Virus record (IMG/VR): IMGVR_UViG_3300022562_001605 | Span: 1-64,000 of that record | Length of the DNA stretch: 64,000 nt | Direction: 5' to 3' (one strand) | Source: a virus | Taxonomy: Duplodnaviria; Caudoviricetes | In this document: piece by piece, positions 1-64,000 of the stretch | Position numbering within the stretch: position 1 is the stretch's first letter | How the letters are laid out: each line of letters begins with the position of its first letter | Position numbers and translations under genes: made by a program | Notes under the pieces: model-generated | Told to the model about the DNA's origin: nothing | Database searches by the model: none | The model's input: the letters and a program-made list of their open reading frames with translations, nothing else

Positions 1-164
1 ATTTCCGGTTTCGTCAACGATTACTTTCAGACAGGTACCTGCCTTGAAGAAGGCACTGCTACACTTTTAACCGGTCAAGTAGTTTATTGTAAAAAGCCTT
101 GACACCGTTATTACACTGTGTTAATCTGTAACCTAATTAATTATTTTTTTATGGGTTAAAATTT

Positions 165-419
165 ATGGAAATGTTTTTACAAGCGGTTGGTATTCCATTT
201 GCAGTTGGTGCTATCAGCGGGGTAGCGGGATTACTTCTATTCCGTGGTACGGTAAGCGCCTTTAAAACCTTTATGACAATTGCCATTACTGGCGGCCTAT
301 TACTTATAGGTCTTTGTTATTTCTACGATTTTATCCCCGAAGAAATGAAACAAGACGTGTTAAACGTATATCAGCACGCATCAACGCATGTTATTGAATA
401 CGTTAAGTCGTTGGTTTAA
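165..419 (+). CDS. small 2-TM membrane protein
   Basis: 84 aa, two hydrophobic helices; first of a tandem array. Confidence 0.7.
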   Translation: MEMFLQAVGIPFAVGAISGVAGLLLFRGTVSAFKTFMTIAITGGLLLIGLCYFYDFIPEEMKQDVLNVYQHASTHVIEYVKSLV

Positions 420-430
420 AAGGGAATATT

Positions 431-541
431 ATGTTTACAGATGCTGGTATAACAAAACTACTGCGCGATGGTGTAATTATCATAATAGCCGTTGGCGTTG
501 TAATCGGTTTAATCATTGCGGGGATTGTAGCATGGGTGTAG
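431..541 (+). CDS. 36 aa single-TM protein (not in ORF track)
   Basis: AGGGAA SD, ATG 431, MFTDAGITKLLRDGVIIIIAVGVVIGLIIAGIVAWV, TAG 541; fills the gap between neighbours. Confidence 0.6.
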   Translation: MFTDAGITKLLRDGVIIIIAVGVVIGLIIAGIVAWV

Positions 542-723
542 GTGTAGTTGATATCTTCGGTTGTACTGGCCTGTTGACCGTTGCCATTCTAATGCTTTAT
601 TTTGGTCGTACCGCGTATAACAACGATAACGCGATTAAGTATATGGTCTTAACGGGAATAGGTTCCTTCTGTCTTATCGCCCTGTCAATCATTATGACAT
701 CTATCCTTAAAGGGGTGCACTAA
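532..723 (+). CDS. small 2-TM membrane protein
   Basis: Start re-called to ATG 532 (MGVGVVDIF); two TM helices. Confidence 0.65.
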   Translation: MGVGVVDIFGCTGLLTVAILMLYFGRTAYNNDNAIKYMVLTGIGSFCLIALSIIMTSILKGVH

Positions 724-941
724 TGTTTAATCTTTTACTAACTGTTATAGTTTCTGGACTGTTCGTTACTGGCGGCATCGTGTCTGTTTATCTTGCCTAC
801 CGTTTTTTAACGGTTCCCAACGCTGACGGATTTAAAGCGCTTGTAACGTTGTTTGGCGGTTCCCTGTGTATCGTTCTTGGGGTATCATTACCCATGATGT
901 ATTTCATTGGAACGATTTTATTAGTAATGACAGGCAAATAA
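723..941 (+). CDS. small 2-TM membrane protein
   Basis: 72 aa, TAATG coupling, two TM helices. Confidence 0.7.
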   Translation: MFNLLLTVIVSGLFVTGGIVSVYLAYRFLTVPNADGFKALVTLFGGSLCIVLGVSLPMMYFIGTILLVMTGK

Positions 942-943
942 CA

Positions 944-1159
944 ATGGTTTCAACACTTTTTACGGTTTTAATGGGCACCATTCTAATGTTTTTGGGATTG
1001 TACTCCCTTACAGTGGCAAACAGTACATCCGATGAAAAAATCGTTGAAAAACTGTCGTACATATTTGTTTCTGCTATTACACTATCAGCCGCAGTCTTAT
1101 TTCTTGCAACTGCCGCCTTGGAACGATACTTCTCACATTTAAAAGGTTTTATATCATGA
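944..1159 (+). CDS. small 2-TM membrane protein
   Basis: Start re-called to ATG 944 (MVSTLF); two TM helices. Confidence 0.7.
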   Translation: MVSTLFTVLMGTILMFLGLYSLTVANSTSDEKIVEKLSYIFVSAITLSAAVLFLATAALERYFSHLKGFIS

Positions 1160-1386
1160 GTCCAGCAGCCTTAATTATTACTGCCTTAATTATTTCTACA
1201 ATATTGGCAACAATCGGATCTATTATGATCATGGTTGCCAAAGTTGCTATGTCAGAACATGTCGAAGATAAGAACTTTGGTAAACAGGTGTGTACAGTCA
1301 TTGGTCTGACGTTCTTCGGAACCTTTTTAATACTGGTAGCAATAGCAATAACGGTAAACGAAATATTAACATTACTTCCAAAATAG
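1156..1386 (+). CDS. small 2-TM membrane protein
   Basis: ATGA overlap; two TM helices with acidic/basic loop. Confidence 0.7.
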   Translation: MSPAALIITALIISTILATIGSIMIMVAKVAMSEHVEDKNFGKQVCTVIGLTFFGTFLILVAIAITVNEILTLLPK

Positions 1387-1394
1387 GTGCAAAA

Positions 1395-1619
1395 GTGATT
1401 TCAACTACCTTAGTAATTTTTAGTACAATTCTTTCAACTATTTTAATGGTCGTTGGTGTCACGTGCGCCAATATCGCCAATGTACATTTCCACGCACAGG
1501 TTTCTAGAACGGAATACAATAAACGCTTCATGAAATATCTAATTATGATGTCAATCGGCTGTGCGGCAATCGTAGCCAGTATTTCTTTAATCATAATCAC
1601 ATTTGTAAGGACAGTATAA
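1395..1619 (+). CDS. small 2-TM membrane protein
   Basis: GTG 1395 after AGGTG SD; STILSTILM resembles neighbours. Confidence 0.65.
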   Translation: MISTTLVIFSTILSTILMVVGVTCANIANVHFHAQVSRTEYNKRFMKYLIMMSIGCAAIVASISLIIITFVRTV

Positions 1620-1825
1620 TGGAGTTCCTTGAATTTTTAATGGCCTGTGTCTGTGTCTGTCTGTTGGCAGTAGGGCTTACCTTTATCCTAGGTGCTGGTC
1701 AAATAATTCAAAACGTTTCCACGAAAAACTTCATTTTAATGATGCTGATAGGTTCTACCTGTATCTTCATCAGTCTTATGGGTGCGGTTAAGTTAGTCCT
1801 TATTTTAAATGGATTTGGTAACTAG
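1619..1825 (+). CDS. small 2-TM membrane protein
   Basis: 68 aa, TAATG coupling. Confidence 0.7.
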   Translation: MEFLEFLMACVCVCLLAVGLTFILGAGQIIQNVSTKNFILMMLIGSTCIFISLMGAVKLVLILNGFGN

Positions 1826-1834
1826 GAGAATCTT

Positions 1835-2455
1835 GTGGCGCTTGCATTAAACCTTAAACAGATAGATTGGAAAACAGTTGGAAAAAGGTTGTATGATGGT
1901 TATGTCGAATCTGGCAGCAGTATTAACACCGTCAACAACATTAAGGGCGTTTTCTACTATCATATGGTTAAAGACCATATTGGAACCTTTTTAAATCTGT
2001 ATTACTTTCTGAAGGACGAAGGTGCCACACAGAAGAAGCCTGTCTATACGGGCGATGATGATAGTGCACTATGGGTTGAACCCAATGGTGTTCTGGTTAT
2101 TCGGGATAATTCAGTAGGTATTGAAGAAAATTTTACTGTGTTCCAGATGGATAATAGTCCAGATAAGATTAAGTTCCGTTGTATGAGCGCTTATCGCCGT
2201 GAAAAGAAAATGGCACATCCTTTGTATGGGGATATGGTCACGGTTCCTTCATTATCTACCTATCGTAAGAACGGTTGGAAAGGTGAATACGATGATGCCC
2301 GTGATGCCTGTTACATATTTAAATTTGATTCATGGGATGAAATGATTCAGGATGCTTATGTCCGTGAAAATAGAATCGTTCGTGCCCTATGGATACTAAA
2401 CCAGAACTGGTATGATATTCAATGCCAAATTCGAAACGACGAGGAATTTTTATGA
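1835..2455 (+). CDS. hypothetical protein
   Basis: 206 aa ORF, AGGAG SD before GTG. Confidence 0.7.
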   Translation: MALALNLKQIDWKTVGKRLYDGYVESGSSINTVNNIKGVFYYHMVKDHIGTFLNLYYFLKDEGATQKKPVYTGDDDSALWVEPNGVLVIRDNSVGIEENFTVFQMDNSPDKIKFRCMSAYRREKKMAHPLYGDMVTVPSLSTYRKNGWKGEYDDARDACYIFKFDSWDEMIQDAYVRENRIVRALWILNQNWYDIQCQIRNDEEFL

Positions 2456-2694
2456 ACCGTGGAGATATTGAAGAACTGTCTGGACAAGCAGAATATATGC
2501 TTTGGGTAGCAGAAGTACAGATTGAAAATCTAACAGACCTTTTGCGTCTTGCGCTGGAATGTATGGATGAAACATCGTATGAACACTTCTACCATATGGC
2601 GATTAAGGGTATGTCACAGGAAAAGATTGTGGAATTCAGTCAACAGTTGAAAGAAATATTGGGAAAAAATGAAACAGAAGCCAATAACGCGTAA
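2452..2694 (+). CDS. hypothetical protein
   Basis: Start re-called to ATG 2452 after GAGGA SD. Confidence 0.6.
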   Translation: MNRGDIEELSGQAEYMLWVAEVQIENLTDLLRLALECMDETSYEHFYHMAIKGMSQEKIVEFSQQLKEILGKNETEANNA

Positions 2695-3142
2695 AGAAGC
2701 CCTTGCGAAAGGATATAAATTTTATTACACGGGCAAAAAGTGTAAGAACGGTCATAATGACTTAAGATATGTTTCTACGTATGTATGTTTGGAATGTCAT
2801 AGGGAACATCGAAAAACAGAAGCTGGTAAAAAAGCTAATTATCGTGCTGCTCGTAAGTATTATTTGAAGAACAAGGATAAAGTTCATGAGTATAATCGGA
2901 AGTATTATAAGAAATACTATCAGGAAAACAAGGACAAGTTTTATGGCTATATGAAGAAGTGGCGTGGAAAGAATAAGGAATATCTTAAGGCGCAACGTTC
3001 TGTAAATCGTAAAGAATTGCTGGAACAAAGAAGGGAATGGGTGAAAAATAATCCAGAAAAGATGGAACAGTATAACGCCAAAAAACGCGCACAGTATGCA
3101 GCAGCTCGTGGCGGTAAAGTACGCAAATATGAAAGGGGTTAA
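2669..3142 (+). CDS. basic Zn-binding protein resembling the N-terminal region of phage HNH homing endonucleases, no HNH domain
   Basis: RKEALAKGYKFYYTGKKCKNGH...CLEC followed by K/R/Y-rich helical repeats. Confidence 0.6.
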   Translation: MKQKPITRKEALAKGYKFYYTGKKCKNGHNDLRYVSTYVCLECHREHRKTEAGKKANYRAARKYYLKNKDKVHEYNRKYYKKYYQENKDKFYGYMKKWRGKNKEYLKAQRSVNRKELLEQRREWVKNNPEKMEQYNAKKRAQYAAARGGKVRKYERG

Positions 3143-3145
3143 AAT

Positions 3146-3352
3146 ATGAATAATCAATATCGTGTAGTAACATCAACGAATCATACACAATTTGCAGACC
3201 AATTAACTGAACTGGTTAATGTTGGTTGGATAAGACTGGGTGACATGCAGACATGTTCTGTCTATAATCCAACCACTGGAATTGTTGTAACTTGGTCGCA
3301 ATTGTTATGCAAATCACTAAACAGTAATTTAAGGGCTGCGGCTTTGGATTGA
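3146..3352 (+). CDS. hypothetical protein
   Basis: 68 aa, GGGG SD. Confidence 0.55.
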   Translation: MNNQYRVVTSTNHTQFADQLTELVNVGWIRLGDMQTCSVYNPTTGIVVTWSQLLCKSLNSNLRAAALD

Positions 3353-3402
3353 AAAGCTTAAGTCCACCTTTGAACACCGTAAAAACTGTAGGGAAAAATG
3401 AA

Positions 3403-3645
3403 ATGAACGAAAATAGTGAATTGAAAAAAAAGAACGACCAACTGAAAGTGTTGTCAAGACAAATTGAAGGTGCAGTCAGTGGTCGCGAATTTGCAAGTTG
3501 TCATGCAGACTATGCAATTGTGTTAAGAAGAAGGAACGAAAAAATGGCGGCTCTCGGCCTCTCCGAGGCTCCAAACGGTGGGAACAGGGTTCTAAATCTT
3601 TTAAAGAATTTGTGGGGCAAGCGTTTTGTAACAAATAAAAGGTAA
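3403..3645 (+). CDS. hypothetical protein
   Basis: Start re-called to ATG 3403. Confidence 0.55.
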   Translation: MNENSELKKKNDQLKVLSRQIEGAVSGREFASCHADYAIVLRRRNEKMAALGLSEAPNGGNRVLNLLKNLWGKRFVTNKR

Positions 3646-3692
3646 AAAATTATGTTTAAGTTAAAATTTAAAAATCAACGCGGAGAAAAGTA

Positions 3693-3878
3693 ATGGCACC
3701 AGATCACATAATAGAAATGATGCAAGCGCTTCTTGTTAATGCGCTGGATGAAATGACAGGTGAAAGCTTTGAAAGTGTTTTTAACCAAACAGTAGAAGAC
3801 CTTGAATTGGAAGGTGAAACACTTGAAGAATTTGAAGAATTGGTAAGCAATTTAATAGAATTGTCTGACCCCGAATAA
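3693..3878 (+). CDS. acidic hypothetical protein
   Basis: GGAGA SD, 61 aa. Confidence 0.55.
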   Translation: MAPDHIIEMMQALLVNALDEMTGESFESVFNQTVEDLELEGETLEEFEELVSNLIELSDPE

Positions 3879-3907
3879 TTAACCGAAAACATTGGCGAGA
3901 AAAACAT

Positions 3908-5047
3908 ATGAAACAGGAATCACACATAGTATATAACGTAGATGGATTATCACGATTACTAGAAGCAAGAAAACACCAGTTAATATTAGATAATATGAAA
4001 ATACCAGATTCTGTACACTATGTGGATGAAATCTGGTTATCCTACAAGAATAATGAAAATACGAACATTCTGGATATTATTGTTGATAAAATGCAGAACG
4101 AATATCATATGATACGAATTGATAGGAATCGACTACACATATCAGATGAAAACTTCACAATGACATTGATTCAGTCTAATTCCATTAATATATCTGCACT
4201 GACAGGCTCATGTTTTTCCAAGAAGAAGAATCTTTACAAAGTCATCAGACAGAAACTTTCCAATATGATTGAACTGGCCGAGGCAGCCAAACAAGATAAG
4301 TTTCGTTTACAGTGGTATTACGCTACTGATAATGGATACACATATTCCAATGTGGAAGACACAGCGGACGCAACATTACTAGATAACGCCTACCCATTAT
4401 TGGACGGTGGAGTTGATAAGTTTGTCAACGAATATTTGAATTCGGATGAAGCTGTATTGATTTTGCGCGGACCACCGGGCACGGGGAAGACCCATCTTAT
4501 TCGTAAAATTTTGGGTGAAATGTCTAACCGAAAAGGAAAAGTCAGCCGTAGTATCTATACAGGCGACGAAAAGGTATTCAGACATGAAGGTATTTTTATT
4601 AACTTTATCGTTGATGAAATAGATGCCTTTGTCATTGAAGACGCGGACTACCTATTGGAAAGTCGTATGGATGGAAACAACATTATTCACAACTTCCTTA
4701 AAGGTGCTGATGGTTTAGTATCCGCACGCGGCAAGAAGATTATCTTTTCTGTAAACCTGAACAACAACATTCGTATCGATGATGCTTTAATCAGACCCGG
4801 CCGCTGTTTTGGTATCTATGATATTAATCGTCTGGATAACACGGATGCAAATTTGGTAGTAGACGAAATTGCAGCGCAAGAACGGGTAACATTACCAGAA
4901 GAATTTGTGTTGACTGAAAAGAACTACAGTATTGCAGAATTGTATAAAATAGTACGTTCGTTTAAAGTGGACAAATCGCCACAGCGACAAACTGTAATGG
5001 AATTAAATCAATTTCCTGAAGAAGCCCCCGAAGTAACAGGCGAATAA
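3908..5047 (+). CDS. AAA+ ATPase
   Basis: Walker A GPPGTGKT, Walker B FVIED, DDALIRPGR second region of homology. Confidence 0.9.
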   Translation: MKQESHIVYNVDGLSRLLEARKHQLILDNMKIPDSVHYVDEIWLSYKNNENTNILDIIVDKMQNEYHMIRIDRNRLHISDENFTMTLIQSNSINISALTGSCFSKKKNLYKVIRQKLSNMIELAEAAKQDKFRLQWYYATDNGYTYSNVEDTADATLLDNAYPLLDGGVDKFVNEYLNSDEAVLILRGPPGTGKTHLIRKILGEMSNRKGKVSRSIYTGDEKVFRHEGIFINFIVDEIDAFVIEDADYLLESRMDGNNIIHNFLKGADGLVSARGKKIIFSVNLNNNIRIDDALIRPGRCFGIYDINRLDNTDANLVVDEIAAQERVTLPEEFVLTEKNYSIAELYKIVRSFKVDKSPQRQTVMELNQFPEEAPEVTGE

Positions 5048-5062
5048 TTAGAGGACTTTATT

Positions 5063-5593
5063 ATGATGTCAAATGGTACTAAAAATATGATCTGGATTAA
5101 TGTTCTTATAGTGGCATTTGTTGCCTTTGGGGTATTCAGTGGAAATGTATGTGCCTCGGAAGAACCAGAAGGGCATTATGGATTGGCCGCATCTATAGGT
5201 TCAAAGCATTTTATTCAACGGGATGCTGAATATGCCTACAACGAATCAAACCCTGGACTAGCAGTTGTTTATTACTTTCCTGATGATAGTCGGGCTATCT
5301 TAACTGGTTTTTATAAGAATAGTGATAGTAATGAAAGCGTTTTCGTAGCATATAAAATGTATGCAAGACCGTTTCGCAATACATCAGTAAACCCATCTTT
5401 AACACTTGGAGCAGCAACTGGATATGACAATCTACCATTATTTCCAATGTTTGTCGTAGCTTTGGATTTTCATGTTATCAATAACCATAAACTTAATCTA
5501 CTAGCTGCACCATTAGCAAGTGAAAAAAGCGAAGATGGTTCACGAAACTATGGTATGGTTTTGGGATTACAATACGAGTATGAATTTCGATGA
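5063..5593 (+). CDS. outer-membrane beta-barrel, PagP-like
   Basis: Signal peptide; SKH, YNESNPGL, GFYKNS, LTLGAATGY; alternating aromatic C-terminal strand YEYEFR. Confidence 0.6.
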   Translation: MMSNGTKNMIWINVLIVAFVAFGVFSGNVCASEEPEGHYGLAASIGSKHFIQRDAEYAYNESNPGLAVVYYFPDDSRAILTGFYKNSDSNESVFVAYKMYARPFRNTSVNPSLTLGAATGYDNLPLFPMFVVALDFHVINNHKLNLLAAPLASEKSEDGSRNYGMVLGLQYEYEFR

Positions 5594-6033
5594 ATTATCC
5601 AAGTACGCCGTTTCTACAACAGTTGAAAGAACAGCTAGCAATTTACTATGCTGACTTTGACCGCATTAAACCCAAACGCCTAAATCAACTCGAAAAAGAA
5701 TATAAGTATGTGTATGATAGTCAGTATGATGTCATTCCTGTTATTCGTGATATAGAAATAAGCCATTTGCTTGGTTGTAATGAGGTTGTATTGCCCCATC
5801 TGGAAGCTGAATATGAAAAACTCAAAGTCATGATCGAACAACTAAAAGGTGGATACGTAAACGCGAAAAAAGAAAAGGTTAATGGAATTAAAGACATGAA
5901 ACCTTTTGGTGAATTAATGACGAATATGAAAGAACTTGTTAAGCTATTAAATAAAGACTTGGAAGCAATGAAACAAAAAGACATCAGCCATTTAATTCGG
6001 ATTTTTAACATTGACATTAATCTAATTAGCTGA
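5590..6033 (+). CDS. hypothetical protein
   Basis: 147 aa, ATGA overlap. Confidence 0.65.
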   Translation: MNYPSTPFLQQLKEQLAIYYADFDRIKPKRLNQLEKEYKYVYDSQYDVIPVIRDIEISHLLGCNEVVLPHLEAEYEKLKVMIEQLKGGYVNAKKEKVNGIKDMKPFGELMTNMKELVKLLNKDLEAMKQKDISHLIRIFNIDINLIS

Positions 6034-6072
6034 TAAGATTTGGGTAATAACTTTTTAATTAAGGAAAATAGT

Positions 6073-6480
6073 ATGCATAATGATAATGAAAATAAAAATA
6101 CAATTCGTTTTTTAGTGGACAACGAGCGCGAATCAACGTTGGGAAAAATTTCCACACCAGCGAAACGTGTAGAACAGTCTGAAACTGGAAAAAGAATTGA
6201 AATGTTTAAAGAAATTCTTAATAAACAACAAATGATTGAAAAACTTGAAGTAGAACGACAGCTACTGTTTAAAATACAACAAGAAGAAATAGACAACCGA
6301 CATAAACTTGCATCTTTATTAGCCGATGATTTAATCGGTTCTGGTGTAGATATTTCAAACCCTGTAACCTATAGTGGATTTATGCTTAAATTCTGGTGTC
6401 GAAATGCAGATGATCATATTCATTCCGTTCATGGTCTGTTTGATGTTCAAATCCAGCAAATAACTACGTTGCAATCATAA
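6073..6480 (+). CDS. hypothetical coiled-coil protein
   Basis: Start re-called after AAGGA SD. Confidence 0.6.
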   Translation: MHNDNENKNTIRFLVDNERESTLGKISTPAKRVEQSETGKRIEMFKEILNKQQMIEKLEVERQLLFKIQQEEIDNRHKLASLLADDLIGSGVDISNPVTYSGFMLKFWCRNADDHIHSVHGLFDVQIQQITTLQS

Positions 6481-6484
6481 CATC

Positions 6485-6832
6485 ATGACTGAAATATTGT
6501 TCAAAAATGCCTGTAGAATCCATACAAGATTTATGATTTTTCGGTATTTGATGAGCAATGCTGATGGACGTGAAAACGGCTTTGAAAAGGCGCAAAGACA
6601 CCGTGAATTGTGCCAATTTTACATAGCTGCTATACGTGGATTAGAAGAGGCGGATGAAGTATTATCAATTGATGAAGACTACATAGCGGTTCATGGTGCC
6701 ACACAGATATTGACGGATAATTTAGATGAATCTATCGGGTTTCCGTTAGAAGGTATTCCAGATTACGATAAATTCGCTACTTTGTTCTTCGAAGAGTTCC
6801 ATAGAATAGCTATGGGAACATTACACTATTAA
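6485..6832 (+). CDS. hypothetical protein
   Basis: 115 aa in operon. Confidence 0.6.
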   Translation: MTEILFKNACRIHTRFMIFRYLMSNADGRENGFEKAQRHRELCQFYIAAIRGLEEADEVLSIDEDYIAVHGATQILTDNLDESIGFPLEGIPDYDKFATLFFEEFHRIAMGTLHY

Positions 6833-6842
6833 AGGGTTAAAA

Positions 6843-7139
6843 ATGAATCTTACACCTGTTAACATTTATCCATTCCGCGAAGCGCAGATGTTTCGATGGG
6901 ATTACGTTTACTTACATGGCAAAGCAGAAGCCGTAATGTATCAACCACACGATGCACCTGACCTATTTTCGGCCAACGTCGCAAAACCGAAAGAAGAATG
7001 TAATATTTTATGTTCAATCGGTGGGCTGCCTGCTCTGGCTGTTATCAGAAATCATATGGGTCAGCTTGGTGGACGCATTGCATTGTTGACAGATACCTAC
7101 GGTTTGAAACACATACTAACACCTGAAGAATGGGGGTGA
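6843..7139 (+). CDS. hypothetical protein
   Basis: 98 aa in operon. Confidence 0.6.
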   Translation: MNLTPVNIYPFREAQMFRWDYVYLHGKAEAVMYQPHDAPDLFSANVAKPKEECNILCSIGGLPALAVIRNHMGQLGGRIALLTDTYGLKHILTPEEWG

Positions 7140-7142
7140 TCT

Positions 7143-7391
7143 ATGGATGAAATATATGAAATGGTGATGGAAGAATTGGGAATAGATGATCCATTGGAAG
7201 ACGAAACTTGTGTTGTAGTAAAGAATGAAATCGTTCACCAAAAACAAGCATACACCGTTTTACATATTGGTTCAGTAATAGATTGTGTGACCTTTATTGA
7301 AAAGGAAACCGACCAATATAGTCCGGATGAAGTCGGTTTATGTTCTATGAAGGAATTCAAAGAACATGTAGATGACATCCAATATATGTGA
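7143..7391 (+). CDS. acidic hypothetical protein
   Basis: 82 aa, GGGGTG SD. Confidence 0.6.
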   Translation: MDEIYEMVMEELGIDDPLEDETCVVVKNEIVHQKQAYTVLHIGSVIDCVTFIEKETDQYSPDEVGLCSMKEFKEHVDDIQYM

Positions 7392-7399
7392 GGTAAAAA

Positions 7400-7663
7400 A
7401 TGATGCGTAGACCATATAGACCGCTCGGTGAAGAAGGCCCAGTAGAACACAGACCGCGTTCATATTTTTCATGTCAAGGATGTATGCACTATGGTAGTGA
7501 AATGAAACTTCGGGCACATCATAAATCGGAAGATTATCACTATTGTTGCCATCCTAAATTTGGTGATAATCCAGAAATGGTAGCCAATGGCGGTACACCA
7601 TATGCACCAAAGTGGTGCCCTGTAACGTTAGAACGCGGTGCAACGCAAGTTGTAAAGGAATAG
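7400..7663 (+). CDS. Cys-rich putative Zn-binding protein
   Basis: CQGC...CCHP...WCP; GAGG SD. Confidence 0.55.
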   Translation: MMRRPYRPLGEEGPVEHRPRSYFSCQGCMHYGSEMKLRAHHKSEDYHYCCHPKFGDNPEMVANGGTPYAPKWCPVTLERGATQVVKE

Positions 7664-7775
7664 TCGTGGATTGGGGTTTATTAATGTTGGCTGTAATAGT
7701 TTTTGCTTTAGGTTTAGTAGTTGGCGACTTTGTTGGATATATGCGATACGGAACACATAAAACGGAACACAAAAA

Positions 7776-7946
7776 ATGAATGACCCAACGTATGATAAAG
7801 CATTAATAGATGCTAATCCAGAATGGCAGTTAGCATTTTCACTTTCAGAAATAGATAACGACAATGCGCCGATTGGTTGGTCGAAATATCTTTATATGGC
7901 AGAATGTCTTTTAAACAACTACGATATTAAACGAAAGGAGAAATAA
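7776..7946 (+). CDS. small hypothetical protein (not in ORF track)
   Basis: ATG 7776 MNDPTYDK...LAFSLSEIDNDNAPIGWSKY...; overlaps the stop of a 37 aa TM ORF (7666-7779). Confidence 0.55.
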   Translation: MNDPTYDKALIDANPEWQLAFSLSEIDNDNAPIGWSKYLYMAECLLNNYDIKRKEK

Positions 7947-8159
7947 ATGGTGAAGATGGATGCGGCTTGTGCACGCGCAATAGAAGTATTAGGCGACCTT
8001 CGTGAACAATGTTTGGTGAAACGCAAATTGTGCAAATTAAATGAAATTTCAATATTTGAATATATTGGATACCTGTCACGATATAAGGCTTTACACGATG
8101 CTTTACATGACGCCCATTATCCTATCGAAGAATTCAACCCCGAAGGATTAATGTTGTGA
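7947..8159 (+). CDS. hypothetical protein
   Basis: AGGAG SD. Confidence 0.55.
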   Translation: MVKMDAACARAIEVLGDLREQCLVKRKLCKLNEISIFEYIGYLSRYKALHDALHDAHYPIEEFNPEGLML

Positions 8160-8578
8160 GTTTTAAATTTACATTAGGAACAGCACAAGAATTATTAACG
8201 CTTTATCCTGTTTCTATTCACAACCCCAAAAATGTTGAGGTGTGTAGTGAATCATGTCCAGTTTGTAATATGGATGAGAAATTATACGACAGAGCGCTGG
8301 AAGCAAATGAAAACGGTGAAATGGAAAGAATAGAAGGCACCGGTGTTTGGGTTCTTGGTCATGATGGATATCCTGTTGCAATATTTCGTTATCCTGAACA
8401 GGCCGATGATTGGAGCTATGAAATGTATCCAGGTTCGCGTTTTACGCGTTCAATAGAAATGAGAATGGAATCATTTTTTGAACATGTAACCAAACGGGAA
8501 TTTGAAGAAGCACGTGAAAAGGCTAAAGAATGGTCAGAAATGTTTCAACAGTCACCACAAGCAGAAGACGATGACTAA
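8156..8578 (+). CDS. hypothetical protein with CxxxCxxC
   Basis: CSESCPVC; 140 aa. Confidence 0.55.
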   Translation: MSFKFTLGTAQELLTLYPVSIHNPKNVEVCSESCPVCNMDEKLYDRALEANENGEMERIEGTGVWVLGHDGYPVAIFRYPEQADDWSYEMYPGSRFTRSIEMRMESFFEHVTKREFEEAREKAKEWSEMFQQSPQAEDDD

Positions 8579-9290
8579 TCCATTACAGCGGTATAAAACT
8601 ATTCTCAATGCGCAGCGCTGGCCGTCGTCGTTTGACTTAATTAAATTCTTAGAAAAAACTGGGCATGAAGAAGTAGAATGTGGAAGCTTCGCAAGTGTAT
8701 TACATCGACGAGATGAAGATGTTGTTATAAAAGTAACAGCAGAGAATGATTGGTGTTGGTATAATTTTGCAAAATGGTCAACAAAGCAAAAAATTAATCA
8801 CTTACCGAGATTTTACTGTCTTAAAAAATATAAAACAAACACTGGTCCGTTTTATGTTGCTTGTATGGAAAAATTAAAATCCATTGAAGATGAACTTGAT
8901 GATGGTATTAACAATATAGGCAGGCTTAAAGATTTAAGAAAGATGGGCTTTATTTTATGGGCAGAATTAGAAGAATGGCATAATGATTTTGATAGTATGA
9001 TGGTAAACCAAAACATTAGACGTTCATTGGGACATTCATCTATTCGTAAGTGGCCGCAGTTCAAAGGCTTAACCTGTGATCAGATTACTAAAAAGATAAT
9101 TAGCAATTTTAAAAAGACTGCGCTTTTTCAAACCATAAAAAAAGTTGATGCAAACTTTTGTATCCCCGGCGGGGGTTGTTTTAGGGATTATCATACTGGT
9201 AATATAATGCAAAGAAAAGACGGCACGCTTGTACTTACAGACCCTGTGGCTACAGGTTGCAGTTACACCAACTCATGTTATACTGAATAG
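8571..9290 (+). CDS. protein kinase, T7 gp0.7-like
   Basis: GSFASV glycine loop, VVIKV, catalytic DYHTGNIM, LVLTDPV; start re-called to ATG 8571. Confidence 0.8.
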   Translation: MTNPLQRYKTILNAQRWPSSFDLIKFLEKTGHEEVECGSFASVLHRRDEDVVIKVTAENDWCWYNFAKWSTKQKINHLPRFYCLKKYKTNTGPFYVACMEKLKSIEDELDDGINNIGRLKDLRKMGFILWAELEEWHNDFDSMMVNQNIRRSLGHSSIRKWPQFKGLTCDQITKKIISNFKKTALFQTIKKVDANFCIPGGGCFRDYHTGNIMQRKDGTLVLTDPVATGCSYTNSCYTE

Positions 9291-9300
9291 GAATAAAGAA

Positions 9301-9636
9301 ATGGCAGATAAAGATCCATACGAATTAACACGATATATTGAAAGAGAATTTGAATCTATTAGAAACAATAATGCATGTGAACACCGTCCAACATATATGT
9401 CAGAATTACAGCTAGAAGAAAAAAGGATTCGTGAATTGTTTTTGGCTGGTATTGACGTTCAAAACCAAATAAGTCAAGAAGATAAAAATCGTTGTGCTAA
9501 CCTGTATAAAGTCAAGGTTGGAAATTATGGGGCACATGAGTTAATTCGACACCGCGTGATGAATCAATATGTTCTTGTACCGCGATATATTGCATGGTAT
9601 GATGAAATGATTAAATTAAAAGGAGCAATAGCATGA
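9301..9636 (+). CDS. hypothetical protein
   Basis: Start re-called after AGGA SD. Confidence 0.6.
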   Translation: MADKDPYELTRYIEREFESIRNNNACEHRPTYMSELQLEEKRIRELFLAGIDVQNQISQEDKNRCANLYKVKVGNYGAHELIRHRVMNQYVLVPRYIAWYDEMIKLKGAIA

Positions 9637-9887
9637 GCAAACACGAAACACTTTTAGAAATGCAAGATGAATCATTAACCACTATTCATATGAATATGGC
9701 AACGTTTCTTTCCTTTATGAAACGGTCTAACAACGAGAATCCACTACAAGCAGACAGATCTTATTCTATAACATTAGGTTTTGTAACTATAAACGGTACA
9801 CAAAAAGTAATATTAGGATATAAACAGAGACATATACGCGATACTGATTATACGCGTCTGTGTGAATGGATTGAGGATATACGATAA
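9633..9887 (+). CDS. hypothetical protein
   Basis: AGGAG SD. Confidence 0.6.
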   Translation: MSKHETLLEMQDESLTTIHMNMATFLSFMKRSNNENPLQADRSYSITLGFVTINGTQKVILGYKQRHIRDTDYTRLCEWIEDIR

Positions 9888-10114
9888 TGCCATGTATGGG
9901 ACCAAGTCAAGAATTCGCTTTTGCGCGTGGTGAAGAAGTATATGAAGAAGTAATAAAACTTCTAAAAACTAAATATGATGCTGAAAGACCACATATAATT
10001 GGCAACGCCCCAGGCTTTGAAAAAAGAATGCAAAAAGATTGGGATAAACAGGCGGAAGAACTTAAAACAATTCTAAAAGAATTGGTTTGGACAAGTGACG
10101 CTGCATCATGGTAA
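9887..10114 (+). CDS. hypothetical protein
   Basis: GAGG SD; MPCMGPS start. Confidence 0.6.
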   Translation: MPCMGPSQEFAFARGEEVYEEVIKLLKTKYDAERPHIIGNAPGFEKRMQKDWDKQAEELKTILKELVWTSDAASW

Positions 10115-10126
10115 TATAGGCGACTT

Positions 10127-10345
10127 ATGACAGATATATCTTTTAAAGAAAAAGTAAGAACCATCTTAAATGAAATGGAAGATACTTATAAGATGCTTTT
10201 TAAAACTATGGTAGCTGGTAAATCAAAAAAAGAAATAGAAGATTTGTTTCAAGAATTTACTGAAATGGCTAATATTACAGAAGAAAGTGAACTTGAATAT
10301 CTTAAAACTTTGATGAAGGAGTTTATCGGCGATGACAGAACATAA
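10127..10345 (+). CDS. hypothetical protein
   Basis: 72 aa helical. Confidence 0.55.
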   Translation: MTDISFKEKVRTILNEMEDTYKMLFKTMVAGKSKKEIEDLFQEFTEMANITEESELEYLKTLMKEFIGDDRT

Positions 10346-10541
10346 TAATGACGAAGCTGCATTGCTAATACAGATAAATGGAAAATATGCGGATATTATA
10401 AAAGTTCAAAACGGACTGAATGATTTGTTAGTTGAAGAACTTGTATTACAGAACGATGATATAATTGATATAATTGGAAACCGAGTAGTTAGAAAAGTTA
10501 TTATCATACCAGACAAAATAGTGAATTTAATAGTGGAATAA
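10332..10541 (+). CDS. stand-alone leucyl-tRNA synthetase C-terminal domain-like protein
   Basis: LLIQINGK...EELVLQNDDI...VRKVIIIPDKIVNLIV matches the bacterial LeuRS C-terminus pattern VVQVNGK...IRKVIYVPGKLLNIV. Confidence 0.65.
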   Translation: MTEHNNDEAALLIQINGKYADIIKVQNGLNDLLVEELVLQNDDIIDIIGNRVVRKVIIIPDKIVNLIVE

Positions 10542-10544
10542 TAC

Positions 10545-10910
10545 ATGGGTAGAGAAAATGAAGATAAACTATTAAGTTTGGATTTCAAAACTGACACACC
10601 GGTTTTATCAAATGTTGTAATAGTTGATGAATGGTGTTACCACGATGGTACACTTTTTGGTGTTTGTGAAATTAATAAAGAACGCTTTTTTTATATAGAT
10701 GTTATCTATGATATATGGCGATTTTATGATGATAATACACATCAACGACTTTGGGCAATTTATGGCGTTTACGATATAGATATTGGTTTAGCTGAAAAAC
10801 TTTCCGATGCGGGTTCGAACCGTGGGGAGTGGCAAGAAGAAATCCAAGAAAAATCAAATTGTATAGGTATCTTTTGGGATTATGAATATGCTGAAGGGTA
10901 TGAAAGATGA
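10545..10910 (+). CDS. hypothetical protein
   Basis: 121 aa. Confidence 0.6.
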   Translation: MGRENEDKLLSLDFKTDTPVLSNVVIVDEWCYHDGTLFGVCEINKERFFYIDVIYDIWRFYDDNTHQRLWAIYGVYDIDIGLAEKLSDAGSNRGEWQEEIQEKSNCIGIFWDYEYAEGYER

Positions 10911-11064
10911 TTGATAAAAATACTTTTGACGAACATACATTGAAAGCAATAGAAAAACTTAAGAACATTGATAAAACCAAAATTGCTAAAATGACTAAAG
11001 GTATTTTTGATGACGTTGATAATGATATAGGTGAAATTGAAAATACAGATAATGTGGGTGAAAA

Positions 11065-11547
11065 ATGAGTACGAAAATAATGATAGATTTAGATGATGAT
11101 ATGATTGAAACGATGTTAATACGGCATCTTTCTACGATACTAGATTTCAATTCTTTTAATATCTTTTTAGAAGAAGCGGAGAAGGGTGATCTTATTATGG
11201 CCGCAGGTAAAGCCGTTTTAAATGATGCCACAACAGACTTTTTGTTAACGGGTCTTACCTGTGAATGTGAAGAAGATGTTGAAGAAGATGTTAATCCAGA
11301 AGCCCCAGATGTCCGGCTGCCAACAATTAAAACTACAATAACGATTAATTCTAATTTATATGAATTTGACATTGGGCAAGTATTATATTATGAGGAAATA
11401 GCGGAATTATTAAATCAAAAAGAACCAATTATCACAGTAACCATGCCTGATGGTTCTTATGAAATGCTTGATTCTGGTGAATATGTTATAGTATCCCCTA
11501 CAATGTATATCGATTCTTCTGATATAACTTCTACTGATAAACAATAA
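11065..11547 (+). CDS. acidic hypothetical protein
   Basis: 160 aa. Confidence 0.6.
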   Translation: MSTKIMIDLDDDMIETMLIRHLSTILDFNSFNIFLEEAEKGDLIMAAGKAVLNDATTDFLLTGLTCECEEDVEEDVNPEAPDVRLPTIKTTITINSNLYEFDIGQVLYYEEIAELLNQKEPIITVTMPDGSYEMLDSGEYVIVSPTMYIDSSDITSTDKQ

Positions 11548-11550
11548 AAG

Positions 11551-11579
11551 TTGACATTAGTAACGAATTTTGTTAAAAT
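11551..11579 (+). promoter_or_regulatory. sigma70 promoter
   Basis: TTGACA-17 nt-TAAAAT upstream of the operon containing kdsB. Confidence 0.75.
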
Positions 11580-11626
11580 TTTTTAAATTAGGTTTATTGA
11601 AAGTAAATACGATATAACTATCCTTC

Positions 11627-11809
11627 GTGGAGCTTTTGATGAAACCAGACGATTTTGTAGTTGCCCAACATAGACCAACATGGGGGCACTGTTTAGCTTG
11701 TAATAATTGGTCATATTTTCTTGATACACATAAACAAATATGCCCAAAATGTAATGAAAAGCTAGAGGCGGAAACCTTACAAAATATCAAACCGAAAAAC
11801 GTGTTTTAG
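11627..11809 (+). CDS. small zinc-ribbon protein
   Basis: CLAC...CPKC. Confidence 0.55.
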   Translation: MELLMKPDDFVVAQHRPTWGHCLACNNWSYFLDTHKQICPKCNEKLEAETLQNIKPKNVF

Positions 11810-11816
11810 GTGAAAA

Positions 11817-12050
11817 ATGAATCAAAAGAATTACTTCCTTATATCCCATAGGGGTAAAATTATGGGTATTTTGGAACAAAAGCAGGAAAATGATAGTATA
11901 GGCGCTGAAGCCATGGAAATAGCATGGTCAAATGGCATCAAGCTTAAACAAATCCCATTTAGAGATATAGAAATCTATTCAGGATATAGACGGGTGTATG
12001 CTTGTGATTTTACTGAATTTCTTGAAGACAATAACATATTACCTTGGTAA
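11817..12050 (+). CDS. hypothetical protein
   Basis: AGGTG SD. Confidence 0.55.
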   Translation: MNQKNYFLISHRGKIMGILEQKQENDSIGAEAMEIAWSNGIKLKQIPFRDIEIYSGYRRVYACDFTEFLEDNNILPW

Positions 12051-12057
12051 TTAGACT

Positions 12058-12843
12058 ATGGTTGACTTCCATATCGTAATCCCTTCGCGTTATAATAGTA
12101 CACGGTTCCCGGGTAAACCGTTAGAATTAATTAATGGCATACCAATGATTAAACGTGTATATGACATAGCTTGTCAAACACCAGCAAAAACCATCACTAT
12201 TGCTACAGATAGTGCGCTTATAGAAAGTACATGTAAGGGGTTTGGTGCAGATGTAATGTTCGTTGAAGAATATTGTCATACTGGTACGGATCGTTTGGCG
12301 CAAATCGCAGATCGGATTGGTTGGGAAGACAATGAAATTGTTGTCAATTTACAAGGTGATGAACCACTCATGCCACCATCTTTGTTAGTACAAGTAGCAG
12401 AAGAACTCGATTATTTTCAAGGTATTGATTGTGACATAGCCACATTATTTACCTATTGTACAGAATTTAACAATCCAAATAATGTCAAGGTCGTTTCAGA
12501 TGAATATGGTATTGCTATGTATTTTAGTAGACATGATATACCACACAATGCTACTAGCCTTAAACGTCATATTGGGGTATATGCTTATCGTGCAAGATTT
12601 TTAAAGAGTTTTGCCGCTATGCGTGAATGTGGTGTTGAACGTGCAGAACACTTGGAACAGTTGCGTGCAATTTACCATGGTGCTAAAATACGGGTAGAAG
12701 AAGCATTGGAAATACCAGGTCCAGATGTTAACGTTCCCGAAGATATAGTTAAGATAGAAGAAATTTTAAATCAGATAGAATTGCTAAAGCAAGAAGAATT
12801 AGCGAAACAAGATACTTTAACCGAAGAAGGTGAAACGTCATGA
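12058..12843 (+). CDS. kdsB: 3-deoxy-manno-octulosonate cytidylyltransferase (CMP-Kdo synthetase)
   Basis: IPSRYNSTRFPGKPL, TGTDR, VNLQGDEP, YFSR, RHIGVYAY, EHLEQLR. Confidence 0.93.
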   Translation: MVDFHIVIPSRYNSTRFPGKPLELINGIPMIKRVYDIACQTPAKTITIATDSALIESTCKGFGADVMFVEEYCHTGTDRLAQIADRIGWEDNEIVVNLQGDEPLMPPSLLVQVAEELDYFQGIDCDIATLFTYCTEFNNPNNVKVVSDEYGIAMYFSRHDIPHNATSLKRHIGVYAYRARFLKSFAAMRECGVERAEHLEQLRAIYHGAKIRVEEALEIPGPDVNVPEDIVKIEEILNQIELLKQEELAKQDTLTEEGETS

Positions 12844-13292
12844 AGATTATAGGATTTACACTTAACGTAGCTGTAATATCTACTACCATTTTTATTTGTA
12901 ACATGCCGCAAGCTGATGCCGATCCGCAAATGGTACACGCGTATGAATTATCAAAATATGTTGACAAAATGACATCAGAATTTAAAAAAGAGCGAATTGC
13001 GGCGCTTTCAGAAGACATTAAAGCACTTGATAGGCAATTAACAATCCAGCATGATATTAAAAATATTGAATCTGGAATCGCGGCGGCAGTTACTAATCAT
13101 GACGTGAAATTAAAACCATATATTGTAATGCAGTTTTTTGATTATAATAATGATATTCGCGACGATGGTTGGGTAGAAGTTGATCGATTTGCATCTATTG
13201 AAGAGGCGCGTGCAGTTCGCGATAATATTGTGCGCAAATTACGAAGCGTTGGTAGTGATGAAGCCGTCACCATTCATGTAGAGGTGTTGTAA
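12840..13292 (+). CDS. secreted/periplasmic hypothetical protein
   Basis: Signal peptide ending ADA; 150 aa. Confidence 0.55.
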   Translation: MKIIGFTLNVAVISTTIFICNMPQADADPQMVHAYELSKYVDKMTSEFKKERIAALSEDIKALDRQLTIQHDIKNIESGIAAAVTNHDVKLKPYIVMQFFDYNNDIRDDGWVEVDRFASIEEARAVRDNIVRKLRSVGSDEAVTIHVEVL

Positions 13293-13510
13293 TGTTTAAA
13301 AGTGTACTGGCGTATAAAGTTCTTACGGGAGTCTGCGCTGTTGGTGCAATTTTTCTTACGTTTCTCACCTTTGAACTTTTAAAAATTGAAAAAAATCCCA
13401 CTGCACTATTTAGCAGCTTTGGAATTTTTCTATGTATTATAGGTTCTGGTTATTTTGCTGGAATGGCTACTTGCAGTGAAAAAGGTATTTTTGATATTGA
13501 AGAAAAGTGA
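13292..13510 (+). CDS. small 2-TM membrane protein
   Basis: Two hydrophobic helices. Confidence 0.6.
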   Translation: MFKSVLAYKVLTGVCAVGAIFLTFLTFELLKIEKNPTALFSSFGIFLCIIGSGYFAGMATCSEKGIFDIEEK

Positions 13511-13854
13511 ATAAAATGGTTGATTTCTTTATAGCATTTGCGTTATCATATGGTATACCTGAAACTTGGAACCTTATAAACAGATTTTATGGGTGGAAAA
13601 ATGATCCTAATAGGGTTCGGGTTACACATGATTGCATCGACGAAGATGAAATTTTCAGTTATTTAAAGACGCATAAGGATGATATAGAAAAGATAATAGG
13701 TGATATTACTAAGGAAACGATTTTTGATGTAAAACAAGTTAAAAAAGAAATTGAAGAAATACAAAAAACTTTTAAAACGAACAAAAAAGACAAACAAAAA
13801 AAGAAAGGAAGAATACAAATAAGTTTCGGCGGTAAGAACAATAAACAATATTAA
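13507..13854 (+). CDS. hypothetical protein
   Basis: 115 aa, basic tail. Confidence 0.55.
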   Translation: MNKMVDFFIAFALSYGIPETWNLINRFYGWKNDPNRVRVTHDCIDEDEIFSYLKTHKDDIEKIIGDITKETIFDVKQVKKEIEEIQKTFKTNKKDKQKKKGRIQISFGGKNNKQY

Positions 13855-13868
13855 AAAGAAGGTAATAA

Positions 13869-14204
13869 ATGAATGATTATATTTTAGGTATTGATATACC
13901 ACATAGTAAAATTACAGATTCTGAATTCAACACCAAAACAGTATCAGACTTGACCGGCGCTCCAGGATTTAAAACACTTTATGTAGAATATTGTGATCCT
14001 AACGATTTATCGTCAACGCTTTTTAATTTTGATCGCGCAAGGGCACAAAAATTTTTCACTGTTGCTAAAGCTAAAATGCTTTGTAATAAATTAAACAATA
14101 GTGAAGATTTACACGATTGGAAGTCTTATCGTGGTGTTACTTCTAATCTGTGTGTTAAACCAATTCCTGCGCATTATGTCGTTGGAAATCATATAAAGAT
14201 ATGA
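13869..14204 (+). CDS. hypothetical protein
   Basis: AAGG SD. Confidence 0.55.
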   Translation: MNDYILGIDIPHSKITDSEFNTKTVSDLTGAPGFKTLYVEYCDPNDLSSTLFNFDRARAQKFFTVAKAKMLCNKLNNSEDLHDWKSYRGVTSNLCVKPIPAHYVVGNHIKI

Positions 14205-14428
14205 TAGAAGGAATATTCGCATTTCTTATAATGGGAATCTTTCCTATTTTAGTTCGCATTCTTTTTATAGAACCAATGAATGAAAAGCAAGCGTATCATG
14301 AACGTCGGGTTGAAGAAATTGAAGAAGCGCGAATAAAATTACAACTAAAATATGATAAAATATTAAAAGAAAACAATGATCGTTATAATAGGTTGCAGAA
14401 AGATTTGAGGAAAAAGTATGGTGGATAA
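14201..14428 (+). CDS. membrane-anchored coiled-coil protein
   Basis: N-terminal TM then charged helix. Confidence 0.55.
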   Translation: MIEGIFAFLIMGIFPILVRILFIEPMNEKQAYHERRVEEIEEARIKLQLKYDKILKENNDRYNRLQKDLRKKYGG

Positions 14429-14720
14429 ACAAAAAAAGCGGCGAATGACGCTTAAACAAAAACGCGAATTAATGGATTTGCTTATTGATTTTGATAAACA
14501 ACAGCAAAAGATTATACAATCTTACGAACGTTTAGAGCGTCGGGAAAATAAACTTGAAAAAAGACGCAATGAAATAGCCGCGCAACTCGCAGACGGGTTA
14601 AAAATAAACAGTATTTCCAATCCAATAGTCTATAAAGGAAGGGCATTTAATTTTAAAGATTGTGGTTGGGGCGCGAACAGGGAATATAGCGTGACTATTA
14701 AACAGGTTAAAAAGCTATGA
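14418..14720 (+). CDS. basic coiled-coil hypothetical protein
   Basis: GAGG SD. Confidence 0.55.
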   Translation: MVDKQKKRRMTLKQKRELMDLLIDFDKQQQKIIQSYERLERRENKLEKRRNEIAAQLADGLKINSISNPIVYKGRAFNFKDCGWGANREYSVTIKQVKKL

Positions 14721-14925
14721 ACATCAACTCATACGCAAATATTATATGGTGAACTAATGACTACACTTGAAAAAATATTAATCGTTGTTGTAATTGTGTT
14801 ATCATTGGCTTTGTGTGGAATGGGTTATTATGTACACACAGTTAATAGTACTATCAGTACTACAAAACAGGTAATAATTGATTCCGGTAAAGGAATTAAA
14901 AACATTATAAAGAAATTTCGGGAGG

Positions 14926-15150
14926 ATGATTGATATGGGTTGGTGTAGTGGGACAGAAGTTTTTGATGCGGTGGCAGAAGCCGTTCTTGAAGAAGGTGAA
15001 ATGGATGCAAAAGAAATCCTAATGATTGTTGCAGAAGTTTTACGCAATAACGATTGGGATTGTGAAAACGACAGCTATTATTGGGATCATCCTGTAGTAC
15101 AAGAAATTTTTCACGAATTAGAACCAGAGTGGTTTGAAGACGATGAATAA
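14926..15150 (+). CDS. acidic hypothetical protein
   Basis: GGAGG SD; MGWCSGT motif. Confidence 0.6.
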   Translation: MIDMGWCSGTEVFDAVAEAVLEEGEMDAKEILMIVAEVLRNNDWDCENDSYYWDHPVVQEIFHELEPEWFEDDE

Positions 15151-15796
15151 AGACAAAGCCTTAAGGCACTTGTTAAACAAATTAAATAAAGTAACGGCGT
15201 ATCATCGTCATGGTAATCCTGTTCCAGATCATATAATGGATGATCTGGCAAATGCGCAACTTGACTACGAACAAGCCGAAGAATCCACATATGGAAAAAT
15301 ATCCATAGAAGCTGCTAAAGAAGTTTCAGAAAAATATGGACTTGATCAAGTTATTTTACTATGCCGTCATTTAGATTCAGATACCGTACATCATGTAACA
15401 TATGGTAAAACTTATGAAGATTGTGGTATGGCGGCGATAGATGGTAAAAAAATCGCAGCCATGTTAAACGCTTGTCCTACTTCATTGGAAGATGCTGTTG
15501 CTGCTGCTAAAAAAGTAAGGCCGAATGATATAACAGGCAAACCCAATTCTAATGGACGTGATGTAAACTTTATAATTTTGGAAGATGAAGCGGATCATAT
15601 AACTATCGAAGATATAGGCCCGTGGAACATTTATCTATCTGTAACCAATGGGGTAGAACAGGTTATTGCAGAATTAGCATATCATAATGCCTTGGGTAAT
15701 CGTCGGCTTCTTTATGTAGACAGTGAAGGTAGATTAGATGAAATCCTTCATGAAGATGGCAAATTTGTTGGTTTTAAACCATTACCACAAGTATAA
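15143..15796 (+). CDS. hypothetical protein, likely multi-module
   Basis: C-terminal IEDIGPW..SVTNGVEQVI..RRLLYVDSEG module. Confidence 0.6.
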   Translation: MNKDKALRHLLNKLNKVTAYHRHGNPVPDHIMDDLANAQLDYEQAEESTYGKISIEAAKEVSEKYGLDQVILLCRHLDSDTVHHVTYGKTYEDCGMAAIDGKKIAAMLNACPTSLEDAVAAAKKVRPNDITGKPNSNGRDVNFIILEDEADHITIEDIGPWNIYLSVTNGVEQVIAELAYHNALGNRRLLYVDSEGRLDEILHEDGKFVGFKPLPQV

Positions 15797-15805
15797 GGCA
15801 ATATT

Positions 15806-16162
15806 ATGGGATACATAAGACATCATGCAATTGTAGTAACTACTTGGGAAAGAAAGCTTCTACAAGCAGCACACGAGAAAGCCTCGGAAATATTTGAATG
15901 GGTTTCACCAATATCGGAAGGTGGTATAAATGGTTATGCCTCTTTTTTTATTCCACCAGATGGGAGCAAAGAAGGTTGGGGAGAATCATTCGCGGGGGAC
16001 GAACGTCGTCAAACATTTATGAATTGGTGCGACCAACAAGCATACGACGATGGTTCTAGCTCTTTAGATTTTGTTGAAGTATATTATGGTGATGATTATA
16101 ATATGGTAGGCGTTTCACGCGCAAATGCTGGTAGCGATTATGGGAATAAAAAAAATGACTAA
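15806..16162 (+). CDS. hypothetical protein
   Basis: MGYIRHHAIVVT..PPDGSKEGW; 118 aa. Confidence 0.65.
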   Translation: MGYIRHHAIVVTTWERKLLQAAHEKASEIFEWVSPISEGGINGYASFFIPPDGSKEGWGESFAGDERRQTFMNWCDQQAYDDGSSSLDFVEVYYGDDYNMVGVSRANAGSDYGNKKND

Positions 16163-16358
16163 AGTAATTATCGAAGATATGGCAACTGATCTTTCTATTG
16201 AAGATTCTGGCCATGCGAGAATACTTAGATTAGATGGCGAAGAAGATAGTAACATTTTTGTTCGTCTTCAATCATGGGATGAAGAATGTACCCACGAAGA
16301 ATTAATGCAATTCTATAATAAGAAAGTTCGCATAACAATCGAAACAGTGGATGAATAA
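16155..16358 (+). CDS. hypothetical protein
   Basis: Start re-called to ATG 16155. Confidence 0.55.
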   Translation: MTKVIIEDMATDLSIEDSGHARILRLDGEEDSNIFVRLQSWDEECTHEELMQFYNKKVRITIETVDE

Positions 16359-16756
16359 TGGGAAGGAAACTTGAAGATTATGATGAAATAAAAGAAGGAA
16401 TGAAACTTCGTTGTATTTCAGAAAATTATACTGGTGATGTTATTATGGAAAATGGCGTCTTAAAAACCAACTGTTGTGGTTGGGGGTATGAACCAATTTT
16501 CGTTATCGATATAGACGATATTGAAGTTATTAAAGAAAGTGATAAAATGCATTTACAATCTGCGGTGGAAATATATTATCATTGTTATAAAGAAGCTGGC
16601 AAATGCACCGAACTCCTTTTATCCAATCCAATAGATCCTAAACCAGCTGAAATAATGTGGGCTTTAGAAAATGCAAGGGTAAATATGTTTGAGTTGGCAG
16701 GCATCGACGTTACAGAAGAACGAAATGCAATTGAAGAAGCCGAAAAAAATTCGTAA
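16358..16756 (+). CDS. hypothetical protein
   Basis: TAATG coupling. Confidence 0.6.
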   Translation: MGRKLEDYDEIKEGMKLRCISENYTGDVIMENGVLKTNCCGWGYEPIFVIDIDDIEVIKESDKMHLQSAVEIYYHCYKEAGKCTELLLSNPIDPKPAEIMWALENARVNMFELAGIDVTEERNAIEEAEKNS

Positions 16757-16781
16757 AAAGAAAAACAACAAGGAGGTTGTG

Positions 16782-16979
16782 ATGGATGAAAGATGGATCT
16801 ACTTTGTAGAAATTAACGATTATGAATCGTCTTGGTACACAAGTATTTGGGATGATAAAGAAACCGCGCAAAAGGCGTATAATGAATATGAACTTATAAA
16901 AAATAATCACGAGATTGCGAAACGTTGGGGCAAACGATTGTTGAATACTACAGAATTCATTGGTGAATATTTCGAATAA
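16782..16979 (+). CDS. hypothetical protein
   Basis: AGGAGG SD before ATG 16782. Confidence 0.6.
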   Translation: MDERWIYFVEINDYESSWYTSIWDDKETAQKAYNEYELIKNNHEIAKRWGKRLLNTTEFIGEYFE

Positions 16980-16988
16980 AGGTGATTT

Positions 16989-17264
16989 ATGTCTATGTTT
17001 AAAGATATGGTAAGTACTAAAGAAGGAAAAACTATTGTCGGTTTTATTGGATTCATTACATTAAGTATACTTCTTGGCGTCGGTTGGATTATGTTTGATA
17101 TTTCACGCAATGGTGGATTTGATGTGGTAGTCGCAAAATATAATAAACGAATGGAACTCCTAAATCATCAATGTGATGCGATTGATGACGCATACCCGTT
17201 GGGTGAAAGTATTAACAAATCTAACACCGTTTATAATTGTAATGGTAAAATTTTTACGAAATAA
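16989..17264 (+). CDS. membrane-anchored hypothetical protein
   Basis: One TM helix; AGGTG SD. Confidence 0.6.
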   Translation: MSMFKDMVSTKEGKTIVGFIGFITLSILLGVGWIMFDISRNGGFDVVVAKYNKRMELLNHQCDAIDDAYPLGESINKSNTVYNCNGKIFTK

Positions 17265-17266
17265 TT

Positions 17267-17557
17267 ATGACCGATATTATCAAAAATGCGCCAAGTTTAA
17301 GTTTTAAAAATAGTGATAAAATCACAGATGAAATAGATTGTGGTTGCTACTTTTGTATGAACACGTTCAAAGGTGTAGAAATAGAAGATTGGGCGGACGG
17401 TGGTCAAACTGCGCTTTGTCCGCATTGTCATGTAGATTCGGTTATACCAAACGAAACTAATGAAAATATTTTAGCGCGTGCAGCTGAACGTTGGTTCTGT
17501 GCAGCATCTGAAGATGATACCGAACATTGGTATAATAAAACAGAAGGTGAGGAATAA
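17267..17557 (+). CDS. zinc-ribbon protein
   Basis: CGCYFC...TALCPHCHVDSVIP. Confidence 0.65.
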   Translation: MTDIIKNAPSLSFKNSDKITDEIDCGCYFCMNTFKGVEIEDWADGGQTALCPHCHVDSVIPNETNENILARAAERWFCAASEDDTEHWYNKTEGEE

Positions 17558-17560
17558 ATT

Positions 17561-17884
17561 ATGATTGACGCAGAAATATTTAAAAAACAGATAATGGAAA
17601 GTAAAATACTCGGATATGCAACGGATGAACTTCTTGAAATGATAGAAGAAATGGTTAAGCAAGAAAGTGCAAGTAAAAAAATATCTTGGGGACAAAGCGA
17701 TGCAGTTAATGATTCAATGATGGATTATGCTTTAGAAGCCTTTGAAAGTGCCGTTATCGAAAAAATAATAAATTCAACTACACATTCTTCTGACGCAAAG
17801 GTAGTGCTTGCCACAACTAAACAAAATTGTGGTTGTTTATTTAACCAATTTAAAAATCAGCTTAAAGCGGATATGATGACATGA
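17561..17884 (+). CDS. hypothetical protein
   Basis: GAGG SD. Confidence 0.55.
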   Translation: MIDAEIFKKQIMESKILGYATDELLEMIEEMVKQESASKKISWGQSDAVNDSMMDYALEAFESAVIEKIINSTTHSSDAKVVLATTKQNCGCLFNQFKNQLKADMMT

Positions 17885-18216
17885 CAGCAAAAAAGATTAC
17901 TCCAAAAGAAGAAATTTTAGAAGTACTTGGTGTTGTAAGAGATTTTTTCTTTTATTGTTTGGATTTTAATAAAAAAGAATCCGATGAACCACCAAAAAAA
18001 GATCCTTTGGAAGGGAAACTTTTTAAAAGTATAGAGGATGACAAACTTTATGAATATCTCTTTTCTGCTACGTGCAGGGATAATGTAAAAAATGAACTTA
18101 TTGTTATCTATAAAGATATAGAAGATCAAAAAAAGTATTGTAGCCAGTGGAACTATTTCTTTTCATCAACCAAAAAAGATGGCAAAGATGTGGCACGTTT
18201 TCAGGAACAGGTTTAA
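17881..18216 (+). CDS. hypothetical protein, DUF1653-like C-terminal half
   Basis: KLYEYLFSATCRDNVKNELIVIYKDIEDQKKYC pattern. Confidence 0.45.
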   Translation: MTAKKITPKEEILEVLGVVRDFFFYCLDFNKKESDEPPKKDPLEGKLFKSIEDDKLYEYLFSATCRDNVKNELIVIYKDIEDQKKYCSQWNYFFSSTKKDGKDVARFQEQV

Positions 18217-18422
18217 TGTATTACAATACCAACATCACAAAGCATAAATGTCTTGAAGTTATTTTACTTGAACGAGCATGGAATTGTATTTTTGATATTG
18301 GTATTGAACTTACTTATGGTAACAAACATGACTATGCGGGACTTTATTCATATTTTATTATTTTTGGATTTAAAATAATAGAGTTTAATTTATATAATGT
18401 AAACTATTCAGGTGAAAAATAA
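18216..18422 (+). CDS. hypothetical protein
   Basis: Start re-called, TAATG coupling. Confidence 0.5.
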   Translation: MYYNTNITKHKCLEVILLERAWNCIFDIGIELTYGNKHDYAGLYSYFIIFGFKIIEFNLYNVNYSGEK

Positions 18423-18796
18423 TGGAAACTTTACACGAAAGTGCAAATAAACACGAAGCAGATATGGTAGAATTACCACAGGTAAATCACGAAGACAGGT
18501 TTGCACGTATTGTTGCGGCAGAAATTGCAGGTGCCCTTAAAGTTAATTTCGCAGACCGTGATATTGTAGTTAAACTATTAACTACAGAATTAGAACGCGT
18601 ATTGTCTAAACGCAACGGGCTATTAGAACAATATTTACATACACAATTAGATCGAATTGGTGATACTTTACGCCGCAGATTTGATCTCGATAATAGCGTA
18701 AAGGTAAATTATAATTATGCTACACATGCAAAATTAGAAAACTTTATCGAGGCTATCCAAAATAAAACTAGTAGCGATTTTAATGGAAACATATAA
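18422..18796 (+). CDS. hypothetical protein
   Basis: 124 aa. Confidence 0.55.
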   Translation: METLHESANKHEADMVELPQVNHEDRFARIVAAEIAGALKVNFADRDIVVKLLTTELERVLSKRNGLLEQYLHTQLDRIGDTLRRRFDLDNSVKVNYNYATHAKLENFIEAIQNKTSSDFNGNI

Positions 18797-18826
18797 TGAA
18801 TGAAAACATTTCGATTATGTTAAAAA

Positions 18827-19447
18827 ATGATGAATGAAAAAGTAAAACAATTCTTAAAAACAACACAAGAAGAAATGTCAGCAGCAGGTGTAAGGATGCT
18901 AATGGAGAAAGACAAGTCTCACGTATTAGCAGACGGAATCGAATGTAATGGATATTTTGATGATTCGCCGCTAGAATTTGCAGTAGGTATGGATAAACCA
19001 TTTGGACAATGGTTTTCTGTTTACGTACATGAATATTGTCATTTTACACAATTGCGTGATAAAAGTTCAGTATGGGCGGCGTCACATGTAAAGGGCGACG
19101 AAAAATTTTGGGAAATGTGGTTTGATAAAAAACAACCGTATCCACAAGAAGTGATTGATAGATATGTTTTACCTCTTTTAGAAGTTGAAGCGGATTGCGA
19201 ACGTCGCGCATTGAAAATACATAGGGAGAATCCCGAATTTGGCATTGACCCAGATGTATATGCACAAAAAGCGAACTCCTATATTCACTTTTATAATTAT
19301 GTTCGTTTATTTCGTAAATGGTATACACCGCACAAAGAACCTTATAATATTAAAGAGGTTTGGACACAATTTAATATAGACATTGATGATGATTTTGAAG
19401 TATCGTATGAATATATTGATTTGTATAAAAAATATTGCATAGATTAG
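18827..19447 (+). CDS. zincin-like metallopeptidase
   Basis: HEYCH (HExxH) plus downstream EADCE..A third-ligand motif. Confidence 0.65.
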   Translation: MMNEKVKQFLKTTQEEMSAAGVRMLMEKDKSHVLADGIECNGYFDDSPLEFAVGMDKPFGQWFSVYVHEYCHFTQLRDKSSVWAASHVKGDEKFWEMWFDKKQPYPQEVIDRYVLPLLEVEADCERRALKIHRENPEFGIDPDVYAQKANSYIHFYNYVRLFRKWYTPHKEPYNIKEVWTQFNIDIDDDFEVSYEYIDLYKKYCID

Positions 19448-19459
19448 AGGTATATAAAA

Positions 19460-19675
19460 ATGAAATTAATTTTAAGTCCTAAAGATAATTTAGGTAAAAT
19501 GATATTAGATGGCGTAGCAGCATTCGCATTAGAAGGTGACACACTTCTTGTTGTTTTTGAAAATGGAAGAACACGAAACTATCCACTTATCCATTTGTGG
19601 TATTATGAAAGTCATGTTGATTACCACAAAACTGCACCATTAGTTCAATCAGATGAAATTCTAGTAGAAGGTTAA
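19460..19675 (+). CDS. hypothetical protein
   Basis: GAGG SD. Confidence 0.55.
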   Translation: MKLILSPKDNLGKMILDGVAAFALEGDTLLVVFENGRTRNYPLIHLWYYESHVDYHKTAPLVQSDEILVEG

Positions 19676-19679
19676 TCAT

Positions 19680-20288
19680 ATGTCTAATAAAAAAGATACA
19701 GGAGTTACTCCGGCAGCATTGTTGGCAGCACTTATGGGCGACTTAGGAAATGCGGCTGTGGCTATGCGACCTGGTGGGATTGAAGCGCAAGAGGCACAGG
19801 GTCAAAAAGACTTTGTGGCGTCGGAAACGTTACCGCGCTTATGTCCACGGGCAGAACTAGAACATCTCGGTTTCGTTTTCGGTCAAGACGCAGATGAAAC
19901 TTTTGTTTATGTTACTTTTCCCGAAGGATGGAAAAAGGTACCAACCGATCATTCTATGTGGTCAGATTTATTAGATGATAAAGATCGTAAACGTGCTGCA
20001 ATATTTTTCAAGGCAGCATTCTACGATTATCATGCGGAAATGGATTTGACCCCTCGCTTTTCTTATAGTAGAGTTTATGACAACCACGATGAATATATTA
20101 AGGGTCAGATTCAATGGTATGTCGCCGATGGGAATGATATCATTTTTAGAACTGATCCTTTAAAATTTGAAAAAGAATACGATGAGGAATGGTTTAAATT
20201 GGATGGTAATGCAAGTAAGTTAGCACGGTCTTGGTTAGATAAAAATTATCCCGAATGGGAAAATCCTATGGCATATTGGGAGGATTGA
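19680..20288 (+). CDS. hypothetical phage protein
   Basis: PGGIEAQEAQGQ, TDHSMWSDL..RAAIFFKAAFYD; 202 aa. Confidence 0.7.
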   Translation: MSNKKDTGVTPAALLAALMGDLGNAAVAMRPGGIEAQEAQGQKDFVASETLPRLCPRAELEHLGFVFGQDADETFVYVTFPEGWKKVPTDHSMWSDLLDDKDRKRAAIFFKAAFYDYHAEMDLTPRFSYSRVYDNHDEYIKGQIQWYVADGNDIIFRTDPLKFEKEYDEEWFKLDGNASKLARSWLDKNYPEWENPMAYWED

Positions 20289-20512
20289 TGACTGTTGTAA
20301 ATAATGAACATGATACTAATATTCCCGGGTGTTTAACCTGTCATGTACCAATGACAGATATTATAAAAATGCATGACTTATCCATGGAAGCATTGAAACC
20401 AAAAGTCACATTTACTGGTGACATGAAGGAAATGTCACAGGAAGCGTCAAATATAGCTTTGCGTAATTTACAGACTATTGAAGAAATGCTAAGAAAGATA
20501 TCAAATATTTAA
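20288..20512 (+). CDS. hypothetical protein
   Basis: GGAGG SD before ATG 20288. Confidence 0.5.
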   Translation: MTVVNNEHDTNIPGCLTCHVPMTDIIKMHDLSMEALKPKVTFTGDMKEMSQEASNIALRNLQTIEEMLRKISNI

Positions 20513-20763
20513 TTTACTTTTTTAGCATCTAATGATTTAAGTATTACTATTACCTGTGCATATATTTCTGGTGTTAGTACTTCTTCATTAATGCGCAGAC
20601 ATGGCTGACCATCAAGCAACACAGGAATTAATCCATTGTTATATTGAAGTCTTTTATCTTTACCAAATGTTGACGCTAACAAAGCAATTCGTTCTGCCCA
20701 GTTACTTGGGCGAACTTTCTTTCCAGCATTGGTAATGCCAGAATAAAATTCGTATTTTTCCAT
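20509..20763 (-). CDS. DUF3579-like protein
   Basis: GITNAGKKVRPSNWAERI...RLQY...CLRI resembles the FRPSDWAERL signature. Confidence 0.6.
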   Translation of the reverse strand: MEKYEFYSGITNAGKKVRPSNWAERIALLASTFGKDKRLQYNNGLIPVLLDGQPCLRINEEVLTPEIYAQVIVILKSLDAKKVN

Positions 20764-20764
20764 T

Positions 20765-21484
20765 TTACCAAATTATAGTTGATGTTGTACCCGCTGCAAG
20801 TCTATCCTTGGCAACTTCGTAATATTCGTTGTCCTTTTCAATACAGATATATTGGCGATTTAAATCACGTGCTGCAACGGCTGTAGTTCCCGAACCAGCA
20901 AATCCATCAAATACAACATCGTCAGTTTTTGAATGCTTTTCTATACATTGTTTGATTAAATCAAGTGGTTTTTGGTTTTGATGTAATTGATTAACACCAA
21001 CAACCTTATCAAACATCCACACGTCCTGAATACGCTTTCCTTGGATTGGTGCTTCACCTTTATTAACTAAAATAATAAATTCGTGTTTTTTGCCGAACGC
21101 ATATCGCAAATCACCAGCTGTATGGTTATTTTTCACCCATACAATAATGTTTCGAATTGAAAAATACTTTTCCAGTTCTGTAACAAAATAAGCGACTTTA
21201 TTTGAATTACAAAACATATACATTGCAGTATCAGGTTTCATAATTCTGTAACATTCAGCAATATATTTACTGATTAGTTCTGGATCATCATCGCCTTCAA
21301 TCGTCGTTTCAAACTTATGTTGTACGGGATCTTTATTAACGTCGTATTTATTAGGTTTTCCGTTACGACGGCCGGTCTTATAATCCATAAGATATGGTGG
21401 ATCTGTTACTATAAGATCCACAGATTCATCATCCATTGCGGACATGTAATTTAAACAATCATCATGAATCAATTCTTCTATCAT
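20765..21484 (-). CDS. DNA amino-methyltransferase (N6-A/N4-C, beta class)
   Basis: IVTDPPY, HQNQKPLDL, VFDGFAGSGTT. Confidence 0.92.
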   Translation of the reverse strand: MIEELIHDDCLNYMSAMDDESVDLIVTDPPYLMDYKTGRRNGKPNKYDVNKDPVQHKFETTIEGDDDPELISKYIAECYRIMKPDTAMYMFCNSNKVAYFVTELEKYFSIRNIIVWVKNNHTAGDLRYAFGKKHEFIILVNKGEAPIQGKRIQDVWMFDKVVGVNQLHQNQKPLDLIKQCIEKHSKTDDVVFDGFAGSGTTAVAARDLNRQYICIEKDNEYYEVAKDRLAAGTTSTIIW

Positions 21485-21530
21485 AAATCAATAACCTTTA
21501 TTCTGTATTTCTTACGAATGTGTTCTGGAA

Positions 21531-21809
21531 TTAAATTGAAGTCCAGGTGCGATATCCGGCTGCAATGCCTGTATCGCTAGGTTCTTTTTTAGGTTTTTCG
21601 TTATATTTTTCCATTACTTCTTTTAAACAATATTTAAAACATGTATCCCAACCTTTACCATCACCTGCGGTTGATATACCAGTAGTTAAGAATTCGTGTG
21701 CCTGTTTGATAGCGCGTTCAGATTCCCAAATACATATCCACGATAGGGCGTCCAACAACGTCGGTTCTTCACATGCGCGTTCTACGGCTTCTGTAAATTT
21801 AAGAGGCAT
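21531..21809 (-). CDS. hypothetical protein
   Basis: Start re-called to MPLKF, overlapping the MazG stop. Confidence 0.5.
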   Translation of the reverse strand: MPLKFTEAVERACEEPTLLDALSWICIWESERAIKQAHEFLTTGISTAGDGKGWDTCFKYCLKEVMEKYNEKPKKEPSDTGIAAGYRTWTSI

Positions 21810-22095
21810 TGTGATGTAAAAAATCCTGTATACTTGTGGATTTTCGTTCTGACCAATTAGAAATTTCATATCTATCAAGGTCTTCATTATCTGTGAGCAT
21901 TTCTATAGCAAAAATTACATCACCAAGTTCGCGTTCAAGCATTTGACGGTTATTTGGACCTTCTTCAAAAGGGTTTACGCTTGCATAACCATGGCGTAAA
22001 ATTTTTCCAATCGCCTGTTGCGCTTCACCTAATTCTTCAAGTAAAATAGCAAGACGTTCTGCTTCTGCGGGGGTTAATTGGTTAAAATGTTTCAT
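21799..22095 (-). CDS. MazG-like nucleotide pyrophosphohydrolase
   Basis: LLEELGEAQQAIGKILRHG...ERELGDV ExxE/ExxD motif. Confidence 0.8.
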   Translation of the reverse strand: MKHFNQLTPAEAERLAILLEELGEAQQAIGKILRHGYASVNPFEEGPNNRQMLERELGDVIFAIEMLTDNEDLDRYEISNWSERKSTSIQDFLHHNAS

Positions 22096-22121
22096 GAATA
22101 TTTCCTATTATTATAGTTATC

Positions 22122-22155
22122 TTGACATTATATATAATTTTTGATAATATGTCAA
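22122..22155. promoter_or_regulatory. overlapping bidirectional sigma70 promoter pair
   Basis: Plus: TTGACA(22122)-17-TAATAT(22145). Minus: TTGACA(22155-22150)-17-TATAAT(22132-22127). Confidence 0.8.
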
Positions 22156-22185
22156 GTTGATAAAAATAAAAAAGGATTATAGTAG

Positions 22186-22866
22186 ATGCGAAATGAAGAA
22201 TTATATAACCTATATGTACGGCAGCGCAAGTGGTCTGATGATGTAATCCAACAAGCCATAGAAATTATAATAGATCAATTTGATCTTGATCTTAGTGAAT
22301 GGCAGATAGAAGAAACTAGCATTTTTGAAGATACAAAACTTTGTGGTGACCTCAAAATCTTTAACGGTAAACGCGAATATATGATAGGGCATAGATGCCG
22401 CACTGAAGAAATCATGGAACAATATCCTGTAGATGTCACCGTACGCTATTTAAACAAATTTGGTCACAAAACAGAATTCGCTAAAATTATGGAAGGGAAA
22501 GGTGATTTTAATTTGTACGATTTTCATATAAATGGCAATGTTGTAAGATGGGTTTTAATGGATTTACATGCATTTAGAAAGGCACACACATATAACTATA
22601 TGTCTAAAAAATGGGAGGCTGCCGAACCTATCAAATTTACAGTAGAAAGTAACAAACATGAAGAAGATACGGATTTTAGAGCTTATAAAATGACATCAAT
22701 ACTTGAATATGATAAACTTGTAGATCCTGAAGATAGGATAATAATTTCCCATAGTCCTGGCTATTTTGAGGATATATTAACGCACGAAACATATCTTTAT
22801 GGTAAAACGTTCATAAGTTATAGCATGAAGGAAAAACAACATAGGATAGATCAAGTTGGAAAATAA
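22186..22866 (+). CDS. hypothetical protein, possibly PD-(D/E)xK nuclease-like
   Basis: DTKLCGDL..IGHRCR..DVTVRY..KTEFAKIMEGKGDFNLY. Confidence 0.45.
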   Translation: MRNEELYNLYVRQRKWSDDVIQQAIEIIIDQFDLDLSEWQIEETSIFEDTKLCGDLKIFNGKREYMIGHRCRTEEIMEQYPVDVTVRYLNKFGHKTEFAKIMEGKGDFNLYDFHINGNVVRWVLMDLHAFRKAHTYNYMSKKWEAAEPIKFTVESNKHEEDTDFRAYKMTSILEYDKLVDPEDRIIISHSPGYFEDILTHETYLYGKTFISYSMKEKQHRIDQVGK

Positions 22867-23158
22867 AAAACGCGAATGGATTTATATTCATAAACCAGAT
22901 GCATATGATATCGCATGTGACGTATGTGGTGGAACCCACATACACTGGTCCGAATACGAAGGTAAGATTTGGTGCTATGATTGTGAAATTGACACGCCAG
23001 GAACTGGTGGAATATTTGATGGTCCAGTCCCTCTGAATCTTTGTATGATGATGGGAATTCGTTTTGACCGCATAAGATTATCAGACCAGAAATTACTTAA
23101 AATGATAAAAAATGAAGATGGTACATTAAATTGGGTTGAAACTACCGATGAAGATTGA
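22856..23158 (+). CDS. zinc-finger protein
   Basis: CDVCGG...WCYDC. Confidence 0.6.
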   Translation: MENKKREWIYIHKPDAYDIACDVCGGTHIHWSEYEGKIWCYDCEIDTPGTGGIFDGPVPLNLCMMMGIRFDRIRLSDQKLLKMIKNEDGTLNWVETTDED

Positions 23159-23684
23159 GCGCATATGGGCAATGCCTAATAAAAATACTTTTATCATTCC
23201 GCCCATCAAATCACTCATATTACAATATTGTAGTGGGTATTCTATAGACCCATTTGCGAATATTAACAAGCTGGCATTAGTCACAAACGATATTGATCCT
23301 AATTATCCAACAGATTATCATATGGATGCTTTAGATTTCTTAAAAAGGTTTAAAGATGAAGAAGTCGATTGTGTTTTATATGATCCACCATATTCTCCAC
23401 GCCAAGTTACAGAAGTTTACACAAAAATGGGAATGACAGTAAACATGGAAACAACACAAGCTGCGTTTTGGTCAAATATGAAAAAAGAAATTGGAAGAAT
23501 TACAAAAATTGATGGAATTGTTATTAGTTGTGGTTGGAATTCTGGTGGAGTTGGTAAAAAATACGGTTTTGAATTGTTAGAAGTGCTTTTGGTTCCACAT
23601 GGAGGCCAACATAACGATACAATTGTTACAGTGGAACGTAAAAATCGTAAAATGTATAAGAGTGATGAAACTTTAATAGACTAA
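23148..23684 (+). CDS. small phage DNA adenine methyltransferase-like protein
   Basis: WAMPNKNTF, SIDPFAN, VLYDPPYSPRQ, CGWNSGG, HGGQHNDTI. Confidence 0.75.
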   Translation: MKIERIWAMPNKNTFIIPPIKSLILQYCSGYSIDPFANINKLALVTNDIDPNYPTDYHMDALDFLKRFKDEEVDCVLYDPPYSPRQVTEVYTKMGMTVNMETTQAAFWSNMKKEIGRITKIDGIVISCGWNSGGVGKKYGFELLEVLLVPHGGQHNDTIVTVERKNRKMYKSDETLID

Positions 23685-23732
23685 TTTTGGTCTATTAATC
23701 AATTTTTTTATAGTTAATAGACGATTTTTAAG

Positions 23733-24005
23733 CTATTGTAGATCGCGAAGTGAATTATAACGGTACAATGGTGCAACATATTCGCGTCCGAGCATATTTT
23801 CAACTGTAAAATCTTCTTGTTCTACGATTCCTTCTGCAACCAAAGCGCGTAAAGCTGGTCCGGCAATGTCCCAATCCTTAATTCCCTTGACAGCACAGTG
23901 CCAATTTACAAATTTTCCGTGGTGACTTTCTTTTAAATTGGAAATTATGATGATTTTTGCTTCTTCGGCTGTCATTTTCTGAAATAAGTAAACAACTTCA
24001 CCCAT
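23733..24005 (-). CDS. hypothetical winged-helix-like protein
   Basis: ALRALVAEGIV; 90 aa. Confidence 0.45.
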   Translation of the reverse strand: MGEVVYLFQKMTAEEAKIIIISNLKESHHGKFVNWHCAVKGIKDWDIAGPALRALVAEGIVEQEDFTVENMLGREYVAPLYRYNSLRDLQ

Positions 24006-24230
24006 TTTTAGTCCTCAAAAAGAATTTTCAAACTGTCCATAACCCATATCAACACAATTTTTAAGAAATTTATCTATCATTTGTTGATTCGGACACTGTA
24101 AGTAGATATCCATGGGTTGTATTTTATCATTTTTTGTGATAACATCATCAAGGGTGAGGTCATTTTCACAATTTAGTACGAAATTGTTGCTCATAGCAAG
24201 ATTTCACCTTTAAAAATTAATAATATAACA

Positions 24231-24259
24231 AATATAACCCATAAAAAGACAAAAGTCAA
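24231..24259 (-). promoter_or_regulatory. sigma70 promoter
   Basis: TTGACT-17-TATATT upstream of a 59 aa ORF (24194-24015). Confidence 0.6.
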
Positions 24260-24298
24260 GCCTTTTAGGTTATAAAAAATAAAAATAAGGTTAAAATT

Positions 24299-24583
24299 AT
24301 GAAAAAATCGATATTTTTGGCATTTTTACTGGCTATTTTCACAAACGGCGCACAGGCGTGGGAACACGACCTAGAATTAGCAACTGTAGTGTTAAATTCT
24401 GCAAATGTATCATATTTGCTGAATTTAAAAGACGATGGCATCCATGTAAGCACTTTTGGCTACAAGATACCCGCAGAAACATGTGAATTTTTGATTAAAA
24501 AGGGTGTTAATGTGAACGATGTTATAGATTATTCACTCGATAACGAAACGCATACAGTCGTTAAAAGTTTTACACGTTGTTAG
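24299..24583 (+). CDS. secreted hypothetical protein
   Basis: Classic signal peptide MKKSIFLAFLLAIFTNGAQA. Confidence 0.65.
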   Translation: MKKSIFLAFLLAIFTNGAQAWEHDLELATVVLNSANVSYLLNLKDDGIHVSTFGYKIPAETCEFLIKKGVNVNDVIDYSLDNETHTVVKSFTRC

Positions 24584-25082
24584 CTGACAGTTTTCGTTCA
24601 GATGCAAGCTTTTTGTTCATAATAGGCTCAATTCGCGTCTGAATTTGTTTAGTGAATGCTTCAATGTGGTGTGGATCTTCTACAACTTTTAATGCATTAG
24701 CTAAAAAAGTTTTAAGTGAAGGTGAACGTCCAATATCGCGTAGACGATGTAAAGCAGCATTACTCGCGTTCTTTTCTTGACCACCGGCCATGTAAAGAAG
24801 GGTGCCAAAATCGCCCTTTTCGTCAAGCGCATCTGCTAAATCAGGGTTTGAAATTGCAGAAAGTGCAGCCAATATCTGTGCCACATCTTGTTTTTTTGCA
24901 GGATTAAGTTTACCAGCCGTTACACTACTTCTTACTTTAGTCAACCATGAAGAAATTGCTTCATTAAGCTGATCAGTCCCTGTTGAAAGATATTTTGTCA
25001 ATAAATCAATATTTTTATTGATGTTTTCGTCTTCTACAATAGTACGATTGGCTTGTTCATTAATTTGGAATAATAAATCCAT
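24570..25082 (-). CDS. hypothetical late protein
   Basis: Start re-called to MDLLFQ after GGAGA SD and AATAAATA (25106-25113). Confidence 0.65.
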   Translation of the reverse strand: MDLLFQINEQANRTIVEDENINKNIDLLTKYLSTGTDQLNEAISSWLTKVRSSVTAGKLNPAKKQDVAQILAALSAISNPDLADALDEKGDFGTLLYMAGGQEKNASNAALHRLRDIGRSPSLKTFLANALKVVEDPHHIEAFTKQIQTRIEPIMNKKLASERKLSANNV

Positions 25083-25111
25083 TATAAATCTCCCTGATAT
25101 GGAAGTATTTA

Positions 25112-25303
25112 TTATCTGGTCATCGCACGGGCCATTGTTTCTGCTGAACGAAATCCATTTGCCCAACTTTCAAATAAGCTTCTCTCGTCTTCTTCGTTAT
25201 ATTGGTTTTTTGTAACAATTCCATTATCTTTTTGGTTGAAGAAAGCAGTCCAGCCTTCATGGTATGCGTGTTCTTCTGCTGTGGGTTTTAGAATACTAGT
25301 CAT
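25112..25303 (-). CDS. ribosome-modulation-factor-like small protein
   Basis: AYHEGWTAF...NQY..E..FESWANGF resembles the Rmf-like pattern. Confidence 0.4.
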   Translation of the reverse strand: MTSILKPTAEEHAYHEGWTAFFNQKDNGIVTKNQYNEEDERSLFESWANGFRSAETMARAMTR

Positions 25304-25314
25304 GAATCACCTTT

Positions 25315-25698
25315 TCAATCATCTAACAAGCTCTTACTTGCTAATTTTTTTAAACTATTTTTAGCAGGATTTTCCTTTTCATCCGCCGGTATTTTAGCTT
25401 CATGCAAAGTTATATTTATTTCTTCCTTGTCAATTTTTAAATCTTTTGTCCATTTTAACGTATTATCTGGATTGTAATGTTTCCAAACTATACAAGTAGA
25501 TTCCCTATATTTCTTATCAAGTATACGATATAAAACTATACCAAGAAAGGCACCTAACGAAGCACCAAGTAAGTTGGTACCATCGAACGCAACTCCTATA
25601 AAAATTACTACCATAAGTGCAAGACAAAGGCTTGTTCCTGTAGCTACAAAAAGATACAGTAAAGCCATATTAAAATCGTCTTTGATAGACTTACTCAT
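25315..25698 (-). CDS. 2-TM membrane protein
   Basis: Two hydrophobic helices. Confidence 0.6.
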   Translation of the reverse strand: MSKSIKDDFNMALLYLFVATGTSLCLALMVVIFIGVAFDGTNLLGASLGAFLGIVLYRILDKKYRESTCIVWKHYNPDNTLKWTKDLKIDKEEINITLHEAKIPADEKENPAKNSLKKLASKSLLDD

Positions 25699-25700
25699 TG

Positions 25701-25940
25701 TTAACCCTTTTTGTTGCGTTCGCTTCTTTCGCGAATTAATCTTAATGCTTCGAAGGGTTCAAGCGTTGCTAATCTATCAACCCAATCTGCATGTTCTTGT
25801 TTATTCTTTTCTATTTCTTTATGAAGATTTTCAACTTTTGCGGAAAGTTCTTTATTATTCTTGCTTAATCCTGCTGTAGTACCATAAAGGATTATAACCG
25901 ATATAATACATATTACACAAAAAACACCCAACATCCACAT
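25701..25940 (-). CDS. membrane-anchored coiled-coil protein
   Basis: N-terminal TM then coiled coil. Confidence 0.55.
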   Translation of the reverse strand: MWMLGVFCVICIISVIILYGTTAGLSKNNKELSAKVENLHKEIEKNKQEHADWVDRLATLEPFEALRLIRERSERNKKG

Positions 25941-25942
25941 AA

Positions 25943-26317
25943 TTAATTTACCAATCCCAATGCTTCTTTATCTTCGTCGTTTAATTTAGCCAGCGCTTTT
26001 TGACGTTTCTTTTCTAAAATATAACTATTGAACGATTCGTTTTCAACAACAGATGTGAAAGTTTCAACAAATAGTGCCACTGGTTTATAACCGAAGTGTT
26101 TGGTGGTAGGTGAATTTATAGCTTCTTCTAAAAGAGCTACCAATTTTTCTTCATTGTCTACAACTGTTGATTTGGTTAAATCCCCCCATGTTCCGTTTCC
26201 AGAACGTGAATAGTAAACATATCCATCTTGTCGTGCATACATTTTACTATCATCGTTTGCATAAGCACCGATAACGTATCCGCTATCGACGCGTCTGTAC
26301 ATTCCAGTAGTATCCAT
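25943..26317 (-). CDS. hypothetical protein
   Basis: GAGG SD; C-terminal ALAKLNDEDKEALGL. Confidence 0.6.
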   Translation of the reverse strand: MDTTGMYRRVDSGYVIGAYANDDSKMYARQDGYVYYSRSGNGTWGDLTKSTVVDNEEKLVALLEEAINSPTTKHFGYKPVALFVETFTSVVENESFNSYILEKKRQKALAKLNDEDKEALGLVN

Positions 26318-26325
26318 TTATTGCC

Positions 26326-26610
26326 TCATCTATCAAAAAGTGGTTCGTCGCGTTGTTCACGCGTATCACGCATACCAGTATTCCATGGATCATTTATTTC
26401 TTTAACTTCAATTCCACGACCAAATGGATCTGGTGTTTCGAGTTTTTCCTGTTCCAGGCGCAACCGTTCATCTATTTTATCTTGTATCGCACGTGCACGC
26501 TCTTTAATAGCACGTTGTTTATTACGGTTAATAACGTAATAAACAATGCTTGATGCAACGATCAAAATACCTACGAAAATAGTAGTGTTTAAATATAGTG
26601 CATTCATCAT
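26326..26610 (-). CDS. membrane-anchored hypothetical protein
   Basis: Start re-called after AGGTG SD; AATAAATA at 26680-26687. Confidence 0.55.
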   Translation of the reverse strand: MMNALYLNTTIFVGILIVASSIVYYVINRNKQRAIKERARAIQDKIDERLRLEQEKLETPDPFGRGIEVKEINDPWNTGMRDTREQRDEPLFDR

Positions 26611-26722
26611 TTTCACCTGATTTGTTAATAACAATACCAATATATCACACCGTTGACCTATTAGCAAGTAAAAATAACCTATTTATTCAAATAATATTGT
26701 TAATATTATCAATAAGTTAGGA

Positions 26723-27178
26723 TTATTTTGCGTCGTCGGTGCTATTTTCCTCGTGCATATTAACAATATCCACATATCCTTGGCATATTCTATGAACTTC
26801 AATTTTTGCAGCCATATATCCACTAATACCTATTAATACATATGCATTGGCGAATGCTGCCACAGTTGATAAAAGTGTCCAACTAAAAGACAATTGTAAG
26901 TCTGGTAGTGAAATATAGAGAAGCATTAACATATTAGCTACAAATGTTGAAAATATAATATACAACATACTTCTTGCACTAGTAATATAACTTCTTAATT
27001 CGGGTGCATCGTTTTCGACTATTTCATCTATAGCGGGTATATCATTTTTTTCCAATAAAAAATTGTATGCGTATCTTAGATAATCCAATCCACCACTGGT
27101 GAAATATAGAACATGGCTCACGTAAAAAAATACGAGAACGTTCATTATACTTAAACCTACTATAATCCAAAACATCAT
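26723..27178 (-). CDS. multi-TM membrane protein
   Basis: Three hydrophobic segments. Confidence 0.6.
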   Translation of the reverse strand: MMFWIIVGLSIMNVLVFFYVSHVLYFTSGGLDYLRYAYNFLLEKNDIPAIDEIVENDAPELRSYITSARSMLYIIFSTFVANMLMLLYISLPDLQLSFSWTLLSTVAAFANAYVLIGISGYMAAKIEVHRICQGYVDIVNMHEENSTDDAK

Positions 27179-27507
27179 TCTAATCTCAACCGTAGAATTA
27201 ATGGCGTTACATTTGTAGATATCACATCATATTTTTCAAGCTTTAATATGATTGGTAACTGACTGTCCAGTTCAAATACATCGTCCGTTTTCATGGAAAC
27301 GCCTTTTACAAAAGATTTTATTTGATTCCATTCCAATTCTGTATATCCAGTACCCATTTGTATATGAACGTTAGCTTTTGACTTATTCTTCATTGTTACT
27401 TCAAAAGTCATATGTGACGTTTTATTAGATTCATTTAATATTGCGCCTGCAAGTATAAGCAACCCTGCGGCCAAAACAATATACCAATAAGTTTTAGACT
27501 TATTCAA
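27175..27507 (-). CDS. membrane-anchored hypothetical protein
   Basis: N-terminal TM. Confidence 0.55.
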   Translation of the reverse strand: MNKSKTYWYIVLAAGLLILAGAILNESNKTSHMTFEVTMKNKSKANVHIQMGTGYTELEWNQIKSFVKGVSMKTDDVFELDSQLPIILKLEKYDVISTNVTPLILRLRLE

Positions 27508-27926
27508 CGTTCTGCCCTTATAACAATGCGTTTAAAAAATATTACAGCCCTTTTAATATTCGGCAATTTTTGTAATTCTGCTTCTGCCAATGCACGCTCA
27601 TTAGAAAAGTATTTTGAAACTACTTCACGTACTTGTGATTTTGATTTCATGAAACTACTTTTAGCTGGTTTTAATTGATATTCTATAACGACCACAACAT
27701 CGTTTGCATCTTTAAGCATAGCTTCAATAGGCGCGGCATTTTCATAAAGAAATGGTTCATGTGTTGTGGGTCTGGTGTTTACCATTGGCGGTTGTGTATT
27801 TGAAGCAATAGTAGTCAGCGCCATGAAACTAACTAAACACGCGAGCATACTAACCATAATAGCAAATATGGATAGGGATCTAAGCTTTATAACATTATCT
27901 GACGCTGACATCGCGTTTACCCCCAT
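27504..27926 (-). CDS. membrane-anchored hypothetical protein
   Basis: N-terminal TM. Confidence 0.55.
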   Translation of the reverse strand: MGVNAMSASDNVIKLRSLSIFAIMVSMLACLVSFMALTTIASNTQPPMVNTRPTTHEPFLYENAAPIEAMLKDANDVVVVIEYQLKPAKSSFMKSKSQVREVVSKYFSNERALAEAELQKLPNIKRAVIFFKRIVIRAER

Positions 27927-28305
27927 GAATAATACATTTAAGGTCTATAATACGTTGCTTACAACCAAACAAATCATCGTTGTCTTGTTTTGGGCATGTA
28001 CATTTAGGAACATCATACCAACGATGGTAATCTTTATTTGGTTCAAATCTCCACAGCGTTTGCTGGAGATATTCCAATTCTTCAAATTTTGCGGCATACT
28101 GTCGCAGCAATTCTGGATCTTCTGTTAATTCCATCATACCAAATAGGTAATATCTGGTTATATGTGATATTTTTAATAATTCTATTTCTAGTCCAATAAG
28201 TTTTTGCTTTCTTACCAGCATGGAATTAAGTGATGTGATATAAGTACCGTCACTTAGTTTTACCTCTAAGTTTTCTGGACTATAAATTTCATTTTCATCT
28301 ATCAT
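27895..28305 (-). CDS. hypothetical protein with Cys/His C-terminus
   Basis: HRWYDVPKCTCPKQDN..CIIHG. Confidence 0.6.
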   Translation of the reverse strand: MIDENEIYSPENLEVKLSDGTYITSLNSMLVRKQKLIGLEIELLKISHITRYYLFGMMELTEDPELLRQYAAKFEELEYLQQTLWRFEPNKDYHRWYDVPKCTCPKQDNDDLFGCKQRIIDLKCIIHGGKRDVSVR

Positions 28306-28347
28306 GGTTAATCCATTGGGTGCCCATATTAATGGGCACCATGTTGG

Positions 28348-29358
28348 TTAATTTTGATCTTCTACCAAAACATTATTTGGATTTGCTGAAGCCCATCGCC
28401 ATGCAAATCCACCAGCAGAACGACGTTCGCCGTCACAAACTTTTTTGATACTAGAAGAATCAATATCTGTTTTATGCATAGCACTAGTTGGTGAATCAAA
28501 AAGTTCAATAACTTTAGGATTACCATCACCCAACAATGCTTCTGCAAGATTCAACTGTTCAACTGCGATGGAAGTTACTTCTGTCTTGCTGGTATCAACA
28601 AAAGCACCTTCAAGGTTATCAGCCGGAAGATGTCCAGAAGAATCATGATCAACAACCATTTCACGAACAACAACATATCGACAAGTGCGACCTTTTGCAT
28701 TGTTATAATCGCTTGGAATGGCAACTACATCAGCTGGATTGATTTTAACAATAACAACTTTCTTATCACTACCATATGCACCATAGTGTGGTAGATATTC
28801 CCGTGAACAAAAATGTAATCCTGATGAACAAGTATGATCTTTATCTTCATCTACTTGATTGCGTGGCATTTCAACAACTTTACCGGGTGAATTATCAACT
28901 TTACTAGTGTAACAATCTGTAAAATCACCATTGACGCGTTTGTATGCAAGGAAACAACCATCTTCGGTGATTGGAAGCTCTGATGCTTCTAAGAAATCAT
29001 ACAGTTCGTTTACTGCACGATATGAAGGATTTTCCATTAAATTTTCAAGGAAAAGAGCCATCGGTGAAACATCATAACCTTCGCTATGCATATCTAGAAT
29101 TCGTTTTGTAAGTGTATTGTGAAGAGGAACACCATCGTATGTTACATATCCACCTTCTACTGCAACCTTTTCGATACCTTTGATTGATTGTTTTACCGCT
29201 TCGATTGGCATAGATAATTTTTTAGCCAGATCCCAATCTTTATTACGAACGGCTAGACATACCGCTTCATAATTTGGATTGTTATTATATACTGTAGCTG
29301 AATCACCATCGTCAAATACAAGGGTAAGATGTGAATCAGATTTGATAAATGACGCCAT
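28348..29358 (-). CDS. rIIB: rIIB-like protein with C-terminal NUMOD1 module
   Basis: RAVNELYDFL, ITEDGCFLAYKRV, VEMPRNQVD, CSSGLHFCS, VIVKINPADVVAIPSDY, KGRTCRY. Confidence 0.9.
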   Translation of the reverse strand: MASFIKSDSHLTLVFDDGDSATVYNNNPNYEAVCLAVRNKDWDLAKKLSMPIEAVKQSIKGIEKVAVEGGYVTYDGVPLHNTLTKRILDMHSEGYDVSPMALFLENLMENPSYRAVNELYDFLEASELPITEDGCFLAYKRVNGDFTDCYTSKVDNSPGKVVEMPRNQVDEDKDHTCSSGLHFCSREYLPHYGAYGSDKKVVIVKINPADVVAIPSDYNNAKGRTCRYVVVREMVVDHDSSGHLPADNLEGAFVDTSKTEVTSIAVEQLNLAEALLGDGNPKVIELFDSPTSAMHKTDIDSSSIKKVCDGERRSAGGFAWRWASANPNNVLVEDQN

Positions 29359-29360
29359 TT

Positions 29361-31652
29361 TTAACTCCTATCTATTAAATTAATATAATCGAAAAATACC
29401 GACCATTTGTTATTATAACCCAAATCATCAACCAATGTCAACATTGGATATTTGGAAAACGCATCATCGTTATAAAATGGAGTATCATCGATGTTATCAT
29501 GACCATACAACTTCCGATATAATGTTTCGATAATATAAGCTATCTTCATGATATCTTCAGAATATTTTTCTTTACCTTCTATCAGTGGAAGCATAGCCTT
29601 TTTAAATTCGGAATTGTTGTCTAATGCTTTAACACCATTAACAAATTCAGGTTTGGTGATTTGTTTTTTAGCATTAAGTATATTAGATGTATTGAGTTCG
29701 CGACGGTGGAAAGATATTTCATCCACGTAACCAGGCAATACTTCCAATGCAAAATCGAAGATATTTTCCCAATTACCATTTTTTATCGCCTTTTTATAAG
29801 TAGCTACAGGTAAACCATAAATGGTTTTTAAATTATAATCAGTATTATGTTTTTTGTTGTATTCTTTGATTAAAAATTCAAGAACTCTGCGCGTTAAATC
29901 ACCATCACCAATGTTTAATGGGATAAATTCACCGTCTGCATTCACGGTAGCAACGGTAGCACCGAACTTTAATGGGAAAAATAAACCACCATCTTTGATA
30001 TTGACTTGCGCTTTATCCCACGAAATTTTATCACTATCATAATAAGAACGGCGTGAAGTACCACTATATTGATAAAAATTAAGTTCGCGGACTGTGCCTG
30101 TTTCGCGGATAATTTCATCTGTAATTTCTGAAATTAAATGAATATCAGGATTTCCTAATTCTTCACGAAGACGAGATAGTTCCTTTTTAAAACCCATATA
30201 TTTTACTGGTTTATCACCATTAAATTCTTCACGTGGGTTAGCATATTGTGAAACTACAATCGCATCAGAATATTCATTATTATTTAAATATTCACGCAGG
30301 CGACCTAGACCGCCATTCTTTACATCATTAATAACCCAAAGTGTGGTGGCACTTGGTGAAAATTCATTACCAACACCATACTTTTTCAATCTTTTACTTT
30401 TTGTATAGTAACCATTGAGTGTATACTTAGTAAGGTCATATCCGCGCAATGGCGAGAGTTTAACATGTCCGTCATTTTTAATATAACGCTTAAGTATTTT
30501 ATTTTTAATTTTTTCAGGATTGATTAACTTTCGAATTGCATTTTCGCGCTCGAAAAGCTCACGGGATAATTGCGACAATTCTATACAAGCGTACCAATAC
30601 TTATTATTGATTGCGCCGAGTTTCTTTTCGACTTCACCTGCAAATTCATCACGAATTTGTTTAGAACGTTTAACTAATGCGGCAAGTGAACCTTTATCAT
30701 AACGAATTTCTTCACGGTTTGCCGAAACGTCAAGTTCACCGATGTTAAAAAATGCTACAACATGTGAATGTTCTAGAAAATGTTTTAAATCGGCATCTTC
30801 TATATTATCACGCAACTGTTGTCCATCGACACGATACGCCACATTTCCTTGAACTGCTGTAAAAGACGAATACGAATATCCATTTGTAGATGAAAGCATC
30901 CAATCTTTGGTTTCAATTCGATGTTCTGGTAGTTTATCGAATTGAAAATGTAAAGCCCCAGTTACCTTTGGTTTAATAGGAAAATATTTAAGTGCTGAAG
31001 CGGTTTTTTCCCTGAATTTAGAAAAATCTTCGCGCTTGATGGTAAGTTTAACTTCCAACCCACTGTGTTCATCTGTAGCTATATCACCCATTAATGCAAC
31101 CGTAGGAATTCCATCTTCATTTAAAAATATACTGTAAATGTGTTTTTTTCCGCCAAAGCGTGAAACAACTTCAAATGCATTTGTATAACTAAATGGGCTT
31201 TTAGAACCGAGTCCTAGTGCACCAATGAAATCATTAGATTCTGTTTTCGTAGAATCAAAGTAAGTGGTGTATAAACCGCCAGAACGTACGAAACGCAAAT
31301 TACCATTATCGTCGATGGCTTGTACTTCTTCATCATTATCATCTTTAACCATGACAGGAATCATAACACCACGAATATCTTCGTCTGCCAATCCTGTACC
31401 GTAGTCTTTAATAGAAAACCATGGTTCTAAATCGTTTGGAAGGTGAATTTCAAAAGGAGTATTTTTGTTATTTGCTTTGACGTGCGCATCATATGCATTA
31501 CAACTAAGTTCACGAACAATCGCCATTATAGGATCAGTATATAATCCACTAGAAAGTATCTTAAAAGACAGTGCGTTGGTTTTAATGCTGAAATTGGTTT
31601 CACCATGAACACCACCACGTTCAATATTTGACTGTTCTGTATGTAATTTCAT
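29361..31652 (-). CDS. rIIA: rIIA-like protein (N-terminal GHKL ATPase)
   Basis: LYTDPIMAIVRELSCNAYDAH, IKDYGTGL, GALGLGSKSPFSY, SANREEIRYD; directly upstream of rIIB. Confidence 0.92.
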   Translation of the reverse strand: MKLHTEQSNIERGGVHGETNFSIKTNALSFKILSSGLYTDPIMAIVRELSCNAYDAHVKANNKNTPFEIHLPNDLEPWFSIKDYGTGLADEDIRGVMIPVMVKDDNDEEVQAIDDNGNLRFVRSGGLYTTYFDSTKTESNDFIGALGLGSKSPFSYTNAFEVVSRFGGKKHIYSIFLNEDGIPTVALMGDIATDEHSGLEVKLTIKREDFSKFREKTASALKYFPIKPKVTGALHFQFDKLPEHRIETKDWMLSSTNGYSYSSFTAVQGNVAYRVDGQQLRDNIEDADLKHFLEHSHVVAFFNIGELDVSANREEIRYDKGSLAALVKRSKQIRDEFAGEVEKKLGAINNKYWYACIELSQLSRELFERENAIRKLINPEKIKNKILKRYIKNDGHVKLSPLRGYDLTKYTLNGYYTKSKRLKKYGVGNEFSPSATTLWVINDVKNGGLGRLREYLNNNEYSDAIVVSQYANPREEFNGDKPVKYMGFKKELSRLREELGNPDIHLISEITDEIIRETGTVRELNFYQYSGTSRRSYYDSDKISWDKAQVNIKDGGLFFPLKFGATVATVNADGEFIPLNIGDGDLTRRVLEFLIKEYNKKHNTDYNLKTIYGLPVATYKKAIKNGNWENIFDFALEVLPGYVDEISFHRRELNTSNILNAKKQITKPEFVNGVKALDNNSEFKKAMLPLIEGKEKYSEDIMKIAYIIETLYRKLYGHDNIDDTPFYNDDAFSKYPMLTLVDDLGYNNKWSVFFDYINLIDRS

Positions 31653-31688
31653 CTTTGTCCTCGTTTGTTGACGTTAAACAATAAGGAT

Positions 31689-31717
31689 ATTATATAAAAT
31701 TAGGTTACAAATGTCAA
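31689..31717 (-). promoter_or_regulatory. sigma70 consensus promoter for rIIA-rIIB
   Basis: TTGACA-17-TATAAT, perfect consensus. Confidence 0.85.
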
Positions 31718-31733
31718 GTCTTTTGATTAAATT

Positions 31734-31898
31734 TTACTTTTCGGTATGTTGCTGATTTCTAATATCATTTAAATAATCTGCAACGGTTTTTCCACGGTTG
31801 ACAGTTTCTTCTGCGGCTTTTTGGGCGGCTTCAGCAGCTGCAATGGTAGCTTGTTCATTATCGCGTACGGTACTATCAATATCTTTTATTAGACTCAT
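31734..31898 (-). CDS. 54 aa Ala-rich helical protein (not in ORF track)
   Basis: MSLIKDIDSTVRDNEQATIAAAEAAQKAAEE...; in operon with the upstream ORF. Confidence 0.5.
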   Translation of the reverse strand: MSLIKDIDSTVRDNEQATIAAAEAAQKAAEETVNRGKTVADYLNDIRNQQHTEK

Positions 31899-31901
31899 AA
31901 A

Positions 31902-32117
31902 TTAATCCATGTAATCTTTTGTGTGTTTTTCTTTACGTTTATATTTTGTTTTATCGTCATGGCTACCAGCACCTGAAGTTTGGGCAAACTTAGCCACTAG
32001 ATTGCTTGGGGCATTCAATGTAGGTTTTTTTGCCTTCTTTTTACGTGCACGCTTGGCAGCGCGTACACGCTTTGTTTTACTTTTAGCCATTTCTATTAAA
32101 ATTTCAGCGACTTTCAT
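31902..32117 (-). CDS. small very basic late protein
   Basis: K/R-rich; GGAG SD; TATAAATA at 32143-32150. Confidence 0.6.
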   Translation of the reverse strand: MKVAEILIEMAKSKTKRVRAAKRARKKKAKKPTLNAPSNLVAKFAQTSGAGSHDDKTKYKRKEKHTKDYMD

Positions 32118-32149
32118 AGTTGCTCCGATAAAATTATACCTCTATTTAT

Positions 32150-32177
32150 AAAAAAGGGGGCTAGTGCCCCCTTTTTT
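32150..32177. terminator. bidirectional-type intrinsic terminator after hsp20
   Basis: AAAAAAGGGGGC-TAGT-GCCCCCTTTTTT. Confidence 0.85.
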
Positions 32178-32619
32178 ATTTAAGAAATTTAACTGCTTTA
32201 TCGTCAGTTAAAATAGGTATTTTTTTAGGTTTCTTTTCTTCTGGTATGACATATTTTAGACGTATATGTAACATACCGTCCTTCATAGCTGCCCCGACTA
32301 CTTCCAAATGCTCGTGAAGTGCGAAACTTTTGGTAAATTTGCGAGCTGCAATGCCGCGATGTAGATAAGTAAGGTCATCATCCTGCGGCAATTCGCCGGA
32401 CACTTTTAGCGTGCCAGCTTCTACAGAAATGTCTATATTATCTTCAGTATAGCCAGCGAGTGCCAACGAAAGAACCATTTCTTCATCACTAAGTTTTACA
32501 AGATTGTGTGGTGGGAAGTTTGTCGGATTAATGCGATTCATGTTATTGAAAAGCCTATCAAATCCGAGGCCGCGTGGGGTAAAAAAAGTGTCAAAAAGTG
32601 TATCAAAATTATCATTCAT
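32176..32619 (-). CDS. small heat-shock protein (Hsp20/IbpA family)
   Basis: GFDRLF, NFPPHNL, LALAGY, YLHRGIAARKF, GAAMKDGMLHI, IPEEKKPKKIPI; start re-called to ATG 32619. Confidence 0.93.
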   Translation of the reverse strand: MNDNFDTLFDTFFTPRGLGFDRLFNNMNRINPTNFPPHNLVKLSDEEMVLSLALAGYTEDNIDISVEAGTLKVSGELPQDDDLTYLHRGIAARKFTKSFALHEHLEVVGAAMKDGMLHIRLKYVIPEEKKPKKIPILTDDKAVKFLK

Positions 32620-32718
32620 GATATTTCTCCTTATTAAGCAAGATTGTTGTGGACCCTTTCGGCATCCAATTGTTTGTATCAACCGATACAAATTCTGTTA
32701 CGGTCTATTAAGCACCGT
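32617..32718 (-). promoter_or_regulatory. ROSE-like RNA thermometer 5' UTR of hsp20
   Basis: Four hairpins; the last is CUUGCUU-AAU-AAGGAG, with the UUGCU motif and bulged G opposite the SD; AATAAATA at 32725-32732. Confidence 0.7.
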
Positions 32719-32730
32719 TTTTGGTATTTA

Positions 32731-33117
32731 TTATTCTGGCTCACCTTGCCACAATAATTCATACCCTAATTCATATGTATCTGTGCAGAGTTCTTTTAGT
32801 CTACTGAATTTTTCATTAAAGACAATATCTGCATGTGAAAGTTCATGTTGATTAAACGATTTCCAATATGTGACAATCGCCATGTGATCGCCTGTAGATT
32901 CGTGTTCGCCTACAGAACCTTCATCTGATATAAAACCTGCGTATTTAAAAACTTGGCCTGCGATGAATCCACCTTCTTCGTTACCATAAGTATTTTTAAC
33001 AGTATTACACATTTCACCAAGGGCAAGCTCGACATCTTCCATCGATACACCATCTTTTAATTTAACAACGTTAAAAAGCATTACTGTTTCAAATGGAATT
33101 TTAATAGGATTAAACAT
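32731..33117 (-). CDS. half-size sulfur oxygenase reductase (SOR)-like dimeric alpha+beta barrel protein
   Basis: FNVVKLK, GEMCN, GFIAGQ, VTYWKSFNQHELSH, TYELGYE align with SOR N-domain motifs; start re-called to ATG 33117. Confidence 0.6.
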   Translation of the reverse strand: MFNPIKIPFETVMLFNVVKLKDGVSMEDVELALGEMCNTVKNTYGNEEGGFIAGQVFKYAGFISDEGSVGEHESTGDHMAIVTYWKSFNQHELSHADIVFNEKFSRLKELCTDTYELGYELLWQGEPE

Positions 33118-33130
33118 AGTATCACCCGTT

Positions 33131-33547
33131 TTATAATTTGTTTTTTGTAATCCATCGCACGGCGGCTTTAATAACCGGTCGATGTAATTCCCTACCAGAT
33201 TTAGCAAATTCTTCTGGTGACATCCATTCTACCGCACCAGTTTCTTCATCAGGATCGCCGAACATGTCTGGATCTTTTATTTCCGCCAGATATATTCTTG
33301 TTCTTCCGAGAAAATTTCCTAAATCATACTTGTGTAAAATATTTCCACTAAACAAACCTAGTTCTTCGCCTGCTTCGCGAAATGCGGTTTCTTTATCGGT
33401 TTCACCCTGTTCTTGTTTTCCTTTGGCGATCTGAAAATAATCACCGCCGAACTTTGGATTCGACGGTTTCATAAACATCATTTTGATTTCGCCATCTGCT
33501 ACGTAAAAAGGTATTACGCCTGCACGATATATCTTTTGCTTATCCAT
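33131..33547 (-). CDS. Nudix hydrolase
   Basis: KGKQEQGETDKETAFREAGEELG Nudix box; TATAAATA at 33578-33585. Confidence 0.9.
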   Translation of the reverse strand: MDKQKIYRAGVIPFYVADGEIKMMFMKPSNPKFGGDYFQIAKGKQEQGETDKETAFREAGEELGLFSGNILHKYDLGNFLGRTRIYLAEIKDPDMFGDPDEETGAVEWMSPEEFAKSGRELHRPVIKAAVRWITKNKL

Positions 33548-33598
33548 TGTATTTTACCTATAAACACTAATTTATTGTATTTATAAGGCATTAAAGGA

Positions 33599-33913
33599 TT
33601 AGCTTTCGGATGTTTCGCGCCAGATTTCCATTTTTTTGGTAGCTTTGTTCTTACGAACAAACACTTTACCCTTTTCAGGATAGCGGTCATGGCGTTTGAT
33701 TTGACGTAAAACGTTGGTTGAAACACCATGGCTCGTCGCGTATTGTTCAAAATCTACGGGCGTAGTAGGGACTTCAAGAAAAGCTTTTGCTATTTTATCG
33801 CCCTTGCGACCACGCTTTTTTAGAACTCGCGGCGTTTTTGTAGCAGTTTGTGGTTCACCTGATGTTGTACCACCTACTCCATTCAAAACATGTGATGTAA
33901 CATTATCTGACAT
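33599..33913 (-). CDS. basic putative DNA-binding (HTH-like) protein
   Basis: FEQYATSHGVSTNVLRQIKR. Confidence 0.5.
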   Translation of the reverse strand: MSDNVTSHVLNGVGGTTSGEPQTATKTPRVLKKRGRKGDKIAKAFLEVPTTPVDFEQYATSHGVSTNVLRQIKRHDRYPEKGKVFVRKNKATKKMEIWRETSES

Positions 33914-33945
33914 ATTAATTTCCTCGTAATGTAGGTTACGATAGC

Positions 33946-33974
33946 AGTATATAACACAAAAACCAAAAAGTCAA
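33946..33974 (-). promoter_or_regulatory. sigma70 promoter
   Basis: TTGACT-17-TATACT. Confidence 0.7.
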
Positions 33975-33998
33975 TACTTTATTGGTTTAAAGAATAAG

Positions 33999-34478
33999 CT
34001 ATTCGTTCTTAGGTTTAAAATCGATAATTTCGGCATTATTTTTCACAATTTCCGAAGTTAATATATTTGTTTCAGATAAGCCTCCGTTTCCAAATCCGAG
34101 CTGTCGAAATTTTTTTGCGTTATCTTCCACACCATTCCAAAAAATACTTACCATTTTATTCATTCGTGCCAATGGATCTACAATTCCGTTTAGTTCTTGT
34201 TCAATGCGCCACTGTTTAGCACGATATCTTTCACGCTTATCTTCGGGTAAACTTTCCATGAATTCTTCTATTAGTGTTGCAATATATTGTGCAAATTCTT
34301 CAGGATCACGTTCATATAAATCTTTCATGTAATCGAAATCATATTTCATATCGATATACCCTCTGTTATCAAGTACCATAAGTTGCATTAAAAATCGTGA
34401 ACGATTAATGCGCCAATTAATTTGTTCAAGTTCATCCTTGAACTTTTCCAAATTGTTTATAACATCTTGCAGTGTCAA
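33999..34478 (-). CDS. hypothetical protein (start uncertain)
   Basis: 159 aa; C-terminal NAEIIDFKPK. Confidence 0.55.
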   Translation of the reverse strand: MTLQDVINNLEKFKDELEQINWRINRSRFLMQLMVLDNRGYIDMKYDFDYMKDLYERDPEEFAQYIATLIEEFMESLPEDKRERYRAKQWRIEQELNGIVDPLARMNKMVSIFWNGVEDNAKKFRQLGFGNGGLSETNILTSEIVKNNAEIIDFKPKNE

Positions 34479-35150
34479 TTATTCAACCCCAAATGATCTG
34501 AATGCACGGTTTGCTATTTTAGCGTATATGCCTTGGAAGCGATCATATACCCAATTAGCAAGTCGCACGAGTGGATCATTTAATATTGTCCAGAACATTG
34601 ATGTCGGCCACCAAAGTATCCATGTAACTATTTTAGATTTGAAATTCTTTGCTTGTGGAATAACCCATTTTGTTGATGTATCGTGATCATCATAACTATA
34701 ACTAAACTGGCTGCGATATTCTCCACAATAGTCTTCTTTTAAACGTTTGTTAAATTGTTTAATAGCCTCTTTTGGAATTTGTGTTTTAACATCTACTGCG
34801 AGTTTTTCAACACCTTCGGCTTTATTATAAATGTGTTCAATAAAATAAAGTTTAACTTCTTTGAAAACATCTGCACGCTTATGAATAAATGAAAACCATT
34901 TAATTACTGACCAGCCAGCGCCGATAACATAATAGGCCGTAAGATACATTAATAAATTAAGCGGATGCGCAAATATTGATATAATATTTGAATATTGCAT
35001 TAATCCAATAAACGCACCTACAGTTACAAACGCCCAGAAATTCTTTTCATTTTCTGCGAATGCACAAACTAAAGCAAAGGCAACGATACCCCAAAACCAT
35101 ACTGCCCATATACTAGACACTATAAAAAAAGCTGTAAAAGCTTCCCACAT
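34479..35150 (-). CDS. multi-TM membrane protein
   Basis: Three N-terminal TM helices; WILWWPTSMFWTILNDP. Confidence 0.7.
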   Translation of the reverse strand: MWEAFTAFFIVSSIWAVWFWGIVAFALVCAFAENEKNFWAFVTVGAFIGLMQYSNIISIFAHPLNLLMYLTAYYVIGAGWSVIKWFSFIHKRADVFKEVKLYFIEHIYNKAEGVEKLAVDVKTQIPKEAIKQFNKRLKEDYCGEYRSQFSYSYDDHDTSTKWVIPQAKNFKSKIVTWILWWPTSMFWTILNDPLVRLANWVYDRFQGIYAKIANRAFRSFGVE

Positions 35151-35167
35151 ATTACTTTCTCCTGTTA

Positions 35168-35824
35168 TTAACTATATGCATTAACACCGACTTTATCATC
35201 CCACAGGACGCGAACACGTCTTGCAGAACCTAAAGCTTGTCTTGCATCTTCTAATGCATTATGTGAACCCCTGGTATCATATCCCATAGTTTCAAATAGT
35301 GCGTCTGAAATATATGCACCTACAGTAGCAAACCCTATTGAATTGGTATCATAGTGTCTACTACCAAATGGTATTTCAATGCCGTGCCGTCTAAACATTG
35401 AACGTAAAAACGGAACATCGAACATGTGCACGTTATGTCCAAGCGTTTTCACTTGTGAAGTTGGTCCCCAATACTTTACTATTAAGCTAGCTATTTGCAT
35501 GACCGCTTCTTCTTCAAAAACACCATTCTTTTCTAAATAATCAAAAGTTAATCCATGAATATTTGCAGCAGCAACACCAAACGATGGATCGTTGTCCCGC
35601 GCTCGGCGGCTATCATAATTATATTTTATTTCTAAATAAAGTTCTTCGACAGGTTTCAAGGTCATTGCATCTGCTACAATAATACCCCACGATACTGCTT
35701 GATGTCCATTAGATACATCATCACCATCCCAATCTAATCCTGTTGTTTCACAATCTATCGCTAACAAATATTGAAAATAGCCTCTTGGTTTTTCGCGTTT
35801 TTCTTCTTGTTGTTCTGGTTTCAT
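35168..35824 (-). CDS. DEDDh 3'-5' exonuclease (DnaQ/oligoribonuclease-like)
   Basis: AIDCETTGLD, LGHNVHMFDVPFL, YDT, SHNALEDA. Confidence 0.88.
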   Translation of the reverse strand: MKPEQQEEKREKPRGYFQYLLAIDCETTGLDWDGDDVSNGHQAVSWGIIVADAMTLKPVEELYLEIKYNYDSRRARDNDPSFGVAAANIHGLTFDYLEKNGVFEEEAVMQIASLIVKYWGPTSQVKTLGHNVHMFDVPFLRSMFRRHGIEIPFGSRHYDTNSIGFATVGAYISDALFETMGYDTRGSHNALEDARQALGSARRVRVLWDDKVGVNAYS

Positions 35825-35828
35825 TATT

Positions 35829-36128
35829 TTACCCTATACTCCAGTTTATTATACCTTTTGACCAGTTCGGCTTTTCTACATGAACCCAACATTCAAGTCC
35901 ATCGTCCCACTTGTACCAAATTTCTTCTTTTGGCATAGCATGAATACCTTGTGGTATTTCTTCTATCACCAACCATTCATATAGACATTCATGCATATCT
36001 GCTAAATTTAGATCAGCCGCCTCACATGCTTTTGGTTTTTCTTCATAATATCCAAAACATCTGGTCGCGCCATGTGGATAGTACTTACTATCTGGGTTTG
36101 CTTCAAGAATTGCAGTTAAAAAATACAT
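35829..36128 (-). CDS. hypothetical protein
   Basis: RCFGYY..DMHECLYEWLVIEEI. Confidence 0.6.
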   Translation of the reverse strand: MYFLTAILEANPDSKYYPHGATRCFGYYEEKPKACEAADLNLADMHECLYEWLVIEEIPQGIHAMPKEEIWYKWDDGLECWVHVEKPNWSKGIINWSIG

Positions 36129-36149
36129 ATTTTTCCTCTAAACTTCCAA

Positions 36150-36407
36150 CTAGTCATGTTCATCAATATCAGGTGCAAATTCTATTTGTCCATCAATTAG
36201 TATTGGTTTATCACACGCCTTGCGCATAAATTCGAGCGTCCATTTGAGTCCATCTAAAGACATTCCATATGGTGAAATAGGTTCTTTGGAAATGAGACAT
36301 AATTCATCTTCGCTATTGTAATACGCTTCATGCACTTCATAATAGATTCCATTTTCGGTTTCGTCGCGTAAACTTTGTTTTTGTATTATTCTGTAATCCC
36401 AAGACAT
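36150..36407 (-). CDS. hypothetical protein
   Basis: MSWDYRII..YYEVHEAYY..PYG..LKWTL..PIL. Confidence 0.65.
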   Translation of the reverse strand: MSWDYRIIQKQSLRDETENGIYYEVHEAYYNSEDELCLISKEPISPYGMSLDGLKWTLEFMRKACDKPILIDGQIEFAPDIDEHD

Positions 36408-36607
36408 TAAATAATCCTACATTTGCGTATTTTGCACCAAAATATTAGAAATAATTTTCGTAATTCTAAAACTTTGTTACGGGCTTCTTCTTTTTTTATC
36501 CCTTCGGGATACCTATGAAACGATTTCAATTCACCATAAGTAAACAACGTTTCTAGTTTAAGGAATTCCTTTTTATCTTCCAAATAAACAACATCGTACC
36601 ACATCAA
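36407..36607 (-). CDS. hypothetical protein
   Basis: TAATG coupling. Confidence 0.45.
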   Translation of the reverse strand: MMWYDVVYLEDKKEFLKLETLFTYGELKSFHRYPEGIKKEEARNKVLELRKLFLIFWCKIRKCRII

Positions 36608-36660
36608 GCCATCACATTTTTCTTTTTCTTCTTCGGAGCCACATAATGGTTTTGTGTGAC

Positions 36661-36696
36661 AAAAAAATTCCTAGTTATATCCATAACTAGGAATTC
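36661..36696 (-). terminator. intrinsic terminator after erpA
   Basis: AATTCCTAGTTA-6 nt-TAACTAGGAATT followed by a T-run on the minus strand. Confidence 0.7.
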
Positions 36697-36721
36697 TATA
36701 ACACAATCTTAAGGATGTCAA
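36693..36721 (-). promoter_or_regulatory. sigma70 promoter overlapping the erpA terminator
   Basis: TTGACA-17-TAGAAT. Confidence 0.65.
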
Positions 36722-36724
36722 GGA

Positions 36725-37084
36725 TTAAACGGCGAAACTATTACCACAACCACATGTCGTTGATGCGTTCGGATTGCTAACAGTAAAATATTGACTAAAG
36801 GCTTCTTTTTTAAAATCTAGTACTGCACCATTAAGGTACATAATACTCATTGGATCTATTGCGAATTTGATATCGTTTTTTTCGATAACTATATCATCAT
36901 CATTTATATTAGTTATAAATTCAAAGCCATAATTAAACCCGCTGCAACCACCACCTTGTACGTAAATACGCAATCCGATAGCGAGGGCTTCTGCGTCTGG
37001 TTCTTCGTTTTCGTTAATCAATTCTTTAACACGTAATGCGGCTGCATCCGTAACAACAAATTGTTCGGTAACAATATCTTCCAT
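36725..37084 (-). CDS. erpA: A-type Fe-S cluster carrier (ErpA/IscA/HesB family)
   Basis: LRIYVQGGGCSGFNYGF, IDPMSIMYLNGAVLDF, NPNASTTCGCGNSFAV. Confidence 0.92.
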   Translation of the reverse strand: MEDIVTEQFVVTDAAALRVKELINENEEPDAEALAIGLRIYVQGGGCSGFNYGFEFITNINDDDIVIEKNDIKFAIDPMSIMYLNGAVLDFKKEAFSQYFTVSNPNASTTCGCGNSFAV

Positions 37085-37108
37085 AGTATTCTCCTTATTA
37101 GAAAAAAA

Positions 37109-37384
37109 TTAAGATAATAAAATTATTTCTTTTTCTGCTTCAGAAATATCTGCAATTTTTTGATATTCCTTTTCGCGGTCATCCGTCCATTCACCCAATT
37201 GTTGCAAGATGTTTCTTTCTAGTGCATGATTTCCACGACGACCGTGCATAAAAGCAAGTTCACGCTTTTGAATAATAACCTGCTCACAGGCTTCCAAATG
37301 CGTGATACCATAAATTTCTTGTAAACTTTCTATAATTTCTTCTTCTGGTGGAGAAAAATATACTTCTTTTACAGGTATTTTCAT
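37109..37384 (-). CDS. hypothetical protein
   Basis: Start re-called to MKIP. Confidence 0.5.
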   Translation of the reverse strand: MKIPVKEVYFSPPEEEIIESLQEIYGITHLEACEQVIIQKRELAFMHGRRGNHALERNILQQLGEWTDDREKEYQKIADISEAEKEIILLS

Positions 37385-37401
37385 GCCCGTATTTATAAAG
37401 C

Positions 37402-37587
37402 TTATTTTACGTAAGAAACCCAATTGTTTCTAAATTGGCCACCACCGGTTTTGCAGCGTGCAGTAATTGTCTTTTCAGAGCCTGGAGTTCCAAGGCCGTT
37501 CAATGCTTTACTTGCAGCTCGTGCTGAAGAAAAAACGCGTACCTTGCCAGATTTGAGATTTTTAGATTTAACTTGTTTGGTTGTCAT
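37402..37587 (-). CDS. stand-alone NUMOD1/IENR1-like DNA-binding protein
   Basis: KVRVFSSARAASKAL...ITARCK...WVSY. Confidence 0.45.
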   Translation of the reverse strand: MTTKQVKSKNLKSGKVRVFSSARAASKALNGLGTPGSEKTITARCKTGGGQFRNNWVSYVK

Positions 37588-38158
37588 TGTTATTTTCCTT
37601 TATATGTTTTATAATTATATCTACCCGTTCAGATAGTTCATCTGTTTCTATTATTGAAACTCTGTCACTATATACCATTTGTTTGGTAATGTCAAGCATC
37701 GTATGATCTATTAACCTACTGTAATGTCTATTAATACTTCTAACACCGTCGCGTTCAACATCTGATACCAAAAGCGGTTTTATGTAAAAAACATGCTCGT
37801 AGGCATGACAATAATTCTTACAAGTTTCAAAATAGTTATCTAACCATTCATCAAATTTATTATATTGACCAAAGGCGATTAAGGCATATGTAAATAAATC
37901 TGAAAAAGTTCTTTCAGTAAAATATATTTCGGAACTTAGGGTAGCTTCAATTTCATCGGCGTATTTTCTACGAACTAATTCGTCTTGAAAGGCCAGTTTT
38001 AGGTCAAAATCTGCATTAACGACATCGAGAGTAACACCCCATTCGTCCAAGATTGACCGTGCGGTTTTTCTTTCAATTACAGGATAACCTAATTTCTTAA
38101 CTTCATTTAAGATAGTAGATTTTCCCGAACCTTGTGAACCTGCTATTGCTATTAACAT
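37568..38158 (-). CDS. P-loop NMP-kinase-like ATPase (AAA_28/NadR type)
   Basis: IAIAGSQGSGKST, FTERTFSDLFTY, DGVR; start re-called to ATG 38158. Confidence 0.8.
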   Translation of the reverse strand: MLIAIAGSQGSGKSTILNEVKKLGYPVIERKTARSILDEWGVTLDVVNADFDLKLAFQDELVRRKYADEIEATLSSEIYFTERTFSDLFTYALIAFGQYNKFDEWLDNYFETCKNYCHAYEHVFYIKPLLVSDVERDGVRSINRHYSRLIDHTMLDITKQMVYSDRVSIIETDELSERVDIIIKHIKENNNDNQTS

Positions 38159-38178
38159 ATTTTTCTTCTTATTATTAA

Positions 38179-38398
38179 TGGACGTTGATGAAAAGATCAA
38201 CAAAAGGAAACGGTAACAAAAGGTATACAATCAACACAGATGAAACGGCGGCTCTAATTTTGGGGGACATTCAAAACAAGGAACATATCTCCATAAAAGT
38301 TTGACCCATAACAATGCCATTATCAACTTAGGTTAACTATCATAGACCGAAGTCTATTGATAGCTGTTTCTTTTCATATCACCAATCAACAACGTCCA
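38179..38398 (-). ncRNA. candidate ~220 nt structured RNA
   Basis: Ends pair (UGGACGUUG/CAACGUCCA and AUGAAAAGA/UCUUUUCAU); internal CUUCGG hairpin 38336-38364. Confidence 0.55.
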
Positions 38399-38403
38399 AA
38401 TCA

Positions 38404-38985
38404 TTAAATAGTTTGTGATTTTTCTAATAATGATACTATATCATCACTTATTTCAATTTTAGTTGTTGCATTTAAAGCGGCAAGGTTATCATCACATTGA
38501 TCAACTAACCGCTGTGTTTCACGCAAAGATAAACATGCGTGATCATATAATGAATCTGTTATAGCAACAAAATCAACAGAATCCGATCTTCCATAAAAAT
38601 CATCTTTACCACTTTCCGCACGCATACGCTTTGCAGCGACTGTACGCGTAATAATATCTTCAGATTTTAAATCTTCGCCTGCGGTAACAATATCATCCCA
38701 AACGCAAAGAAGTTTGAGTAATTTATCGCGTTGTGCAATTATAGAATTTATACCGGATTGTTCATTAGCTACCTGAATTGCGCGGCGAATATCGGCGCGA
38801 GCAGTGATTAACGCGACCATAGTTTCAACGCGTTCTCCAACTGCAACTGCTTCTTTTTCAATTATTTCTTTAACGGTAGAACCACTAAAAATGTTGATGT
38901 GGGAAATAAGGGGGTAACCCTTACGCATTCCTTTTTCTTGAATTCTACGTTCAATTCTACGTGCTTCTTTTAGTGATACTAACAT
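38404..38985 (-). CDS. helical coiled-coil hypothetical protein
   Basis: 193 aa; SLKEARRIERRI..IRRAIQVAN..LAALNATTKIEI. Confidence 0.7.
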   Translation of the reverse strand: MLVSLKEARRIERRIQEKGMRKGYPLISHINIFSGSTVKEIIEKEAVAVGERVETMVALITARADIRRAIQVANEQSGINSIIAQRDKLLKLLCVWDDIVTAGEDLKSEDIITRTVAAKRMRAESGKDDFYGRSDSVDFVAITDSLYDHACLSLRETQRLVDQCDDNLAALNATTKIEISDDIVSLLEKSQTI

Positions 38986-39608
38986 TATATCTTTCTCCTG
39001 TTATAATCGTCGTAATAATCTTGAAATCTGTCTGGAACTACTAATTTCCAACCCGGGTATTTCAGTTTTAAACGATGGACGTGATTATCCATCATTCTAT
39101 AAAATTCTTCTTGTGTCATATCTTGTTGTACGATAGTTAATTCATGATATCTACTATCATACGTAAAATCTGAAGTCAATCGTAATTTCTTTCCGTTTGA
39201 ATACGCTTTACATAACCCAATATCAAAATATTGGTTAACGAATTTTTCGGGATTCATGTCTAAAATAATTATGTTATAAACTGTACCGTCGTGTTTTTCA
39301 ATTTCCCATACTAAATCAATATGGTTTCTGTGTGTACAACTGGCATCATCGCTATCCGATGCATTAAAAATAGAATCACAAAGGATTCCATCTAAATTAA
39401 GGTCTAATAATTCAACCCAAAATTCTTCGTCATAGATATCCTCTTCACATCCCTCAGAAGATATGAAGAAATCATAATCTTTTATTTCCTTATTGTGATA
39501 GGCGTCACGAATTGCACCGCCTGCTAAAATAACATCCGGTACATATTTTTTTATTTGTTTAAGAATTAAAAAACCGTGATCTAGTTTTTTTAAATTAGCA
39601 GCGTTCAC
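38985..39608 (-). CDS. Pol-beta superfamily nucleotidyltransferase (CCA/poly(A) polymerase head-like)
   Basis: ILAGGAIRDAY..KDYDFF, FDIGLCK. Confidence 0.8.
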   Translation of the reverse strand: MNAANLKKLDHGFLILKQIKKYVPDVILAGGAIRDAYHNKEIKDYDFFISSEGCEEDIYDEEFWVELLDLNLDGILCDSIFNASDSDDASCTHRNHIDLVWEIEKHDGTVYNIIILDMNPEKFVNQYFDIGLCKAYSNGKKLRLTSDFTYDSRYHELTIVQQDMTQEEFYRMMDNHVHRLKLKYPGWKLVVPDRFQDYYDDYNRRKI

Positions 39609-39623
39609 GAATTATTATAACCT

Positions 39624-39839
39624 TTATTGGTCGTTATTCGTGGTATTATAATCCTGTTTGTTTAATTTGTCAAGCGCCATAACCATGTCTGCGACGAGCA
39701 TGTTGTTCTTTTTTAGTTTCTTCTTGTAGGTATCGCGTTTAACTTTAGTTTTGGCGGTGTCCACTTTTTCTTTATATTCTGTTGATAACCTAATAGCGTC
39801 TTGAATTTCTGCTATAAGAGCGTCCTTTACCATACTCAT
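39624..39839 (-). CDS. basic hypothetical protein
   Basis: KRDTYKKKLKKNN. Confidence 0.55.
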   Translation of the reverse strand: MSMVKDALIAEIQDAIRLSTEYKEKVDTAKTKVKRDTYKKKLKKNNMLVADMVMALDKLNKQDYNTTNNDQ

Positions 39840-40168
39840 TTTAATTCATTACCTTTTTTATTTTCTTGTTCTTGTTCTTGTTCTTGTTCTTGTTCTTGTT
39901 TTTTTTCTTCTTCCAAAGCGCGTTGTCTTAAGATAGCATCTATAACATTAATACCATTTTGAACTTGTAATGCAATTTCAGCATGGCCGACTTGATAAGC
40001 CTTCGCCATTCTTTCACCTAAGATGATACGCTGATTCCAAAGTTGATTCACATCCATCAGAGGCCATTTGTCTGGGGTAACTTGTTCTATTTTTTGACGT
40101 GTAACAGGCGTAACTTTTGCTGTAGTGTCAACAGACACAGAACCTGTAAAATCTTTTATATTTGGCAT
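39836..40168 (-). CDS. hypothetical protein with EQ repeat tail
   Basis: GGAG SD; 110 aa. Confidence 0.6.
   Translation of the reverse strand: MPNIKDFTGSVSVDTTAKVTPVTRQKIEQVTPDKWPLMDVNQLWNQRIILGERMAKAYQVGHAEIALQVQNGINVIDAILRQRALEEEKKQEQEQEQEQEQENKKGNELK
39863..39898. repeat. (TTCTTG)6 microsatellite
   Basis: Six perfect hexamers encoding an EQ repeat. Confidence 0.9.
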
Positions 40169-40207
40169 TATACTTCTCCATTATTGTATTATATATTGTA
40201 GAAAAAA

Positions 40208-41065
40208 TCAATTAGGCAAGCCAGATATCTTCATCATTTGGGCATTGCCCATAGTAACAAGCTGATATGACTGTGAGCCGTCTGCTGATTTCGTTTTCTT
40301 AACAGGTATATCAGTTCCTGCCAGAATGTCCTTGCGTATATCAAGCTCATCGTTAGTGGCATTGTGAATATTATAAATCCACAGTTCTTCAAAAGTTCCG
40401 TCTTCGGTTTGGCGTTTGTATATTAGATGGGCGTTGTTTACAACTCTAATAACACCTGCACGGTCTGGATTTTCAAATTCCTGTATTTCAGGTTTTTCAG
40501 GAATTACTGGCATGTTGCCACCTTCGTCGCCCGGAGCGCCTTGTGGTAATGTATTGCCTTCAGCGCCCATTCCTGCGGCCATTGGGTTACCTGCTGTTTC
40601 GTCTTCGTCACTTAAACCAAATTCTTTTCTGAAACGGGTATAATAACTAACAGCGGTTGAATGTGTTACTTTTACTTCCTTTTCAAATCTTTCTATAACA
40701 TCGGTTCTAGTAGATTCTTTATCTGCCATCATTTCTTTAAAAATACGGCGAGCTTGTTCAATTTTTACACCCTTTTGCTCTGCTTCTTCTTCATATGAAT
40801 CACCATCATCGTCAAATTGAGTAAGTTGGGCTGAATGATATGGTTTTGTAGCCATGGGCATTGAACCACCCATACCTTGGAATAATTCAGAAAGTAAGCT
40901 TTCACCTATAGCACCGCCGTCGCCCGACATATTTCCACCCGTGCCTGTAGTATACCAACTATCAGCCAATCCGCCCTTTGTTTTCTTAGGTTTTGGGGGA
41001 GTCGCGGCGGTTTTTATGTGCTTTTTTTCAATAAAATCCTTGAGTGAGAATTTGTTTTCAGACAT
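40208..41065 (-). CDS. late hypothetical protein (HTH-like middle, low-complexity linkers)
   Basis: GAGG SD; TATAAATA at 41089-41096. Confidence 0.7.
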   Translation of the reverse strand: MSENKFSLKDFIEKKHIKTAATPPKPKKTKGGLADSWYTTGTGGNMSGDGGAIGESLLSELFQGMGGSMPMATKPYHSAQLTQFDDDGDSYEEEAEQKGVKIEQARRIFKEMMADKESTRTDVIERFEKEVKVTHSTAVSYYTRFRKEFGLSDEDETAGNPMAAGMGAEGNTLPQGAPGDEGGNMPVIPEKPEIQEFENPDRAGVIRVVNNAHLIYKRQTEDGTFEELWIYNIHNATNDELDIRKDILAGTDIPVKKTKSADGSQSYQLVTMGNAQMMKISGLPN

Positions 41066-41088
41066 TGCTATTCCTCTTGTACATTAAG

Positions 41089-41135
41089 TATTTATACATT
41101 TACTGAAAGAGTGCCGTTTTTGTAAGTTATAAATA
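41089..41135. promoter_or_regulatory. divergent pair of T4-late-type TATAAATA promoters
   Basis: TATAAATA minus at 41089-41096 and plus at 41128-41135, each upstream of an SD+ATG. Confidence 0.75.
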
Positions 41136-41159
41136 AAGGAAAGAATTTTGAGGTAATCT

Positions 41160-41615
41160 ATGACTAAAAAGCGCGTTCGTGGTAATCCACTCCCATTAAT
41201 TGTTGAAAATCATCCAGAAAGTTACGACGGATACCCATTTATTACCCTAATCCAATATCGCGATGAAGAAGTCTTGGGTATTGTTGATAATATAACAGAT
41301 AAAATGGTAAAAGCCTATATTTTGGACTTGTGTGGTCCGTCGCAAGTTGATGAAGAAAGTATAATTAATGTTGCTAGTGAATGGTATGCGAAATCTAAGG
41401 ATAGATATCCACTTTCTTTTGAATTTTCTAAATTAGGAATGTCCGAAACTGTACGTGGAATATATCGTTCATATCCTGTTGGATTTGTTACACGCGTTAT
41501 AGGCCCTTTACCACGATTTGAAATGGGTGAGGTTAAAAGCGTCAAGCGTCGTCGAAGAAAGCCAATATCTTCAAATATTGAAGTTCAAAATCATAAAATT
41601 TTAATAATGGATTAG
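41160..41615 (+). CDS. hypothetical late protein
   Basis: YPFITL..YRDEEVLGIVDN; GAGG SD. Confidence 0.7.
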   Translation: MTKKRVRGNPLPLIVENHPESYDGYPFITLIQYRDEEVLGIVDNITDKMVKAYILDLCGPSQVDEESIINVASEWYAKSKDRYPLSFEFSKLGMSETVRGIYRSYPVGFVTRVIGPLPRFEMGEVKSVKRRRRKPISSNIEVQNHKILIMD

Positions 41616-42157
41616 GATTTCTTTTGTTTAGAAAGGAATGCTTTCTGTTTTAATTCTTCTTGGATTTGCTGTATCATAGACCAAGATTCCCCAAATGCAT
41701 TTGCAGCATGTACATCTACAGTAGTGCGCGTATCTTGCGCAGATACACCCATTGGTCCAGGTTCTGATGTTGGTTCATTAGATGTTGATTGTGGTGCACT
41801 AGTACCTCGCGCAGGTGCGTTTTGTGCTGCTATTTTTTGAAGCTCTTCCATATCTCCAGCATATGCGTACTTTTCACCTTCAGGTGTCAAGCTGCCAGTT
41901 TCATCTGCAAGATTTTCACTCTTTAATGCGGCCATACCTTCATCAGTCAATTCTGCTTCTTCAGCATCGTCATCAACGTAAATAAGTCCTAATTCTACAA
42001 GCGTATTTCGATCTACTACAACATCCCTATTTGTAGTAATTTGACTATAAACAGCATGGGGGGTTGTTTCAGGCAAAGCAAGCTTAGCCAGTATAAACTT
42101 TTGGGTTTGACTTAATCTAACATTCGTAAGAACGTGAACTTCATTTACTGTATCCAT
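41612..42157 (-). CDS. late hypothetical protein, N-terminal winged-helix-like
   Basis: LVELGLI..AELTDEG; CATAAATA at 42163-42170. Confidence 0.6.
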   Translation of the reverse strand: MDTVNEVHVLTNVRLSQTQKFILAKLALPETTPHAVYSQITTNRDVVVDRNTLVELGLIYVDDDAEEAELTDEGMAALKSENLADETGSLTPEGEKYAYAGDMEELQKIAAQNAPARGTSAPQSTSNEPTSEPGPMGVSAQDTRTTVDVHAANAFGESWSMIQQIQEELKQKAFLSKQKKS

Positions 42158-42174
42158 AGGTGTATTTATGGTTA

Positions 42175-42759
42175 TTAGATTATTTTTGCTTTAATTAGAT
42201 GGAGTTGCAATACAATATTTAATGCATAAGCTAACGCATGTGCGCGTTTAAAGTAGTATTTTTCGGGGTCATCGGGTTTACGATATATCTCTTCCCTGAT
42301 AATCTTTCTTGTTTGGGGATTGATATATGATTCTAATAAATGACGTTTACCCGGACGAATCAGTGCAATAGTATCTGCAAGTTCTTCGATAGACTGTGGT
42401 TTTATTTTATAAATAATGTCAAAATGCCTGTGTATCTGAAACAATTTTTCAACAGTTTCTTGATTTTCCAATAATGTCCAATCAGGTTCACGTTTAAGAA
42501 GTGCACGAATTTCTTCTTTATTTTCAAAAATATCAAGCAATGAAAGGTGTAAAAAATCAATCTTAAAATAACCTAATTCTTCTGCTTGTTCAAATGGTAT
42601 GGCGGATAATCCTGTAACCTTATCTTTTGCAATATTTTGTAGGTATGCCCCCGCAGGATGTTTTTTTAGTTCACCATTATCTACCCGCGAAGCATAGACT
42701 GCGGTAGGGAAATATTCAAGTGGGTCAAAATCGGTTTTAAAATCTATATCTATATCCAT
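42175..42759 (-). CDS. dnaE: DNA polymerase III alpha (family C) catalytic fragment, C-terminal piece
   Basis: Begins MDIDIDF; KHPAG, GYFKIDFL, LALIRP-like IALIRPG, YFKRAHALAY. Confidence 0.8.
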   Translation of the reverse strand: MDIDIDFKTDFDPLEYFPTAVYASRVDNGELKKHPAGAYLQNIAKDKVTGLSAIPFEQAEELGYFKIDFLHLSLLDIFENKEEIRALLKREPDWTLLENQETVEKLFQIHRHFDIIYKIKPQSIEELADTIALIRPGKRHLLESYINPQTRKIIREEIYRKPDDPEKYYFKRAHALAYALNIVLQLHLIKAKII

Positions 42760-42780
42760 TTAACAAGGATATCAGATTGT

Positions 42781-43149
42781 TTACATTTCATCAAGTATTT
42801 TAACGGCTTCTTCTACTATTATTTCAATATTGGCGTTTTCATCATGGAGCATAATGTTACCGCGCATACGAATTTCTTCAATTTCCGCAGCAATGTGTAA
42901 CCATTTGGCGCGTTGTTCTATAATACCATCAGCAACGTGTTGTGCAGTTTTACCAGTGGCATTAACTTCAGCTTCAAGCAAAGGATAGCTTGAAAGAAGG
43001 TTAACTGGATATCTAGCAGCAACGAAATCAGCCGCTTCATCGGCCTTTTCTTGATACACCATCATTTGACCAATATTAGAAACGGTGTGCCTACTATGCG
43101 CTTTACCTGCGGCATAGTTTATTTGATAGATTGCATCTTTTAATCGCAT
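42781..43149 (-). CDS. tail fibre assembly-like protein
   Basis: IGQMMVYQEKADEA..YPLLEAEVNATG..VADGII..WLHIAAEIEEIR. Confidence 0.6.
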   Translation of the reverse strand: MRLKDAIYQINYAAGKAHSRHTVSNIGQMMVYQEKADEAADFVAARYPVNLLSSYPLLEAEVNATGKTAQHVADGIIEQRAKWLHIAAEIEEIRMRGNIMLHDENANIEIIVEEAVKILDEM

Positions 43150-43150
43150 A

Positions 43151-45718
43151 TTAGAATAATAACTTACCTATTACGTTACCTTCAACCGCAGAATCGGCAG
43201 TACTTGTAATTTGGAATGTAATATCGTTCGATGTTATAGCCGTTGGATTAATCGTACGTCCTGTTGTACTAAACAATACACTTAATGCAAAACCAACTTC
43301 TGTAGTTCCAAGATTATGAACGACTGTAAAGTTTCCAACACCGTTGTAGATTGTATACCATCCAGAAGGAAGTGAAGTTTCGAGTATTCCCAACGTTGGT
43401 GAACCTATAGCAGGAGAACCGATGCCCGGAGGTAATGGTGAACCATTTGGTGAACCATATGCCTGTCCTGTTGTTATATTAATATAGTATTCTTTTGGTA
43501 CACCAACCCATGCAGCACCGTCATAAACTTTAACTTTATTAAGGTCTGTATCATAAACTGTGCCGCCTTCTACACCAACAGGAAGACCCGCTGTTGTATA
43601 GTTTGGTTGTACATATTGTGCTTTATCACCCGTAAGTGTTAATACACCATTATCGGATAACAACATAAAGAATTCTGTTGTTGCAGGAGAACCTGTTCCA
43701 ACTGGCGAACCATATGCACCGATACCAAGCATTACACTATTTGATGTAACGTTTGTTAAATTGTGGCCTATTGTAATAGGATGTGTAATAGTAGGTGGCG
43801 AGCCTGTCGCTCCAGAAACTACATTCGTACCTATACTTATACTATTATCGGCGTATGCTGCGGCATTTGCACCTAAAGCAATAGCATAATCAAAATCTGC
43901 TATGGCATCTGGACCAATTGCAATTGCGTGATTACCTGGGTTAGTCGTGGCACCCACTCTACCTGCGATAGCACCAGTCGTACCACTACCTATAGCTATA
44001 CAACTTGTTTGATATGCCTTAGCGTTATATCCAATGGCAATAGTTTCGTAACCTACAAAAGTATTAGTGCCTGCGGTTGAACCAGAAAATGCATTTTTAC
44101 CTATAGCGATATTTCGTTGGTCTTTTGTCTGCGCATCCCTTCCAATACAAACAGAATCTGTACCAGTTGGAATGTTATTATATCCTATTCCAACACTATA
44201 TGCACCACCTGGGCCTGCTCCATAACCAACAGCGGTTGCATAGTTAGCACCACAATCTGAACCTTGACCAATTGCTACGCCACCGATTCTATCTGCTATT
44301 GCATTTGCACCAACAGCCGTACCACCTTCGTCAGTTATTGCACCATTTGTTTGACCTGCCAAGGCATTATATCCGATTGCTACCGTGTATCTTTCTCTTG
44401 CAGTTGCAAGATTGCCCACGGAAACAGAAGAAAGACCATATGCAGTACTACTAGTACCCAATGCAACAGTATAACTTTGTGATGCAACGGTATTACTACC
44501 AATAGCTATTGATTCTTGGTAGGTAGGTGAACCAGATCCTGAAACTGCATTATTACCAATTGCAATAGAATTTATTCCTGGTGCGAGTGGAGCGGTTGTA
44601 AAGTTTGCACCTGCGTTTCCTATTAACCAGTTATATGAACCAAGTGGAACCCAAGCAGAACCATTATAAACTTTAATTTCAACGGTATCTGTATCAAAAA
44701 CAGTACCACCCAAAACACCAACTGGTAATCCAGCTGTTGTATAATTTGGGTGTACATATTGTGCTTTTGCACCAGATAATGTTAATACACCATTGTCTGA
44801 CATTAACATGTAGAATGTTTCAATCGGTGAACCGTGTGCGGCCTGTCCGATCATAACACTGCTTGCTGTTGTGTTTGTAAGATTATAACCAATAGTAGTT
44901 GCGTAATCTAAATTTGTCTGTGTTGAATATCCTAATGCTATCGAATTAGTTCCACGACAATCAGCATTTGCACCTACTGCTATTCCACCAACGCGTTGTC
45001 CTTGTGTTCCACCAACTATTGCATTAGCACCAAGTGCAAGTGAATCTTGTGATTTAGCAGTTGCATATGCACCAAAGGCAGTTGCGCGTTGTTTATCTGT
45101 TGCACTTAGTGGTGAACCCAATGGCGAACCTGTGAATCCAGAAGCAATTGCTTGATAACCAACAGCAGTACAATCTGTTGCATATGCATTTGTATATGCA
45201 CCAATTGCGATAGTTCCTGTTAATGTGCTACCAGCATCTTTAATATAACCCGCCTGCGCAGCTTCACCAATTGCAATATTTTCATAACCGCGTGTTATTG
45301 CTTGATAACCAATTGCGATAGATGCCCAACCACCAAATGCTTCAACCGAATCGGCGACGGCTTCTTGACCAATTGCGATACTATAATTACCACGGGCATG
45401 TGCAACTTCACCAATAGAGATTGTACCATCGATTGTTGGTGAACCAAGACCCGCACCATTACCAATAGAAATAGAGCCTATACCAGGTGCTACCGGTGTA
45501 ATAGAAAAATCTGCACCATTATTAGCCGTTATCCAATTATTTGCACCTTCAATTCCAGCTTCTGCTAATGTCGCGTTTCTCCATCCTATTGGCGATCCAC
45601 CATAAAACATTATTTCTCCAGGTGCAACTGAAGTTATATTAACATCACCAATTGTGTTCAGCGTAAGCGAACCACCCAATTCCGTAACGTCTATTTGAAA
45701 TGATTTAATACGTGGCAT
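43151..45718 (-). CDS. tail fibre/spike with YadA-head (Hep/Hag) repeats
   Basis: Many (S/A)IAIGxxAxA repeats in two blocks, each followed by a duplicated ~70 aa module; 13 GSP motifs. Confidence 0.8.
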   Translation of the reverse strand: MPRIKSFQIDVTELGGSLTLNTIGDVNITSVAPGEIMFYGGSPIGWRNATLAEAGIEGANNWITANNGADFSITPVAPGIGSISIGNGAGLGSPTIDGTISIGEVAHARGNYSIAIGQEAVADSVEAFGGWASIAIGYQAITRGYENIAIGEAAQAGYIKDAGSTLTGTIAIGAYTNAYATDCTAVGYQAIASGFTGSPLGSPLSATDKQRATAFGAYATAKSQDSLALGANAIVGGTQGQRVGGIAVGANADCRGTNSIALGYSTQTNLDYATTIGYNLTNTTASSVMIGQAAHGSPIETFYMLMSDNGVLTLSGAKAQYVHPNYTTAGLPVGVLGGTVFDTDTVEIKVYNGSAWVPLGSYNWLIGNAGANFTTAPLAPGINSIAIGNNAVSGSGSPTYQESIAIGSNTVASQSYTVALGTSSTAYGLSSVSVGNLATARERYTVAIGYNALAGQTNGAITDEGGTAVGANAIADRIGGVAIGQGSDCGANYATAVGYGAGPGGAYSVGIGYNNIPTGTDSVCIGRDAQTKDQRNIAIGKNAFSGSTAGTNTFVGYETIAIGYNAKAYQTSCIAIGSGTTGAIAGRVGATTNPGNHAIAIGPDAIADFDYAIALGANAAAYADNSISIGTNVVSGATGSPPTITHPITIGHNLTNVTSNSVMLGIGAYGSPVGTGSPATTEFFMLLSDNGVLTLTGDKAQYVQPNYTTAGLPVGVEGGTVYDTDLNKVKVYDGAAWVGVPKEYYINITTGQAYGSPNGSPLPPGIGSPAIGSPTLGILETSLPSGWYTIYNGVGNFTVVHNLGTTEVGFALSVLFSTTGRTINPTAITSNDITFQITSTADSAVEGNVIGKLLF

Positions 45719-45728
45719 TATTATTTCC

Positions 45729-48107
45729 TTATGAAATCAATATAGTTTCTATCAAGCTTCCGCTTGGTATTGAATAATTAAACAAAAGATAACTAGATTC
45801 TGTACCGAAAATAGTTGTATTACCTAAAGAATCTACAAATGCATAATCACCTTCTACACCATTTATAGCAGGTGCAACTTGTACAAATTCAACAATAGGT
45901 GTAAAATGTACTTGACCATAGTTTGCGGGTGAACCCGTCATTGGTAATGTCATAGCAGGTGAAGCTGTTGGATCATATGTCGCCAACAAAGGAACATTAG
46001 TATTAGAATTAGCAAGAGATGCTATTGGAACTAATGTAACCGCAGGCGAACCTAAGAATAATGGTCCAATATCATGAACTCTATATCCACCATCATAAGA
46101 GCCGTAAATTGCTTCAGCAGAGCCGCGTATAGTGAACGATTTACCTGCTGGAAAACTTGCAGTAACATCACCGCTTATTATAATATCATCTGGAATAGAT
46201 GTAAGTGGTGAACCAACTGGCGAGCCAGTTGTTATACTAGATTGGCTTCTAAAGTTTGCGCCTATAATTGTAGTTGGCGTTGGATCTGTTGCAAATAAGT
46301 AAACAGATTCTGGAGAACCTATAGGACCTGGATCGGTAATAGCTATACTACTAGTACCACCAGATGTATTTGCAGTAAATGCTTCACCATTTGCACCTTC
46401 AATAGAAAATACAGCATTTGCTAATACTGGACTAGCAAAAACCATAATACTATTAATCGCGAGGGTCAATGTGTTGTGCGTTGTAGTATCTGTTCCAGCA
46501 GGAATACTTATTGTTACTGGACCACCACCATCGATATTGACTGCAAACGTATATGTTTTAGTTTGATCTAATCCTGTTAATGTAGCACTTTCAACAATAC
46601 CCAACGAATCTGTATATAGAATATTTTGTTTAGCATACGAATGCGCATACTGTTTTATTCCATTTATAGATACAGATAGTTTGTTATCACCAACGATACT
46701 TGTTTGTGTAAGATATGGTAGTGCAGGTGAGCCTATAGGTGAAGGTGAACCTAATGCTTCAAATGTTCTTGTAACTATAACATTTGCAGTAGTACTAATA
46801 CCGCTAATAGCAGTATCAACATAATTTTTAGTTGCTGGATTTGATGCTAATGTTGGTTCTAAAACATTTACCTGGCCGGTGAATGTACTAGCACCCGATA
46901 CAACCATCGTATTAATATTAGTTGTACCTGTAAATGTTGGTGATACTATTGGTGCTTTTACTATATCAATATTTTCTATAACGTCTTTTACTGTAGCACC
47001 AGAAATAGAAAGAGTAGGTGAACCAAAGTTATCGAAAACTATTTCCGAAGCGTTGTGATTGTGTCCAACACGTGTAATACCTTTAATATCAATAACAGTA
47101 TCGATAGTAGGTGAACCACTAAATGGATTAGTTACAGTAAATCTTAACGTATTTTCGTTAACATTTATTACAGGTGAACCTGTAAGTGGTGAACCTGTAA
47201 CGGTTTCAACGCTTTGTAATACACCATCAGCACCAGCCGAAAAGACTAATGCATCAACATATTCTTTAGAGGCAGCGCCTGTTGCAGATGGTACGGCTGG
47301 CAAGCCTAATACTTCACCGCCATTTACATTAACATTTCCACTAACAACAAAATTTATATCACCACCATTTATTGATATATCACCACCATTTACAATAATA
47401 TTAGCTAATGGACTACCGCCACTAGAAACAATTAAAGTACCTGTCATTGTATCACCAGATTTATTAACTTTAGCATCGAATAAATCTTGGACTGTTATAA
47501 ATGGTGAGCCGCCAATAGCAAGACCGTCAAGAGCTTGTATTGCGTCAACTAATAGTTGCGGACTTCCAAAACTATCTAAAAATTGATTTTGTGCAGCAGT
47601 AAGGTGGAATATTTGTGGACTTCCCATATCGCTGATGTGTCTATCAACATATTGTTTAGTAACAGCACCGAGCGATTCCGTAGGATCGCCTGCAAGGATT
47701 AATTCCCCCGTCATATGGGAGGTACCTGTTGCTAAAATAACAGCGTCCCATCCAGTTGCAGGAAAGCTATCCGCCGCCGTATTACGAATATATAATTGCG
47801 GTCCAGTCGGTCCAATAGTAGGGCTTCCAGAATAACCTACATTATTATACCACAATTGACCTTCTATAGAATTTAACGGACGAACACTATTGGAAAAATT
47901 TTCAAGCATGTATATAAGATTCTGCTGAATTCCTTCACCATAATCTTGCATACCCTTACCATATAATTTCAGTGTAGTTTTTGCTGAAACTGCTTGGGGT
48001 ATAAATGTACCATTTGTTGGACTCAAAATACCATTAGTGGTATATGGATATACAGAAAATTCAGTTTTCGTACCGTCCGTAAAATAAAAGGTATATTTTG
48101 TTGCCAT
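45729..48107 (-). CDS. long tail fibre/baseplate-attached protein
   Basis: N-terminal YGEGIQQNLIYMLENF..GQLWY anchor, KSGDTMTG and ATKNYVD fibre motifs; 16 GSP; AATAAATA at 48140-48147. Confidence 0.75.
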   Translation of the reverse strand: MATKYTFYFTDGTKTEFSVYPYTTNGILSPTNGTFIPQAVSAKTTLKLYGKGMQDYGEGIQQNLIYMLENFSNSVRPLNSIEGQLWYNNVGYSGSPTIGPTGPQLYIRNTAADSFPATGWDAVILATGTSHMTGELILAGDPTESLGAVTKQYVDRHISDMGSPQIFHLTAAQNQFLDSFGSPQLLVDAIQALDGLAIGGSPFITVQDLFDAKVNKSGDTMTGTLIVSSGGSPLANIIVNGGDISINGGDINFVVSGNVNVNGGEVLGLPAVPSATGAASKEYVDALVFSAGADGVLQSVETVTGSPLTGSPVINVNENTLRFTVTNPFSGSPTIDTVIDIKGITRVGHNHNASEIVFDNFGSPTLSISGATVKDVIENIDIVKAPIVSPTFTGTTNINTMVVSGASTFTGQVNVLEPTLASNPATKNYVDTAISGISTTANVIVTRTFEALGSPSPIGSPALPYLTQTSIVGDNKLSVSINGIKQYAHSYAKQNILYTDSLGIVESATLTGLDQTKTYTFAVNIDGGGPVTISIPAGTDTTTHNTLTLAINSIMVFASPVLANAVFSIEGANGEAFTANTSGGTSSIAITDPGPIGSPESVYLFATDPTPTTIIGANFRSQSSITTGSPVGSPLTSIPDDIIISGDVTASFPAGKSFTIRGSAEAIYGSYDGGYRVHDIGPLFLGSPAVTLVPIASLANSNTNVPLLATYDPTASPAMTLPMTGSPANYGQVHFTPIVEFVQVAPAINGVEGDYAFVDSLGNTTIFGTESSYLLFNYSIPSGSLIETILIS

Positions 48108-48153
48108 GTAATATTTTCCCTAAACCAATATTATTCCAATATTTATTGTTTTG

Positions 48154-48879
48154 TTAACCTATAAACGGTGAAGCGAATATTGGTTCTATATCTATATTGT
48201 GCGATAATAAAACGCTGTTAACTTCTTCCATTGTAGTAGCCGCATTTATTTCTGCTTCTATACTCCACTTAAGTTGTGAAAGTGAAACGAGATTTGCTAC
48301 TATTTCATTATAAACTGTTTGAACATCAGCAAGTGACAATGTGACAAAACTATTATCAAATAATCTGAAATCTATTTGAGTTAGATTTGCAATCGACATA
48401 TGTTCTAATAGTGCCGAAACATTATCACGATCTACCGTGCGTGAATCTACTACAATACCCAACGATGTCGTATAACCTTCATCGCGCTGTTCACGCAAAT
48501 GACTGCGTAACAATGAAATGGCGGAGGTTTTATAACTTGCTAATGGTGTTGACCATGCATCTAATTGTTCATTATATTCATCTTCGGTATAAGTAGGTAC
48601 TTTTGCGGTAAATCCAGTAGGAATTGGACCAATGTCTTCTACTATTGACATTGCTTTAGATGTCGTATTGTAAATAGTTTGTCCTCTATGATCTTCTTCA
48701 ATAGTCCATGTTTCAGTGTCTTCATCAAATACAGCAACTTCACCAATATTAACTGTAGGTGGTGTAAGCGTTGTTGAAAACGCAGGCATCAATGGCACAC
48801 CAGGCTCTCTAGGAGAATAGTATGGTTCTACTGATGTAGTGAACTCTTTAGTTTTCTTGTCATAGTTATGAATTAACAT
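48154..48879 (-). CDS. tail fibre assembly chaperone (Tfa-like N-terminus, DUF4376-like C-terminus)
   Basis: PAFSTTLTPP..W..EDHRGQTIY; FRLFDNSFVTLS. Confidence 0.8.
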   Translation of the reverse strand: MLIHNYDKKTKEFTTSVEPYYSPREPGVPLMPAFSTTLTPPTVNIGEVAVFDEDTETWTIEEDHRGQTIYNTTSKAMSIVEDIGPIPTGFTAKVPTYTEDEYNEQLDAWSTPLASYKTSAISLLRSHLREQRDEGYTTSLGIVVDSRTVDRDNVSALLEHMSIANLTQIDFRLFDNSFVTLSLADVQTVYNEIVANLVSLSQLKWSIEAEINAATTMEEVNSVLLSHNIDIEPIFASPFIG

Positions 48880-48890
48880 AAAACACCCTT

Positions 48891-50726
48891 TTAAATATAT
48901 TTAATTATCCAGTTTAATGCCATGTTCTTTGGTCGTGTTTCTGTTCCACCACCTACTGATACTGAACCAGAAGCAACTAGTTGTGTTCCATATCTCCAGT
49001 ACCTATTCTTAGAACATGAAGTATCCCAACCGCCATCCGGCCAGCCGCAGTAATCATTAGCTGTTAAATACGTATGTGTATGATCAAGTACGGTATCTGT
49101 TTGTAAATCACCAACAGTTCTACCACTTACCCAACCACGGACAAATTGATCACGAAGATCGGGAAGTTTAAATGTTCCTGCACCACCTATGCCGTATGTC
49201 GTTCCTATAACAGCGTACAATTCTGGATAAGATGCTTGTAATAATGTATATCCCCAACAGAAGAAATACCCTGTTGGTTCGGTTGAAGCACCAGATGGTG
49301 AAGCCCATGGGAAAATAGTCCCAATTGGAACACTATCGATTTCTGTTGCTAATTTTACATTAGCAGTTGATCGTCTTACATAAACATCAGAGCTAGCGGC
49401 CACGCCCCCAACATACACATTATATGCAGCATCTATAGCTACTCGTTCCAAGCTATTGGTATAAACCCTGAAAGTATCATCCGCTTGGTTAAGTGAAATA
49501 TAATCATCGCCATCACCACCAAAGTTTATTCTACCAATACCACCGTTATTAATTGTTAAATTGCCTGTCATGGTATCACCAGTGACATTTACATATCTGG
49601 CATCATTATAATCACGATCACCTACGTGTGTTCCAGCTGTTGGATCTAATGGACCAGATAACGTTTGATTATTCATCGCCAAAGCACCTGTCATGGTATC
49701 ACCAGTGACATTTACGTATCTGGCATCATTATAATCACGATCACCTACGTGTGTTCCAGCTGTTGGATCTAATGGACCAGATAGCGTTTGATTACCCATA
49801 TCAAGGGAACCCGTCATTGCGTCACCAGTGACATTTACGTATCGCGAATCCGCCCAGCCAACATTTACTGCGTCGTTGGGTTGTGTAATAGAACCTGGAA
49901 GCGTATTTGCTGCATCCGTAGGATCGGCTAGATTTTTTATTTGATGTATGGCAGGCGAACCCATATCAAGGGTACCTTGCATAACTTTACTACCATCGCG
50001 TGGTAAAAAATTAGATGATACACGTATCCATGAACCACCTATATAAATTTGTAAATTTCTTCCATATTCATCACTTGATGCAGCATATACGGTAGTTTCC
50101 CACCACAAGTCACCTGCCACGGCAGAAGTAGGTTGCGTATCTGATATTGTTATACCACCTACGCGTTTCCAATACGCGGTTTCTGGTGAACCCGCAATAT
50201 CTGATATGAATAAATGTCCACGTGTTTGATTAAACCAAAGCTGTCCTTGGATAGGTGTTGATGCACCAAATGCACTTGCTTTATTTGGAACGCCAATTTC
50301 ACCAGCATATCCTAAGTTTCCGCCAATGGTTAAAGCAGGCGAGCCACCTACAACAACCGTAGTTTCATCTGTTGGTGTACCAACATAACTAGAAGATTCT
50401 ACAACATATGAACCATCGTTGTTATCTGAACTGAAAATATCAAATGTTCCAGCTGTAGGAAATGCTAAAGTAACATCACCCGAAAATGTAATGGAGTTAG
50501 CAGTTACGGCTGTTATAGTATGAATATCTTCATCACTTGAAAAGTTTTCAAGCATATGAACAAGATTTTCAAGCATGACTTCACCCCATAAGGAATGTCC
50601 CATGCCTATAAGATCTATATCGGTTTGTCTACTATATCCACTTGGACCTGTTATAGCAGCAGGTACGACATTAATCGTACTTTTACTAGGATCAACAAAA
50701 TTTATTGTGTAATTTTTCGCAGCCAT
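48891..50726 (-). CDS. tail fibre with tail-collar domain
   Basis: VPIGTIFPW..YPELYAVIGTTYG..FKLPDLRDQFVRG; ETRPKNMALNWIIK; internal 41 aa repeats. Confidence 0.85.
   Translation of the reverse strand: MAAKNYTINFVDPSKSTINVVPAAITGPSGYSRQTDIDLIGMGHSLWGEVMLENLVHMLENFSSDEDIHTITAVTANSITFSGDVTLAFPTAGTFDIFSSDNNDGSYVVESSSYVGTPTDETTVVVGGSPALTIGGNLGYAGEIGVPNKASAFGASTPIQGQLWFNQTRGHLFISDIAGSPETAYWKRVGGITISDTQPTSAVAGDLWWETTVYAASSDEYGRNLQIYIGGSWIRVSSNFLPRDGSKVMQGTLDMGSPAIHQIKNLADPTDAANTLPGSITQPNDAVNVGWADSRYVNVTGDAMTGSLDMGNQTLSGPLDPTAGTHVGDRDYNDARYVNVTGDTMTGALAMNNQTLSGPLDPTAGTHVGDRDYNDARYVNVTGDTMTGNLTINNGGIGRINFGGDGDDYISLNQADDTFRVYTNSLERVAIDAAYNVYVGGVAASSDVYVRRSTANVKLATEIDSVPIGTIFPWASPSGASTEPTGYFFCWGYTLLQASYPELYAVIGTTYGIGGAGTFKLPDLRDQFVRGWVSGRTVGDLQTDTVLDHTHTYLTANDYCGWPDGGWDTSCSKNRYWRYGTQLVASGSVSVGGGTETRPKNMALNWIIKYI
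49564..49843. repeat. 123 bp tandem repeat (~2.3 copies) in tail fibre
   Basis: CCTGTCATGG at 49564 and 49687; unit RYVNVTGDTMTG..LSGPLDPTAGTHVGDRDYNDA. Confidence 0.9.
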
Positions 50727-50736
50727 TTATAAATTC

Positions 50737-51621
50737 CTATACATTATATCCATCAAGTAAAACATGCACGCCTATAATCCAAGATTTAGCGCCCGTGCAG
50801 CCTGCTGCACCAGACCAATCTAATTGTAATTGATATGATTCTTTTCTAACTGCGACATCTGGTGTACTATCAGGATAAAAAGTACCCGATTGACTGCCTT
50901 GTCCGTTAGTGTGTGGAATTACAGAAAGATTGATTGGAAGGGTATTGTTATTACATTTTGTATAACTGTTGACGCTAAATTTAAACGCCATTGTATTAAT
51001 TGGCATAGCAGAATATGTTGAATAATTATCACCCAAAAGGCTGATTCCTGCGCCGCAGTCTTGTGTTAATTCTTTTATAATAGTTCCAGAGTCGCCGCCC
51101 ATTTCTACTTCCATCAAAAGTTCACCCAAATAATTCCATCCTTGTTGGGTTACAGAAGGTTCTGGCATAGCAGTTCTATCACCAAGTATAGACCAGCCAG
51201 ATGAAGTATAAATGTATAATAGTTCGTTATCTACGTTGAACCATGGTTGACCAATTACAGGGAGTGTTATACCGTTCCCTCTACCAAGATCTTTTTCATC
51301 TTTAGGTAATTTTAAATGAATGGCGGGATTATAATCGTACCAAAGTTCTAATGGGTCTGTAGTCGGTGTATGAAATGGGTTATAATCACCCAATACTTTT
51401 TCGGGGCAGGCATTATTTTCTAAAAGTCTGATAAGATTTTGATTAACACCTTCGCCCCACTTAAGCGCTCCAAATCCATAGATACGCAAATCTGAATTTC
51501 TTGAAACACCAGCAGGCCCATTAAGTTCGCCCGGACCGACTATAAAGGAATTCTTGGCGCGTTGTGATAATGTTCCATTATCATTAAACGCGGTTTTTTT
51601 GATAAAAAATGATTCTGACAT
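50737..51621 (-). CDS. tail/baseplate-attached protein
   Basis: WGEGVNQNLIRLLEN..GQPWFN anchor shared with the two downstream fibres; GATAAATA at 51653-51660. Confidence 0.7.
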   Translation of the reverse strand: MSESFFIKKTAFNDNGTLSQRAKNSFIVGPGELNGPAGVSRNSDLRIYGFGALKWGEGVNQNLIRLLENNACPEKVLGDYNPFHTPTTDPLELWYDYNPAIHLKLPKDEKDLGRGNGITLPVIGQPWFNVDNELLYIYTSSGWSILGDRTAMPEPSVTQQGWNYLGELLMEVEMGGDSGTIIKELTQDCGAGISLLGDNYSTYSAMPINTMAFKFSVNSYTKCNNNTLPINLSVIPHTNGQGSQSGTFYPDSTPDVAVRKESYQLQLDWSGAAGCTGAKSWIIGVHVLLDGYNV

Positions 51622-51675
51622 ATGCTATCCACTAAATGTTCAAGTATATGTCTATTTATCATAGGAATATTAACG

Positions 51676-52362
51676 CTATAATCCTAATTCTGTAATGTAT
51701 TGTTTAATAATTTTAAGGTCTTGTGGATGGTTTTCGAATCGCTGTTTCCAATATTCAGGATTAATGATAGTTTCTAGAATGATTCTTTCTTCTTTAGTGG
51801 TGCCATTTATATAAAAATCTGCAAATTTCTTGCTATTCAATAATATCCATGGGGAAAGCCTGCGCTGGTGGAGAAGCTGGATAAGTTCATTTGGTGTAAT
51901 AACATCGAATATTTGGCTTACTTCTACACCGGCCGCCTCCGCAATATCGAACATTGTCTTAATGGTTATTTTAGCTAAATCCTTGGCTGGTACTTTTCTA
52001 GTAATGTGTTCGAGATATCTGCGGTAGGCTGCATCTTTAGTCCAAAAATTTGGATCTACACCTATTCGCACCATTAAGTCTATGAATATCTTAACATCGG
52101 GTAGTTGTGTCTTTTTAACGAATTTGGCAAAGTTGAAAAAAGCGTTGAAATATTTAGAATTTTTAAAAGCATCTGATGCTGGAAGAACGCTATTGTGTTT
52201 TGTTTTCATCCAATCTCTATAATAATGCCATGCAGATTGCCCTGCGGCTGACTTAAAATCTTCTTCGCGCAGCATTTCTTTACATCTGTGTTTTAGAAAT
52301 CGTGATTCTGACTTAAACCCGTGTTGACAAAATTCACATCTATACAAAAAATTTGTAGGCAT
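51676..52362 (-). CDS. C2H2-finger-containing hypothetical protein
   Basis: YRCEFCQHGFKSESRFLKHRC. Confidence 0.65.
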   Translation of the reverse strand: MPTNFLYRCEFCQHGFKSESRFLKHRCKEMLREEDFKSAAGQSAWHYYRDWMKTKHNSVLPASDAFKNSKYFNAFFNFAKFVKKTQLPDVKIFIDLMVRIGVDPNFWTKDAAYRRYLEHITRKVPAKDLAKITIKTMFDIAEAAGVEVSQIFDVITPNELIQLLHQRRLSPWILLNSKKFADFYINGTTKEERIILETIINPEYWKQRFENHPQDLKIIKQYITELGL

Positions 52363-52363
52363 T

Positions 52364-52840
52364 TTATATTAGCCTTGTTTTTAATTCTTTCTTAATGGTG
52401 GCTATTTCTGGTGGTTGTTTTCCAAGTTGTTCTGCAAAAGAAAGAACATCTTCATTAGAAATTAACAGCAATGCTTCCATAGCCTCAAGTGTACTATAAT
52501 GAAAGTATTCTTTTATTACTTCTACCGACTTGGGTGTGCTAGTAGTCTTTTTTGATTTGGCTTTTATAAAGTTATACTTGTATTGTTTTCCAGACGTGCA
52601 CAGTGACATAAGCTGATTTAACAGTTCCTTATGCTTTCCTAAAGTGAAAACAAATGGGTTAACAAGTTCATTTAAGAAAAAGACTTGTCTTGCGTCACTA
52701 GTACCTGACAACCAACGCATTATGATAAGCGGACTAATTTCTTTCTTTTCATCGTCGGAAAGAGAATTATAAAACTTACTATTTTTTCTACTAAGATTGT
52801 TAAGGTAGGTAAATAAATCTAACTTATATTCTTTAGCCAT
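52364..52840 (-). CDS. clamp loader small subunit (T4 gp62-like)
   Basis: LDLF..LNNL..FYNSLSDDEKKEISPLIIMRWLS; near gp44-like gene. Confidence 0.65.
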   Translation of the reverse strand: MAKEYKLDLFTYLNNLSRKNSKFYNSLSDDEKKEISPLIIMRWLSGTSDARQVFFLNELVNPFVFTLGKHKELLNQLMSLCTSGKQYKYNFIKAKSKKTTSTPKSVEVIKEYFHYSTLEAMEALLLISNEDVLSFAEQLGKQPPEIATIKKELKTRLI

Positions 52841-53168
52841 TTGGTATACTAATTCGCTTATTACAAAACTTACATTCTATATACCCATCTTTAAGAACTA
52901 AATGTTCGTATGGGTGGATACATTCATTAACCATTTCTTTACGCAACATTTGTATTTGATCAAGAATTGGCTGTTTTTCTTCTTTAATTATATTGAGTAT
53001 TTTTTGCTGTATAGGTTCCAAATCTTCGATTAACTTTTCCATGTTAGCAAGTTTACGCTTCCAAGCGGTTTTTTCACTTCTATCAGCAAAATTGGATATT
53101 TTTTCAAAAAGAAGACGAACTTCTGCTTGGTCTTCTGTTTCGTTTTCTGGTTTTTTTCTTCTTGCCAT
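52833..53168 (-). CDS. coiled-coil protein with C-terminal Zn-binding motif
   Basis: ECIHPYEHL..CKFCNK. Confidence 0.6.
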   Translation of the reverse strand: MARRKKPENETEDQAEVRLLFEKISNFADRSEKTAWKRKLANMEKLIEDLEPIQQKILNIIKEEKQPILDQIQMLRKEMVNECIHPYEHLVLKDGYIECKFCNKRISIPNG

Positions 53169-54121
53169 TATTCTAAAATTCCCATTGCTTTATTATATGC
53201 ATCGGTATTAACTGCATTTGCGTGCCATTTTTCTAGCGCAACACCCATACTTTCGGGAAGTGTTTTACCACCTTCAATATTAAAATCAAGATCCAATTGC
53301 TCCGCTATTTCTTTTGTTACAGTAAAGGATAGTGGAACATCTAAACCATTTGCAGTTACGTATGCATCGACTATTGCATCATATTGTTGCTGTGCTTTTT
53401 GCATTTGTTCCGGTACACGCAATCCTGCATATAGTCGTTGTCTAAAATATTCAAGGTCTGCCAATTCAAGATCTTCAAGAGTTGGAAGCGTTTCTACCAA
53501 ACTGCCACGTGGTATGCTTCCATCCCTGACGAAAATAAAATCTTCTGTTAAGGATAGTGGATCATATGGATTATATCCATCGACTATACATGGTGATTTA
53601 CGGTCTTCTTCATAATCGTCAAGTTTGGCTTTAAGTCTGTCAATTTCCATTACTTGCCATGATATTAATTCCATATATTCTTCGTTGGTTTCGCGTAACG
53701 ATTTAATTTCATCTTTAAGCTCTACGATTCGCTCTCTATCAGAACGCATTATTCCAGCAGGTGTCCACCAAGTACTATAAGAATAATCGCCGCCAGCTTG
53801 TGCAAAATCAACACCAACTAACGTATTTTTGAAAAAATCTGGATTGGAAAATCCTATAGAGTGTTTTTCTGGCGTATTAATTAGTTTTATTTTTTCAATG
53901 GCTTCATTTAAAGATTCCATGGAAAATTTTATCGTTTCATCTACAGAAACAGAAGTAGATGTGCAATTTCCACCCGCAATTTCTGTAATCAAATGATCAG
54001 TCTCCAAATCTGCTCCACCCAAAAAACGTTCTAATACGAATTTGCTTGACATATAAGGATAATCATAGTTACCATTTAATTTAGGTTCTTCTTTTAACAT
54101 TTTTTCTAATTCATCTAACAT
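53168..54121 (-). CDS. mosaic hypothetical protein with portal-like segment
   Basis: PLSLTEDFIF..RGSLVETLP..DLEYFRQRLYAGLRVP resembles a gp20 portal motif. Confidence 0.55.
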   Translation of the reverse strand: MLDELEKMLKEEPKLNGNYDYPYMSSKFVLERFLGGADLETDHLITEIAGGNCTSTSVSVDETIKFSMESLNEAIEKIKLINTPEKHSIGFSNPDFFKNTLVGVDFAQAGGDYSYSTWWTPAGIMRSDRERIVELKDEIKSLRETNEEYMELISWQVMEIDRLKAKLDDYEEDRKSPCIVDGYNPYDPLSLTEDFIFVRDGSIPRGSLVETLPTLEDLELADLEYFRQRLYAGLRVPEQMQKAQQQYDAIVDAYVTANGLDVPLSFTVTKEIAEQLDLDFNIEGGKTLPESMGVALEKWHANAVNTDAYNKAMGILE

Positions 54122-54131
54122 TGTTGTTTCC

Positions 54132-55064
54132 TTATATTTGTGATAATCTTATAAACATTCCTGCTGCATTAATTTCAGGATCTGCAAAAAGTGCATTCTT
54201 ATAAAGATGGTCGGCCACAACTACTATACCAGCTTCCCACTTTTCTTTTTTACTAAATTTCTTCGATTTGTCGAGGTTTTCGTAAAGAAAACGATACAAA
54301 TCTTCCCATTCTTCTGATGCTACATTACTACAAGCAAGTTTACGTGCATTTTCCCAATCATCAATAGTAATCATATCTAGTAATTTAAACTTATAATCAC
54401 CAGATTCAGATTCTGCAACCAAAGATTGTAATTTACCATCAATTGTATTCTGTTGTAATAAATTAATTATTTTTCTTATATCTGGGTAACCAACTGCTAT
54501 ATATTTGTCTAATAGATCAATGGTAAATTTAACATTTTCTGCTAAAAGGAGTTTTGCAGTTAGTTCCGCAATCTCGTCACGGTCGGCAGCCTTAAATCTA
54601 AATTGTTGACTACGTGATTTAATAGGGGGGATTATTTTACTTTCGTAATTACAAGTAAGGATAAATCGTGCTGGACAGTTTGGGTCTTCCATATATTTGC
54701 GAAGAATTGCTTGCGCATTTAAGGAAAGATAATCTGCTTCTTCTAATTGAATAACCTTAAAACTACCCATAGCGAATGTAGTTATAAAGCTCTTAATTTT
54801 GTCGCGCATAACATCAACAGAGTTTTCATCTGATGCATTTATAAGTAAAACGTCTGATGGGTCTATATCTAATGCTTTTATTAAAATTTGGGCTATTGTT
54901 GTTTTTCCACTACCTTGGACACCAGATAACAACAAATGTGGAATAGTTCCATCCTGAACCATTTGTTGAAATGATTTTTTATGTGAAGCATCGTGAAAAA
55001 CGTATTCATCGAATGTAGATGGGCGGTATTTTTCAACCCATAATATGTGCTTATTAGCTTTCAT
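54132..55064 (-). CDS. clamp loader ATPase subunit (RFC/T4 gp44-like)
   Basis: WVEKYRP, GVQGSGKTT, INASDENSVD, LEEADYL, FILTCNY, IKSRS. Confidence 0.93.
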   Translation of the reverse strand: MKANKHILWVEKYRPSTFDEYVFHDASHKKSFQQMVQDGTIPHLLLSGVQGSGKTTIAQILIKALDIDPSDVLLINASDENSVDVMRDKIKSFITTFAMGSFKVIQLEEADYLSLNAQAILRKYMEDPNCPARFILTCNYESKIIPPIKSRSQQFRFKAADRDEIAELTAKLLLAENVKFTIDLLDKYIAVGYPDIRKIINLLQQNTIDGKLQSLVAESESGDYKFKLLDMITIDDWENARKLACSNVASEEWEDLYRFLYENLDKSKKFSKKEKWEAGIVVVADHLYKNALFADPEINAAGMFIRLSQI

Positions 55065-55092
55065 TTTTTATTATTCTCCATATTATCAGGGA

Positions 55093-55121
55093 ATAATACT
55101 ATATCATGATTACTATGTCAA
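55093..55121 (-). promoter_or_regulatory. sigma70 promoter for the clamp loader operon
   Basis: TTGACA-17-TATTAT. Confidence 0.75.
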
Positions 55122-56068
55122 CTTTTTTTATTTGGGTTTCTGATTTTTTCTGTGACAATTTTTCTTTGAAGCATTTCTTCCAACATACCTCTTTGTGCTA
55201 TTTGATCTGGGGACAATTCCTTATCTTGTAGTTCGTTTAAAGCTTTCTTTATTTCATCAACACCTATATTAGCAGTAGGGTTTATATCTTTCAACTCGAT
55301 TTTCGCGACATTTACCATAGGTTCGACTTTTGTATAACCCAATTGTTTTTTACGTTCCATAATAGCATTATTTAACATAATAGTTAAAGCGACTGCTAAT
55401 GGATCAAATGCAAACATAATGAATATTATCATCCATTTAGTTGCATCATCTGTGCTTCTAGCCATAGCCTTTGCTATAAAAATTATAGGTCCAGTATGAA
55501 CTTCATTAACTAGTTTTTGTTGTTTTAACTTGGATATTTCAAGTGTTTTTTCATTTATTTGTCGCGTATATAATTCTATATCGTCGCGTAATTGTAGCAG
55601 TTCTGGTCCATAGGCTTTCATCAATCTTTGTCTACCGGTAATAAAATTATTAGGTAAGGCGGCTATATCCGTATCAATTTGTTTCCGACGATTTAAACGT
55701 TCTTCTTTAAATTTAAACAGTTCATCTTTTTCTGATTCGAGCAAGTGAATATTTTGCTCTTGTTGTTTTAGTGATAATGTATCTTGTTGGTAACCCATGG
55801 AAAGAAACCCGAAAATACCTGCGGATGTTATCAACATTAAAACTAGAATAGCAGATACCAAATATACTTTCATGAATCCAGACATTGTTTTTCTATAACG
55901 ATAAACAGCAGAAGCGGCAACCAACTTTCCAGCTTCAAGAGAAGCCCCCATTATAACAACCGGCCAGAATATACCTGAGAAAATAGCGGCAAGGCCGTAA
56001 ATACTGAAAAATGCGGCACTTCCAGCAATCGCTAGTGTTACTAATGATAAAATGATGATAAAACCCAT
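55118..56068 (-). CDS. membrane protein with coiled coil (late)
   Basis: AAFFSIYGL..MGASLEAGKLV, GIFGFLS, FAFDPLAV; TATAAATA at 56091-56098. Confidence 0.7.
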   Translation of the reverse strand: MGFIIILSLVTLAIAGSAAFFSIYGLAAIFSGIFWPVVIMGASLEAGKLVAASAVYRYRKTMSGFMKVYLVSAILVLMLITSAGIFGFLSMGYQQDTLSLKQQEQNIHLLESEKDELFKFKEERLNRRKQIDTDIAALPNNFITGRQRLMKAYGPELLQLRDDIELYTRQINEKTLEISKLKQQKLVNEVHTGPIIFIAKAMARSTDDATKWMIIFIMFAFDPLAVALTIMLNNAIMERKKQLGYTKVEPMVNVAKIELKDINPTANIGVDEIKKALNELQDKELSPDQIAQRGMLEEMLQRKIVTEKIRNPNKKS

Positions 56069-56114
56069 AATGTTCCTTCTATTTAAAAGGTATTTATAGG
56101 TTTACGGAAGGTTA

Positions 56115-56438
56115 TTATTGAAAATTTTCGTCTAGGGCAAGAACTTTAGACTCATCTGTACGCCAATATGATTCACCTTCGAATTTCACGGCTTCTGTCC
56201 ACTGAAGTGCATCGATTAAAATCCTTGATCCTACATGAATATCTTCTTCTACTTCCGATCCTACAGATGTAACAATACCCCATCTTGGTTTTTTTGTACC
56301 TTCGTCAAAATTAGATATTTCAAATCCCCAGTCAGTTTTTTCGCTAAATTGCGAACGATTCTTTCCTTGATCTGATTTATGTACAATACTATCTTCAAAT
56401 TGGAAGATAATATGATTTTTAATAGCTCTTAATGGCAT
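56115..56438 (-). CDS. groES: GroES-like co-chaperonin
   Basis: LRAIKNHIIF, PRWGIVTSVGSEV..IHVGSRIL, ESKVLAL. Confidence 0.75.
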   Translation of the reverse strand: MPLRAIKNHIIFQFEDSIVHKSDQGKNRSQFSEKTDWGFEISNFDEGTKKPRWGIVTSVGSEVEEDIHVGSRILIDALQWTEAVKFEGESYWRTDESKVLALDENFQ

Positions 56439-56448
56439 TTTTTATTCC

Positions 56449-56763
56449 TTATTCTTCTGTTTTTTTCTTTCTTGCTTTTTGTTTAGTAGTAGTTGTTTTT
56501 TCTGTTGTAGTAACCTCTTCAACAGACATTTCTTCAGTGGCAGCAATATCCGCAGCCGGCTCTGGAAGTTTTGGTTCAACATTCACTTCTGCTTTATCAA
56601 CAGGTACTGTCTTTTTCTTCATTCTACGCTTCAAACGGTTTTCAATAAAGTTCTGACGAGTTTTAACTTCTGTTGGTGTTGGTGCGGAAGCGATCTGTTC
56701 TTTGATTTTAAGCAAATCAAAATCAACAACTTCGCCTTTAGCGCTTCTAACCTTTCGTGGCAT
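56449..56763 (-). CDS. hypothetical protein
   Basis: VRSAKGEVVDFDLLKIK; GGAG SD. Confidence 0.65.
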   Translation of the reverse strand: MPRKVRSAKGEVVDFDLLKIKEQIASAPTPTEVKTRQNFIENRLKRRMKKKTVPVDKAEVNVEPKLPEPAADIAATEEMSVEEVTTTEKTTTTKQKARKKKTEE

Positions 56764-56780
56764 ATTAATCTCCTGTTATA

Positions 56781-57341
56781 TTATTCGGTTCGTAAGAAAT
56801 CTTCTATATTTAGTCCATATTGGAAACTATCAATATCATGAACACCTATTAGGTATAAAACGTATGAAGATACGCTACTTCCGCGCCCTACCCCCCAAAC
56901 AAGGTTCTTTTCTATCAATGTATTTATAATATATATGAGCGTTCTAAGTGTATCAAAAAGCTTCAATTTTCTATAAATTTCTAGTTCTTTAACGCATCTA
57001 AGCTCTCTTTCTTCTATATCGTTCGAACTCCCATCTATTTCAAATAATTTTTCTGCCACATAGGAAATTACGTCCAACGACTTATATTCGTCAGGAATAT
57101 TCCATTCAAATGAACAATCTTGTACGTTTTGTTTTACTAGGATTTGTTCTTTTTTCGGAACATTAGCATTGAACTGCTTTATTTCATTAGTCAATTCTTC
57201 AACAAACAACGAATCTACAGATTTACCTGTCGAAATTCTTTCAATCAAATATTTTGCATTAACTGTAGAATCACCATCAAACCATAAAATTCTATCACTT
57301 AATTTGGTACTATTATGAGAATGAGCTTTCAAATGTTCCAT
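56781..57341 (-). CDS. dnaE: DNA polymerase III alpha (family C) fragment, N-terminal piece
   Basis: R..KELE..WGVGRGSSVSSYVLYLIGVHDIDSFQYGLNIEDFLR; start re-called to ATG 57341. Confidence 0.8.
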   Translation of the reverse strand: MEHLKAHSHNSTKLSDRILWFDGDSTVNAKYLIERISTGKSVDSLFVEELTNEIKQFNANVPKKEQILVKQNVQDCSFEWNIPDEYKSLDVISYVAEKLFEIDGSSNDIEERELRCVKELEIYRKLKLFDTLRTLIYIINTLIEKNLVWGVGRGSSVSSYVLYLIGVHDIDSFQYGLNIEDFLRTE

Positions 57342-57744
57342 TAGTAGTATCAATATCTGGTGTCTTAATTTTTCCACCATTTGCGGCAGGATTTAATAAT
57401 TTCTTAGCCTGTGACGACATTTCAACCGGAGCGCTCATTGGGACGCCACCAGGTACAGGTGGAGCAGGCATAATACCCGGCACCACTGGTTGCGTCATCT
57501 GCGGCATTTGCGTCATCTGCGGATATTGTGGCATCTGCGACAATCCACTATTTCCTACGGTTTGTTTTTCAACGATCTTTTCAACGGGTTTTTCTTCGAT
57601 TATACTATCAATCTTTTCACGAATTAATATCCATTGATCGCGATTGGGACACCAATTGTCCGGTTGTAATTCTTCTACACCTTGTAACCATGCTTTGAAT
57701 TCACGTAATGTTTGTTTTTGCTTTCTTTTCTTTATTTTACTCAT
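57313..57744 (-). CDS. hypothetical protein with PQM low-complexity linker
   Basis: LREFKAWLQGVEE..PNRDQWILIREKI; MPQYPQMTQMPQMTQP. Confidence 0.65.
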   Translation of the reverse strand: MSKIKKRKQKQTLREFKAWLQGVEELQPDNWCPNRDQWILIREKIDSIIEEKPVEKIVEKQTVGNSGLSQMPQYPQMTQMPQMTQPVVPGIMPAPPVPGGVPMSAPVEMSSQAKKLLNPAANGGKIKTPDIDTTNGTFESSFS

Positions 57745-57759
57745 CTCAGATATCCTATA

Positions 57760-58245
57760 TTATATTATATCCCCTGCTACCTTTTCCTTTAAATATTTGT
57801 TATATGAATCGGATGGGGCTACATTCACCCATGAATCGGGCGATATTGGATGACATAACATCTGGTATTTATTAAGACTTGGACCGATGTTGCGGTAGTT
57901 AGGCAAATAATCCATAACTACTATAGTTTCCAATTCGACCATAGACATATTCATGCCATATACTAATGCTTTAAATTCGCGGCCTGCAAGTTCTGATACT
58001 TCTACGACATCTAGTTGTAAGGTATCATCATCAACAACTAAGATGTTCCAATGCGCAGGAAGCGCAAACGGGAATCCCTTAATTGAAATTGCTATTGTTG
58101 CACAAACTACTTCTTCAAAAATCAATAATGGAGAAAGTGTAAAATCCATCATATTTAAATCAAGAACATACATATATTCCGATGGCATCGGACCTTGTAC
58201 GTTATCGAGGATTATGGGGTCGTTGTTTTCATTAAAAATTAACAT
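57760..58245 (-). CDS. hypothetical protein next to UvsW, possibly Hint-fold
   Basis: All-beta; IAISIKGFPFALPAHWNILV..VSELAG. Confidence 0.5.
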   Translation of the reverse strand: MLIFNENNDPIILDNVQGPMPSEYMYVLDLNMMDFTLSPLLIFEEVVCATIAISIKGFPFALPAHWNILVVDDDTLQLDVVEVSELAGREFKALVYGMNMSMVELETIVVMDYLPNYRNIGPSLNKYQMLCHPISPDSWVNVAPSDSYNKYLKEKVAGDII

Positions 58246-58296
58246 TATTCTTCTTTTTATTATAATTATAGATGTTCTATTTTACAATAGAATATA

Positions 58297-59802
58297 TTAA
58301 TAGTCAACAGTTTTTTTAATAAATGGGTATTTTGCTTCAGTATAATATTTAACCCTTTTTGTTACATGTCTTCTACTATATTTTAAATCAGAACAAATAT
58401 CGTGAACGTGAACAAAATTCTTATCTTTTGCTTTTCTCAATCCACGACCAATAGCCTGAATTACACGTATGAATGACTTTCCTACATCTATCAATACAAG
58501 GTTAAAGATTCGTTTAATGTCCAATCCCGTTCCTGCAATATTGACTGTTGCTATAACTACAAGATTATCATTATCTTTAAATTTTTGGTATATTTCTTCA
58601 CGTACAGTAACATGATCTTGTCCATGAAGGAATACTGAATCGGGAATGTGTTTTGCTAATTTCTTACCAAAAGCAACACCGTTAACAAGACAAAGAACGT
58701 TTCCTTTATCTAACATACTAAGATTTTGAATATAGTTTGATATCCACGACAGCCGCGACTTCTCCGTATGTAAAAATGATTTCTCTGCTGTAAAATCTGG
58801 AAAGTATGCATCTTTAAATTGTTTATAGGTTAATTTTTTAATACTTGGTTCATCTTTAATATCTTCCAAAAACTGTTTGTATTGTTCGGTAAGATTAACT
58901 TCCATTTGAAGAATATCAATCTGAAGATTGGATAGATGACCCTCCGCTATCAATTTGTGTGCAGGTACTTCGTATAAAACTTCGCCAACGGCGGTTTTTA
59001 CGGACATTCTGTCACTTTCGCCTTCGGGTAAAGTACCAGTACAACCAAATCTAAATGGAATATGCTTTCCATGGTTGATTAACAAATCATTTAATACTGG
59101 GCCACGTAACCCTTGACATTCATCGACTATTACCATTTGGAATTGGGTAACAACTACAGGATTATTCTTTAAGGTTTGCCACGTTGATACGATATGTGTA
59201 TGTTCTAAATCCTTTGCACTGCCACTATATTCGCCAACATCCAGCCCGAAAAATTCATAAGCCTTTTTTGTTTGATTGGTTAATGTAGTGTCTGGAACAA
59301 TTATGACCGATCTAAAACTTGCGTAGCGTTCATATGACAATGCCAAAGCTGCACACATGCTGGTTTTACCTGCACCCGTTCCAGCAATAACAATTCCGCC
59401 GCCGTTTTCTATAAGTTTATTAACTGCTATTATTTGATAATCGCGGACTTTCCATGGCTCATCGGTTTCAGGATCTATTATATCGGAAAAGAAATCTTCA
59501 CCGATTGGTTTAACATTAACGCTTGGCGTTCTTCGATTATCTTCAATTTGTACATTATATCCTAAACGGATTAAACTGGGGACGATTTCCTGAAGTAAAT
59601 GTATAAAAGTTTTTCCATTCTTGTGGAAAAATCTAATTTTTCCATCCCATGTTCCCAGCTGATATTTTGGGCTAAAGTAATAACTTTCAGTAAGGATTCC
59701 ATATTTTTCGTAATAGTATATAATATGGTCTGCATGAAGTCCTGTTATAACACAGTTGACTTCATCTATAAGAACGATTTTGCATGGTCTATTTTCAATC
59801 AT
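58297..59802 (-). CDS. uvsW: SF2 DNA helicase, UvsW-like
   Basis: RDYQ, TGAGKT, IVDECQ, GCTGT, GTGLDIKRI, QAIGRGLR. Confidence 0.92.
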   Translation of the reverse strand: MIENRPCKIVLIDEVNCVITGLHADHIIYYYEKYGILTESYYFSPKYQLGTWDGKIRFFHKNGKTFIHLLQEIVPSLIRLGYNVQIEDNRRTPSVNVKPIGEDFFSDIIDPETDEPWKVRDYQIIAVNKLIENGGGIVIAGTGAGKTSMCAALALSYERYASFRSVIIVPDTTLTNQTKKAYEFFGLDVGEYSGSAKDLEHTHIVSTWQTLKNNPVVVTQFQMVIVDECQGLRGPVLNDLLINHGKHIPFRFGCTGTLPEGESDRMSVKTAVGEVLYEVPAHKLIAEGHLSNLQIDILQMEVNLTEQYKQFLEDIKDEPSIKKLTYKQFKDAYFPDFTAEKSFLHTEKSRLSWISNYIQNLSMLDKGNVLCLVNGVAFGKKLAKHIPDSVFLHGQDHVTVREEIYQKFKDNDNLVVIATVNIAGTGLDIKRIFNLVLIDVGKSFIRVIQAIGRGLRKAKDKNFVHVHDICSDLKYSRRHVTKRVKYYTEAKYPFIKKTVDY

Positions 59803-60053
59803 TTCATACTATCTGGAACTAGTGCGGCATATTCTTCTTCTTTTTCCGGAGAATAAAACCCGTGTCCACTAACTTCTTCGTATAGTTGTCTCATGGTTGC
59901 TAGCGTTGCACGAAGAATTTTTTCGTGATTACCCTTTTCAACGTCTTCACCAAATATAGACTGATCATAGTAATCTGGTGACATTAAAGCATGGTCATAA
60001 CGAATCGCCATGCTCATTAGCAAGCCTATTGGAGGTTCTTCTGGTAGTTTCAT
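59799..60053 (-). CDS. hypothetical protein
   Basis: LLMSMAIRYDHAL..MRQLYEEVSGHGFYSPEKE. Confidence 0.65.
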   Translation of the reverse strand: MKLPEEPPIGLLMSMAIRYDHALMSPDYYDQSIFGEDVEKGNHEKILRATLATMRQLYEEVSGHGFYSPEKEEEYAALVPDSMK

Positions 60054-60055
60054 TT

Positions 60056-60514
60056 TTATATTTCTATGTATTCTAATTGTGCCACGCGTAACTTGGTTAT
60101 ATTAGATAACGCATAGTTACGTGTTGTAAAGGCATTGACTACTGCTTGATACAGTTCGTACATTTCTTCTACTTCTATTAAAATACTATGTATTTTTAAA
60201 TAATCATTTTCACTATCGATATATTTCAATATATCGCGTTCTCCTAATGCACGGGAATAGTTTTCTTTATACGATTTGTAAAGTGTTCCACGAATACGAT
60301 CTTCTTCCATTTGAAAAAATTTAACAAGTGATTTTAATTCTGCCCGACGTTGATCATAATAATGAAGCCATGCAGAGTTTTCACTATTGGAAACTTCTAA
60401 TTTTTTACCTTTTATTTTTAGGCGCACTTCCGCATCTTCAAGATCTTTGTCATAAACCGCCAAAATTTCTGGCAGGTTTTGATATTTTTCACCAAGGTCA
60501 TTTATTTTAGACAT
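60056..60514 (-). CDS. uvsY: recombination mediator UvsY-like
   Basis: YKENYSRAL..DILKYIDSE..AFTTRNYALSNITKLRVAQLE; adjacent to uvsW. Confidence 0.7.
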   Translation of the reverse strand: MSKINDLGEKYQNLPEILAVYDKDLEDAEVRLKIKGKKLEVSNSENSAWLHYYDQRRAELKSLVKFFQMEEDRIRGTLYKSYKENYSRALGERDILKYIDSENDYLKIHSILIEVEEMYELYQAVVNAFTTRNYALSNITKLRVAQLEYIEI

Positions 60515-61012
60515 TTAACTTTTACCTTTTGTATTAAAAAGCATATATGCTTGTCTTTGTTCTTCTGTTAATTGTGATAAATCAAAATCATCATCTGGTG
60601 GTGGTGTATCATTAATTGGAGTAGAAAAGCTTTCTACTTTCTGCTTTTCGTGTATCATCTTTAAAAATTCTATTATATTCGCTTCGTTTGATGATTCGAC
60701 TAATTCGAATGGAAGTGACATATGTACTACACGCTGAAAATAATCAAGATTGCTTTCCGTAATTGTTATGGTTTCACCTTCTATTTCTATTTGAGTTCCA
60801 GGTGTATAATCCACTATTCCTACAATAAGAACCATCCCATCCATAAGGTTGGCATCTTCCCATGCTACTTGTCCAGCCGCGAAAACAGGATCTATAGAAT
60901 TAAGATATTCTGTTACGCAAACTAATGTTGTGTGAATTAATTCAAATATTTTGAAGGTTTGTTGTTTAAATGCTTCATCCCTTTCTTCGAAGAGTTCTTT
61001 CAGCGTTCCCAT
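60515..61012 (-). CDS. hypothetical protein
   Basis: 165 aa; FDLSQLTEEQ. Confidence 0.65.
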   Translation of the reverse strand: MGTLKELFEERDEAFKQQTFKIFELIHTTLVCVTEYLNSIDPVFAAGQVAWEDANLMDGMVLIVGIVDYTPGTQIEIEGETITITESNLDYFQRVVHMSLPFELVESSNEANIIEFLKMIHEKQKVESFSTPINDTPPPDDDFDLSQLTEEQRQAYMLFNTKGKS

Positions 61013-61052
61013 TTTTATACCTTTATAATTATTATTATTTTATTTATTCATT

Positions 61053-62063
61053 TTATAAATCGCAATAATTACCTAATTGTACCATTGCTTCATCATAATC
61101 GGAAGTCTTTTTTTCTATAATGCTTTTTAAAACATATAACTTCCCGTATTTTTTTACGGCGTCACTCATATCCTTACAACTTGAACCTATATCTGGTGTA
61201 GATATTGACCAGCCAAATTCCAATGCTTGTTCTGCTGCACGCTTTCCATCACCAAATCTATCTGGTATATAGATTTTTTCTCTTCGTGAACGATCTAACC
61301 ACTGGCGTTGATAATCTGTTATAACATTTCCTAACGTAGCCACACCATCAATAGCAAATCCATCAAACCATCCTTCGGTTACAATTAATGGGGCGTCGGT
61401 ATGTTCAAACAGTTTTTCAAAACCAAAAATAACCTTTTCTTTTGGCGTTGCAGGCGTTTCGTATTTCTTTGGAGCATCATACAATGCTCTACCAATATAA
61501 AATATAAGCTTATTATTTTTAAATATAGGCATAATAACACGTCCAAGCCATTTATGCAACTTTGGATTTTCGGCTTTATTTGCCAACATAAAAGGGTAAC
61601 TATCTGGATCTACGCCACGTTCATCTATAAGATATTCACGTGCTGCTTCAGCAACAAAGTCGTCAGGTTTGGCATCTTTTAAAAAATAAAAGAACGACGG
61701 CATTGTTATTTCTTTTGGTTCAATGTTTGATATTGTTTTTTGTTCTTCTTCGCGATGGTGTGCACCGTCACGATATGCGGGGCTATCTAATATTACCTGT
61801 TGCCATTCGTCATCAGGTATACCAAACGCTTGTAAGGTATCTATCATCTTCTTCGGTATATATTCGTGTTCATATGGATCATATAAAGATTTATGTCCAC
61901 AATTCCAACATTTATAAACAACCCTGGCACCATCAAATAGAAATGCACCACGAAATCCCTTTCGTGTGTGATCATTACATACGTGACATCTAACTGCTTG
62001 CCAGCCTTTGTGGTTTGGTGGTTGGAGTTGAACGTATTGTTTTATTATTTGTTCAAGCGTCAT
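61053..62063 (-). CDS. DNA primase (Zn-finger + TOPRIM)
   Basis: CHVCND..YKCWNCG; VTEGWFDG, IPDRFGDG, KDMSDA. Confidence 0.88.
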   Translation of the reverse strand: MTLEQIIKQYVQLQPPNHKGWQAVRCHVCNDHTRKGFRGAFLFDGARVVYKCWNCGHKSLYDPYEHEYIPKKMIDTLQAFGIPDDEWQQVILDSPAYRDGAHHREEEQKTISNIEPKEITMPSFFYFLKDAKPDDFVAEAAREYLIDERGVDPDSYPFMLANKAENPKLHKWLGRVIMPIFKNNKLIFYIGRALYDAPKKYETPATPKEKVIFGFEKLFEHTDAPLIVTEGWFDGFAIDGVATLGNVITDYQRQWLDRSRREKIYIPDRFGDGKRAAEQALEFGWSISTPDIGSSCKDMSDAVKKYGKLYVLKSIIEKKTSDYDEAMVQLGNYCDL

Positions 62064-62069
62064 CCTAAT

Positions 62070-62098
62070 ATTATACCATAGGATAATTATATAAGCAA
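62070..62098 (-). promoter_or_regulatory. sigma70 promoter for primase-uvsY-uvsW
   Basis: TTGCTT-17-TATAAT. Confidence 0.7.
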
Positions 62099-62707
62099 CT
62101 ATTGTAAGTCTTTTGCTTCTTTTTGTTTAATTTTAATCATCTTATTAAGACGTTTGCGGATTTCATCTGCTTGTAACCATAAATCTTCACCGCGAAGAAT
62201 TGCGCTGAGTTCATCATCGGTTATAAATGGAACATAATAATCAAAAGCCATTTTTTTGAACCATTTAATGGTGGCTTCCAGTTGCTGATATTGTTCATTA
62301 CCCTTACCATATGTTCCACTACTAAAATTATGAATCATCATCATACTATTTTCGTGAACTAAAAATTCGTCGGCTGCTAAAAATATTAATGAACCTAAAG
62401 AGCAAGCTTCACCTTCAAGGCTACAAACAATATGTGCGGATGAATAGCGCATGGTATTTACCATCTGAACGCCGGTTGTTAAATCACCACCTGGAGTATT
62501 TAAATGTATATAAACTAAATCTTCTTCGGTAGCTGTCCCCATTTTGTGAAACATGTCAACATATGCTTGTGGTTCACGAATTGGACCACTTAAATAAAAA
62601 TGATGTACTTTCCGCATTACTGCTTGTTCATAGTAATGGAAGGGTTTTGTTAATTCATCTTCTTCATCGAGAATATCTACGTTGTCATTGTTTGTTTTTT
62701 TACTCAT
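62099..62707 (-). CDS. clpP: ClpP-like serine protease
   Basis: HLNTPGGDL, ACSLGSLIFLA (catalytic Ser), MMIHN (His), DLWLQADE. Confidence 0.85.
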   Translation of the reverse strand: MSKKTNNDNVDILDEEDELTKPFHYYEQAVMRKVHHFYLSGPIREPQAYVDMFHKMGTATEEDLVYIHLNTPGGDLTTGVQMVNTMRYSSAHIVCSLEGEACSLGSLIFLAADEFLVHENSMMMIHNFSSGTYGKGNEQYQQLEATIKWFKKMAFDYYVPFITDDELSAILRGEDLWLQADEIRKRLNKMIKIKQKEAKDLQ

Positions 62708-62780
62708 AAGAATTTTACCAATTTAATTTAATTTTTATTAGGTTATAAATGAAAATGGGAACCATAGGGTTCCCATGTAA

Positions 62781-62912
62781 TTATTTCTTTACGTTTCTGA
62801 ATTCTCGGTATTTTTTCATTGTCCATTCTTGGAACAATTTAGCATATGCTGGCTGCGGAAAATTCCAACCAATGAACATGCCAATAACGAGGATTAATAT
62901 TGTGTCAAGCAT
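62781..62912 (-). CDS. 43 aa membrane microprotein (not in ORF track)
   Basis: GGAGGAG SD, AATAAATA at 62943-62950; MLDTILILVIGMFIGWNFPQPAYAKLFQEW... Confidence 0.7.
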   Translation of the reverse strand: MLDTILILVIGMFIGWNFPQPAYAKLFQEWTMKKYREFRNVKK

Positions 62913-62960
62913 TTTACTACTCCTCCCTGCTTTCGATAAAGATATTTATTGGGGGAGAAT

Positions 62961-62992
62961 AAAAAAGGGGAAATCCTAAGATTTCCCCTTTA
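62961..62992 (-). terminator. intrinsic terminator after tmRNA
   Basis: GGGGAAATC-TTAG-GATTTCCCC followed by a T-run on the minus strand. Confidence 0.85.
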
Positions 62993-62994
62993 AG

Positions 62995-63249
62995 ACTATT
63001 GGGTTACAAGGCGTCACCCCCGGATGGGCTTACGCAGCTAAGCGAAGTTCCTCATCGTAAAATGCGTCGTTTGCATTTATGGTTTTTATGCCATTTTCGG
63101 TGGTCATCTGCCGTATCATCCACTTACCATTCCTTGCCCCGTCGAATCCAGTTCATCCCCAAAATATCGTCAAATTGCCAAAAATTGGTGGAGATGGGGG
63201 TGTCGAAACCCCGTCCGCAACTTGTACTAAGTTCGCTTCATATGATAAT
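62995..63249 (-). ncRNA. ssrA: circularly permuted (two-piece) tmRNA
   Basis: Acceptor piece ends CATCTCCACCA at 63186; 25 nt spacer; coding piece starts GGGGATGAACTGGATTCGAC at 63160; tag ANDAFYDEELRLAA at 63074-63030. Confidence 0.9.
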
Positions 63250-63253
63250 AAAT

Positions 63254-63261
63254 TATTTATT
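63254..63261 (-). promoter_or_regulatory. late-type promoter for tmRNA
   Basis: AATAAATA overlapping the acb1 stop, ~6 nt before the predicted tmRNA start. Confidence 0.6.
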
Positions 63262-63751
63262 CTTCACACCACCATTCTTCAAAAGGTTTATAATATTCTT
63301 CAATTATTTCAATTTCCCCTTCAAAATTAGGAAGATCCTTACACTGCAATCCCCCCACGTTATAAGATAGGGTTATGTGTGGTTTATATTTGTCAAAATC
63401 GTATGTTGCCCCGTGTTCATTCATTAAAAAGTTGTGTCGTTTGACCAGTTCTGGACATTTATATTTTAAAACGAGGCACATATTAACAGTCCCGTCTTTG
63501 GTTGGCTGCGATGGCCATTTTACGAATTTGGTAAAATTACCGATCAGCGGGTTTTCAAATGTACCCGCCGGTTCATAGTCTGGAAGATGCTTTCTACTGA
63601 ATAAAAGTGTGGTGTGAAGACTATCCGTTCTAACCCTATTGGGAATATTATTATCCTTAATATATTTTCTAATTGCTTTTTTGGTTTTTTCGCTAAACTT
63701 TACACCTGCATATGTACCCGTTTCTTTACTAATCGTTTCCATAATTATCAT
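63257..63751 (-). CDS. acb1: anti-CBASS 2H phosphodiesterase (Acb1/T4 gp57B family)
   Basis: GTYAGVKFSEKT, LHTTLLFSR, GATYDFDKYKPHITLSYNVG: two HxT motifs. Confidence 0.88.
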   Translation of the reverse strand: MIIMETISKETGTYAGVKFSEKTKKAIRKYIKDNNIPNRVRTDSLHTTLLFSRKHLPDYEPAGTFENPLIGNFTKFVKWPSQPTKDGTVNMCLVLKYKCPELVKRHNFLMNEHGATYDFDKYKPHITLSYNVGGLQCKDLPNFEGEIEIIEEYYKPFEEWWCEE

Positions 63752-63953
63752 ATGCCTTTTCTTTTAATTTACTAATCGTTCTTTCAACCCATCTTTTAGC
63801 AGCTTCACAACCATAAACTTTAACTTCATATACTTCTGATGGTGTTTTAACAGTAGCTGTATATTCACGTAGATGTTTTGGACCCGCCGTTTCATTTGGG
63901 TAAATAAAATAACTAAATGTTCCGATTTTTCCAGAACTGAGCAGCGTTGACAT
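63729..63953 (-). CDS. hypothetical protein
   Basis: 74 aa, overlaps the acb1 start. Confidence 0.5.
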   Translation of the reverse strand: MSTLLSSGKIGTFSYFIYPNETAGPKHLREYTATVKTPSEVYEVKVYGCEAAKRWVERTISKLKEKAYDNYGND

Positions 63954-64000
63954 TATACACTATACCCTTTTATATGTCACGAAATATAATTCGTCGGTCT

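Follow-up and report, generated by a model that had tools for sequence, protein, structure and literature searches.

The question raised by this locus is whether a tailed phage carries a half-size relative of sulfur oxygenase reductase (SOR), and what such a protein might do. The window (the whole stretch of DNA that was analysed, 64,000 nucleotides) contains at 32731..33117, on the minus strand and with the stop codon included, a gene, P0001, for a one-domain SOR-like protein of 128 residues. The reading frame begins with an ATG at 33117-33115 and ends with a stop codon at 32733-32731 on the minus strand, and a Shine-Dalgarno-like GGGTGA, read from the sequence, was found 4 nt 5' of the ATG (33122..33127, minus strand). 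A preliminary description of this DNA had pointed to SOR from short motifs, and all of these (LFNVVKLK, GEMCN, GGFIAGQ, TYWKSFNQHELSH and TYELGYE) were found in the 128-residue product. The SOR motifs that it had set beside them agreed with the actual SOR sequences fetched for comparison, and the protein was indeed less than half as long as SOR (128 versus 306-312 residues).

P0001 is a genuine gene and not a chance open reading frame, as evident from its many homologues, its low pN (0.066) relative to pS (0.63) and a GC content like that of the window. The pN and pS values were obtained with the copy in the related contig L091, which showed a protein identity of 88% to P0001, and corresponded to a dN/dS of ~0.05; the GC content was 34.9% for the gene, 35.7% for the window and 31-63% for the bacterial carriers. 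A word-indexed search revealed 2,666 homologues, the best 120 of which were 70-90% identical to P0001, and some homologues were located on megabase bacterial contigs. An exhaustive search of representatives at 50% identity returned only 224 clusters, mostly fragments, which indicated that the family is large yet very tight. As a single sequence, P0001 had no match in Pfam, PHROGs, NCBIfam or the PDB, and the Pfam SOR and NCBIfam models gave none even at an E-value of 10. Neither Pfam nor NCBIfam has a model for the family, and no paper on it was found in the literature searched.

The AF2 model of P0001, built from a 35-sequence family alignment (A2), had a mean pLDDT of 91 and showed the order β-α-β-β-α-α-β. 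In particular, it was composed of a strand (residues 12-20), a helix (26-44), a second strand (51-58), a long loop, a third strand (79-85), two helices (88-95 and 98-108) and a final strand (111-120). Foldseek comparison of the model revealed 124 matches at E<=0.001 with a best E-value of 2e-6, and no SOR chain was present among the matches listed to rank 48. The top matches in the VIA comparison were the single-domain ABM monooxygenases RslO4, with a Z-score of 13.9 and an rmsd of 1.6 over 97 residues, and SnoaB, with a Z-score of 13.7. The predicted model firmly places P0001 in the dimeric α/β-barrel superfamily (ABM-like; the Pfam clan of ABM, Dabb and SOR). SOR from Halothiobacillus was found in the same comparison at rank 34 with a Z-score of 10.6 and an alignment longer than any other, in which 122 residues spanned residues 1-128 of the model; the best VIA alignment with SOR fell on its non-catalytic C-terminal half. 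The preliminary description had named as refuting its proposal a structure search that prefers a haem-degrading ABM protein and yields no alignment with SOR; this came true in part, as ordinary ABM monooxygenases score above SOR, but a full-length alignment with SOR exists. Because the top structure scores belong to ABM proteins, the fold by itself points to an ABM-like barrel without distinguishing SOR, and it is the sequence profiles that carry the link to SOR.

The public names of the homologues comprise "hypothetical protein", "ligand-binding protein SH3" and "ABM family". The name "ligand-binding protein SH3" is given by NCBI to several family members (P0102, P0192, P0279 and P0280); since the predicted fold is an α/β barrel and gives no support for an SH3 domain, this name looks like a propagated annotation error. 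The public annotation of this family as "hypothetical" or "ligand-binding protein SH3" is a problem.

The structural matches raise the alternative that P0001 is an ordinary cofactor-free ABM monooxygenase or a haem-degrading enzyme, with a likeness to SOR that would reflect superfamily descent and a link to sulfur oxidisers that would be a by-product of phylogeny. RslO4, SnoaB and other ABM proteins are the best structure matches and IsdG, IsdI and MhuD also occur among them, one JGI record calls a homologue HmoA, and weak Pfam matches among the 35 members of the family alignment were to Monooxy_af470-like (24/35), ABM (4/35) and PF22087, the family of CT0912 (3/35). We nevertheless consider this alternative distinctly unlikely. 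The ABM monooxygenases (PF03992; RslO4, 7bio; SnoaB, 3kg0; ActVA-Orf6, 1lq9; IsdG, 1xbw) share with P0001 a single ferredoxin-like domain of ~100 residues of the type that dimerises into a barrel, but they have no significant sequence match with it. The gathering cut-off of PF03992 was missed, with no match for P0001 itself and at most about 16 bits for the members versus a threshold of 23.1. Compared with the ABM proteins, P0001 additionally possesses one more strand at the N-terminus and a conserved loop of 20 residues (59-78), and its Cys/His/His/Glu set is not shared with them as far as the alignments show. The ABM consensus has its His at W+9, whereas both SOR and the P0001 family have theirs at W+6 and W+10. 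The Monooxy_af470-like model (PF13826), tried as a further candidate, had no match in the carrier genomes.

Comparison of the family with SOR by sequence profiles gave a different picture from the fold comparison. When the A2 profile was searched against the PDB, SOR was the best match (6m35, E 0.022), with T83-Y-W-K..H91-E-x-x-H95 aligned on T78-F-W-K..H86-E-E-M-H90 of SOR. Direct hhalign comparison of the A2 profile with six archaeal SORs showed a probability of 74% and a P-value of 2.8e-5 over 113 columns. This alignment paired N16 with N9, C37 with C31, V40 with V33, G50-F51 with G39-F40, T83 with T78 and W85 with W80, and, further along the chain, H91 with H86, E92 with E87, H95 with H90, C111 with C101, E116 with E114 and Y119 with Y117. 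Upon splitting of SOR, the family profile matched the N-terminal half with a probability of 70% (residues 14-113) and the C-terminal half with one of 66% (residues 4-70, from the protein start through the conserved GF...S..GS loop), whereas the two SOR halves matched each other at only 28%; the P0001 family is closer to each half of SOR than the halves are to each other. The hhalign controls with genuine ABM proteins of the carrier genomes reached just 1.7-20%, which is in contrast to what an ordinary ABM enzyme would lead one to expect.

Curated models and a search in the reverse direction revealed the same relationship. In four members of a second subfamily that were tested, the NCBIfam model SulOxRed was the top match in all four and the sole match in two (E 4e-4 to 0.016, with the match covering the N-terminal 100-120 positions), and Pfam SOR ranked first for three of them, its best E-value being 9.5e-5. 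For the reverse search, the six SORs were combined into an HMM and this was run against 10,807 six-frame ORFs from ~180 loci; the 32 matches obtained at E<=10 were all members of the P0001 family (best E 9.5e-6), and none of the ~10,600 other ORFs matched. That a SOR model should pick solely this family out of so many ORFs also speaks against an ordinary ABM enzyme. At the level of sequence profiles, the SOR signal is both specific and reciprocal, and four independent profiles show it; judged by these comparisons, the nearest characterised relative of the P0001 family is the catalytic N-terminal half of SOR. The specific kinship to SOR beyond a common fold, which the preliminary description had claimed, was thus upheld by profile searches in both directions and by the low scores of the ABM controls.

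P0001 is not, however, a SOR proper. Whereas SOR is a fused two-domain chain of ~306-318 residues, P0001 has one domain, and all of the SOR scores lay under the curated cut-offs, with the best family member reaching 21.8 bits versus a threshold of 25 for Pfam SOR (PF07682) and 19.6 versus 400 for NF047630, so that P0001 does not count as SOR in the family sense. A search for longer or fused forms of the family revealed only two unrelated fusions or mis-calls. Full-length SOR was not found in five carrier genomes, a weak result since the control genomes gave no signal either.

We examined residue conservation in an alignment of 52 rows that included both subfamilies, which are ~35-40% identical to each other. 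Conservation of at least 95% was found in 23 of the 128 columns, including N16, C37, V40, G50, F51, T83, W85, H91, E92, H95, E116 and Y119, and it is at exactly these named columns that the hhalign alignment shows identity to residues invariant in SOR. C37, H91 and H95 were each present in 52/52 rows, E116 in 51/52 and C111 in 47/52; three very divergent members, which lie outside this alignment, had no His pair. In the window, the codon of C37, invariant in the family, is located at 33007..33009, the codons of H91 to H95 (H-E-L-S-H) at 32833..32847 and the codon of E116 at 32770..32772, all on the minus strand, with the pairing to SOR in each case taken from the alignment.

SOR (PF07682, NF047630; PDB 2cb2, 6m35, 6qpa and 7x9w) has the α/β-barrel fold in common with P0001 and shows its motifs in the same order, namely N in β1, C-x-x-V, GF, T-[FY]-W-K, H-E-x-x-H, L-C and E-x-x-Y-E. 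The enzyme forms a hollow sphere of 24 subunits and carries out an oxygen-dependent disproportionation of sulfur; His86, His90 and a bidentate Glu114 are the ligands of its iron, the H86A, H90A, E114A and C31A substitutions each abolish both activities, and the C101A and C104A substitutions lower activity ~tenfold (PMC7398979). His86, His90, Glu114, Cys31 and Cys101 of SOR align with the most conserved residues of the P0001 family. Accordingly aligned, the 2-His-1-carboxylate ligands His86, His90 and Glu114 have their predicted counterparts in H91, H95 and E116, and the essential Cys31 has its predicted counterpart in C37. Cys101 pairs with C111, and Cys104, which falls opposite T114, has no counterpart in P0001. 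In SOR itself, the distance from the iron to the three cysteines is 9.5-13 Å. The preliminary description had put one Cys, two His and one Glu in SOR order, and the alignment supports these four counterparts, which fall on the most conserved columns of the family.

The explanation that we favour, with about even confidence, is that P0001 is a single-domain cytoplasmic relative of SOR and a putative handler of iron and sulfane sulfur that serves as an auxiliary gene in phages of Dsr-type oxidisers. Two copies of the protein would pair and thereby close the barrel, each copy would bind one non-haem iron on the H91/H95/E116 triad, and C37 would hold sulfane sulfur as a persulfide or polysulfide. 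The iron site would then oxygenate or otherwise convert the sulfur held on C37, and a phage expressing the gene during infection might sustain the sulfur turnover of the host or limit reactive sulfur species.

The cellular distribution of the family is consistent with such a role in sulfur oxidisers. A genome scan revealed the family gene in 349 species, and the best 80 of the 349 were mostly gammaproteobacterial MAGs, plus a few Alphaproteobacteria. The named carrier groups were Arenicellales, Ectothiorhodospiraceae, Sedimenticolaceae, Thioalkalispiraceae, Thiohalobacteraceae, Thiotrichaceae, Granulosicoccaceae and Muproteobacteria. In a sample of 400 gammaproteobacterial genomes, evenly drawn from the class of Sedimenticola and searched with the A2 profile, 72 genomes gave matches, which were dispersed into two score bands: the phage-type subfamily (21 genomes, E 1e-56 to 1e-64) and the second subfamily of ~145 residues (about 50 genomes, E about 1e-38 to 1e-41); the two subfamilies occurred together in some genomes. 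The second subfamily is common in dsrA-bearing Gammaproteobacteria, genomes of 1.1 Mb included.

Within this sample, dsrA was present in 66 of the 72 carriers and in 61 of the 328 non-carriers (OR 48, Fisher p 1.5e-32, with kinship ignored), and SoxZ was present in 67/72 carriers and 128/328 non-carriers (OR 21, Fisher p 1.5e-18, again with kinship ignored). These counts were taken by hand from tables, without correction for shared ancestry, and the SoxZ tally includes one unpublished genome, G301, a SoxZ-positive non-carrier on which no claim rests. All 21 carriers of the phage-type subfamily had dsrA. Among 381 alphaproteobacterial genomes, the family was found in two, one of them the genome around which the sample was centred, and both belonged to the six genomes with dsrA; this recurrence of the dsrA association in a second class argues against its being a by-product of phylogeny in an otherwise ordinary ABM family. 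Cellular copies were therefore found almost only in bacteria with the Dsr sulfur-oxidation pathway, and this near-confinement makes P0001 a good candidate for a new phage sulfur-metabolism gene. The preliminary description had inferred a sulfur-oxidising host; the tie of the family to sulfur oxidisers through dsrA and SoxZ co-occurrence makes such a host a candidate, but neither dsrC, flanking dsr genes nor other genes of the compared bacterial DsrC loci were found within the window.

The window belongs to a genuine large T4-like phage. PHROGs matches included RIIA (29361-31652), RIIB (28348-29358), a clamp loader, a primase and tail fibre proteins, and the nearest cultured relatives of the UvsW-like helicase were found in jumbo T4-like phages of Xanthomonas, Stenotrophomonas and Ralstonia, with identities of 42-46%. 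A two-piece tmRNA candidate at 62995-63261 was considered as a clue to the host but was not confirmed by ARAGORN, which found neither tRNAs nor a tmRNA anywhere in the window. Six contigs that share further genes with the window also carry the SOR-like gene (L081, L091, L100, L138, L200 and L083), and no cultured phage record carries it. In a quick tree, the phage and phage-like copies lay outside the gammaproteobacterial clade, with weakly supported forks from which the donor cannot be named.

The region around P0001 is variable and accessory in character, with small ORFs of unknown function, and contains a gene for a DUF3135 protein (33999-34478, minus strand) and one for an RNase T/DnaQ-like exonuclease (35168-35824, minus strand), the latter kept in L081, L100, L199 and L200. 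L199, a jumbo phage contig of 257 kb from IMG/VR, has the exonuclease and another gene in common with the window, and it contains an intact copy of the second subfamily (L199:4950-5441) in place of the phage-type gene, which indicates that related phages took up either version. Such surroundings would suit a gene that is mere passenger DNA from a host, without a role in infection. We regard this as very improbable, since the gene was retained in at least six related phage contigs whose flanks are merely 28-68% identical; in the syntenic 75-kb IMG/VR contig L081, for example, the SOR-like gene was 77% identical to P0001 and the flanking genes showed identities in that range. The dN/dS given above, the fully phage-adapted GC content and the good ribosome-binding site are likewise at odds with a passenger. 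P0001 is found in a phage genome, has homologues in the 349 cellular species and is under purifying selection in related phages, and these are the features by which auxiliary genes are recognised.

Directly upstream of P0001 is a gene for a NUDIX hydrolase (33131..33547, minus strand). P0001 begins 13 nt past the stop codon of this gene, and a spacing this short makes co-transcription of the two genes likely. Directly downstream is a gene for an Hsp20 small heat-shock protein (32176..32619, minus strand). The gap between P0001 and the Hsp20 gene is 111 nt (32620-32730, minus strand), and a simple scan indicated a weak promoter-like site at 32637-32608. No Hsp20 gene was present at the corresponding spot in L091 and L138, so the adjacency seen in this phage may be incidental.

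A gene for an IscA/HesB-type protein, with a Pfam match to Fe-S_biosyn (E 3.5e-20) and a C-terminal CGCG motif, is located at 36725..37084 on the minus strand. The distance between the IscA-type and SOR-like genes varied among other phage-like contigs: the two were adjoining in L100, ~470 nt apart in L158-L160 and L162, ~1.1 kb apart in L200 and 2.2 kb apart in L083. On the phage side, the link to the IscA-type gene is more consistent than that to Hsp20, and the IscA-type gene is a possible functional partner of the SOR-like gene.

In 80 bacterial loci of the phage-type subfamily, no conserved operon was found; the neighbours comprised DnaB, alanine racemase, a RadA-like protein, NYN, Rsd, CysRS, a truncated globin and FixG/FixH, and Hsp20 and a DegP-like protease occurred at one locus in 80 each. 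In the second subfamily, by comparison, 6 of the 16 loci contained Hsp20, and in 6 of the 16 the SOR-like gene was immediately preceded by a co-oriented gene for a DegP-like protease. A one-strand row of Hsp20, the DegP-like protease and the SOR-like gene was observed in 5-6 of these 16 loci (L171-L186, for example L181:3676-6435), and this row suggests a stress regulon. No sulfur genes were seen in the bacterial neighbourhoods of the family.

These neighbours bear on a second alternative, in which P0001 would be a non-catalytic protein for the handling of sulfur, iron or Fe-S clusters, or for stress, with the Cys, the His pair, the Glu and C111 carrying persulfide, a metal or a small Fe-S cluster in trafficking, redox sensing or protein-damage control. 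The IscA-type carrier gene recurs near the SOR-like gene in the phage contigs named above and in the window, the Hsp20 and DegP-like associations of the second subfamily and the Hsp20 gene adjoining the phage copy would fit a stress function, and two Cys and two His could provide the ligand set of a 2Fe-2S cluster. We hold this alternative to be unlikely: the conserved set is the catalytic set of SOR with its carboxylate included, C111 falls short of invariance in the 52-row alignment, and the Hsp20 gene is not adjoining in related phages and is nearly absent from the bacterial phage-type loci.

The hand-over of stored sulfur to the cytoplasmic Dsr system in Dsr-type oxidisers is incompletely understood. 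The P0001 family has thousands of members that are ~70% identical across classes, is nearly confined to genomes with dsrA and has kept the SOR catalytic residues. As SOR is the only sulfur oxygenase reductase known, this near-confinement and the kept residues together make the family a direct candidate for a possible missing activity. A bolder form of the favoured explanation, to which we assign a low probability, would make P0001 a true one-domain sulfur oxygenase dependent on iron and cysteine. Such an enzyme would represent the form of SOR before duplication and would provide a hitherto missing step in the cytoplasm of Dsr oxidisers, the activation or conversion of stored or sulfane sulfur. 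Large phages of these bacteria would spread its gene, together with an IscA-type donor of iron or clusters, and sulfur auxiliary genes would thereby gain a new class. The family offers a simple one-domain model of how SOR may have arisen through duplication.

Phages of SUP05 and of other sulfur oxidisers reportedly carry rdsrA, rdsrC or dsrC-like genes, soxYZ, soxC and soxD (Anantharaman, 2014; Roux, 2014; and Kieft, 2021, are said to have described them). P0001 resembles these phage auxiliary sulfur genes in that it is likewise host-derived, associated with a sulfur pathway and carried in a tailed phage, and comes from a family of sulfur oxidisers; its protein family differs from theirs, and the literature searched did not list it among the sulfur genes of phages. 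What appears to be new here is a phage-borne single-domain protein with candidate SOR-like chemistry, from a family that has so far been unnamed. Its occurrence under strong purifying selection in a clade of large phages would extend the phage sulfur genes beyond dsr and sox and would help to recognise phages that infect sulfur oxidisers in sediments and in waters poor in oxygen, as a marker gene.

SOR and the P0001 family are both found in sulfur oxidisers, and a further protein from such an organism was found among the structural matches. CT0912 from Chlorobaculum tepidum (PDB 3gn6, PF22087), an uncharacterised ferredoxin-like repeat protein of a Dsr-type oxidiser, showed a Z-score of 9.5 over 116 residues. 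It has two domains, in contrast to the one of P0001, and its sequence match to the family is marginal, consisting of the weak Pfam matches in three of the 35 members; CT0912 may perhaps belong to the same wider group as the P0001 family.

Follow-up and report, generated by a model that had tools for sequence, protein, structure and literature searches.

Glycosylation of phage virions has so far been documented mainly for the capsids and tail tubes of mycobacteriophages, in which proteins of the virion are glycosylated by a system that the phage itself encodes (Freeman et al. 2023 as cited in PMC12619734); according to PMC12619734, the capsid and tail-tube subunits carry the glycans at their C-termini. 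The locus described here differs in that the motif is a dispersed tripeptide, Gly-Ser-Pro (GSP), in loops of fibre, baseplate and sheath proteins, in that no GT1 or GT2 enzyme was found in the complete 363-kb genome of a relative, and in that the host is probably of Gram-negative type.

A second system for comparison is the O-glycosylation of flagellin by Maf proteins (PF01973), which takes place in the cytoplasm on Ser or Thr of an exposed filament protein before assembly and uses a CMP-sugar donor. The phage likewise encodes a CMP-sugar synthetase, and a protein of the relative passes the Pfam cut-off for PF01973. The differences are that the acceptors would be phage tail proteins instead of flagellin, that the phage proteins are 200-260 aa long as against 632 residues in Maf from Magnetospirillum (5mu5), and that the donor sugar would be Kdo instead of pseudaminic or legionaminic acid. 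We know of no short sequon in flagellin glycosylation, whereas an exact tripeptide is implied here.

Repeated sites on beta-rich adhesins are glycosylated in the cytoplasm by the TibC/Aah heptosyltransferases and by HMW1C-type N-glycosyltransferases. One fibre protein of the present locus carries YadA-head repeats like those of trimeric autotransporters; GSP differs from the N-X-S/T motif. The homologous fibre cassettes of the related jumbo phage XacN1 contain Pro/Thr-rich linkers in which, as in GSPx, Pro comes after a hydroxy-amino acid and the unit has a period of 4 (VTPx); these linkers are long low-complexity tracts, whereas GSP stands alone or in twos within folded domains and with exact Gly and Ser. 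No long tandem G-X-Y or (S/T)P tracts of the collagen-like or PT/SP-linker type are present in the GSP fibres. The reading tentatively preferred here, at rather less than even confidence, is that GSP is an O-glycosylation tag, the Ser of which would be modified in the cytoplasm by a Maf-like transferase with a CMP-ulosonic acid from KdsA and KdsB.

Fibre operon and motif counts

The window, i.e., the whole stretch of DNA analysed, comprises 64,000 nucleotides of a viral contig (IMG/VR record IMGVR_UViG_3300022562_001605). Its relevant features are as follows.

12058..12843, + strand: KdsB (CMP-Kdo synthetase); PF02348 1.8e-46, TIGR00466 equivalog
43151..45718, - strand: tail-fibre protein A, 855 aa, YadA-head-like repeats (PF05658), 13 GSP
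45729..48107, - strand: tail-fibre protein B, 792 aa, 16 GSP, all Ser in coil of the AlphaFold model
48154..48879, - strand: protein C, tail-fibre assembly (Tfa-like, DUF4376), 0 GSP
48891..50726, - strand: tail-fibre protein D, 611 aa, phage tail collar domain, 3 GSP

A preliminary description of this DNA had counted 13, 16 and 3 GSP in proteins A, B and D by hand, and the recount gave identical numbers. The statement that every SP dipeptide of protein A belongs to a GSP also held (13 of 13), the corresponding fractions being 16 of 21 in protein B and 3 of 4 in protein D, and the quoted clusters of motifs were found in the sequence. Amino acid composition predicts 0.42 + 0.54 + 0.26 = 1.2 occurrences in A, B and D against 32 observed, about 26 times the chance level; 2000 within-protein shuffles gave a mean of 1.24 and a maximum of 7 (the highest count for any tripeptide in these shuffles was at most 15), in agreement with the earlier estimate of about one. 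The other 115 ORFs of the window (17,551 aa) contain no GSP, with 1.9 expected and despite 42 SP dipeptides, the motif in the window is confined to tail proteins, and the earlier observation of no enrichment in non-tail ORFs holds. No GSP motifs are spaced at 3 residues; spacings of 4-7 occur at a minority of sites (tandem GSPxGSPx units have a period of 4), and most motifs stand 10-50 residues apart within folded regions.

Protein A matches PF05658 with 4.9e-37 across eight stretches and aligns to 1p9h and 7o23; the GSP at its residue 396 is an insertion relative to YadA (1p9h). The PF03895 anchor and the PF05662 stalk, both of which are present in bacterial homologues, are absent from protein A, in which PF05658 was the sole domain found, and for this reason protein A is considered a phage fibre with a borrowed YadA head repeat and not an autotransporter. 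Protein C is a non-virion helper within the fibre operon. In protein D, a repeat beginning with LDMGSP (residue 253) is paired with one beginning with LDMGNQ (residue 308), one GSP standing in place of the GNQ of the sibling repeat; the pair given earlier as an example of a motif inserted into conserved modules is thus present in the sequence.

Distribution of the motif

On the sequences compared, the enrichment is specific to a clade and not to a fold. In control fibre loci (n=73), the count of GSP was 87 where 110 were expected, no protein having more than 2, and in Xanthomonas phage XacN1 the syntenic fibres have 0-2. The close homologues of protein A (P0122, P0123 and P0139) have 10, 8 and 6 GSP, and the remaining 116 YadA-like homologues have 8 together, with about 22 expected. 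All 48 orthologues of protein B are GSP-rich, some of the sites being conserved and others lineage-specific insertions; no relatives of protein B were found among 50,697 phage records, so that isolated phages are unusable as a model. In the 363-kb relative, 4 GSP were counted in the orthologue of protein D. The lineage specificity proposed earlier is borne out in that fibres outside the clade, unrelated or homologous, are not enriched, and the outcome named at that time as counting against it, a motif equally common in unrelated fibres, is not what the controls, XacN1 and the YadA-like proteins show. A general turn of the fibre fold was considered as a separate candidate and rejected, the control fibres, the distant homologues of B and the YadA-like homologues of A being unenriched.

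The complete 363-kb relative has 87 GSP genome-wide against 15.5 expected, 64 of them in about ten tail proteins (fibres, baseplate and outer sheath region), and the proteins bearing the motif share neither fold nor location (sheath, baseplate wedge and several fibres). Unrelated phages of about 70 kb (the G012/G013 group, GC 50-52%) have tail-region counts of 16 against 4.3 and 15 against 4.7 expected. A literature search for a GSP motif in phages returned nothing relevant.

Codon usage, motif specificity and structural context

The 32 GSP sites of the window are encoded by 17 distinct 9-mers. The excess of TCA and TCG among the Ser codons reflects a general avoidance of NCT before CCN, which is likewise seen at SP without a preceding Gly, at TP and at AP. 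Conserved GSP columns of protein B, which persist across orthologues of 36-57% identity, show synonymous variation in 11 of 11 cases and TCN/AGY switches in 3 of 11. Since synonymous variation and Ser codon-family switches occur and no DNA motif is present, GSP is selected at the protein level, as had been proposed earlier from the variety of its codons. A DNA-level motif was rejected on the grounds that NCT is avoided before CCN throughout the genome and that conserved sites show TCN/AGY switches.

At none of the positions flanking 549 GSP sites does the information reach 0.35 bit, and the motif itself is sharply defined. Between Gly and Pro the middle residue is Ser in 550 cases and Thr in 25 (22-fold), with Ser exceeding Asp and Asn 20-35-fold; Gly precedes SP 550 times and Ala 35 times; and Pro occupies the third position 550 times, as against at most 57 for any other residue. 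Such counts would not be expected of interchangeable turn-formers.

In the AlphaFold model of protein B, pLDDT is below 50 at 10 of the 16 GSP sites, short low-confidence segments fall on GSP sites (e.g., 331-333 and 362-364), and the GSP at 686-688 forms a confident tight beta-hairpin turn. Foldseek searches with this model returned weak FliD-like and sheath-domain-like matches only. Many GSP sites are short insertions or GSPx duplications missing from distant homologues of the same fold. Two of the checks proposed earlier, the mapping of motifs on AlphaFold models (all 16 GSP serines of protein B in coil) and the alignment of homologues, place the motif in loops, often as short insertions.

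The same features would also suit a purely structural or adaptive loop motif, i.e., an unmodified SPXX-type turn with Ser as N-cap, Pro at i+1 and a flexible Gly, spread by 12-nt GSPx duplications and kept for good folding or protease resistance; this alternative is a serious rival, somewhat less probable than the glycosylation tag. Strand-like segments flank the sites, the confident two-residue hairpin turn at 686-688 of protein B fits a structural role, the GSPx period of 4 recurs in the (V)TPx linkers that XacN1 has in its syntenic fibres, which suggests a common linker logic, and the window is without a transferase among its ORFs of at least 145 aa. However, N-cap turns normally tolerate Asp, Asn and Thr, which here are outnumbered by Ser to the extent given above; the same folds beyond the clade manage without GSP; the three positions are tightly coupled between patternless flanks; and the excess is also present in unrelated phages that have the transferase module.

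Enzyme genes and proposed mechanism

The preferred reading of GSP as a tag for O-glycosylation involves enzymes encoded in part by the window and in part by the complete relative. The KdsB of the window was correctly identified in the preliminary description, with a score of 201.7 bits for TIGR00466 (cut-off 155.2) and only 21.7 bits for PseF; the activated sugar would be Kdo and not a nonulosonic acid. Its orthologue in the complete relative shows 64% identity. KdsB is a candidate supplier of the donor and the sole part of the proposed pathway within the window, in which no transferase was found by Pfam searches of ORFs of at least 145 aa, the contig representing about 20% of the genome. The relative encodes KdsA (match with E 5e-128) and a gene island with two Maf-like CMP-sugar transferases, a GT8-like gene (29.3 bits, cut-off 24.3), rSAM/SPASM genes and methyltransferases; no WaaA was found in its genome. 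One Maf-like protein matches PF01973 with 37.4 bits (cut-off 34.6) and its paralogue more weakly with 22.6 bits. The AlphaFold model of the Maf-like protein (pLDDT 78.7) matches MptE (8sd5, E 9e-5), Maf (5mu5, E 6.4e-4, TMq 0.51) and CstII (1ro7/1ro8, prob 0.96-0.97), which points to a Maf/GT42-like fold; a GxGPSL-type motif is conserved at the N-terminus. The island has genes in common with the ~70-kb phages, namely the GT8-like (E 6e-113), rSAM (E 1e-166) and Maf-like genes (E 7e-27) and likewise a 266-aa gene and a cupin gene. The link between KdsB and the motif, initially called speculative, has become more plausible with KdsA, KdsB and Maf-like transferases encoded by the relative, and the glycosyltransferases that were to be sought elsewhere in the genome were found in the complete relative (Maf-like and GT8-like) but not in the window.

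GSP excess and PF01973 occur together in two phage groups, the jumbo clade and the G012/G013 group, and PF01973 was not found in nine large non-GSP contigs (28-61% complete). The co-occurrence of enzyme and motif suggested earlier is seen in these two groups but fails in Caulobacter phage CcrBL9, in which a Maf-like gene directly follows the tail genes, yet about 4,300 aa of tail proteins contain 0 GSP, and in XacN1, which has distant Maf-like and GT8-like genes and fibres without GSP enrichment; phage D3 is marginal (5 GSP against 1.9 expected). The relatives of G012/G013 for a contrast with and without the module are small contigs only. The rSAM of the glyco-island was rejected as a marker, as homologues of about 52% identity stand alone in many small low-GC contigs and are uninformative.

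As a mechanism, we infer that GSP acceptor tags are set in exposed loops of proteins on the outside of the tail (fibres, baseplate and outer sheath domain), where the Ser would receive an O-linked glycan in the cytoplasm, either ahead of tail assembly or in the course of it. A Maf-like phage enzyme (PF01973, GT42-like fold) would transfer a CMP-activated ulosonic acid, with CMP-Kdo made by the KdsA and KdsB that the phage itself encodes; the sugar could then be lengthened or trimmed by the GT8-like enzyme and the methyltransferases of the island. To our knowledge, the attachment of Kdo to a protein Ser has not been established as a modification, and a role in host LPS synthesis could by itself account for KdsA and KdsB. 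If the tag is genuine, three residues readable from sequence would predict sugar-coating of phage tails, the short sequon and its soluble transferase from the cytoplasm might be put to use in glyco-engineering, and phages would have a new reason for carrying Kdo-pathway genes; there would also be a bearing on adsorption, on shielding from proteases or defence recognition, and on immunogenicity in phage therapy. A further-reaching and rather unlikely version holds that GSP is the first defined minimal sequon for cytoplasmic phage-tail O-glycosylation, that a portable module together with KdsA/KdsB attaches a Kdo-type sugar to every exposed GSP Ser, coating fibres, baseplate and sheath in an LPS-like manner, and that tails receiving the mobile module evolve GSP loops. 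Even if no modification takes place, the convergent gain of an exact tripeptide by tail proteins that are not homologous points to a constraint still to be explained, and merits structural study.

Other modifications and binding partners

GSP might also be a sequon for a modification or enzyme other than the Maf-like/Kdo pair (phosphorylation, sulfation, acylation or host-encoded glycosylation), which is improbable. The features of the motif point to a Ser-specific enzyme of unspecified kind, and the relative encodes a sulfotransferase, methyltransferases and radical SAM/SPASM proteins (three in the fibre operon). Against this, the complete 363-kb relative has no PF00069 protein kinase and no 2OG prolyl hydroxylase, and the ORF at 37568-38230, the 'kinase' through which phosphorylation had been suggested, is an AAA_28/dNMP-kinase-like nucleotide kinase, so that this suggestion is not upheld. 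The sulfotransferase was rejected as the modifier, being a mobile gene that in other contigs (84-86% identity) has no GSP excess in its flanks, and so were the rSAM/SPASM genes beside the protein B orthologue of the relative, a trio missing from the equally GSP-rich window and L002; the latter more likely go with their Cys-rich neighbours. Periplasmic O-glycosylation by the host would not reach tails assembled in the cytoplasm. A 206-aa ORF guessed to be P4H-like gave no family match.

GSP loops could be docking sites for a fibre chaperone, prolyl isomerase, decoration protein or host surface ligand. The motif is exposed, repeated and clade-specific, Ser-Pro bonds are isomerase substrates and a Tfa-like chaperone gene lies between D and B. 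The variety of folds and locations (sheath, baseplate wedge and fibres) fits poorly, however, with one chaperone or receptor, no candidate binder was identified, and this explanation is unlikely. A neutral by-product of slippage duplication and fibre-gene recombination, which tandem GSPx units, indel-rich loops and the mosaicism of phage fibres might suggest, is strongly disfavoured by the conserved columns that, in orthologues of 36-57% identity, vary synonymously and switch between the Ser codon families, by the independent origin in non-homologous proteins and by the near absence of GTP, GAP and ASP.

Judging from a beta-type tmRNA and the Kdo genes, the host is probably of Gram-negative type. 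The window derives from an uncultured giant phage, and the GSP motif is carried on the organelle with which these jumbo phages bind their receptors.

Frequency of Gly-Ser-Pro in the window

The tripeptide Gly-Ser-Pro (GSP) is concentrated in three tail-fibre proteins:

43151-45718, minus strand, protein A (855 aa; 13 GSP; 13 of 13 Ser-Pro dipeptides are GSP)
45729-48107, minus strand, protein B (792 aa; 16 GSP)
48891-50726, minus strand, protein D (611 aa; 3 GSP)

The three ORFs translate cleanly, and a recount reproduced exactly the 13, 16 and 3 sites of the preliminary description. The total of 32 compares with 1.2 expected from composition; in 2000 within-protein shuffles of A, B and D, the mean was 1.24 GSP and the maximum 7, and the count of any single tripeptide stayed at 15 or below. 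The other 115 window ORFs (17,551 aa) contained no GSP despite 42 Ser-Pro dipeptides, which bears out the earlier impression that non-tail ORFs are not enriched. The assembly protein C has no GSP, though it is encoded between D and B. Pfam and PHROGs confirm the tail identity of A (YadA-head repeats), D (tail collar domain) and C (Tfa-like).

Distribution among homologues

The protein collection contained 48 orthologues of B, each with 3-16 GSP, and 15-25 were counted in several other fibres having only the N-terminal domain in common with B; more distant B homologues had 0-2, and GTP and GAP were nearly absent. Regarding IMG/VR, enrichment was limited to loci with a B orthologue (5-20 GSP vs. 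0.6-1.8 expected); the 73 other loci with fibres sharing the N-terminal domain yielded 87 GSP vs. 110 expected, with a maximum of two per protein. Of the 120 A homologues, GSP richness was limited to the three nearest phage proteins, and the bacterial YadA-like adhesins did not share it. Over-represented tripeptides in other phage fibres stemmed from obvious tandem repeats, for instance collagen-like or glycine runs.

The syntenic fibre cassette of Xanthomonas phage XacN1 contained 0-2 GSP per protein, and its fibres bear long (V)TPx tracts with a period of 4 in place of GSP. Six paralogous XacN1 fibres (L102:27070-36998) carry strict period-4 Thr-Pro tracts (vTPs/vTPd; up to 39 TP in 746 aa); these may form a sister acceptor system or be no more than linkers.

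A complete relative from the same jumbo-phage clade (G001; 363,531 bp; CheckV completeness estimate 100%), whose 176-235 kb region is syntenic with the window, had 87 GSP genome-wide vs. 15.5 expected. Of these, 64 were found in about ten proteins: the orthologues of B and D, the tail sheath, and a second cluster made up of proteins of 1022 aa (15 GSP), 3702 aa (14) and 259 aa (7) and a baseplate wedge protein (3). The tail sheath has four GSP, all at residues 161-264, outside the conserved C-terminal domain. Since GSP occurs in sheath, baseplate wedge and fibres, it is a marker of the outer tail surface and not of fibres alone.

Codon usage

The 32 sites were encoded by 17 different 9-mers. 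In the eight B orthologues with DNA, synonymous changes were found in all 11 well-populated GSP columns, and three of these columns contained serine codons of both the TCN and the AGY family; the constraint on GSP acts at the protein level, as codon variety had earlier been taken to indicate. Serine codons at GSP sites are skewed to TCA/TCG, and because a skew of the same type is seen, in the window as well as throughout the relative's genome, at Ser-Pro without preceding Gly, at Thr-Pro and at Ala-Pro, it is attributed to a codon-pair effect, namely avoidance of NCT before CCN.

Sequence context and predicted structure

When 549 GSP sites from 60 GSP-rich homologues were pooled, each flanking position carried at most 0.35 bit of information, whereas the G, S and P positions were tightly coupled. 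In these homologues the middle residue of G-x-P was Ser 550 times, compared with 63 times for Leu, 27 for Asn and 25 for Thr; the first residue of x-S-P was Gly 550 times, compared with 49 for Pro and 35 for Ala, and the last of G-S-x was Pro 550 times, compared with 57 for Ser. A collagen-type repeat is ruled out, because the smallest spacing was 4 (GSPxGSPx) and a spacing of 3 was absent.

In an alignment of 35 B orthologue sequences, GSP was present somewhere in 48 columns; about seven of these were kept in most sequences, and many others occurred in few sequences only, within short insertions. Distant same-fold homologues of B had gaps or unrelated residues at the GSP positions, and the sole GSP inside the YadA-like region of A sits in an insertion relative to YadA, in line with the proposed insertion of the motif into conserved modules. 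The AlphaFold model of B (mean pLDDT 66; C-terminal half mostly 80-95, with some loops lower) places all 16 GSP serines in coil, consistent with the loop location suggested beforehand; 10 of the 16 sites overlap segments with pLDDT <50, and some short low-pLDDT segments (331-333, 362-364) coincide exactly with a GSP site. The C-terminal domain of B (about residues 440-792), modelled as well folded, contains 7 GSP.

The GSP at residues 686-688 of B is modelled as a confident two-residue hairpin turn. This would speak for the second-ranked reading, in which GSP is a purely structural SPXX-type loop unit; we regard it as somewhat less likely than the first-ranked one, though a serious alternative. 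GSP is real, strongly selected, predicted to be exposed, Ser-specific, free of flanking context and specific to the clade and to tail proteins, and for these reasons a short enzyme recognition tag fits better than a turn imposed by the fold.

Candidate enzymes

No recognizable glycosyltransferase or protein kinase was found among window ORFs of at least 145 aa. Regarding the two window genes that had been linked speculatively to the motif, the cytidylyltransferase is a true KdsB, whereas the supposed kinase turned out to be a nucleotide kinase. In the complete relative, no GT2, GT1, WaaA, 2OG prolyl hydroxylase or Pkinase domains were detected; its candidate genes are:

G001 44-51 kb, island with two MptE/Maf-like genes (one over the Pfam cut-off), GT8-like, radical SAM/SPASM and four or five methyltransferase genes
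G001 57811-58641, KdsA (E 5e-128 to solved KDO8P synthases)
G001 176762-177490, KdsB orthologue (window counterpart 12058-12843)

Structure matches to the model of the relative's Maf-like protein (pLDDT 78.7) include MptE, the glycosyltransferase Maf of Magnetospirillum (5mu5) and CstII, which transfers CMP-sialic acid. The best structure matches of KdsA presumably include Burkholderia entries. KdsA and KdsB, two Kdo genes of consecutive pathway steps, lie 120 kb apart in this one jumbo phage.

Five to seven island genes also occur in two phages of about 70 kb (GC 50-52%), which differ from the jumbo clade in having a far smaller genome and a higher GC. In a comparison restricted to this pair, homologues of only 35 of the 106 proteins encoded by the first were present in the second. 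The genes in common with the relative encode the GT8-like (E 6e-113), rSAM (E 1e-166) and Maf-like (E 7e-27) proteins, a cupin and a protein of 266 aa. Both phages show a GSP excess (16 vs. 4.3 and 15 vs. 4.7 expected), concentrated in a few large proteins near a minor tail protein, and G-x-P again favours Ser. PF01973 was absent from nine large non-GSP contigs, which are 28-61% complete. The association of module and motif is positive in two phage groups, too few for statistics.

In Caulobacter phage CcrBL9 the tail genes are immediately followed by a Maf-like gene (31% identity), yet its tail proteins, about 4,300 aa in all, lack GSP; Pseudomonas phage D3, with a Maf-like gene beside the capsid gene, has only 5 GSP vs. 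1.9 expected; and XacN1 is without GSP although GT8-like (distant) and Maf-like (weak) genes lie at 261.7-264.1 kb. Given these counter-examples, recognition of GSP would at most be a property of one particular subfamily or module. The D3 homologue (L206:5691-6409, orf6.5/orf7) directly follows the gene of the major capsid protein; its annotation divides it into two overlapping ORFs, both of which are spanned by tblastn matches; the sole Ser-Pro in the D3 capsid protein, and likewise in its major tail protein, is GSP.

Two further enzyme types of the relative were rejected as GSP modifiers, as neither follows the distribution of GSP. Between its D and B orthologues, the relative's tail-fibre operon contains three genes for radical SAM/SPASM peptide maturases (L001:2019-9882) that are absent from the window and from the further GSP-rich locus L002; their best matches are PapB-type ranthipeptide and CXXX-repeat maturases. 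They are preceded by a 523-aa protein with eight Cys, and the upstream D orthologue (551 aa) contains CTC five times and TCT four times, so that the trio may introduce thioether cross-links into a phage fibre. The sulfotransferase (L100:2691-3464; Sulfotransfer_3, 1e-16) has homologues with 84-86% identity in several lower-GC viral contigs (L104-L110) and with about 35% in Synechococcus phages; it appears to be an auxiliary gene that is mobile and has no connection to GSP. At the same locus, the gene of a 935-aa fibre-like protein is immediately followed by that of a 377-aa RCC1-repeat beta-propeller protein (L100:1316-2449; seven repeats, 8.7e-69), a possible receptor-binding or fibre-tip module.

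Interpretation

The first-ranked reading, which we hold tentatively, is that GSP is an O-glycosylation tag. Genes for a CMP-sugar pathway and for Maf-like transferases are demonstrably present in the phage lineage; of these, the window holds only KdsB, together with the acceptor proteins. A Kdo/Maf route would be the specific candidate mechanism, for which we infer the transferase of the window phage from the relative's genes. Another modification or another enzyme is improbable, a role of GSP as docking motif more improbable still, and neutral spread very hard to credit.

The closest functional analogues are Maf-dependent flagellin glycosylation and the glycosylation of mycobacteriophage virions, in which, as cited in PMC12619734, the subunits of the capsid and the tail tube carry their glycans at the C-terminus. 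From both systems the GSP case, as predicted from sequence, differs in acceptor proteins, exact tripeptide, enzyme size and likely sugar. Literature searches returned no description of the GSP motif.

Phage identity and host

The 64-kb window comes from a 75,277-bp contig of an uncultured jumbo myovirus, whose helicase shares 45% identity with its counterparts in XacN1 and Xoo-sp13; no close isolate was found. Further features of the window are:

28348-31652, minus strand, RIIA/RIIB-like pair (phrog_612 2e-116, phrog_609 8e-76; 58-67% identity to the relative)
42175-42759 and 56781-57380 (minus strand), two separate pieces of a DnaE-like family-C DNA polymerase
62964-63296, minus strand, permuted two-piece tmRNA (Rfam beta_tmRNA 94.8 bits, tmRNA_permuted 125.2 bits)

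The tmRNA is placed between a Clp-protease-domain ORF (62099-62707) and the next gene, and its beta type hints at a betaproteobacterial host, probably a freshwater species of low GC. The polymerase pieces flank the fibre cassette, and the same split arrangement is seen in XacN1 and in the 363-kb relative.

Follow-up and report, generated by a model that had tools for sequence, protein, structure and literature searches.

Cluster C mycobacteriophages carry one-piece tmRNAs, which are encoded by a gene of the standard, unpermuted form. The gene described here resembles these in being phage-borne and in belonging to a lineage with a large set of tRNA genes, but its form is circularly permuted. 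The functional archetype of the two-piece tmRNA is that of Caulobacter (Keiler, Shapiro and Williams 2000, as cited in PMC9004378). Bacterial two-piece tmRNAs (RF04321, RF01850, and the alpha-type RF01849) share with the phage gene the permuted order, an encoded CCA, a G3-U70 pair, and helices formed between the two pieces. The tags also agree at both ends, starting with AND and ending with LAA. The phage gene differs from the bacterial two-piece genes in being virus-encoded, in coming from a lineage where no SmpB was found in a complete relative, and in scoring 95 bits against the beta-type model compared to 286 bits for a bacterial example.

Two-piece tmRNAs are also found in bacteriophages. 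Buchholz et al. (2022) reported 53 two-piece tmRNAs among 18,146 phage genomes, mostly marine or aquatic (PMC9004378). Table S1 of that work lists the tmRNA of phage XacN1 as "Permuted" and includes further examples from Caulobacter, Ruegeria and Stenotrophomonas phages and from cyanophages. A 2025 tmRNA database paper, the source of the Rfam model RF04321, holds 79 bacteriophage sequences (PMC11915505). The original prediction for the present locus had started from the premise that phage tmRNAs are one-piece. These published sets, together with our own matches in phages RsoM2USA and Xoo-sp13, show that premise to be wrong.

A published case is the two-piece tmRNA of Melnitz, a myophage of OM43 (Methylophilales), and of related pelagimyophages (PMC9004378). 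The window studied here is a 64,000-nucleotide stretch of an uncultured Caudoviricetes phage (IMG/VR record IMGVR_UViG_3300022562_001605, positions 1 to 64,000). Like the phage of the window, Melnitz is a T4-like myophage with a complete permuted tmRNA and a tag frame, and the subtype of its tmRNA need not match that of the host (PMC9004378). The settings of the two genes differ. In the authors' placement, the Melnitz tmRNA lies behind an early promoter and a glutamine riboswitch, beside a transcription coactivator (PMC9004378), whereas the gene in the window has a late-type motif, no riboswitch found by Rfam search, and Acb1 and a ClpP-like protease as neighbours. The phage of the window is also of the ~360-kb jumbo type, compared to 141 kb for Melnitz.

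The cultured phages XacN1, RsoM2USA, and Xoo-sp13 belong to the same broad phage group as the phage of the window, with helicases that are 42-46% identical. Each has a match to RF04321 (123 bits for XacN1, which has two copies; 97 for RsoM2USA; 66 for Xoo-sp13), though none of these tmRNAs appears as a feature in the GenBank records examined. No match above threshold was found in phage RAS14. The 3' domain after the tag is similar by eye to that of the window. Unlike the gene in the window, these tmRNAs lie in or near tRNA regions, not beside a primase and ClpP, and they differ from it in the acceptor stem, in the T-loop, which has 7 nt, and in the tag, which is ANANTFDYALAA in XacN1 and, in our own reading, ANDSRYAVAA in RsoM2USA.

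The gene at 63247..62964 on the minus strand of the window is a circularly permuted (two-piece) tmRNA gene. The merged Rfam model RF04321 (tmRNA_permuted) matches it with 125.2 bits against a threshold of 47 (E 4.8e-24), and the match covers model positions 1-213 of 213. The beta-type model RF01850 (beta_tmRNA) matches with 94.8 bits against a threshold of 84 and covers the full model, including the terminal hairpin. The covariance-model check proposed for the gene thus comes out in its favour with both models. The tmRNA features and the Rfam scores are far above chance. Taken together with the comparisons below, the sequence makes it very probable that this is a functional phage-encoded two-piece tmRNA, carried by an uncultured T4-like jumbo phage that is kin to XacN1, Xoo-sp13, and RsoM2USA.

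All features of the gene lie on the minus strand, where the order of elements is TATCAT...ACTTA...TTGC, GGAC, the T-arm, CATCTCC, ACCA, the spacer, and GGGGATG. The acceptor piece of ~62 nt (63186..63247, from the RF04321 alignment and the sequence) contains the 5' strand of the inter-piece helices, GGAC, the T-arm GGGGT-TTCGAC-ACCCC (63212..63197), which is also marked by covariation of its stem, the 3' acceptor strand CATCTCC (63196..63190), and ACCA (63189..63186). A spacer of 25 nt without an ORF follows (63161..63185). The coding piece of ~197 nt, terminator included (62964..63160, from the RF04321 and RF01850 alignments), begins with the 5' acceptor strand GGGGATG (63160..63154), whose G1 is 63160. 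Directly after GGGGATG comes the D-loop-like AACTGGATTCGAC. The 3' strands of the inter-piece helices extend to 63114, where ATGATA, the 3' strand of the outer helix (63114..63119), pairs with TATCAT at 63247..63242, and are followed by the tag frame, the 3' domain, and the terminator. In the RF01850 alignment, a short hairpin stands at 63113..63098, upstream of the resume codon. The terminator is intrinsic, with a 12-bp stem, a 4-nt loop, and a T-run (62964..62991), and corresponds to the terminal hairpin of RF01850.

The CCA end at 63186 precedes G1 at 63160 in the gene, which is the permuted order, and the order is identical in two close uncultured relatives (L029 and L030). The acceptor stem has 7 bp (GGGGATG/CATCTCC) with G3 opposite U70, and the discriminator A and CCA are encoded. 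The original prediction had placed the CCA end, the 25-nt spacer, and G1 at just these positions, had read the G3-U70 pair as an alanine determinant, had called the whole a circularly permuted two-piece phage tmRNA, and had expected a terminator after the tag frame. Every feature that it listed is where it was said to be, and the hairpin of the terminator is strong. Past the predicted lower coordinate, the gene reaches ~30 nt further, through the terminator at 62991..62964. Nor is the gene unusually compact, as had been proposed, for the RF04321 match is 218 nt long compared to a model of 213 positions, and shorter spacers of 14 and 18 nt exist. In two relatives, the spacers are 64 and 70 nt long and variable in sequence as well. 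Such free variation (25, 64, and 70 nt) is as expected for a segment that is discarded.

Running ARAGORN had been suggested as a check, and it gave no support. The tmRNA is not called by ARAGORN in the whole window, nor in a local run with the thresholds lowered to 70%. Among 35 distinct viral permuted tmRNA candidates in the collected set, 13 are missed by the program, whereas the syntenic copy in L030 is reported as tmRNA*. The silence of ARAGORN is therefore a limit of the tool and no refutation of the gene. A short spacer was considered as the cause of the miss and ruled out, since the copy in a more distant phage (L002), with a spacer of 14 nt, is found. By blastn, the region has no DNA-level match in 50,697 phage records.

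Folding of the RNA was examined in two ways. When the two pieces are cofolded, the acceptor stem, the T-arm, and the outer helix are recovered. A single-sequence minimum free energy fold of the precursor misses the tRNA-like domain, and shuffled sequences fold about as well (z -1.58), a result that is uninformative for an RNA of the two-piece, pseudoknotted kind.

Twelve distinct viral copies, all with the GGGGATG acceptor, were aligned with MAFFT. In the outer helix (TATCAT/ATGATA), double changes occur in six of the six pairs, and 83% of cells are paired. The T-stem has double changes in three of its five pairs, including the closing pair (C-G five times, U-A five times). None of 500 column shuffles gave a covariation score as high, and slid registers scored far lower. 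Between the window and L029 and L030, too, compensatory changes fall in the T-stem and the outer inter-piece helix. Across the 12 aligned copies the acceptor stem does not vary, but it holds no covariation information, because the copies were selected by that motif. Within the window, both inner helices (ACTTA/TAAGT and TTGC/GCAA) can pair; across the 12 copies they are 40-56% paired, and part of their segment in the window can instead fold as a local hairpin. The original prediction had helix 2 spanning the two pieces, and all three segments are indeed complementary and nested; covariation bears out the outer segment, and the inner ones are plausible.

The T-loop has 6 nt (TTCGAC) instead of 7, on a T-stem of 5 bp. 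TTCGAC must be the loop, because the five bases before CATCTCC have to be the 3' strand of the T-stem. A 6-nt T-loop is present in eight of 28 distinct viral copies. It also occurs, with a Y-R closing pair and among the bacterial matches listed, in the alpha-type tmRNAs of Mesorhizobium loti, Aquamicrobium, and Magnetospirillum and in one beta-type locus. With the alpha or beta models, these bacterial tmRNAs reach 180-286 bits. The pattern used to find them is loose and gives many chance matches with unpaired stems, so the paired subset was kept after confirmation by Rfam. The short loop predicted for the phage RNA is real, but its occurrence in other viral copies and in bacterial tmRNAs of both alpha and beta type leaves the reading as a mark of a "minimal" RNA unsupported. 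The T-loop of L029 has been replaced.

The tag frame at 63074..63030 starts at the resume codon GCA and encodes ANDAFYDEELRLAA before the stop TAA, as read in the sequence and placed by the Rfam alignment. Its codons are GCA AAC GAC GCA TTT TAC GAT GAG GAA CTT CGC TTA GCT GCG TAA. This is the tag frame and stop that had been predicted. The resume context AACCAUAAAUGCAAACGA agrees with the Rfam consensus. Relatives have the tags ANDAYYGEDLRLAA (L029), AANDAFFEETRLAA (L030), and ANDAFYGEDRLAA (L009). The peptide is kept while its codons change synonymously (among the differences are AAC/AAT, GAC/GAT, GAG/GAA, TTA/CTC/CTA, and GCT/GCG), the stop is TAA or TGA, and the C-terminus is LAA in all copies. 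LAA at a C-terminus is a classical ClpX-type degron. Compared with the typical tags of the bacterial loci examined, for example ANDERFALAA and ANDNYAEARLAA, the middle of the phage tag, AFYDEEL, is different. From these sequence comparisons, the tag frame, the resume context, and the LAA end are under purifying selection. The compensatory and synonymous changes also led us to reject a pseudogene.

The subtype of the phage RNA is less clear. The best subtype model for the window is beta, with the alpha and cyano scores masked by Rfam clan competition. For L030, the best subtype model is alpha (62.9 bits against a threshold of 50), and for L029 both subtype models stay below threshold. With RF01850, a beta-type example from bacteria reaches 285.8 bits, which is about three times the score of the window. 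With such weak and inconsistent subtype scores, the phage RNA falls cleanly in neither alpha nor beta. The standard tmRNA model RF00023 gives only sub-threshold, tRNA-like matches in the relatives. Among the bacterial matches listed, no locus that fits the pattern is similar past the ~33 nt of the T-arm and acceptor end, and no donor lineage was identified. A remnant of a prophage attachment site was rejected in view of the complete gene and the lytic T4 type of the phage. Within the jumbo clade, one inherited tmRNA may have been relocated, or the gene may have been captured repeatedly.

The window itself is that of a T4-like phage. It encodes rIIA, rIIB, a UvsY-like mediator, a gp41-type helicase, a primase, a clamp loader, and tail fibres, and its G+C content is ~35%. 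Judged by helicase, the cultured phages closest to it are the jumbo phages Xoo-sp13 and XacN1 (45%), followed by the Stenotrophomonas phages CM1 and RAS14 and the Ralstonia phage RsoM2USA. A search of IMG/VR with the primase identified the two close uncultured relatives, L029 and L030, at 77-80% amino-acid identity, and one of them is a 363.5-kb contig rated complete. Other searches of IMG/VR reached further afield. About 50 contigs have the permuted layout with the GGGGATG acceptor stem alone; the pattern with a spacer of 10-40 nt gave 20 contigs, none of them close, and a locus search by way of ClpP returned distant proteases only.

Both close relatives have a permuted tmRNA at the same site (94 and 105.8 bits). 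The order Acb1, tmRNA, 43-aa ORF, ClpP-like protease, primase, ORF165, and UvsY is conserved in all three phages. Upstream of the tmRNA lies a homologue of Acb1, an anti-CBASS 2H phosphoesterase (63257..63751, minus strand; Pfam PF23474, 115.9 bits), which is syntenic in L029 and L030. Downstream on the same strand are an ORF for a hydrophobic microprotein of 43 aa (62781..62912), with homologues in L029 (70% identity) and L002 (39%), and the gene for a ClpP-like serine protease (62099..62707; PF00574, 55.6 bits; phrog_1827, E 3e-59). The protease gene is ~250 nt downstream of the tmRNA, and its Ser and His catalytic motifs align with those of solved ClpP. Head-maturation proteases are among its PHROG relatives. 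In the more distant L002, tmRNA, microprotein, and ClpP-like protease are again together; there the ClpP is 45% identical, and the trio is flanked by a thymidylate kinase, a primase-polymerase, and topoisomerase II in place of the gp61-type primase. The 363.5-kb genome of the complete relative has 43 tRNA genes that score above threshold. Neither SmpB nor ClpX was found in that genome, which implies that host factors are needed.

The tmRNA is preceded by AATAAATA (63254..63261, minus strand), a motif like the late promoters of T4 that overlaps the stop codon of Acb1. Seven of its eight positions agree with TATAAATA, the late consensus of T4, and the first base is different. The window, L029, and L030 all have ATAAATAA unchanged, although the stop of Acb1 falls on it in different frames (GAA|TAA in the window, GAT|AAA|TAA in the relatives). 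Because the motif is invariant despite the shifted stop frame, it is better explained as a DNA signal than as a coding constraint. The 7-mer ATAAATA has 20 sites in the window, of which 18 are on the minus strand, the one that bears the genes; the first 20 kb has none. For nine of these sites, an ORF in the same orientation starts no more than 40 nt downstream, tail-fibre genes among them, and a tenth (62943..62949) precedes the 43-aa ORF, just past the tmRNA terminator. Among the 21 7-mers of this composition, ATAAATA is the rarest and has the highest share of its sites at gene starts (45% versus 3-23%). Exact TATAAATA is not enriched in the window (8 sites versus 12 expected), and a sigma-70 promoter scan gave no site at the tmRNA. 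The late promoter that had been proposed for this gene is accordingly a plausible T4-type one, with its seven matching positions and its invariance in three phages on one side and the lack of enrichment of the exact consensus on the other. Expression late in infection would follow from the motif. There is no terminator between Acb1 and the tmRNA, so read-through from Acb1 is possible.

The mechanism proposed here takes its sequence features from observation and its enzymes and activities from bacterial two-piece tmRNA. A single precursor would be transcribed, probably from the late-type promoter and possibly also by read-through from Acb1, and would end at the terminator at 62964. Host tRNA-processing enzymes would make two cuts, one of RNase P type at G1 (63160) and the other at the encoded CCA (63186) or close to it, and the 25-nt spacer would be discarded. 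The acceptor and coding pieces, of ~62 and ~197 nt, would then be held together by the 7-bp acceptor stem and the inter-piece helices. The alanyl-tRNA synthetase of the host would charge the RNA through G3-U70, and host SmpB would bring it to stalled ribosomes. Translation would resume on GCA and append ANDAFYDEELRLAA, with its LAA end, to the stalled protein. For the phage, the probable benefit is that ribosomes on damaged or truncated mRNAs are kept available while late translation is heavy. Such a benefit fits the large translation kit of the lineage, with ~43 tRNA genes in the complete relative.

The conserved neighbourhood invites a reading that would extend this explanation without replacing it. 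The tmRNA and the ClpP-like protease, perhaps with the microprotein, may be one late-expressed unit, in which the phage would contribute the RNA that adds the degron as well as the peptidase, would use a host ClpX or ClpA unfoldase, and so would control the recycling of stalled or selected proteins. The order of tmRNA, microprotein, and ClpP-like gene is kept in the window, L029, L030, and the distant L002 despite differing flanks, the tags of all copies end in LAA, the ClpP-like protein retains its Ser and His catalytic motifs, and a second ATAAATA stands ahead of the microprotein and ClpP genes. However, the four genomes are possibly one broad clade, in which case the adjacency could be inherited gene order, and the tmRNAs of XacN1, RsoM2USA, and Xoo-sp13 are elsewhere, in or near tRNA regions. 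A terminator also separates the tmRNA from the downstream genes, no ClpX was found in the complete relative, and the head-maturation proteases among the PHROG relatives point to a possible different job for the protease. On this evidence, we consider a joint tagging and degradation unit rather unlikely. Slightly more doubtful is the fuller proposal that a late-expressed unit of tmRNA, microprotein, and ClpP is conserved in the jumbo lineage and borrows SmpB, AlaRS, and ClpX from the host.

Two other readings compete with the main explanation. In one, the phage RNA would displace or inhibit the host tmRNA-SmpB, or would redirect tagging with a phage-specific tag. There is a precedent in mycobacteriophage DS6A, for which a CDS-less tmRNA-like RNA has been reported to inhibit endogenous tmRNA (as cited in PMC11915505). 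With no SmpB found in the complete relative, the phage RNA must compete for host SmpB, and both the unusual T-arm, with its T-loop replaced in L029, and the AFYDEEL middle of the tag would suit such a competitor. Yet a pure decoy needs neither a tag frame nor AACCAUAAAUGCAAACGA nor LAA, which are all intact and under purifying selection, and the 6-nt T-loop is also present in working bacterial types. A decoy is thus improbable. In the other reading, the gene would be a passenger derived from the host, through recent capture of a host tmRNA or as a leftover of integration at a tmRNA gene, and would do nothing for the phage. Temperate phages frequently use tmRNA genes as integration sites and often harbour pieces of them (PMC9004378). 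The gene in the window, however, is complete and not a 3' fragment, its phage is T4-like and lytic in type, and it has stayed at one site while the phage genomes diverged and compensatory and synonymous changes built up in it. The similarity of bacterial loci, among the matches listed, stops at the T-arm and acceptor end. Moreover, Xanthomonas and Ralstonia, the hosts of the cultured relatives, have, as far as is known, a one-piece tmRNA. We regard a passenger as very improbable, and the functional two-piece tmRNA remains the preferred explanation.

Two-piece phage tmRNAs are already known, including in cultured relatives of the phage of the window, so the gene is a sound annotation and not a discovery. 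What is known of tmRNA architecture and distribution is unchanged. The main value of the finding is correct annotation. ARAGORN is the usual tool for phage genomes, and it misses the gene in the window and about a third of the collected viral copies. Considered with the unannotated genes of XacN1, RsoM2USA, and Xoo-sp13, these misses indicate that surveys based on ARAGORN undercount phage tmRNAs, an undercount that the newer Rfam model RF04321 remedies. The finding also adds a clade of jumbo phages in which a two-piece tmRNA stands at a fixed site, beside a ClpP-like protease and behind a probable late-type promoter, and it gives a specific, testable setting in which to ask why ribosome-rescue RNAs are found in lytic phages. 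The conserved adjacency of tmRNA and ClpP hints that tagging and degradation are functionally linked and is the only lead here worth testing. If such a link were real, it would amount to a virus-run pathway of protein quality control or amino-acid recycling.

Permuted tmRNAs are also encoded by cultured jumbo phages related to the window phage. XacN1 carries two copies (AP018399.1, 37231-37530, locus L250, and 356026-356325, locus L253), and one each was found in RsoM2USA (MG752970.1, 331728-331923, locus L251) and Xoo-sp13 (MN047793.1, 39030-39373, locus L252). All score above the threshold of RF04321, the Rfam permuted-tmRNA model, and none has a feature in its sequence record. The Xoo-sp13 gene was missed by ARAGORN. 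For RsoM2USA, the tag reported by ARAGORN is implausible, and reading by hand gives ANDSRYAVAA. RF04321 also has a weak partial match (25 bits) in G001, the complete relative IMGVR_UViG_3300021514_000002 (10881-10928, minus strand). This match lies within the tRNA region and covers model positions 36-95, the T-arm plus acceptor; it may represent an element that resembles a tRNA or one that consists of the acceptor part only.

In a group of viral permuted tmRNAs, the UUCGA-type T-loop is replaced by GGCAGAG, GGCGGAG, or AGGCAGAG, and the 5-bp T-stem is retained. The group includes L029 (3810-3835), a syntenic relative of the window phage, as well as the loci L052, L064, L065, L077, L108, L110, L038, L062, and L101.

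Directly 3' of the tmRNA, four phage contigs encode a hydrophobic microprotein of 43 amino acids, followed by a ClpP-like protease that has the Ser and His motifs (window 62099-62912, minus strand; 600-1444 in the more distant contig L002). In one of the four, this grouping persists despite different flanking genes. Immediately upstream of the tmRNA is a homologue of Acb1, an anti-CBASS phosphodiesterase (63257-63751, minus strand; PF23474, 116 bits), and this synteny is kept in both relatives, L029 and L030.

Elsewhere in the window, a 199-amino acid ORF (56781-57380, minus strand) has a match to the DNA polymerase III alpha domain (PF07733, 36 bits) that is confined to a short segment of this domain. 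A similar small ORF in the syntenic block of XacN1 is annotated as "DNA polymerase III alpha subunit".

Across the window, ATAAATA sites occur 6-34 nt upstream of co-oriented ORFs, for example at 26680, 32725, 41089, 41129, 42163, 48140, 51653, 56091, 61041, and 62943. None occurs in the first 20 kb of the window. This distribution provides a candidate late-promoter map of the phage.
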